Assembly: GCF_000002075.1 (NCBI RefSeq)
Contig: NW_004797997.1
Location: forward strand, 193,388 to 257,258
DNA from: Aplysia californica
Lineage: Eukaryota
Direction of reading: 5' to 3'
Length of the DNA stretch: 63,871 bases
Shown: positions 1 to 63,871 of the stretch, piece after piece
How positions within the stretch are numbered: the stretch's first letter is position 1
Layout of the letters: every line of letters starts with the position of its first letter
Notes under the pieces: model-generated
The model's database searches: none
Told to the model about the DNA's origin: nothing
What the model saw: the letters and a program-made list of their open reading frames with translations, nothing else
Made by a program: the position numbers and the translations under genes

Positions 1-26464: not shown

Positions 26465-26893
26465 CTGAAACATGGTCAAAGAAAATTATTATTAATAAAT
26501 GACATTTTAACACTTATAGAAAGTACTACATATATCTGGGAAAGACCAAACCAAAATTATTTCAGTGCCAAATATTATAAACGACTTTAACAAAGCATTA
26601 AGCACTTGAAAAATAAAAACAAACTATTTGTTGCTGCTTCCCAGGAGATATTTTGGCCAATAAAACAGTTTTTAAAAGGTAACGAATAACATTAAAAATC
26701 CTACTAAATCAGTGAGATCCTCTGTTAGACACATTGAAGACATAGCAAGAGGAGAGCATGTAGCCCTCAAGTTAGAGCTCAGAAGAAAGAGGGAGAAACA
26801 ACAGAAAGGAGAGATTAAATACCTAAGCCAACATGACGCATTCGCATGCGAATGTAAAGGTTAATAGGGGCAAACCGTTTAACCATTAGATGG

Positions 26894-27115
26894 TGGCCTC
26901 GGTGGTCTAGTGGTTAGGCTACCAGACAGGTAATCGTGAGATTGCGGGTTCGGGGGTTCGAGCGTCAGTCAGCTCGGTCCGACCTTGTGTCTTTGGGAAA
27001 GACACTTTTCTAGAATTTCTCTTTTGGATCGGTCCTTTTGGAGATGGACGTTGAACTCGGAGGTCCCGACTCTTAAATAACCTAACAGTGTTGACAGGGG
27101 CGTTAAAACACTACC
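26894..27115 (+). mobile_element. tRNA-derived SINE with a family-B head and a different 3' half
   Basis: Head nearly the same as 13575-13660 (gtggttaggctacc..gtaatcgtgag..ggttcgggggttcgagc). Confidence 0.7.
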
Positions 27116-27563
27116 ATTTCACCATTTTTATAGTCATTAGATGGATTGCACTTTCTACAGCAGTGCAGTGTAGTTGTATGTATATCCCAACCCACTTTGG
27201 GGAAAGCTTAATTTTAATTAAGTTAATGTTTTATAAATTACATATATACACATTGCACACAAAGACGCACACACACGCACAAATACACACACACATATAC
27301 ATATGCACACGCACACACTCACTCTCTCTCTCACACACACATACACACACACACAAATACATATACATACANNNNNNNNNNNNNNNNNNNNNNNNNNNNN
27401 NNNNNNNNNNNNNNNNNNNNNNNNNNNNNNNNNNNNNNNNNNNNNNNNNNNNNNNNNNNNNNNNNNNNNNNNNNNNNNNNNNNNNNNNNNNNNNNNNNNN
27501 NNNNNNCACTGTCAAACTGAAAATGTGGTTGTCTGAAAAGGTCTCTCATAAGAAAATACGCAC

Positions 27564-27809
27564 CGGAACAAAGAGGAGTGACAATGGTGTGAGACAGCTG
27601 TCCCAGCCCCTCGAAGTCCATGACCTCGATCATGTTGTCCTGGATGGGCTGGGAGGCCATGCCCCTCAGCTCGGTGTTGTCTTCCAGGCCGATAGCCACG
27701 GTGATGATGGTGGTGCCCATGTTCTTGATGAGGCGGGCCTCGGGAATTGTTTCCTCGTGGTTCACGTTCGAGTGGCCGTCAGTCACAATGACCAGCAGGT
27801 TGGGCACAT
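27564..27809 (-). CDS. VWA-g exon 3 (DVPNLLVIVTDGHSNVNHEETIPEA...TPLCS)
   Basis: 246 nt, phase 1 to 1. Confidence 0.92.
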
Positions 27810-28645
27810 CTGAAGTAGTATAACAAAGCAATATGTTTGGACAAAAGTTACCTAATGTGACTTATAACTAAGCTACCAACCTGCATCTGTGGTGTATCAG
27901 TTAGGTGCGTAATTGATTCCCGAGTGGGGAGAATTTTTATTGAGTATCTCTGCCTTTCTGTTGGGATGTTTTATCCCTCCAAACCAGTGCTGCCCATGAA
28001 AGGCATGGTTGAATCCCTATTCCAATATTATGAACAAGACTTCATTTTAGTCGACGAGGGTGTAGAAATACAAACTCTGCAATGTGACCACCCTTAACCC
28101 TCTGTCTAAATTTACCGTTCAAGTTCCCCCTCGCACGATGTCTCCAACGACAGCTTTTCTTTCTAACTACAGCTTAGAGAAGACACAGAACTGGAATGGA
28201 GAACAACTCATAAAGACGAGCATTCGCATTGCATGGCATGGGACCTATTGCTTATACTGGACAAACAGTCACACAGTCATTCAAGGTCTATAACACAGAA
28301 AATATTAAAAGGCTCTCTCTATTCCCTTTGCAAGTACACTGTGCCATATGCATCAACTTCTACTCATGTCGAAAAGTCACACTCCCTTTCTAATCAAGGC
28401 TAGATGCTCGTTGGTAAATCAAAGGTGTGATAGATACGCTTGAGTAGGAAGGAAAAAGTAGATGCCTGCAATATATTTCATAAGACCCCAAAATGTGAAG
28501 ACGCTTAGAGCAGGAGACATGATGAGAGTTCTTCATCAAAGAATAACAGACAACACACATCTGAACACAGAACAAATATAGAGGCTAAACGGGAAATAGA
28601 TATTAAAGACTAGCAAACAAGTTAGAACAACACTTGATGACCAAC

Positions 28646-28809
28646 CTGGTCTGTCTCCATTGCGAGATACGAACATCTCAGTACGAATTCGTCTCAAAGC
28701 CTCGGCGGTGTGTGTGTAGCCATACACGTAAGGCATACGCTGCAATGCATTGAAAATGTCTTGCTTGGTGTCGTGCGTGTTCAGCTGGAACTCAATGCGT
28801 GCAGTGTCA
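28646..28809 (-). CDS. VWA-g exon 2 (SDTARIEFQLNTHDTKQDIF...YVYGYTHTAEALRRIRTEMFVSRNGDRP)
   Basis: 164 nt, phase 2 to 1. Confidence 0.9.
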
Positions 28810-29629
28810 CTGTCGAGAGAAGTTTGTAGGTGCCTCTTAAATCACAACTAAAATTATTCCATGATTTTAACATGAATTCAATAGGCTCAATGGCTTTAAC
28901 TTGGGACCAACCTATGATTTTTGGGCCATTCCATGAAACGTGTTATACGTAACGCATAGATGATGACCTACTGAAAAAATGTCTAAGCTCTAGTAGGACG
29001 ATTCTTAACTCTTTTTAGTTGGATGCAACCTGCCCTGCACTATGTGTGCTACCATTCATGAATTACTCATTTAGAGGTCGATACACATTGACGTATCATT
29101 TGTAAAAACACACAATATGCATCTTTGGCTTAATGCTGTGGTCCAGTCCAGTTAATTTTAGTTGGGTTTAAGTAAAAGAAACAGCAATTTGGCATACTGG
29201 CAAATCCACCCCCCCCCACCAAAATGCATGTTTTCCACTCCAAGAAGAAAAGAACAAATAATGTTATTATTTGGTACATAACACGGATCTGACACAAGAA
29301 TCTCAAATTGTACACAAACTTCCTACCAAAGACAAATCTAAACATACGACACATATTCAGCGAAACAAGTCCATGTACAACCAACATTAGCCTCATTCTC
29401 AGCACCTCAGTATTATCATTGTTGCCATCCTCATCATCATCATCTTTATTGTTGCAAAAATAATCAAATTTCCTTTTTCTTGTTTTGTATTTCTTAAAGC
29501 ATAACCATTTCTGCCACGTTGGCACATTTTAAAGTAACTTTCAAATATCGGCGCCAAATAAAGATACGGGACCAAAAGAAAAAAACCCACCAAAAAACAA
29601 AAAACAAAAAAACAGGTCCATGCACAAAC

Positions 29630-29786
29630 CTGAAAGTCATGACTCCAACCCTAAATAGACCACTATCAATTTCCAAGTCTTTCACTGTGTTGAATGTGAA
29701 GTTTCTCATCAAGGCATAGTTGTACTCTCCCACGCTACCCGATGTATCCAGCAGGAAGATGACGTCAGCCTTTGACTTGCAGTCAC
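29630..29786 (-). CDS. VWA-g exon 1 (GDCKSKADVIFLLDTSGSVG...FRVGVMTF)
   Basis: 157 nt, phase 1 to 2, MIDAS DTSGS. Confidence 0.92.
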
Positions 29787-30298
29787 CTGGATACAACAGG
29801 GGGGGGGGGGTACCCTTATTTACAATCACATCTCAAGCAGTGAATTATGTCCAATCCTTAAAGTAACTCCTCGCCCCCCAAAAGGCTTTTGGGGCGACAC
29901 CGAAAAACAAACCCAAAGAAAGAGGATCATAGAAATACAGTTAGTTTACAGCCAGTAGATAATATTCTCAAGTATAACAACTTTTACGAAACGACAGCAA
30001 CAAAACCATTCCAATTGGAGCCGAAAAATGGAGAAAAAAACCCGTGTCTCACTACATTATTATCTAGTACGTATACCATTTATTACAACTCAAGCCATTA
30101 CTGAGCCCAATGCTAGGATAAAAGACAACAAATAAGGACTTCACTATCAGAAAGGGTTGGCCTATAATCCCAGAAAGGAAAAGGCTGTCTAGAATCAAGG
30201 GTTGAATCAAAAATAAAACTGTCAGCGACTATGTTCAACTGTTTTAGTTAGTTCTATTGAGATGATAAAAAACAGAAACATCATTGTAATAAACTTGC

Positions 30299-30376
30299 CA
30301 GTGTAGGGGACGACAGGACGTCTTGTAGTCGTGGTGGTTGTTGTGGTTGTTGTGGGTCGGGTAGTTGGTGGTGGTG
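30299..30376 (-). CDS. Thr-rich linker exon (APPPTTRPTTTTTTTTTTRRPVVPYT) ending at a GC donor
   Basis: 78 nt, phase 1 to 1, tttcag acceptor, donor G|GCAAGT. Confidence 0.8.
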
Positions 30377-30698
30377 CTGAAACAATACGGTAAGAAACAA
30401 TCAGATAAATAAAGTATAATATTATATAAAGAACAAAAGCTATAACAATAGTATTTGCATCATTTCTTCCTGTGAGACAAACTTCTCAACACTAAACCAA
30501 GACCAACAAGTTGCTTTTACATTCACCCCCCTCCCCCACCACCAATAAACAACAACAAACACATTAAAAAACCCACCCTCCCCCACCCCTAAAAAAATCC
30601 CAACAAACAAACAAGCAAAAACAACAACAGCAACACCATCATCAACAACAACAGAGAGCAACCTCTTTCAGATGTAGGTCTCCAAATGTAGTGCCCAC

Positions 30699-30914
30699 CT
30701 CTATTCATTCTGTACAGATATATTCCTGGAACTTCTCCCATCTCCTCTGGGCTGTTGATGATGGTTCTGAATGCGTCAGTAGGTTTGGAGCTGATCTCAT
30801 CTATGTCAGTGGTATCTCTAAAGTTTAGGCCGATAGTGTACACATCAGTGCCAAGATCCTTCAGTCTGTTTGCAGCGCCATAACTACGTTCAGAGTTCAA
30901 ATATTTCTCATTTC
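30699..30914 (-). CDS. VWA-f exon 3 (GNEKYLNSERSYGAANRLKDLGTDVYTIG...YLYRMNR)
   Basis: 216 nt, phase 1 to 1. Confidence 0.88.
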
Positions 30915-31282
30915 CTGAAAGACAAACAAAGACACAGCAATACATCATTAATAACATTAAATGTGTATTTCAAAGAGAATGCTTCCTTTCTTGTATCCAG
31001 TCCTTTAATAGAATAAAATGCTGGCCTTCTGTGGAGGTCTGTAAGTGAATCTCAGACAAAACAATAATAATGAGCTGAAGAAAATGTTTCCTTCCTCTCA
31101 TGAAAAGACAGGAAATTTGAACACCTAAAACACGTAGGATCTAAATAAAATAGCAAGAGCACAGGAGACGTTTTGTCACTCAGCATAAAGGCAGTTCCTA
31201 CAAAACCAAGTGCTCATATAGTATTTCTGTTTGTCCTTTTTTAAGCCAGTGATTACAACATGTCTGTCCTGGAGAATTTAAA

Positions 31283-31818
31283 GGGGGCTCTCGTGGCCTA
31301 GAGGTTAAGGTGTTCGCCTCTCGATCAAAGGTCCCGGGTTCGAATCCGGGTAGCGATGGACAAATTTTCTTCAGTAAAATGTTCTCCTTTCACATCTATT
31401 CCTGCTCTCTCACAATGTCCTGTCATTGCTTTCGTGTGCACTTTCTTACGCAGCTTTCTCACCTCCTTTGCCCCCTCCTATAGGCCCCTGACTCTTTCTG
31501 TAGCCTTTCTACTGCTATTCCTTGGCTCCTCCTTACTGTTGTCTTTCAGCCACATCCCTGTTCTTAGTTAAGAAAGATCTACACCTAGCCTTCTCGGACA
31601 GGAGCGAAAAATATCAGAGGTCCCGTGTGCAAGTTGCGCACGTTAAAGATCCCTTTGAGGTCCTAAATCGACAAGAGTAGGCTTAGGCCGAAACTCGGGC
31701 AAAATTAAAAATTTCCTTCCAACTGAAAATGTTAAATGTGTTTCGTACATTCGTTTGACCTTATGCAGTCGTGAGCACTGTAAAACACTAACGAAAAAAT
31801 ACAAAAGAAAAAAAAAAG
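31283..31818 (+). mobile_element. tRNA-derived SINE, family A (Deu/Nin-like central domain), A-rich tail
   Basis: A box TGGCCTAGAGG, B box GGTTCGAATCC, central GAGGTCCCGT..ACGTTAAAGATCCC..AAGAGTAGG. Confidence 0.8.
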
Positions 31819-32127
31819 AATGCGAATCTCAACTGTACTATGCTCCTCTGGAAACCATGAATGTTTCTAAGCGTTCTTCTACTAGATGTTGACATGTTTT
31901 ATTGCACATAGTTATGCGTTATATACAATGCTTTTTATAATTTATTATTACCTTATTTATTATTAACTCAACAAAAGCATAAAAAATAACATTTACACGG
32001 TACGTAATTCAAAATAACGAAGCAACTCAAGATATTTCATATACATTTGTAGATCATGTTTAGTTTATGCCTTTTAGCAATAAACGTGTTTTGTGTCCGA
32101 AAACTGCCTACTCTATTGTTCAATAAG

Positions 32128-32338
32128 ACATATTATCTGTATGAAGAACAACATAGTTTCAATATGACATGCCTGTACGAAGAACAGCATAGTTTAATTG
32201 TGACATACCTGTAAGAAGAACGACATACTTTCAATATGACATACCTGTAAGAAGAACGACATAGTTTCATTGTGACATACCTGTAAGAAAAACGACATAC
32301 TTTCAATATGACATACCTGTAAGAAGAACGACATAGTT
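32128..32338. repeat. About 6 x 36-bp tandem repeat overlapping the VWA-f exon-2 donor
   Basis: Units start at about 32128, 32167, 32203, 32239, 32275 and 32311 (acatacctgtaagaagaacgacata..). Confidence 0.9.
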
Positions 32339-32483
32339 CCTAGCCCGAGGCCTGTCTCCCTGTCGTGAAGTGAACATGGAACGTCTCACGTAATCGAAGG
32401 CACCACCGACATCGGGCCTACGGGTGCTGGGGGAGTTCCCCATTTTGCCAATGCCAGCAATGATCTCATCCTTGAAGTTGTAT
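32317..32483 (-). CDS. VWA-f exon 2 (RYNFKDEIIAGIGKMGNSPSTRRPDVGGAFDYVRRSMFTSRQGDRPRARNYVVLLT)
   Basis: 167 nt, phase 2 to 1, donor GTATGT. Confidence 0.88.
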
Positions 32484-33427
32484 CTGTGAAAACGGAGAAC
32501 TCACGAATAAGTTCATGCGCTAATACTAGGTAACTAGCAACTCCGTCTTTCACAAACACACACACAAACACAGAAGAAGCTTTATAACCTTTTTTATCCT
32601 CCGCACAGTTAAGATTTACCATCTCTCAAAAGGCATCAGATATACTACTTCTGCAGGTTAGAGCTCCAACAATACACTTTTATGTGCAAACATGTTTAAA
32701 GTATTAATAGTCAAAGCAAGCGGTTTTGTATGTAGAAGCGAAGTGAATTCTATACTCTGCAATATGCAGACATTCAGTCTCCCAAAGACGGGTTACCTGC
32801 TTTGTAAACGAGTAAAGTGAAGATCATATTGAGAACGTAGCAAAAGCACACACAAAGTAACGTAAATTAATCNNNNNNNNNNNNNNNNNNNNNNNNNNNN
32901 NNNNNNNNNNNNNNNNNNNNNNNNNNNNNNNNNNNNNNNNNNNNNNNNNNNNNNNNNNNNNNNNNNNNNNNNNNNNNNNNNNNNNNNNNNNNNNNNNNNN
33001 NNNNNNNNNNNNNNNNNNNNNNNNNNNNNNNNNNNNAAGTAACACGAAGTTAAGTAAATAAAGCCAGGCAAAGTAAAGTAAAGTAAAATGGTTTTGGAAC
33101 CCCTTACGATAATGCTAAATTATTTGACAGGCGTGACCTCCGAATATAAACACAAATCCGAAAGGACTGAGCCAAATGAGTTAGGAGCCTTGAAACCTCC
33201 GCAAAACGATCAGTCCAAGGTCACCCAACATGGTATTCAAACCAGGGCCATCTGCTCTGCTGTCCAACATAATACCAACAGAGCTAACAGAGGGCAGTCT
33301 CGTCTCCCTATTGGTATCAATATCAAGTGCCAGATCTGTCTTTATGTCTGGTCAAGTGTTCTAGAAACTACTATTTTTTAATTTGTTGTCTTTTCCTGAT
33401 TCTTTTTCCAAAAGTTATACCACCAAC

Positions 33428-33611
33428 CTGTTGAGTTGGAAACTTGGGCGAGATCTGGAATCAAAAGTCATGCTACCAACACGCCAGTCTCCTGTGTCAA
33501 TGTCAATTTGTTCAGTGAAGTCTGTCACAAAAGTCTTCATCCAGTCGAATGTCTCGTCATTGACAGATGAGTCCAGCATGAAAATGATATCAGTGCCAGT
33601 CTCTTTGAACT
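33428..33611 (-). CDS. VWA-f exon 1 (QFKETGTDIIFMLDSSVNDETF...FQLNR), degenerate MIDAS
   Basis: 184 nt, phase 1 to 2. Confidence 0.9.
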
Positions 33612-33795
33612 CTGGAAAAGAATTCAGCAAAGGAAAACAAAATTCAAACTGAAGTTTGATAAAGACATTTATTATGTATGTGTGACATTGAAACAGATCT
33701 AACCCCTTGTCAAAGGAATAGATGGCTGTCTATCTGGTTAGGGTGAACATGTAAAAAGCACATAGGTATACCATGTGAGTTCATTATTATTGTCG

Positions 33796-33835
<40 letters not shown>

Positions 33836-34038
33836 GGTTATCATAATGTACACATTGTTGAAGCAAGACGAATTATCAAAATAGAACTAATCTTTTAAAC
33901 ATTTTCGTACTCCTAGTAAAGCAGTGTCAAACGAAGATAAGAACATGAGCAACCGTAGAGTAGAGTAACAAATTACGTATTTTCACATTAATTTAGCTGT
34001 GTATTTTAAGAAGACAACAATATAAAGTATGTTCTCAC

Positions 34039-34137
34039 GAGGAATTCTCCTTGGTGTCGTGGTTCTACGGGTCGTGGTTGTAGTTCTGCGTGTGGTTGTC
34101 GGCCTGCGAGTGGTCGTGGTGGTGGTGGTTGTTGTGG
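34039..34137 (-). CDS. Thr/Arg-rich mucin-like exon (ATTTTTTTTTRRPTTTRRTTTTTRRTTTPRRIP)
   Basis: 99 nt, phase 1 to 1, mixed Thr codons (not a simple repeat), donor GTGAGA. Confidence 0.85.
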
Positions 34138-37100
34138 CTGAGAACAGAAGACGTTTACAAATTCAGGCACACAACATTTTGGACACTATCGAGGACAAAA
34201 CACGTTCTTGTCCTTTACAGAGTTGACGTGTATAATAGAAATGTAAAACTTCAAAATGATACACGGTTGTACAGTTCTACAGAAGATTCAAAAGCAACCA
34301 ATATACTAAGATAACCAGTTATAAAAGGAACACATTTGTCATTCATCGGAGATCAGCGACAGCAAAACGCAGAACCGAATTTCGGTATTGAAACACCCAG
34401 ATTTACTTTTTCTACAATGTCAAGATCTTCAGAATATTATTATGTTCTGTACAGGCCTGCAATACCTTCAGCCAGAATCACTCAATACCATAGATTATAA
34501 AGCAAAAGTATAGATTTACTACTCTGTTCTACTCTGCAAAGTGAAAATAATATTGATGATTTACGAGCGCAGATCCTAAGTACCAACCAGAATTGCAAAT
34601 CAAGTTCAAAATAGTTCCGTAGTAGCAAAAATACATTCATGATAGAAACATTTATGCTAAATTTACAAAATCATTACATGTACCACATGCCTTCAAAGAG
34701 TATCGCGAATAGCATTCCTTCAAATACATAGAGACAAAGGAGTGATAAGACGCCAGCCAAGGTTTTTTCATGACAAAAGAAGTTGAAATGTTACCATGAA
34801 CAACTGCTCGAATTTGTAACGATGCCCCCCCCCCCCAACAGACACAAAACCCCAAACAAACAGGTAATTCAATATTTCGCCTTTTAAATCTTGTTCCCCA
34901 TAGAATATATAAATAAATAAATAAATAACTAGTATGTATGTATGTATTACCTCTTAATTTGCCTGTCCCAGACTAACACAACACCAAACAGGGAATTCAA
35001 TATTTCGCCTTTTGGAACTTCCCCATATTATTATTACCTAATATCTTTGTATGCCCTCTTCCTTTGCCTATCTCAGACTCTGCTGTCAGACATCTCAGCT
35101 GTATCTACTGTCTCCTTCAGTCATTCAGACTGTTTTCTTTACTCTGACCTTCATTTATCTTCACTAAATACACCCTCAAGTATCTTTCTTATCTTAAAAA
35201 ATATTACAGTATTTAAAAAAAAGACTGACAGATGAACTTCCCTGTCAACAAGTCGAATGCATCAAGTATTGTTTTTATTGCTCATGACGGGTAAAAATAA
35301 AAGGAACTATTATTCTTATCATTAGATAAGAATGTGCAGATAATCAACATGCCAAAATTCATTGGTGCAGGGCTCCATAAATACGTCATAGACATGTATT
35401 TTTATACGTACCCTTCATACTTAAGTATGTATGTCCGTGTGCATGTGTGAGTAGGTGTGTGTGTGTGTGTGTGAGTGTTTATACTCATATTAATGTATAC
35501 ACGTATATTCCATTGGGCCTGTATATTATTTATCTGTGCATGTGTATGTGTGTGTATAGTTGAGTGTGAGTGTGTATACTTATATTCTTTCCGGTCTGTA
35601 TATTATTTACGTATGCATGTGTATGTGTGTGCGTGTTTGTGTGTGAGTGTGAGTGTGTGAGTGTGTGTGTTTGTCTNNNNNNNNNNNNNNNNNNNNNNNN
35701 NNNNNNNNNNNNNNNNNNNNNNNNNNNNNNNNNNNNNNNNNNNNNNNNNNNNNNNNNNNNNNNNNNNNNNNNNNNNNNNNNNNNNNNNNNNNNNNNNNNN
35801 NNNNNAAACATCGTCCAAATGTGGATTTTAAGTCAGTGTTTCTAAATCATCCGGCAAACACAACTTGTGTATTATGTTTAACAAGATTAAATTACTGTGG
35901 AAAAAATTCATTCGTTCATTCAATCATTCATTCATTCATTCATATATTCATTCATTCATATATACTTTCATTCAGTTACTCATTCACTTATTCATTCATT
36001 CATTCATTATTTAAAAGTGACATAATGTAGCAGTTTTCATGCAACAAAAGTGTTAAAAATGAAAACAGTAAACAAAAAAATATTCTTTTAGGAAAACACT
36101 GGTGAATTGTCTCCTAGCCTACGACTTTAAAAGCATTCAAATGGTGAATAGGGTAAAGCAACAAAGTTGAGATGTCTTTATATATTTTTTAAAAAAATAG
36201 AAAGAAACATTCCCTGGGGATAAGTATATTATTATGTGCAAATAATAAATAAGAAAACAAAAGTTGAAGCATTATAAAAGTTAAATGAAGAAATAATAAT
36301 ATGTGAAAACAAAGCCCCTATCACAAACAAAATCNNNNNNNNNNNNNNNNNNNNNNNNNNNNNNNNNNNNNNNNNNNNNNNNNNNNNNNNNNNNNNNNNN
36401 NNNNNNNNNNNNNNNNNNNNNNNNNNNNNNNNNNNNNNNNNNNNNNNNNNNNNNNNNNNNNNNNNNNNNNNNNNNNNNNNNNNNNNNNNNNNNNNNNNNN
36501 NNNNNNNNNNNNNNNNNNNNNNNNNNNNNNNNNNNNNNNNNNNNNNNNNNNNNNNNNNNNNNNNNNNNNNNNNNNNNNNNNNNNNNNNNNNNNNNNNNNN
36601 NNNNNCAAATAACAAAAAACCAAACCAAACCAAACCAACCCAAAACAAAACAAAAACAAATACATTTACTCCCCAAATCATAAAAAGGGCTATTTGTTAA
36701 CTAATAATATAATGATAAAACCAGTATCTGCGTGTGTTGTGGTAAAGCAGGTTAACATGAACAAATAAAACATAATGTGAGAAGTGTGTCTGAACAATTC
36801 CTGAGTGCAAAATGGCATAAATAAAAAGGTGCTTCATTAATAAAAATAAACGGGCATAGTCCTTCTTGCAGTTAGCTGTGAAATCAAATTACCATGTCAT
36901 TTGTGGGGATCAATCAGAAAGCATTGTAAACATGAATAAAGTGTTTTGTAAAGTCATCATAAGCACATTTTTCTTCAACTTGATGTGCCTACGGTCATGC
37001 ATAATTGTTTCGTCAGTTGACAGAAAAGCAGAGTAATGATTTGTGACCTTTGGCAAGCCCCTAGAACCAGGGGAACGTTGCCGACATTACTGCAAAGTCA

Positions 37101-37249
37101 TGAACATTAAACGTGGGGGCATAATAACGTTATTATTGTGGTGTGGTATGCAGAACTGTAAAAAGCGCAGTGGGTGGTAGACTATAGCTACAAGCTGGAG
37201 GCAAATATTCTGGGATCAAAGGAAGGCTGGGGGAGGGAAGGGGGGTAAC

Positions 37250-37435
37250 CTCTTGTTGTAGTTCTTCTCGTCGATGGTCTTGTAGGTCTTGGTGTTGTTG
37301 CTGGTTTTGGGGTCGTCGTTGTCGTCGTTGCTGTTGTTGGCCGGGTTGTTGTCGTCGTGGTTGTTGTTGTTGTTGTTGTTTGTGGTGGTCGGGGTGGTGT
37401 TGTAGGAGCAGGGGTAGGGATAGGGGTCGTTGTCT
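37250..37435 (-). CDS. Thr/Pro mucin-like exon (TTTPIPTPAPTTPPRPPQT12RPTTATTTTTTPKPATTPRPTRPSTRRTTTR)
   Basis: 186 nt, phase 1 to 1, open frame, TAG acceptor, weak donor GTTACC. Confidence 0.8.
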
Positions 37436-39179
37436 CTAATAGTTTTCCGTAGTGAAAAATGGTTGCAAGTATGAGTTATCATTGCATATTACGGTGGGTG
37501 AAAGAAACATACAAACAAACTAACAGGCAGTACACAATCAAAGAATCATTTTCAATAACACCAAGAATCGTAAACGAAATGCATTCTTCGCCGTACCTCT
37601 AAAACCTGCGACTTTAACTTATGTTGTCAATAGGGGAACCTACCTTTATAGAAGAACTTAAACTCTGGCAAATTATGCTTTTCTTTTCCACGGGATTTCT
37701 ATGTGTGTTTATAGTACACTGGGAGGTTACAGAAATAGCATTTTCCTTCATCCTCTGTGTGCTTTGTTTTCTGTCCACATCTCTGACAACAGACGGGCTC
37801 TACAAACCCCATTATGAGGGAGAAGCTTTCCTCTGATCCATTTCAACAGTACAACTATGAATTTGTCCAGCTCATGCTGGTTCCAACCACTACAACACAA
37901 AATCAGTACATCAAAATATATTGATAGAGGTCGCAAAGATGTTGTCGATATAATCTTTTAAAAGCCCGTGACACATCTTTTACTTGAAAAAAGGAGAGGG
38001 GGCGGGGAGGGGGGGGGGAGAGTACAATTTCTAAAGGAACTAATCTTTCAGCATTAATTTTGAGGATGCAACTGTAAGACTTTCAAGCGTCTGTTACAGT
38101 TGAGGATTGGGACACGTCTAGTCTATGAAACAAATTTTAATGAGAACTGCAAAATCTTTCCCATTATATTAAAAGAAAGAAATGTCAGAAAGCATATGAA
38201 AAGAATCAAGTAAAATAAGAGAAGAAGAAGAATATATCAAATGCAAAATCACCCCTTATTAATAAAAGCCGTTCACACTGACAATAATAACAGTACACAA
38301 TTTGAAACGGATGACATTTCTCGTTGCAGATAAATATGTATTTGATGGGTAACTTCATAAAAACAGAAATGGTGACAATCTGTGTAATATGTAAACTTGT
38401 CATTGTTTTTCAGTGCATCTTTGAGAGTCCAAAAGAAAAGCACTTTATTTGAATTTTGCCTGAGATGGTAAGTATCAAAATGACTCATATCAGTCTACAA
38501 ACTTCCATCTCCTACAGAAATTAACCAACAATAAATGTAGAACAAATGTGAGGCAGCGTGGTGGAATCAGGCTCTCGTCTAGAGTGACAATCAATGTAAA
38601 AAAGACATGAAACCTGATGGCACCTAAAAGTTATACATATATAAATAATTGTCACGTCTTCGTGTATACTGAATCAATAGCTTAAAAAAGAAAAGTGAAA
38701 AAAAAAAAGAAAAAAAAGAAGAAAATCATAAAAAGCACGTGGTTGAATTGCAGGGTTGATGACCTAAAATAAGAGTATGAAGCTGTGACGTATAAGTTAT
38801 TTAAAAAATGAAAGGAACTGCAAAGTATGGAGAGTACTGAAACAAAAAAATGTGGTGTCAAAATAAAAGCATGCACACGTTGTGAATCCTTGTCTGGCTT
38901 TTCAGCTGTGCTGTGGAAGCATTAAGTGGTGTTGTTTAACGTTAGAGGTTGGCGAGTTGTGTCAGTTGTCCTGTCATTCTGTGCATAGGGAGCGGCGTGT
39001 GAGGGGGGGGGNNNNNNNNNNNNNNNNNNNNNNNNNNNNNNNNNNNNNNNNNNNNNNNNNNNNNNNNNNNNNNNNNNNNNNNNNNNNNNNNNNNNNNNNN
39101 NNNNNNNNNNNGCTCCTCCTTGGTCAGGAAGTCCAGGTTCACGTCTGTTGTTGCCTGCACAGATACAAAAGAAACCAAT

Positions 39180-39555
39180 GTTTTGTTTTAGTAAGGTTAT
39201 ACGGAGCTCGCAACTGCATAAGATCATAGGAGCGTCAAGGGGTGGATGTCAACAGAGAAGTCCTCACAGGGAATCAGACTTGCTCCGCTCACCTCTCTAG
39301 CCTCAGCAGCACAAAGACCGCTTCGACTATCAAGGCACCCCGGAAATAGTGGGTCAAAAGGGCGTGACAAACACACAAAAGAAGTAGAGGAAAATGACGA
39401 TAGCGAGGATTAGGAAAGAAAAAGCAGCAGTTCCCTGTTGTAGTTCAGGCACAATTATGAGCATGACAATGTTAATTCAGCCCATTTACAATTCTACTGT
39501 GCACTAGAACGAGAAATGTCCTCCCTTTGGGAATGGCCTAAAGACACTTCAGTCA
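39180..39555 (-). mobile_element. Second copy of the unclassified 375-bp repeat
   Basis: Matches 21146-21522. Absent from the paralogous segment near 44560. Confidence 0.75.
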
Positions 39556-40540
39556 GTGGCACCGCCGGGGGGGTGATTCACACATGGCTTACTTATCTGC
39601 GACTAGATGTTTAAACAAAGTCAGAGGGGAGAATAAGGTGCATATTATATCAACAAGTTAAGTTGCTTATTTGTTACTGCTGTCATTTGTCAACACTCCG
39701 TATAAGCAATTAAGGGAGGTAGGATAGCATAGCCTATCTAATAAAAGTTAAAAACAAGAACTGTTCACTGAATATCTCAAGGGAATATTATGTTAGTGCA
39801 GTGATTTGCCAAACACCCGATGTAAAGACTAACAGATGGTGAGTCCTCGGCATTAGGAGGTTTCAACTCTAAGAAACACAACTTTCAAAATGAGTGTATT
39901 CATTTTTGTAGTAAAAGATATCTATTCATTTGAATGGCTCGCTCATATGACCATTATGAAGCCGCAAATGCAGTAAAACTCTTACTTAATTCATTTGAAT
40001 GAAGAACCAAAACAGACAGGTAGTTGCAGGGCCTATACATGTATAATATGTTTATAGGCCTATAAAATAGCGGCGAAATAGAAAAAAGTACCTGCATCTA
40101 CTTATGACCCCTTTGTTCCATTCAACCACAACCGAATAAGCAGGTGTCTCCAAAACACCGCATTTAAACAACAAGCCACCATAATCATAATATTATTTTA
40201 CTTTCTGCATTGCTATCAGGTATAATTTCCAGACTGTTTAAGTGATGGTTAAACTGGGGAGTAGGTTATTCACCAGAATCATTTCTGTGTTTGAGTAGTG
40301 CTTGATAAGACCAAATTTACTACTTCAAAGGTGAAAAGCAGGGTTGAAGTTTTACAAAGATTAAGACATCATGAATCGTGTTTCTCAGCACCAGAGGTCT
40401 GTAATAATTGTCACGTGTGATGATCCAAGAAATGAATTATATACGGGGAGATATTTTCTTCAGAAAACTTCAAACAGAAAGCACAGTGTATTGTGTCAAA
40501 AAGCAAAGCAAGTGTTTCAACAGTAGCAACAATGTTTAAC

Positions 40541-40600
40541 TTTTGCGTGTTGTTGCCACGGGCAACGTAGTTGTTTTCACAGGAGCAGACGAGGTGGTAT
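40541..40600 (-). CDS. 60-nt linker mini-exon (TTSSAPVKTTTLPVATTRK)
   Basis: Phase 1 to 1, tttatag acceptor, donor GTTAAA. Paralogous to 40967 and 45311. Confidence 0.65.
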
Positions 40601-40966
40601 CTATAAATGATGATATTGAAGAAATAATTGTTGGGAGCTACACGATCGGATGGAAATTATATACGCGAAGATAATGTTATAATCACATCTCGTACTATTG
40701 CGTTTTAAAAATCCACATTTATAATTTTTTAAAAAGATATACAAAATGGTTTTATCATGCAGTTGCGAGCGCCTTAAGACTCTTACAAAACTAAACAGTT
40801 AGGATCATTTTATGCTATTGAGTGGAAGTTGTGCCGTATTATAATAAACTTTTACTTTCTTTATTTTGCAGAAACCTTTACAAAGAGAGGAAAAAAACGA
40901 AGGCACTGCGTGTTGTGTCACAAAAGCAAAGCAGGTGTTTCAAAAGTAGCAATAATTTTTGTTAAC

Positions 40967-41026
40967 CTTCACGTGTTGGTTCCGCTGGCAACGTTGTTGT
41001 TTTCACAGGAGCAGGTCTGGTGGTAT
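40967..41026 (-). CDS. 60-nt linker mini-exon (DTTRPAPVKTTTLPAEPTRE)
   Basis: Phase 1 to 1, donor GTTAAC. Confidence 0.68.
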
Positions 41027-42456
41027 CTATAAATAATAATATTTCAGAAATAACTGTTGGGGAGCTATATGTCCAAACGTACACATGTTTTTCCTTTCGG
41101 CTAATTAACATTTTCATATTTTTATTTTTAACTGAAAGGTTCTTTGCAGCTCTTGAGAAGTAGGCTACCCATTGCTGAAGTGACAAACATAGAATGCTCT
41201 TCAGCACCTTTGAAAGTACTCTTTTAAAATGTATCATACTCCAGCTTATATTATCATAAATATGCAGAACGACATTTACAATTGTTTACCATATAAAGCT
41301 TCACAGTTGTACCAAAAAAATGAAATGGCTCCCACCTATTCTGCTAACAAGGCCTTATAAACTACAGAAGCGTTTTGGCAATCATACCATTAACAACAAG
41401 TATATATATAAACTCTTTTCTCTTTACAATTACCACGTTTTTCTGTCTTAGGAATGTGGCACATTTCTGCATTGTTTAGTAAAAGAAAATAACATTTTGA
41501 CAAACATTTTATGTTGAAACATTAAAACCCACTCCTGTCAGCAAGTACGGTATGTCTGGGTTAAAATCTAAAAGAGCATGCTTTATTAAGAGATCTGACG
41601 TTGTCCTCCCATTGCCACCATTATAACAGAATTTACTTCTTGCGGGAAAATCAATATTTTTTTCTTTTGTATTCACAATACCTAATGTGGCACGTCAAGG
41701 ACACTTTGATGACTAGAATGGTTGTGAATTATTTTAAGTTTAAGAAATATTCAAATGTCCAATTATGTTATTATCCCTGTGGCCTTTTCCATTACACGCT
41801 TTTTTGGCGCCACATTTGTAGGTTACGTAAAAATGTATTGACATGGTGCAAATTGTTATGTTTTCTAGAAAAACGAAACAAGAAAAACGGNNNNNNNNNN
41901 NNNNNNNNNNNNNNNNNNNNNNNNNNNNNNNNNNNNNNNNNNNNNNNNNNNNNNNNNNNNNNNNNNNNNNNNNNNNNNNNNNNNNNNNNNNNNNNNNNNN
42001 NNNNNNNNNNNNNNNNNNNNNNNNNNGGTGATCATGATGATGATTATTTATGGTGACGATGATGATGCTCTGATTTTGGAAATAATGTGCACATTAGTCT
42101 TAGTGTTAAGTGTGTTTCATTTTTGGTTTGTTTGGCGCTTTCTCTAGATCCCCGCCCTGCTCTCCAGGGGGGCAGAACACAACCCTCCTTCCCAACTCCT
42201 CACAAAGAGTGACAAAACATTTGGAAATAATTCTTCATCCCTAGCATTTAATAAATTATGCCGAAAAATCACAATGGGGGCCGCTTCTAAGTGATGATAT
42301 TGCTCGTGTGCTTGTTACCCTATGTCTATGCTATCATAATTTTCAAAACAGTGAAAGGAGTGTAGCAATTAACCTTAGTAATATTTATTTGCATTACAAG
42401 CTAGAATATTACCTATCGCGTTTTTACCGTCAGTGGAGATCGTGGAAACATTGTTA

Positions 42457-42692
42457 CCTTAGAATTACAAAGTTCTATCTGACATTTTTTACCGTTCTGA
42501 GTTACGACCATGATGTCAGAAACCAAATTGTTCTATCCGCTCTATCAAAATCGTAAGAGTATTCAGAGTCGTCATCAGGATGTTCAAGGAATTACATTAG
42601 AAAAAAGATTGACATATTGTGAAACTCAAAATTTTTAACTTCAAATTTCTCCAAACTGGTTACTTAGCAGATAAAACTTTGTAATTCTAGGG
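42457..42692. mobile_element. 236-bp MITE with ~25-bp TIRs and TA target duplication (Tc1/mariner-type)
   Basis: TA|ccttagaattacaaagttctatctg ... cagataaaactttgtaattctaggg|TA. Confidence 0.75.
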
Positions 42693-42827
42693 TAGCGACA
42701 TGTCAAAATTAAACATTTATTTTCTGTCCTTGTAAGTCCTGGTCATAGAAGCAGTTGCAGTTACTGGTCTTGTGGGGGTAAATTCTGAGAGACAAGTTAA
42801 AAAGAAGAGTAAGGCATGTTTAACAAC

Positions 42828-42893
42828 CTTCGGGCACTGGCTTCTCGGCCTCTGTAGTAACGACAACTTTTGCAGGCGCAGGTGGTGTAGTTC
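42828..42893 (-). CDS. 66-nt linker mini-exon (GTTPPAPAKVVVTTEAEKPVPE)
   Basis: Phase 1 to 1, tctttag acceptor, donor GTTGTT. Paralogous to 46362. Confidence 0.62.
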
Positions 42894-45310
42894 CTAAAGA
42901 CAGAGTTTTTATATTTCCAATATTGTATATGAACATAAAGAAGGTAAACATTAAAAAAATATATGACTGTGACACCTGCAATGATTACTATTCTCTAACC
43001 AAGTAACCAAGTAAGCAACCAAGTCTAACTCAGCAAAAGAGTAGAGGATGATTACATCTTTCTAAAACATTTGTGGGGACTGGAATTCTGGAAAACATTT
43101 ACTTATATAGTTTGAATAGATTACCTGGCTGTAACTATTAACAGTATTTTACAGTATTCCATACTACTGTTAAAAGAAATGCCCTGAACCCAGTAGAAAA
43201 AAAGAAAGAAAAAATCTATTGGTCAAAGTACTTTCTAAGAATATGACGGCCAGGATATTATATTTTCTACTTTCTTAAATTAAATATTCAAAGGAGGTTT
43301 CCATTGTGGGCTTAAGCTAAGACAAAAATTATGTTTCCCACTTACATTAGGAGGATCAAACAAACATTAGAAATCCTTTCACTAGTTTACGATCCAAAAT
43401 TACTAAGTAATTGCAATACTGATGTGTTAATTGAAAAACCTGACCACAATGTGTTTAACGTTACACTGATAATCTGAATGTATGGTGATTCAGCAATTCA
43501 TTCAACATTTGAACACACTTAGTCTTGTTTCTTTTCCTCAATGATAAACAACAATTTGTGAAAGATACAGATAGGTGCGGGGGGAGATTGTGACATACAG
43601 AGCTCCTCATAGATGGCCACAANNNNNNNNNNNNNNNNNNNNNNNNNNNNNNNNNNNNNNNNNNNNNNNNNNNNNNNNNNNNNNNNNNNNNNNNNNNNNN
43701 NNNNNNNNNNNNNNNNNNNNNNNNNNNNNNNNNNNNNNNNNNNNNNNNNNNNNNNNNNNNNNNNNNNNNNNNNNNNNNNNNNNNNNNNNNNNNNNNNNNN
43801 NNNNNNNNNNNNNNNNNNNNNNNNNNNNNNNNNNNNNNNNNNNNNNNNNNNNNNNNNNNNNNCACTGCATTATCATGACTGCCGAGCTATAGTGACTGAT
43901 ATAAAAAAGACAAAATTATAATGTTGTTGGCCCTAGGAGGTTGAAAAAGCTTTGGATGCCAAGGACCTTTAAAACACAAATTACTTCAATTCAATGACGT
44001 TCTCATTCTTCCACTTCCCTAAAACTGCAACACGTACAAAGCATACACAAAAGTCATATAAACATGTAATTGAATCAAATCGTAAAAGGCATATTGGTCG
44101 AATAGCTGGTTTGATGTCTTAAAAACAACAATTATTATGAAGCTGCAACTGATAGCTGCTAAAATAAAATGAAAGGAGCTGCAACGTGTGGACAGTACTG
44201 AAATAACAAAATGTTCCCCCCCAACACCCCCCCCNNNNNNNNNNNNNNNNNNNNNNNNNNNNNNNNNNNNNNNNNNNNNNNNNNNNNNNNNNNNNNNNNN
44301 NNNNNNNNNNNNNNNNNNNNNNNNNNNNNNNNNNNNNNNNNNNNNNNNNNNNNNNNNNNNNNNNNNNNNNNCGAACAACCCACAAACCCAAAAGCAACAA
44401 GAAAAAAATCTCAACGCGTGCACAAATTTTATATCCTGGTGTAGCTTTTCAGCTGTGCTGTAGAAGCATTAAGTGGTGCTGTTCAACGTTATAGGTTGAC
44501 GAGGAGTGTCAGTTGTCCTGTCATTCTGTGCAGAGGGAGTGGCGTGTGGAGGGATTAGGAAATAGTTTACTTATCCAGTAATAAAGGTTTAAATCAGACA
44601 AAGTCAGTGCCGAGGATCAGGTGCATATTGTTATGTCAGAAAATGAGTTCTAAAAGTTGCTCTATATCTTAAAATTCAGGAGTAGTAATTTGTTACTGTT
44701 GTGATATGGTCAACACTCTTTGTAAGCACTAAAGGGAAGTAAGATAGCATATCTAATGAATGTTTGTGGTTTACTGTACACACCAGAAAGATTTGTTAGT
44801 GCAGTGATTTGTCAAATGTAAAAACTAACAGATAGTTAATCCTCAACATTAGAAGGTCCCAACTCAAAGAAACCCTTTCAAAATAAGTGTAATGGCCTTC
44901 TTATCTTTATATGAGAAGCAACCTAACTATTCATTTGAACAAACGACTGTAGAAGATAGCCAGGTTTATAATATAATAAGTAATAGCTGTTGATTGATTG
45001 ATTGAGTAGGTGTTTTACGGCACTATCGACTCAAGTAATAGCTGTGAAATAGCAAAAGTACCGGCATGCACTCATGAACTCTTTGTTTTATTCACCCAAA
45101 GATAAAAAAGCATGTGTCTCCAAAAATTGCTTTAAGACAACAATAGTAATAACAAAAATAATAATTCTTTTTTTCTGCATTACTATCAGCAATGGAGGTC
45201 TGCAAATGTCACTAAGTGAATTATGTACGGGATGATATTTTCTTCAAACAAAAAGCAGAGTGTTTGTATTACAAAGCGAAGCGAGTGTTTCAATATTAAT
45301 AACGTTTAAC

Positions 45311-45370
45311 CTTTACGTGTTGTTGCCACTGGCAACATAGTTGTTTTCACAGGAGCAAATGTTGTGGTAT
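45311..45370 (-). CDS. 60-nt linker mini-exon (DTTTFAPVKTTMLPVATTRK)
   Basis: Phase 1 to 1, donor GTTAAA. Confidence 0.65.
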
Positions 45371-46361
45371 CTATAAATAACGTACATGGAATTGAAGAAA
45401 TAACTATAGGGAACTGCCCATTCAAATTTACAATAGTTTTTAAACACCAATCAACATTTCTATCTTCTTGTTTTTAACTGAAATATATTACGATTACAGC
45501 TTACTAAAAGTAGGCTACCCATTTACTATCACAGCCCTTGAAAAGTTGTCTACCCATTGATGGAGTAGCATACATAGAATGTTTGTCGGTACATTCGAAA
45601 GTACTCTTTTTAAATATTATATCGTGCTGCAGTTAAGATCATAATAAGTATCTAAAGACATTTACCCCTGTTTACCATATTATATTACACAGGAGAACCA
45701 ATAACATGAAATGTCGTTCTCCTTTTTTACTGGCAAGGCCTCATACACTTTATCATTTTTGCCATTATAATACGAGATACAAAAAATAAACTCTTTTCTT
45801 GTTACGATTACCAAACTTTCCTGTCTTACGAATGTGGCCCATTTCAGCATTTAAAAAAAATTTGCAAGAACACTTTGACACATATAGTTATGCTGAAAAT
45901 GTGAAAACTTAGCTCTGGCTGCAAGTAGTTATATCATCATATTTTATTATCTGCCACAGCATGCTCCTCAGAGAAACATAACTGCCAACATTTAATAGAA
46001 TTTACTTCTTCTTGCAGAAAGGTCAATCGTTTCATTTCAAATCCACAATACGATACTGGGCTCATGAAAAGAACAGTCAGGGAAACTATGTTGACCAGAG
46101 AAGTAGAAAAATATTCCAGGAAATATTCAAATGTCCAACAATATATCATTGTCACTGTATTTTGTTTTTAATTACTTCGCAGACTAGAGTATCTATAGCG
46201 GTAATACCGTCAGTGGAGATTATTGACAGCCTACCTATCAAGTAGAAAGTTTATCATTTGTTCGTTATAAGTTCTGCTTAAAGGAGCATTAACAATCACT
46301 GGTCTTGTTGGGGTAAATTCTGCGAGACAAGTTAAAAAGCAGAGTAAGTAATTTTTAACAC

Positions 46362-46427
46362 CTTCGGGCACTGTCTTCTTGGCCTCTGTAGTAACGACAA
46401 TTTCTTCAGGGGCAGGTGGTGTAGTTC
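46362..46427 (-). CDS. 66-nt linker mini-exon (GTTPPAPEEIVVTTEAKKTVPE)
   Basis: Phase 1 to 1, donor GTGTTA. Confidence 0.62.
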
Positions 46428-46961
46428 CTAAAGACATAACACATATTCTAATTTTGTCTTTGAACATTAACACAAGTTCAAAACAATTACACTTTTACAA
46501 ACAATATGGTTCCTGCATCACATCTACAACAAAAGTATGGAAGGCTTCCAGTCCCTCAGTCTGACTCAGCAAATGAGTAGAAAATCAATACAAATTTCAT
46601 AAATATTTGTCTGGCCAATAAATCTGGAATGTGATTATTTGAATTATTATTGTTTGAACGAATCTGGATACAACCATTGAAACTCCTTTACAGTAGATAT
46701 GTTCTGTGTAACAATGTTACCAGTAATAACCTGCAAGCAGCAAAAAGAGAAAAAATCCACCGAACAATAAAAGTACTTTCTAAAAGAATGATAAACAGAG
46801 TTCTCTACTTTCTTGAATCTCAAATTCAGAATAGGATATTATTCTAAGCTTTATCAAATAAAGTGCTTGAGAGTTAATCTTTTTTCCAGTCACATTAGTA
46901 GAATTAAACGAAAACTACAAATTGTTTACAGGGACATGGGCACAGCAAAAAAAATGGGAGA

Positions 46962-46964
<3 letters not shown>

Positions 46965-47039
<75 letters not shown>

Positions 47040-47040
47040 A
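46965..47040. repeat. (AG)n microsatellite
   Basis: Direct observation. Confidence 0.95.
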
Positions 47041-47305
47041 GACGGGGGGGGGGAGGACGTGTATATACTTGACGTTGCAAATTGCATATTATTATTATTT
47101 TTTGTTTTAACAAACACGATAGAAGAAAAGAAATTACCTGACAAAAGCAAGACTAATTATGTACGTCATAAATTATAAATGTTATGTGAAAAAAAGATGA
47201 TCTTTCAAATTCCTTTGGTCATTGGAGTGTCGGTTGAGGCTGCAAGTGCTACTTGTAAGTTGTGTACAAAGCAAAGTTAGTGCGAACAGAGCAAAATAAA
47301 AAAAC

Positions 47306-47365
47306 CTTCAGACGTTGTTCCCACAGGAATCGCAGAAGTTTCCTTCGCTGCAGTGGTGGTAGGAC
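47306..47365 (-). CDS. 60-nt linker mini-exon (SPTTTAAKETSAIPVGTTSE)
   Basis: Phase 1 to 1, TAG acceptor, weak donor GTTTTT. Confidence 0.5.
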
Positions 47366-48805
47366 CTATAACCATTTCAGATGGCAATTTTTATCGACGG
47401 GCAAGGAAGACATTGTATTTAAAGGAAACACAGACAAAGCAGTCCCACAGATGGTTCCAGGAACTTCAGAGGCTCCAATATTGATAAAATGGAATCTATG
47501 AAACCAACATTAATCACATTGAACATATAAATACTGATTTACCGTACAGACAAAACTACACAAGACGCAAAAGTAACGACATTAGACTGTAAAAGGAGCA
47601 GACAAAGTAATGAATGACATCATATTATTATTTAGTACAACCATGATTTTAAGAAGAGGCAAAAGTCAAATACTGACTAGTAAGTAAATGATTAAGCCAA
47701 ATTTCACAGTTTGCGAAAAAAAGGCCTTTAAAGAGGTTTCAGGAGTCTATCGAAATACCAGAAGAGAACATATTCAGCTTTATCCTGGTACAAATGTACA
47801 TGGCGGATCAATAAAAGTACAAAAGCAAATAGCTCCCAAGCATTTTCAAATGATTACACTCCTGTTATGCGATTCTCCTTAAAATATAATATGTCAATAA
47901 AAACAGTTGAATAGTAATTGTAAATTAAACATCAAACAATCCTCACAAAACTGTNNNNNNNNNNNNNNNNNNNNNNNNNNNNNNNNNNNNNNNNNNNNNN
48001 NNNNNNNNNNNNNNNNNNNNNNNNNNNNNNNNNNNNNNNNNNNNNNNNNNNNNNNNNNNNNNNNNNNNNNNNNNNNNNNNNNNNNNNNNNNNNNNNNNNN
48101 NNNNNNNNNNNNNNNNNNNNNNNNNNNNNNNNNNNNNNNNNNNNNNNNNNNNNNNNNNNNNNNNNNNNNNNNNNNNNNNNCACAGACGGCACTAGAAATC
48201 AATTAATTAAGCCAATGAAAAATATTCATTTATCAAACATAATATAGGAGCTTAAATGAATGAAGGAGAATAGGCCCACATCAAAATTGCAAAATGTCGT
48301 ATTTTTACAAGGACTCTACAAGTAGATCAGTTACGTCATACATTATTTTTAACAAACTGCAAGGCAGCGTATAACTGGAAATGAAATATAGATCAAAACT
48401 ATCACAACGTTTTCTGGGATCAAACATGTTTGTCACATCTTTGTCTAAAACTTTAAAAAATAATAATGTTATGTGACAATTCAAATCAGCCTCAATTATC
48501 CGCTAAAAAAATTGGTACAACCTGAGGAAGAATGCAGCAAGCAAAAGCAGATAGAAATGGCACTGGAAGCCAATCTGTAAAAAATGAAAGACTACAACTC
48601 ATTGTGAACAACAATAGAGCCCGAATCAGTGCCTATGATTCAGGAACCAGACAATTCCCTTGAGTTCTGTACTGCGAGGTCTTTTTGAAAAATTTCAATG
48701 AACTTTAATATTATTTGATACAAAGGACATGCCACAGGTTTTTATTTAAAAAAATATTCATTGAACACAAAAATAGGTCATATAACATAAAAAGGATGTA
48801 CTTAC

Positions 48806-48832
48806 TTTTGGGGGTAGGCATCGTGAATTCCT
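48806..48832 (-). CDS. 27-nt micro-exon (KEFTMPTPK)
   Basis: ttttcag acceptor, GTAAGT donor, phase 1 to 1. Confidence 0.75.
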
Positions 48833-49010
48833 CTGAAAATAAAACAAAAATGGCAACTTTAAAAGAACTGTATTTTCAATTTAAAGTATCTCTAAGCTGA
48901 CAAACAAGAGTCATAGTCATAACTTTCAAAATGCCTGAGAAGTAAACGTTTTGGTATAAAGCTCCACACCATAACAAAAACAAAGAGTAATTCAAAGAGT
49001 ATTCCCATTT

Positions 49011-49452
49011 GTGAGGCAGCGCGGTGGAATCAGGCTCTCGTCAATTTTTGGGCATTTAGAGTTGTTGGTATCTTCTTAAAGCTTGTTCATTTGTCTTTAT
49101 TTGGATATTTGGATGAAAAAAGTATTCATTTATCTTGAATACAAGTCGAGATATTTGTGAATGAAGGAGGTGGGGGTCACCTGTTTTCAGAGGTAAAATT
49201 AGTGAGAAAATGGCCTTCAAAGATTAGTTATTTCCTTAGCTTAACAGTCCATGGTAACTGAAAATTTACATTTTTAAAACTTTAATCTATGTTTTTATGA
49301 AAAATCCACACAGAAATGTGTTCGTTAATGGGCATGAAAGGTGTTGAGTCAAAAAGCAAAAATTTGATAAAAATTCACAAGCATGCGGAAAAATGTAGGT
49401 TTCTTCTCTTTGATTATTTTGACGAGAGCCTGATTCCACTGCGCTGCCTCAC
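49011..49452. mobile_element. 442-bp MITE with 34-bp TIRs and 4-bp ATTT target duplication (Sola1-like)
   Basis: ATTT|gtgaggcagcgcggtggaatcaggctctcgtcaa ... ttgacgagagcctgattccactgcgctgcctcac|ATTT. Confidence 0.85.
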
Positions 49453-49618
49453 ATTTGTAAAGCTGTAAGTAGCTTACGTAAAAAAAAAGAGTGAAAACTT
49501 CAAACGACTGTTATAGCCTACATTAAATTAACAGAAGTTGAACCAACAGAAGACGAAGTCAGTCGATCATGACTGTTAAAACTAAGATTGGATACGTTTT
49601 TTTAAGAAAAGCCCTTAC

Positions 49619-49834
49619 TAGGACAGGCTGATGCGTAGATGAGGTCATCCACAGTCTGCAGCTCATCAAAATTTGCGACCTTGAAGCTGTTGTCCCTGGC
49701 TGGTGGGGATGCAATGCCGTCCAGCTCCCTCGTGTCGGTCAAGCCAACGCCAATGGTGTAGATATGAATGCCTTCATCCTGAGCCATCAGGGCCTCGGGG
49801 ACTGTGTTGCGAGCGTCAATAGTAGACACACCAT
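49619..49834 (-). CDS. VWA-e exon 3 (DGVSTIDARNTVPEA...IYASACP)
   Basis: 216 nt, phase 1 to 1. Confidence 0.92.
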
Positions 49835-50109
49835 CTGGGGAAAAAGAAATGTGAATCAATTAATTAGCTATCTACCTGATCATGGCGAAACTTGGACTTT
49901 CTTGTGTAATCTATGGTCTCGGCTTCCCAAAGGCATTGGAAGACTACAAAGACAATTGAAAAAAGATAAAACAGTTCTGTTCGGCATACGAAGAACGAAG
50001 AGCATAAAATAGTTAGCATTAATTACCATAAGTAAAAATAGAGCATAAAAATCTGCATTAACTGCCATAAGAAGAAAGTGTAGTATAAAAACTAGTTTGC
50101 GTTAATTAC

Positions 50110-50383
50110 CAGTAAGGACGACAACAATGTTGGGGATGGTAGCCCGGTCTCCATTCACTGGGGTGAACATCTCTGTCCTCATGGCACGCAGGGCTCCGGC
50201 GGTGTTGGTGCTTCCAAATCGGAAAGGAATTCTGTCCACAGCCCTGAGGACATCTCTCTTTGTCTTGTACTGATTCAGCTGGAAGATCTGGAAGACCTCA
50301 GTGCTGTATAGTAAGACACCTACTCTCACATTTCCAGAGTCGATATCAGCCTTGCTCAGGAAATCCTTCACAAACAATCGTAC
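50110..50383 (-). CDS. VWA-e exon 2 (VRLFVKDFLSKADIDSGNVRVG...NIVVVLT)
   Basis: 274 nt, phase 0 to 1. Confidence 0.92.
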
Positions 50384-50781
50384 CTGTGAAATTAATTATC
50401 GAGTTTCATTACCCATTTCTCAAAAAAGCTTGCAGAAATCGAGATCTGTGGGCAGTAATAGTGACAAAAGCTTTAAAAAGTAACACTTCATTTTCGAATA
50501 CTTCGTTTAAACTCTTCAACAATTATTGCGAGTAATGCCATAACGATTGAGTAGAGCATGCCCAAACTGTACACTGTAACCACTAGCTTAATTAATTCAC
50601 ATCCTTGCATTTAGAGCATCAGATCACCTGTTTTGTATCACTGTTTGTGAAATAATCGTTAGCCTTTCAGCATTACATGCTAATTACAAGTACAATAGAT
50701 TTTCTCACTATAATCTCTTAAGTTAGAAAACTCTGTAATCATAACACAAACAGAAAAGCCACGCTGTACAGAAAGACAAAC

Positions 50782-50858
50782 CTTCCTGAAATTCTGCTCA
50801 GTGACGCTGGTGGAACTGTCAATGACCACGATAAGATCAGCCCTGCCCAGAGCACAAT
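50782..50858 (-). CDS. VWA-e exon 1 (DCALGRADLIVVIDSSTSVTEQNFRK)
   Basis: 77 nt, phase 1 to 0, MIDAS DSSTS. Confidence 0.9.
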
Positions 50859-51256
50859 CTGCGAGTACAAAGTAAAAAAGTACCCATAAGCCAAAAAGAC
50901 ATAATATAATATCTCTTGTTATTAACTCCAAGAACAGTAGTCACAGCTCGTACGCTGCCCACAGGTATGCCACATGTTATATCCCTAAAAAAGCAGCTGA
51001 GCTGTAAAAGTTCACAATTACCAGATCTAAATAAATTGTTTTTTAAAAGTGCATCATTTAAGAGTTTTTACCAATACATTGAACATTTAAGAATACTAAA
51101 AACTCTCTTTTGCCTGACCGGCAAAAGAAATAGTTTGACTAAACAGTAAGCCTTTCCTGCATTTCATCAGATACTTTACAACTAATACAGAACAAATAGT
51201 ACTAAAGAACACCAAATACCCAGCATTAATCGTTTTATAAGCACTTAAAAACATAC

Positions 51257-51307
51257 CTGACTTAGGTGGGGGCAGTGTAGTTTCTTCGACAAGAGGTGGT
51301 GGGGGCC
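51257..51307 (-). CDS. 51-nt Pro-rich linker exon (GPPPPLVEETTLPPPKS)
   Basis: Phase 1 to 1, AAG acceptor, donor GTATGT. Confidence 0.78.
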
Positions 51308-54023
51308 CTTTTAGTGAAAAAAGAAGTAAACTTTAAGAAAATATATCCAAAGTCACTTTTCCTCTAACACTGAAGTATCATTTAAAATGTATTATCGCTA
51401 AATTTGTTGAGGATATTTCTCTGATATTATCACGTCGGTGCATCTACTCAAAAACACAAAGAAATGTTGGCAACATCAGATAAGGAAAAATAAGCAACAA
51501 GCGATTCTGTTAATCGGATTGTCTTTGTCAACGTTTGCTTCAATTCTGCAATCAGGGCTTAGTATCTGTGAAACATGTTTTCATCTACTTACTAAAATGT
51601 AAAGGTATATTTTTTCTTAATTTGAGAGATTAATCAATGATGGAGATGATGTTGGCGGACATAATGATAATAAATTGGGTTTGAGAGGGATTGAAAAGGA
51701 GATGACAATAATTGCACAACATTTTAAAGGAGCTCAAATAATAACAACACAAGGAAAATGAATTAGCAACAGCAAACAAATATGAGAAAAAAATAAGAAA
51801 AGCCCATCAAATGATCTGGCAATATATCAATGACTGAATGAACTCTGAAAAGAAATTCAAGAAATGTCTAACTGAAATGACATGGGTGCAGGAAAACTAA
51901 AATGTAGCAAAAATGTCAAAGAAAATGTTCGTTTCTTATAGGTCACCTATTGAATAAGGCAATCATGAATTGGAAAAAGCATCATCTATTCGTATAAAAT
52001 GATTTATTTTCACATTTTACTCTAAATCTGTAACTAAATTTTGTACTATGCTTCATAGGAATAATATACAAGCAGCTTGAAATAAAATTTTAATGATTAA
52101 TATACAAACGCTACCAGTTAGAAATGAGAATAAAAATAAATGCATGTTTGTAATACGTATTATACATTTCTGGATATCAAGAACAGGACTTAAACTACAA
52201 AGAGTTGATATTATGTAGTTTTAAAGGCCAACAAATGTATCAATACATGTGCTTTGGCCGCTTTTCTTGCATAATATTGGTTATCCAATTCAACTATTCA
52301 ACTAAAAACAACTAAGAAGGGGTGAAATCATTAATATTTAAAGGCCCTCTCTCTATTTTACAAAAAATATGTGTAGTATCTATCACGAGGTACAACATAA
52401 CTGTATTAAAGAAATCTGCATTCTAGATATACTTTTAAAAATGTTATTCACTATGCAATACATCTTCCTTCTTTAGTTTTTGTACGACGTTTTAATGATT
52501 TCATCTGACTACTGATATTCACAGGTTTCTAATCACTTTCAGGCTCATCCTCTCCCTTCTTCTCTCATAGATTCATAAAAATACATCCACGTGAAAAGGT
52601 TGCAAGATATGAGTATCTAACACATTTTCAAAAACATTTTGAAAAATAAATTAGAGTCAGTCCAAAGAAAATCCCACCAGTCACAGTCACAGACAACAGT
52701 TCCAATTACATAATAGTTCTACTACAGAGATTGAAACCAAGAGATGTTTATTCATCGTTGTACCACAACAAAGACCAGGAAAAGACCAGGATACAAAAGG
52801 AACACTGAGACAATCAACGGTCGCGAGGATGCAGTTATTAAGCTGTTCTTTTTACTGTACATAGATCTAGATCTGTAATGTGTTTCTATGAAGCTGTCAT
52901 AAATTTCTATTTTAATCTTTTTAGGGGGGGGGGGGGAACTGTGACTAATAATATTACTACCTAACGAAATATTATCGTGAAATATAAAAAAGATGAACGG
53001 ATGTAAAATAACATCCAATACCTTTGTCCCTGATACTGAAAGAAAATGACAATGGTCTTATTTCACAATACATATGACAAACATCAAATGACACAAATAA
53101 TACATTACCCATGCCGGACACCTTAATGTTAAGACTAAAAAGAAAAGGTAACGGTTATTCATCCGGGAGACAATCTTGTTATGAATAAACACTGGAAAAG
53201 AAATGGATAAAATACAAGAACAAAAGCACGTACAAGCAAAACATTTTGATGATTTAGCGTATGACAGCAAAAATAAAAAGAAGTAATCGTTTCATTGTTA
53301 ACCTATAAAATAAATTAAATGTCACACAGTCTACACTTGTCAACTACAATATTAGATTTTCAACCTGAATTGGTGTTATCATTGTTAAGGTAGTACGGAT
53401 ATAGACCTTTTCCTCATTCATGCTTGTATTATACTACAATAAAACAATCAGGACTCCAACGGTTAGTAAACAATTGATGATTTATTTTCTTTCAAATGAA
53501 CTATATGTATAAAACAAAGAGTATATTTCCATTGTTATAATGTAATTCTATTGCATTGGACTGGTTACTTTCATAAATCCTAAGATGGATCGCTGTAAAC
53601 ATAAACTCTGAATTCCTCTTCAACTAAGGATACATTTGAATTCAAATTTAAATGAGGTAGGGGGATATTTGCTAATAACCAAGATTGTCATGTAGATAAA
53701 TATGGAGTTAAAAAAAAAGGGATCTTTAGAAATTATTAAAACAATTAATGAAAAATTATGTCATTAAAATGACCCTTCAGGCTTTAAAGTGGATAATATG
53801 GAGACTGTCCCCACGATCTGAGTCTACATGATTAGACTTGCAATGTATAATATAAAGCTCTAGTTTGGAAAAACCCTCCTAAAAAATTACAAAATTTCCA
53901 AGCCTGATAGACTGGCATGCAAAAAAGAGTGTCTGACACCATCCATTTCCTTAATTGAGATTACGTTTTGGAAAAAAAAAACACATCTATGACGCAATGA
54001 ATATAAGTTACATTAATACTTAC

Positions 54024-54590
54024 CTCCACAGAGGGCAGCAAACACATTGTGTCTCAGATCTCTCAGCTCAGAAAACTCCTGTACGGCAAATCTGTTCTCA
54101 TCAAGTGGTCTGCTAGCAATTCCATCCAACTCCCGTGTGTCTGTCAGGCCAATACCAATGGCATAGATGTGGATGTTGTCTGCACGAGCTTGTTCTGCTT
54201 CAGGAATGGTTCTTCTAGCATTGATGTTTGACACACCGTCTGTTACCACAATGGCAATGTTGTCTACGTTGGGACGGTCTCCATTGGCTCTTGTAAACAT
54301 TTCAGCTCTCATGGTTTTGAGGGCATCTGCAGTGTTGGTGCTGCCATATCGGTATGGGATATCATCAATGGCATTGTAAACATCAGCCTTAGTATTGTAG
54401 GTGTTCATTTGGAACTCAACATGATCTGCTGTACTGTAAATGATCACACCCACTCTAACATTGCCACCATCGATGTCAGCTTCATACAGGAAATCTTTTA
54501 TGAAGTCTTTCATCAGTTCAAAGTTGGGCTCAGTCACACTGGTGGAAGAGTCCAGGACAAACACCAAGTCAATCTTGGCTCCAGCACAAC
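54024..54590 (-). CDS. VWA-d: complete single-exon VWA domain (CAGAKIDLVFVLDSSTS...FAALCG)
   Basis: 567 nt (189 codons), phase 1 to 1, intact MIDAS, flanking Cys pair. Confidence 0.95.
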
Positions 54591-54946
54591 CTGTTGGCAA
54601 AGAATGAGATCCATGAGCACTCACTCAATATGAGCAAAGAGTAAGTGTAAAAAGACAAATATCTTTAAAAGTACAACAATTTGGTTTGCATCAATGCATT
54701 AAACTGTAAATTGTGGGACGGAGTTACAGGTTTTTCGTTTCTGCCTGTTTTTTCTTCTGAAACTGCAGAAACCACGGGCCTTACCAGGGGGCACAATTTA
54801 TACGTTTTGTCCAGTGTGACCTTTAGGCATATCAGCCCCCATGCAGCCTTCTATGACCTAATGGATTTCAACTTCACCTAATATTACATAATGACCATCT
54901 GCCTGTCGCTAGTAAAATGACACAAGCCTCCTGAGGCATCAAGACG

Positions 54947-55026
54947 TCTTCTAGCATTAATGTTTGACAAACCGTTTGTTACCACAATAGCAATGTTGTC
55001 TACATTAAGACAGTCTCTACTGACTC
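54947..55026 (-). pseudogene. Degenerate intronic fragment of the VWA repeat exon
   Basis: tcttctagcattaatgtttgacaaaccgtttgttaccacaatagcaatgttgtctac... aligns without gaps to 54211-54290. No splice sites. Confidence 0.75.
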
Positions 55027-55833
55027 CATTTATCCTTGACTAGTTCACTGGTTCTAAAGCTGTGTGGCTCATCCAGTAAGGAACGAATTGATGTTTTGCT
55101 CGTGCTAGTTAGGTAGAAGATTGCACGGACGTCTGCACACTAAATATATAAGGCCAACATAATTTGGACCCTTGACACCCATTGGAATCACAGTGACATC
55201 TCTTCGTTATTTTGGGGCAAAACCCAAAAGTGGCCCTAAATGAAGTCGTTTTCTTGGGTACCATGACCGAGAGAAATTGCACCATGCTGGAAATCCGTAT
55301 TGAGACAATGTTGAGTTTGTCTCATGAACTATTCAAAGCACACATTCAAAGATTGCACGGCTTTTTTTAATAGAAGAAAAGGGGGTGGGGGTGGGGGGGG
55401 GGTGGTGTTGGAGTTCTATTTGTGTGCTTGTCTTTTAAAAAAAAAAGGATAAAGAGGCAGGAGCAGTACTTTAAATATGTTATTATGGAACTAATTTTTC
55501 GCCATGGAAATTGTCAACAGGGGTGATGTATTATACACCTGCACCATACTCATAAAAAGTAATCTTCTATGTGTGCATTTTTATGCTGATCAACAATCAA
55601 ATAAGGACATTAATAGAATTATGTGCAATCATGTTGTCTGAGAAATCAGTATTGCCCGAGTGAAATACAAGAATCTAAGGGACCTTTTGGTTTGAATAAC
55701 AGACGAAAATGAAAAGCATCCGTAACATTCACAGTGTACCTATCATTCTCAGAACAAAATTCAACACAAAATGACGTAACACAATGAAAACGGTTAGGAC
55801 TTAATATTTTTAGCATCAAGTAATTTTACTTAC

Positions 55834-55860
55834 TGGCTTTTGTGGGTGCTGGTGTAGAAG
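55834..55860 (-). CDS. 27-nt linker micro-exon (ASTPAPTKA)
   Basis: ttttcag acceptor, GTAAGT donor, phase 1 to 1. Paralogous to 62852. Confidence 0.85.
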
Positions 55861-56254
55861 CTGAAAAAAAGAAACAAAAGGTTACTAAGACTTATGAACA
55901 AACGAAACAAACTTAAAATCCTAATAACACGCTTGTCTTTATCAAAATAAAATAACAAGACAAGTAGATAACTAGCTGAAATTGAAAAGAACGGACCTTT
56001 GCCTTTGAGGCATGTGCTCTGCCCCCTACCCCCAAGCAAAGATCGTATACTGTTAGGTTTACAAGTAAAAGCAGCACACTGGCATGAGTGCTCTAACGTC
56101 CACCGAGTCCAGTAACATAACACAGTGTTTGAATGAGAAATTCCTATTTAACAAAATATAGTCACTTTAAATGTCAAGAAATAATCTTATCTTATTCATT
56201 ATTCAAATAAAAATATGTAATTAAATTCCAGCAGCAAGATAACTGCATGTTTAC

Positions 56255-56832
56255 CTCCACAGAGTGCAGCAAACACATTGTGTCTCAGATCTCGCAGTTC
56301 AGAAAACTCTTGTACTGCAAATCTGTTCTCATCAAGTGGCTTGCTAGCAATTCCATCCAACTCCCGTGTGTCTGTCAGGCCAATACCAATGGCATAGATG
56401 TGAATGTTGTCTGCACGAGCTTGTTCTGCTTCAGGAATGGTNNNNNNNNNNNNNNNNNNNNNNNNNNNNNNNNNNNNNNNNNNNNNNNNNNNNNNNNNNN
56501 NNNNNNNNNNNNNNNNNNNNNNNNNNNNNNNNNNNNNNNNNTTTCAGCTCTCATGGTTTTGAGGGCATCTGCAGTGTTGGTGCTGCCATATCGGTATGGG
56601 ATATCATCAATGGCATTGTAAACATCAGCCTTAGTATTGTAGGTGTTCATTTGGAACTCAACATGATCTGCTGTACTGTAAATGATCACACCCACTCTAG
56701 CATTACCGCCATCAATGTCAGCTTCATAAAGGAAATCTTTTACAAAATCTTTCATCAGTTCAAAGTTGGGCTCAGTCACACTGGTGGAAGCGTCCAAGAC
56801 AAACACCAAGTCAATCTTGGCTCCAGCGCAGC
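56255..56832 (-). CDS. VWA-c: single-exon VWA repeat interrupted by a 100-N placeholder gap
   Basis: Near-identical to VWA-d. The gap 56442-56541 stands in for 89 nt by homology. Confidence 0.9.
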
Positions 56833-57639
56833 CTGCAAACAAGAAAAAATTCGCAGTACAATTATTCAGCCAGTAAACTGGAAGTAAGCGTCAAATAAAC
56901 CATGACACAAGTTGGACGCAAACCGAGAGGCTTAATCATACAACTAATGCAAACCAGCATATTTTAAGAGTACCCGGAACCCAAAAAAAAAATTAGGAAC
57001 ATAATTTATTTATCATTTTATTCTATCAGTTTTGCCAGGTGTGTGATATTTTTTATGCACTTGTATTTAGGTGTAACATGGCCTTGCCGTTTGCAAACGA
57101 ATCCACTTTAAATCAGCAGGTCAAGCCATGAGTCTTGGATCTTCTATGTTCACAAGCTCGCATAAAGTGCAACTAATAACAGTCTGGCAATGAGAATATA
57201 ATTTTCTCTATTACCTTTTATGAGGATTTGTAAAATATGTCAGAGTCTGCGTCCGGAGAAAAGTTCATAAAACAGCTGAGTAATCTGCCGTAGTTTTTCG
57301 AGATCTGTTATAAATCAGTTGACAACTTTACTCTTCAACATTTTTAACTTTACACCTCATATGAAAGGCAATATCTTGATTACTACTTAACGAATCTGTC
57401 TGAAAATTTAAGATAATACAGTGCATTGATTTTACAGCAAGGGAAACACGTGGGTGCAAAGTTGAGAATGTTATTAATCTTCATTGTTGAACTTATAGCT
57501 GTCAATGAAAAGTGACAACTTTCAACAACATGTGATGACATCTGGCGTTGTCAAATCTTCACATCATCGGCTAGTGGACGGATTGAATTGAGGTATAGTC
57601 TTTTGAGAGACAATATTCCACTCTTCAATTAAGGCTTAA

Positions 57640-58302
57640 TCTAAGTGGTGTTGCATGAATGTCGCGATCTAAAATGTCCCGCAACTGCTCACTTGGATTG
57701 GAATTTGGTGAATGCGCTGGTCATGGGTGCAGGAGAGGATTGTTGTTAGTATTGAGAAATTGATTTGCTCAGCAGTCTTATGAGCAGGTGCATTATCCTG
57801 CATGAATGCTTGTCCATCGGTTAGATTTTGAAAGGAAAGTACATTGGGTTCGAGAATTTGAGTGATTTACCCTTGACAATCACACACAACGCTGTGTCCA
57901 GTGAAGTCTGTGCTGGATGTGATGGGGCTTCAGTTTCATGCGGCAAACTAGGCCATTTAGCACGAAGGTTCCTATGTTTCAAACGAAGAAAAAGTCATGA
58001 CAAAGAATGGACTGCCATTTCTAAGCCCTTTCGACTCATCCTGGGTCTTTGTTTGCTGGTTTAAATTGATTTCTCAAGCTTTGCGTTAGGATGAATGAGT
58101 CCACCCTCCGTTTTATTTTTCTGTGTTCTACTCGCTTGGGACTGTCCTTTTGAGAGCCTGTTGTTGCCATGTGATCCCGTGTAGTGTGGCATACACAGTG
58201 TGTCTGTTCACGTTGAACCTTCTCACGACTGACGGAAGCGGAGTGGCCACCAGAAGCATTTCAATGATGTGATTTCTTTCTGATTCATTCAGCCGAAGCA
58301 TG
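57640..58302 (-). mobile_element. Degraded Tc1-family transposase relic
   Basis: N-terminal HTH-like MLRLNESERNHIIEML..VVRRFNVNRHTV. Catalytic motifs FMQDNAPAH (57780-57806) and *PAHSPNSNPSEQLRDIL (decayed WPxxSPDLNPIE). Confidence 0.8.
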
Positions 58303-58933
58303 GTGAATCGAAAAAGAGAACACCTTTTTAAGTGGCGAAAAACTTGGAAGGAGTCCAACTTTGCGTGATTAGTTTTTGTTTTCAAGGTTACCCGCACATT
58401 TTCGCAGTATTTGACAAAGTATTAAAACCACGTAAATGACATCGTCAGACAAACATCATGATAGACCAGTGCACCCTAGTGAGTTCAGTTCACAAGCGAC
58501 AATGAGCTTACGTAACATGTAAACATTTCAAAGTAATTTGAAGTTTTTGAGCTACACGCTTTTAAAATGTGTGAAGTTAAAAATGTTAATGAGTATATAA
58601 ACGTTTGGATTTTTGATATCTGAATTTTTCATAATTTGGCAAAACGCAAATTGCATACAATTATCCAATTCTCCTTAAATGAAGAGTATTTGCTTTTAAT
58701 ATAATAATCTAAAACATTTTATGACACCAGTTAAGCTACATTTCAAACAGAAATTACTTTTAATGAGATGTTCCTAAAATTAAGTAATCAATAATGATCT
58801 CATAGTTATATCTTAAGAAGAACAGACATTTATTCATGCAAAAAGGTTTACCAGTATTAGTTAAGAACCATAGCCTCATGTTAATTTATTTTAAAGCAAA
58901 AATCAGGGAGGAATACTTAGAATTTTTACTTAC

Positions 58934-58993
58934 TGATTTTCGCAGGTGTTGGAGGGGGAGTTGGTGCACGAGTTGTTGGTGCTGGAGTAGAAA
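58934..58993 (-). CDS. 60-nt linker exon (VSTPAPTTRAPTPPPTPAKI)
   Basis: ttttcag acceptor, GTAAGT donor, phase 1 to 1. Confidence 0.87.
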
Positions 58994-61368
58994 CTGAAAA
59001 AGGGAATATTGTTAGTTCGGTAAATTTGTTCAGCATGATAATATCATGGTAGATCTGTTTGATCATTGTCTTGTTCCTGATAATTTTTTATAATCATTAG
59101 GCAAATGCAATGCACAACTCGCTTTTATTTCATATTGAATTGGTAATTTATTATTTTCATTTCAAAAGCTGTATAACTGTAATTTTCCTAGAAATCAAGT
59201 TCGATTCTTTCTTTATTCACCTTTACATATGGCATGCTATAAGAAAGTAACTTGAAATAAAAATACTCTATAGGAAACATATTTAAACACTACAAGGAAA
59301 AAATGTTTTCTATTCTAAAAAGTCAAACTCAACAGGCCAGCCCACAATTTTTTCAAACTCAAAGTGCATTTGTGTGGGGATGTATAAGCCTGTTCAAATG
59401 GAGTAAGCACACCTGACTGTGAAATATATAAGCAAATGCGTCTCACTATTGCAAAAATTGTGCATGTAATGTATTACAAAGCCCATATTATTTATTAAAG
59501 GTAATATTTAAGGAAAAGTCTTTATAAAAGGGTAGCCTGAATAACCGGCTACGTAAAGCCTTCCTTTAACATAAAATGAAGGGGCATACATGAATGAACT
59601 GTTTCAATTGCGTCATTTAACAGTTTACTACCTTGAATAACTACAGTTAACATTAAAATTGTCACTCTTATCTTAACAATTACAGATTATTTCGAGGTAA
59701 AAATTATCATCTGTATCACCATTGTTAAAAAATTAAGAAATTTTCAGCACTCAGCAACCAAGAACACATAAAAAAGAGAGAGTGTACACAACAACACCTT
59801 TGTTAAAACAATAGTTCGACTTCATGCGGTAAAAGTACTTTACATGTGGGTAAAACAACATATCTTAAAAAACCCCCCCAACAACACATTTTTCTTTTCA
59901 ACAGATATTATAAGTATTTGCAGAATATAAACTATGTTTCTTTGTGTCATTTATGTAAATATATAAGTCGTTGCAACAAGAAAAACTGAAAGCGTTATAT
60001 CCTCACTGGCCTCACATAAAAAGAAGACACAAATCGACATGATGTAAATATTTCTTTGGACTATCCTTCAACGGCACAGAAACCAACAAACAGTTCTCCG
60101 TATCGATGATTATGTAAAATGCAGTATTTACATTGCATTCTATATATAGAGTTCCTTAAATTGTACAAGTAAGGGCAGTTAAAAATATACGAATAGTTAC
60201 AATGGCATAATGGAAGGAAAATGCTCCAGAGTAGGCCTACAGGGTGTATGAATATAAAACATAAATAATAATGACCTCTCCAGACTAAATTCCAATCTTT
60301 GGGAAATGTTATGCCGTTAATTATAACAACACTCCATTTTATTATGCAACCTCGTTTGCAGTTTTGACTTTTGTTTTTTCAAAGTGTATGGAGTAGCCCC
60401 TTTGCTGAACCAATATTTAGGTCAATACATTTTAAGTATATTTAAATGTTCACTCATTCCTTCAAGTCAGAGAGAATTAGATTACTTTTCTTTCTGTCCT
60501 TATCAAATGCTCTACTAATATCAGACACAAGTGGATTATGACGAGAAATGTAATCAAAATAGACTACAAACTCAAAAAGGAAAACATTTTTCATGACAGC
60601 AGAATAGAAATTGATGATCTAAAACAATCAGAATTTGGAGCAAAATGAAAACGTTTTGAATTTCCAAATAATATTATTATGCTCCTAACTGTCGTTAATA
60701 ACCTCGTACCAAGCCTATATTTGTGTACTTTCAAGAAAGGCCCTCTTGTGTTTTGTAAAAGGGATATAAAACCTCTCTTACTCAGGATCTCTATTCAGAA
60801 GAGAATTTTTCACATGCACCTTGAAATCGACATCTGTTCCGCTGTGAGACGAAAGGATTCAGAATATCATGCAAAATGCAAACAATATTCACTGTAAGTT
60901 GGGTTCTTCAGGGGGAATTAAAAATAATCAACGTGTACTTCGGATATTTTGAACGAGTTGAACATCATACTCAAGACAAAGAAGGGAGAGGGGAGGAGTG
61001 GATTTAAACTTGGGAGTATTAGCTTCAGTAGAAAGACAAAAGAAAAAAACGTGAGAAAAGAAGAGACTGGACACATACCAAAGTAATCTGAGCACAGAAG
61101 TGTGCAAAGTTGGTTATTATCCAAAAGAGACGATATCTTTTAATATTTAAAACTCAATAACACAGTAATGCAAGACAAGATACCATACTACATTTAAATG
61201 AGAAATCTATTTTGGTTTTAAAAACATTTCCCAAGATATGAGCGTTTTTGTTTTCTTTTTAAGGGGGGNNNNNNNNNNNNNNNNNNNNNNNNNNNNNNNN
61301 NNNNNNNNNNNNNNNNNNNNNNNNNNNNNNNNNNNNNNNNNNNNNNNNNNNNNNNNNNNNNNNNNNNN

Positions 61369-61741
61369 GCATTGATGTTTGACACACCGTCTGTTACCAC
61401 AATGGCAATGTTGTCTACATTGGGACGGTCTCCATTGGCTCTTGTAAACATTTCGGCCCTCATGGTTTGAAGGGCGTCTGCAGTGTTGGTGCTGCCATAG
61501 CGGTATGGGATATTATCTACTGCATTAAATACATCAGCCTTTGTTCTGTAGGTGTTCATTTGGAACTCAACATGATCTTCTGTACTATAGATAATCACAC
61601 CCACCCTCACACTACCGCCATCAATGTCAGCTTCATACAGGAAATCTTTCACAAAGTCTTTCATTAATTCAAAATTGGGCTCAGTCACACTGGTGGAAGC
61701 ATCCAGGACAAAAACCAAATCAATCTTTGCCCCAGCACAAC
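61369..61741 (-). CDS. VWA-b: single-exon VWA repeat, 3' third lost in an assembly gap
   Basis: CAGAKIDLVFVLDASTS...TDGVSNIN, then the N gap 61269-61368. Confidence 0.9.
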
Positions 61742-62851
61742 CTGCAAAAATTGGATGAAAAGGACTTCCCTATTTATCAGCGGTTAAAATAAAGTTAACA
61801 TTCGAGAAGCATTGCTATATCAATCTAATCTAGGGACATGGGTGCTGGAAAAAACAGTTATGTAAAAGCAATTTTAAAGCAAATTGTAAGTTATAAGTGA
61901 TGTGAGAAACGTGTTGCTTAAACCAAGGCGAAGCCTAGAGGACACACGCATTCTTAGGGTCTATAACGGACACTGTGCAATTCTGGATGTTTCATATTTC
62001 ACCAAGTTCTTTTAAAAGTCAGACCTTTGGAAACATTTTAGGGTCTGGGAGAAGTCCAGACGTTTCCAACATGAATGCTCCTTTCCACTCATAAAGAGCT
62101 TCCTGTATACAAGAAACGTTCACTATAGAGCCATAAGGCAGTCTCAAGTGAAGTCTCTGTAACACATTTAGAGACTGTTTACTACGTCACGTAGAAACAA
62201 TTAGATGGGAAAAGGGGAGGCATTCTGATCTTTCTTTTAAAAAAGAAGTAAAGCATAAAACACTTCATATATACAGTGGAAGTCCTGAAAGTAGAGGTTT
62301 TCCATTCAGACTAGGAAATCTATTTATACTGACCAAAGTAGTTCTAAAACAAAAGAAAACTGTTTTATTATCTAGTTTGGAGACTTTTATGACATAAACA
62401 AGAACGCCGTGGAGTCATAGAGAAGAGCGAGAAATTGGGTTTGAAGCACTGCTATGATTACAAAAGATGACGGTGACAGCGCCAACAGATGTATTGGTGT
62501 TGATCACGACTTTTTCAGTTAAAAAACGATTCCTGTTTCCATAGGTGTTTAAACTAATCAAACTCATGCTTGGTAAAAAAAAGTGAGATATTAGACATAA
62601 CTTCTATACTAAGCTTATAATATTATTTATTGTGCAGGGTGAAAAGCAGAGCTTGTCATGTGAATGTGATAGCATGAAGCGGTGGATGTAGTTGGTATGA
62701 GCAATTTTATAGCGTGTTGAGAAAGTAAAAATACATGCATGAAATGAATTAATAGTACTTCAAAAGAAGTCCGATCTTTTAGAGATTTCGATCTAAATCA
62801 AACCTTTGTGCAAGGAACAGGTGAGAAAATACCCAATAGGTTTTTACTTAC

Positions 62852-62878
62852 TGACTTTTGTCGGGGCTGGTGTGGAAA
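62852..62878 (-). CDS. 27-nt linker micro-exon (VSTPAPTKV)
   Basis: CAG acceptor, GTAAGT donor, phase 1 to 1. Confidence 0.85.
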
Positions 62879-63693
62879 CTGTTTAAAAAGAAAGTAAAGA
62901 GCAAAAATTACATGATTTGTTCAATGTTGAAAAGAACACAATAGGAGACACGTTTGAAAGAAAAACAGTCAAACGGAACGAAAAGTAGAACACTATATTA
63001 AATTCCAAATAACACTGGAAGGGAAGAGGATGTAGAATACGAAAACATAACTATGCCAACAAAGAGTGTTTTAAAACACCAACACATTAAAAAAAAATAA
63101 AGTTGTACAGGGAACATAACAATTTTAAGATTATAATCATTCAACACAGAATAGAATTTACTATCTCAAGTTATTATTGAAATTTCGTTCAGCACTTTAT
63201 AATGTAAAAAGCAAGGACATTCATCTTTCTTTTCAGGAATTATTTTAAAAATGGATGCTAAATTTGAATAAGCTTGTCTCGTCACCGTAGCTCATTTCTG
63301 GACTGTTAACTGTGTAAGAAGGAACATACAAACTTGAGCGAAGTGCTTTACAAAATGTGACTACTCTCCCATGACCTTCTTATACATCGGATTCTCTATT
63401 CTCTTTCCCTTGAATTTTAATGCATCTGACGTTCACCGTGAAGTTAGACGTGCAATTGTTGCCCTCCCAAATTCCCATGTCCCAACTTAATTGTGTAACT
63501 AGGTATACATGACTACTCATTCCATCATTAAGCTTTATCGTAACACTTGCAAGACGTGTTTCAACGTTGGTCTATCTGAAGAGTAAAGGTAACAGAACAG
63601 CAAACTAACCTGTGTCAAAAGTTAAAAGAATCAAGTTTTCTATGCCCTTAAGACTCAGAGAAGAACAATGACATTAATAGTTTATTAAATTAC

Positions 63694-63871
63694 CTCCACA
63701 GAGGGCAGCAAATACATTGTGTCTCAGATCTCTCAACTCAGAAAACTCCTGTACGGCAAATCTGTTTTCATCAAGTGGTCTGCTGGCAATTCCATCCAAC
63801 TCCCGTGTGTCTGTCAGACCAATACCAATGGCATAGATGTGGATGTTGTCTGCACGAGCTTGCTCTGCTTC
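63694..63871 (-). CDS. VWA-a: 3' part of another single-exon VWA repeat (runs off the window)
   Basis: EAEQARADNIHIYAIGIG...FAALCG|GT, near-identical to 54024-54201. Confidence 0.92.

What the first reader, a model, noticed from the sequence alone, without database searches (positions are those of the whole stretch)
34039..48832. Array of symmetric phase-1 Thr/Pro mini-exons with weak donors: a candidate splice-tunable molecular spacer
Seen: nine exons (27, 60, 66, 60, 66, 60, 60, 186, 99 nt) lie between VWA-e and VWA-f. All are multiples of 3, phase 1 to 1, and end in A, G or C, so any subset splices in frame with no junction stop. The seven inner exons have poor donors (GTTTTT, GTGTTA, GTTAAA, GTTGTT, GTTAAC, GTTAAA, GTTACC). 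The 48806 exon and the 62852/58934/55834 linkers use GTAAGT. Inference: combinatorial skipping (64 combinations from the six 60-66-nt exons alone) could set the length and O-glycan load of the stalk, and so the mesh size or mechanics of a secreted gel. Most of these exons are invisible to the ORF track.
Basis: partly seen in the sequence, partly recalled or inferred. Interest (0 to 1): 0.82.

Follow-up and report, generated by a model that had tools for sequence, protein, structure and literature searches.

The report
Skippable spacer exons, sea-hare matrix protein
A giant secreted matrix protein of a sea hare has an extendable threonine/proline-rich spacer built from small, optional, in-frame exons, the same trick known from the stalks of CD44 and CADM1, here placed between two binding domains at a position that other molluscs fill with quite different spacer modules.

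Summary
The nine exons are in the sequence (minus strand; exon 6 is 41026-40967): all 3n, phase 1-1, open, T/P-rich, well above chance. The seven inner ones have weak donors (0/7 with +5G against 29/33 elsewhere in the gene) and weak acceptors. RNA contigs show VWA-e>E1 splicing in three studies and E1>E2>E3 in one (depth 149 against 408 upstream); E4 is minor there; two other runs lack E2-E4. So they are real and alternatively used, but E2+E3 travel together and free 64-way combinatorics is not shown; E5-E8 were not covered. E2-E7 arose by local tandem duplication and are absent from Elysia, whose gap-free interval holds only E1 and E9. The gene is a pan-mollusc secreted VWA/EGF protein (annotated 'collagen VI-like', no triple helix). 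Pomacea isoforms differ in the same stalk; scallop and mussel isoforms skip similar linkers; the same slot holds PKD or Ig repeats in other bivalves. 'Gel mesh tuning' is untested; the probable Pomacea orthologue was found in connective tissue. The scan had noted the whole protein on this same window. Verdict: CD44/CADM1-type variable stalk in a new setting.

The parts
49619..50858 (-). VWA-e, three exons (50858-50782, 50383-50110, 49834-49619); upstream anchor of the stalk
   Evidence: Pfam VWA; boundaries; exon 3 in RNA contigs of three runs
48806..48832 (-). E1, 27 nt, conserved first stalk exon, strong sites
   Evidence: junction 49619>48832 in X11, X13, X7; 27-nt counterpart in Elysia, 24 nt Plakobranchus, 33 nt Batillaria
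47306..47365 (-). E2, 60-nt cassette, diverged member of the 60-nt family, donor GTTTTT
   Evidence: both junctions in X11, depth 149; 35/60 ungapped identity to E4, E6, E7
46362..46427 (-). E3, 66-nt cassette
   Evidence: E2>E3 junction in X11; 60/66 identical to E5, no indel
45311..45370 (-). E4, 60-nt cassette, minor in the sample seen
   Evidence: only in a depth-5.3 contig whose match stops exactly at the acceptor with 30 other letters beyond, and which retains the downstream intron (arithmetic)
42828..42893 (-). E5, 66-nt cassette, paralogue of E3
   Evidence: sequence; use only inferred from contig ends; outside the stretch laid
40967..41026 (-). E6, 60-nt candidate cassette
   Evidence: sequence and indel-free paralogy; no RNA test
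40541..40600 (-). E7, 60-nt candidate cassette
   Evidence: sequence and indel-free paralogy; no RNA test
37250..37435 (-). E8, 186-nt Thr/Pro-rich candidate cassette (34 S/T, 14 P in 62 aa)
   Evidence: no RNA test; a 210-nt Thr-rich symmetric exon lies in the Biomphalaria interval
34039..34137 (-). E9, 99-nt conserved last stalk exon (Thr/Arg-rich)
   Evidence: 99-nt counterpart in Elysia (L012 45018-45116); similar peptide in Pomacea and Arion
38723..46927 (.). Local tandem duplication: copy A about 46927-44077 (E3, E4), copy B about 43379-38723 (E5, E6, E7, with E6/E7 a second internal duplication); introns 67-86% alike
   Evidence: no other genomic copies found
30699..33611 (-). VWA-f, three exons; downstream anchor
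   Evidence: single-copy in the genome
6899..63871 (-). 3' part of the host gene: tandem near-identical VWA units, VWA-e, stalk, VWA-f to -k with four EGF; stop near 6899; gene continues upstream on G000:C727 to at least 331 kb

Best explanation
E1 and E9 are old, strongly defined exons giving a minimal 42-residue Thr/Pro linker between VWA-e and VWA-f of a very large secreted VWA/EGF matrix protein. In the sea-hare lineage the intron between them gained seven weakly defined symmetric exons, six by tandem duplication of a 60-nt and a 66-nt exon. They are included or skipped, singly or in blocks, without changing frame, giving a limited set of isoforms with a linker of 42 up to at most 228 residues. 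The linker is probably O-glycosylated and extended and so sets the distance and flexibility between the long N-terminal VWA array and the C-terminal VWA/EGF part. Shown: exon anatomy, weak sites, splicing of E1-E3, low use of E4, duplication history, orthologue variation. Inferred: use of E5-E8, the skip routes, glycosylation, any effect on matrix properties.
For: GT-AG junctions 49619>48832, 48806>47365, 47306>46427 in RNA contigs; the depth-408 contig ends exactly at the last base of E1 and the E2-E3 contig has depth 149; X13 and X7 cover E1 but not E2-E4 (arithmetic). Paralogous exons 80-91% identical with no indel and no stop, flanks 57-80% with 2-7 gaps per 100 nt; changes mostly non-synonymous, so length and frame rather than sequence are kept. 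Weak donors and acceptors confined to the inner seven. Pomacea RefSeq X10 and X11 differ only by 14 aa in this stalk and a transcript contig of the same cluster gives a third upstream context. Mizuhopecten X12-X17 each lack one 18-26 aa T/P linker; Sinanodonta isoforms differ by a 54-aa Thr-rich linker. Orthologues have a signal peptide and no membrane segment.
Against: RNA evidence is assembled contigs, whose depth is not an inclusion level; the only raw-read run does not express the gene. The distal partners of the skipping junctions were not displayed. X13 and X7 have low depth (4-7), and a filter can drop records. E5-E8 untested. RefSeq isoforms in repetitive genes can be mapping artefacts. 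No purifying signal at amino-acid level, so neutral tolerance is not excluded. Tissue of the runs is unknown.
Confidence: 0.72

Rival explanations
1. Neutral splicing noise in a permissive linker: the duplicated exons are tolerated because any in-frame disordered insertion is harmless; inclusion is leaky and unregulated and stalk length has no function.
For: Amino-acid changes among paralogues look near-neutral; E4 is minor with downstream intron retention and E3 also shows retention; Elysia lives with E1+E9 alone and Octopus and Mytilus with 5-11 residues.
Against: No indel or stop in six exons whose flanks have many indels; E2+E3 reach about a third of upstream depth in one sample; several mollusc lineages independently lengthen this slot. 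This rival is compatible with the exons being real and differs only on function.
Confidence: 0.3
2. Fully independent combinatorial skipping (64 or 128 forms) that tunes mesh size of a secreted mucus gel.
For: Every subset is in frame without a junction stop; VWA/EGF proteins occur in gastropod glues (title cited in PMC7333891).
Against: E2 and E3 lie on one unbranched contig; few routes seen; probable Pomacea orthologue found in ampulla connective tissue; no mucus evidence for this gene found.
Confidence: 0.1
3. E5-E8 (some or all) are dead pseudo-exons left by duplication; only E1-E3 and E9 are used.
For: No direct RNA cover was obtained for them; E7 has the weakest donor (0.3 bits).
Against: They keep length, frame and both splice dinucleotides; E2, with an equally poor donor (1.5 bits), is spliced; the intron-retaining contig after E3 starts where a competing path beginning with G then not T would branch, which fits E5 (inference).
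Confidence: 0.15
4. The array is an assembly artefact (two haplotypes placed in tandem) or exonised transposon pieces.
For: Several gaps in the interval; a 100% identical false-looking duplication exists elsewhere in the window (14102-15604 = 16460-17962).
Against: Copies A and B are only 67-86% alike in introns; the exons with flanks have no other genomic copies; RNA joins E1-E2-E3 in genomic order across a gap.
Confidence: 0.03

Closest known systems
CADM1 alternative exons 8/9/10 (PMC5385562)
   Same: Run of small, optional, Thr-rich in-frame exons that change the length and O-glycan load of a stalk.
   Different: CADM1 is a membrane Ig protein, the stalk is juxtamembrane and controls ADAM17 shedding; here the protein is secreted, the stalk lies between two VWA domains, and there are seven inner exons made by recent tandem duplication.
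CD44 variant exons in the stem region (PMC9351704)
   Same: Array of optional exons inserted at one point of a glycosylated stem, used singly or in blocks.
   Different: No sequence relationship; CD44 is a membrane hyaluronan receptor whose variant exons add ligand sites; regulation here is unknown. CD46 STP exons and CD45 exons A/B/C are further analogues (from memory, not checked).
[quoted passage not shown] Pomacea XP_025106489.1, Elysia KAK3803424.1, Mizuhopecten LOC110464458, Mya LOC128240703)
   Same: One-to-one domain order VWA-e to VWA-k with four EGF, 51-80% identity to Pomacea per exon; T/P linkers; many annotated isoforms.
   Different: The 60/66-nt exon family was not found in Elysia or Batillaria, nor in the parts of the Biomphalaria and Plakobranchus intervals that were fetched. 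I found no paper on the splicing of this stalk.
Collagen VI alpha chains and matrilins
   Same: Tandem VWA domains; matrilins also alternate VWA and EGF.
   Different: No Gly-X-Y helix in 12 orthologues; no Kunitz or fibronectin III hit in their Pfam lists; far more VWA domains than matrilins.

Membership tests
Variable O-glycosylated stalk exon array (CADM1/CD44 type, functional kind) | Several small symmetric in-frame exons at one point of the protein | tested here: met
Variable O-glycosylated stalk exon array (CADM1/CD44 type, functional kind) | Alternative inclusion in transcripts | tested here: met
   for E2-E4 (contigs; skip partners inferred); E5-E8 not covered
Variable O-glycosylated stalk exon array (CADM1/CD44 type, functional kind) | Ser/Thr/Pro-rich, no folded domain | tested here: met
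   95 S/T in 228 aa; no Pfam hit for E8
Variable O-glycosylated stalk exon array (CADM1/CD44 type, functional kind) | O-glycosylation of the encoded residues | not testable with these tools
   composition only
Variable O-glycosylated stalk exon array (CADM1/CD44 type, functional kind) | Juxtamembrane position in a membrane protein | tested here: not met
   no membrane segment in orthologues; last exon ends just after VWA-k
Variable O-glycosylated stalk exon array (CADM1/CD44 type, functional kind) | Regulated, tissue-specific use | tested here: inconclusive
   three runs differ, tissue not on record
Collagen VI alpha chain | Gly-X-Y triple helix between VWA clusters | tested here: not met
Collagen VI alpha chain | Tandem VWA domains | tested here: met
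Mollusc giant VWA/EGF matrix protein (orthogroup of Pomacea XP_025106489.1) | Collinear VWA-e to VWA-k with four EGF | tested here: met
Mollusc giant VWA/EGF matrix protein (orthogroup of Pomacea XP_025106489.1) | Signal peptide | tested here: inconclusive
   present in Arion, Mya, Sinanodonta, Potamilus, Solemya; first exon of this gene not located
Gel-forming mucin / mucus component | VWD-C8-TIL assemblies and cystine knot | tested here: not met
   window domains are VWA and EGF only; none in orthologue Pfam lists
Gel-forming mucin / mucus component | Presence in secreted mucus | not testable with these tools
   no paper found

The most novel reading that the evidence does not exclude
The VWA-e/VWA-f junction is a selected 'ruler slot' of a pan-mollusc matrix protein: lineages have independently filled it with a mucin-like stalk (gastropods, scallops, unionids), three to five PKD domains (Mya, Ruditapes, Dreissena) or four I-set Ig domains (Solemya), and the sea hare additionally adjusts it by tissue-regulated exon choice, so that splicing sets a spacing of roughly 10 to 50 nm in the matrix.
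Probability: 0.3. Interest if true: 0.65.

Novelty: new variant of a known kind. Interest (0 to 1): 0.42.

Why it matters
Splice-variable glycosylated stalks are well known in vertebrate membrane proteins. Here the device sits inside a secreted matrix protein, was expanded recently by datable tandem duplication, and occupies a slot that other molluscs fill with unrelated spacer modules. That gives a tractable case of how linker length in a matrix protein evolves and is varied, in a model animal with many RNA data sets, and it draws attention to a huge, mis-annotated mollusc matrix protein with no functional study that I could find. The mechanism itself is not new.

Tried and rejected
Pomacea genomic locus not on record, Pecten locus too long, Aplysia's own annotated proteins not returned. 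Physella and Elysia marginata loci did not reach the stalk. Idea that PKD-repeat skipping in Mya occurs in the same slot: rejected, the e-f spacer is constant (283 aa) in 12 isoforms and the skips lie further upstream; likewise constant in Mizuhopecten X11-X18 and Sinanodonta. Idea that the acceptor-like element 42-43 nt after E3 and E5 is a relic 60-nt exon: not supported (18-22/60 identity, no donor). Transposon origin of the exons: no other copies. Paper searches for this gene's splicing found nothing. One local script scored short junction peptides against two already fetched orthologues to place splice sites. The big protein search was used once because the word search cannot see full-length relatives of one exon. 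No gap letters were filled or looked up.
Full report
Setting. The window is G000:C727:193388-257258 of a 927,310,431-base, 4,332-contig assembly; from memory this is Aplysia californica AplCal3.0, and the nearest protein relatives (Plakobranchus 86%, Biomphalaria, Bulinus) fit. It holds the 3' part of one minus-strand gene: tandem near-identical single-exon VWA units, then VWA-e, the stalk, and VWA-f to VWA-k with four EGF modules, ending near 6899. More tandem units and older VWA domains run upstream to at least C727:331 kb.

Observation. All nine exons are present with the lengths, phases and donors stated (coordinates under parts). None touches an N. Eight T/P-rich open AG-3n-GT loci of 45 nt or more lie on the sense strand of the interval, none on the antisense strand, 0.75 in shuffles. 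The inner seven donors average 2.25 bits against 7.0 for the rest of the gene and none has +5G (29 of 33 others do); their acceptors are all TAG with short pyrimidine tracts. The weight matrix was a generic one from memory, so only the within-gene comparison counts.

Origin. E3/E5 (66 nt) and E2/E4/E6/E7 (60 nt) are two paralogous families. A block of about 2.9 kb (46927-44077) is repeated at 43379-38723 with an extra internal copy of the 60-nt exon; introns are 67-86% alike, too far apart for alleles. Exon pairs E3/E5 and E4/E6/E7 are 80-91% identical with no indel or stop, while 100-nt flanks carry 2-7 gaps; differences are mostly non-synonymous. Length and frame are therefore kept, sequence is not. 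There are no other copies in the genome. The weak sites are partly inherited, so they count as about three independent cases (p=0.005).

RNA. Twenty runs hold VWA-e; those with 58% of the words look like spliced RNA. On 44400-49950 the junction 49619>48832 appears in X11, X13 and X7 (three studies). X11 also has 48806>47365 and 47306>46427 on one contig of depth 149, whereas the upstream contig has depth 408 and ends exactly on the last base of E1, which marks a branch. Bin arithmetic leaves no room for intron retention after E1. E4 is covered only by a depth-5.3 contig that stops matching at its acceptor, has 30 further letters from elsewhere, and keeps the downstream intron; a depth-5.5 contig keeps the intron after E3. 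X13 and X7 have no cover on E2-E4. Inferences from letter counts, not displayed junctions: in X13 E1 goes on to an exon not starting with G (E6-E9 or VWA-f); in X7 it goes on for 16 letters starting with G then not T, which fits E3 or E5 (they share exactly their first 16 bases); in X11 the path competing with retention after E3 also starts with G, which fits E5. Contig depth is not an inclusion level and X13/X7 are shallow. The raw-read run X24 does not express the gene. Conclusion: E1-E4 are real, use is alternative, E2+E3 behave as a block; E5-E8 remain untested.

Relatives. Full-length orthologues were reached through. Pomacea XP_025106489.1 matches exon by exon. In Elysia crispata the gap-free 3.6-kb interval has only a 27-nt and a 99-nt exon, the counterparts of E1 and E9; Batillaria has 33 + 42 nt; Biomphalaria has at least 210 + 42 nt symmetric Thr-rich exons. 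So E1 and E9 are old and the 60/66-nt array is lineage-specific among the species sampled. Pomacea RefSeq X10 and X11 differ only by 14 residues in this stalk, and a transcript contig from the same cluster has a third upstream context (species not shown). Mizuhopecten X12-X17 each drop one 18-26-residue T/P linker elsewhere in the protein, and Sinanodonta isoforms a 54-residue one. The e-f slot measures about 5-11 residues in Mytilus and Octopus, 34-48 in Pomacea, 40 in Elysia, 123 in Arion, 85-89 in unionids, 163-167 in scallops, three PKD domains in Mya and Ruditapes, about 470 residues of the same repeats in Dreissena, and four I-set domains in Solemya. In the bivalve isoforms seen, this slot itself does not vary.

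What the protein is. Orthologues have a signal peptide, no membrane segment and no collagen helix; the 'collagen VI-like' label reflects VWA similarity only. A Pomacea protein named isoform X18 (XP_025106551.1) with four EGF between VWA domains, probably the same gene by name, accession range and architecture, was found in the connective-tissue-rich ampulla proteome (PMC8533556). No mucus evidence was found.

Mechanism. Strong E1 and E9 define a default 42-residue linker; weak exon definition lets E2-E8 be added up to 228 residues. With the textbook figure of about 0.25 nm per residue for densely O-glycosylated chains (own knowledge), that spans roughly 10 to at most 57 nm, less in practice since E2-E7 are only 18-45% Ser/Thr. 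The likely effect is on distance, flexibility or protease access between the N-terminal VWA array and the C-terminal VWA/EGF part. This step is inference. Neutral tolerance in a permissive linker is the main rival.

Comparison. It works like CADM1 exons 8-10 (PMC5385562) and the CD44 variable stem (PMC9351704), but is unrelated in sequence, secreted and internal. I found no paper on this stalk. The joined (spliced) protein was not searched; exons were searched one by one.

Verdict. Real, partly validated in RNA, a new variant of a known kind; the 64-form gel-tuning reading overstates the evidence. Interest 0.42.

Noticed in passing
window 30299-30376 (-): The 78-nt Thr/Pro linker exon between VWA-f and VWA-g appears to use a GC donor (CTG|GCAAGT); the Elysia counterpart uses GT.
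   Followed up: partly
window 14102-15604 and 15786-16429 versus 16460-17962 and 18144-18787: 100% identical repeat flanked by gaps, duplicating a VWA exon and an EGF exon; probably an assembly artefact.
   Followed up: no
window 46319 and 42784 (-): A good-looking branch point and CAG acceptor lie 42-43 nt after the donors of E3 and E5. After E3 the retained intron reads in frame to a stop near 46234, and a low-depth contig retains it: a possible minor truncated isoform lacking VWA-f to -k.
   Followed up: partly
window 37249-37187 (-): Read-through of the weak E8 donor gives a further 20 codons and a stop; another possible truncated form.
   Followed up: no
window 32134-32338: 36-nt tandem array that repeats the VWA-f exon 2 donor region.
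   Followed up: no
window 54024-63871 and G000:C727:257000-285700; also L001, L012, L013, L016: Tandem single-exon VWA units 92-98% identical within the species (about 14 here, 17 or more in Elysia and Batillaria), each with its own small T/P linker exon and GTAAGT donor; suggests within-species homogenisation.
   Followed up: partly
P0359 (Arion vulgaris, 2106 aa): Full-length protein with signal peptide goes from two N-terminal VWA straight to VWA-e, lacking the whole tandem VWA block: block skipping or assembly collapse.
   Followed up: no
P0477 and isoforms (Mya arenaria); P0351 (Solemya): PKD repeats (skipped in steps of about 93 aa in Mya isoforms) and Ig domains have been inserted between VWA domains of the orthologue in bivalves.
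   Followed up: partly
L013 39173-43886 (Batillaria): VWA-f is duplicated in tandem, each copy preceded by its own T/P exons.
   Followed up: no
window 19236-19244 (-): RGD tripeptide at the start of the second exon of VWA-i.
   Followed up: no
window 39185-39555 versus 21145-21519; 31282-31792 versus 12307-12809; 49010-49458: Interspersed repeat copies in introns; the 49.0-49.45 kb element is extremely abundant in RNA runs.
   Followed up: no
window 43623-43862: By spacing in the duplicated block, a counterpart of E2 would be expected near or in this gap; unresolved, letters not looked up.
   Followed up: partly
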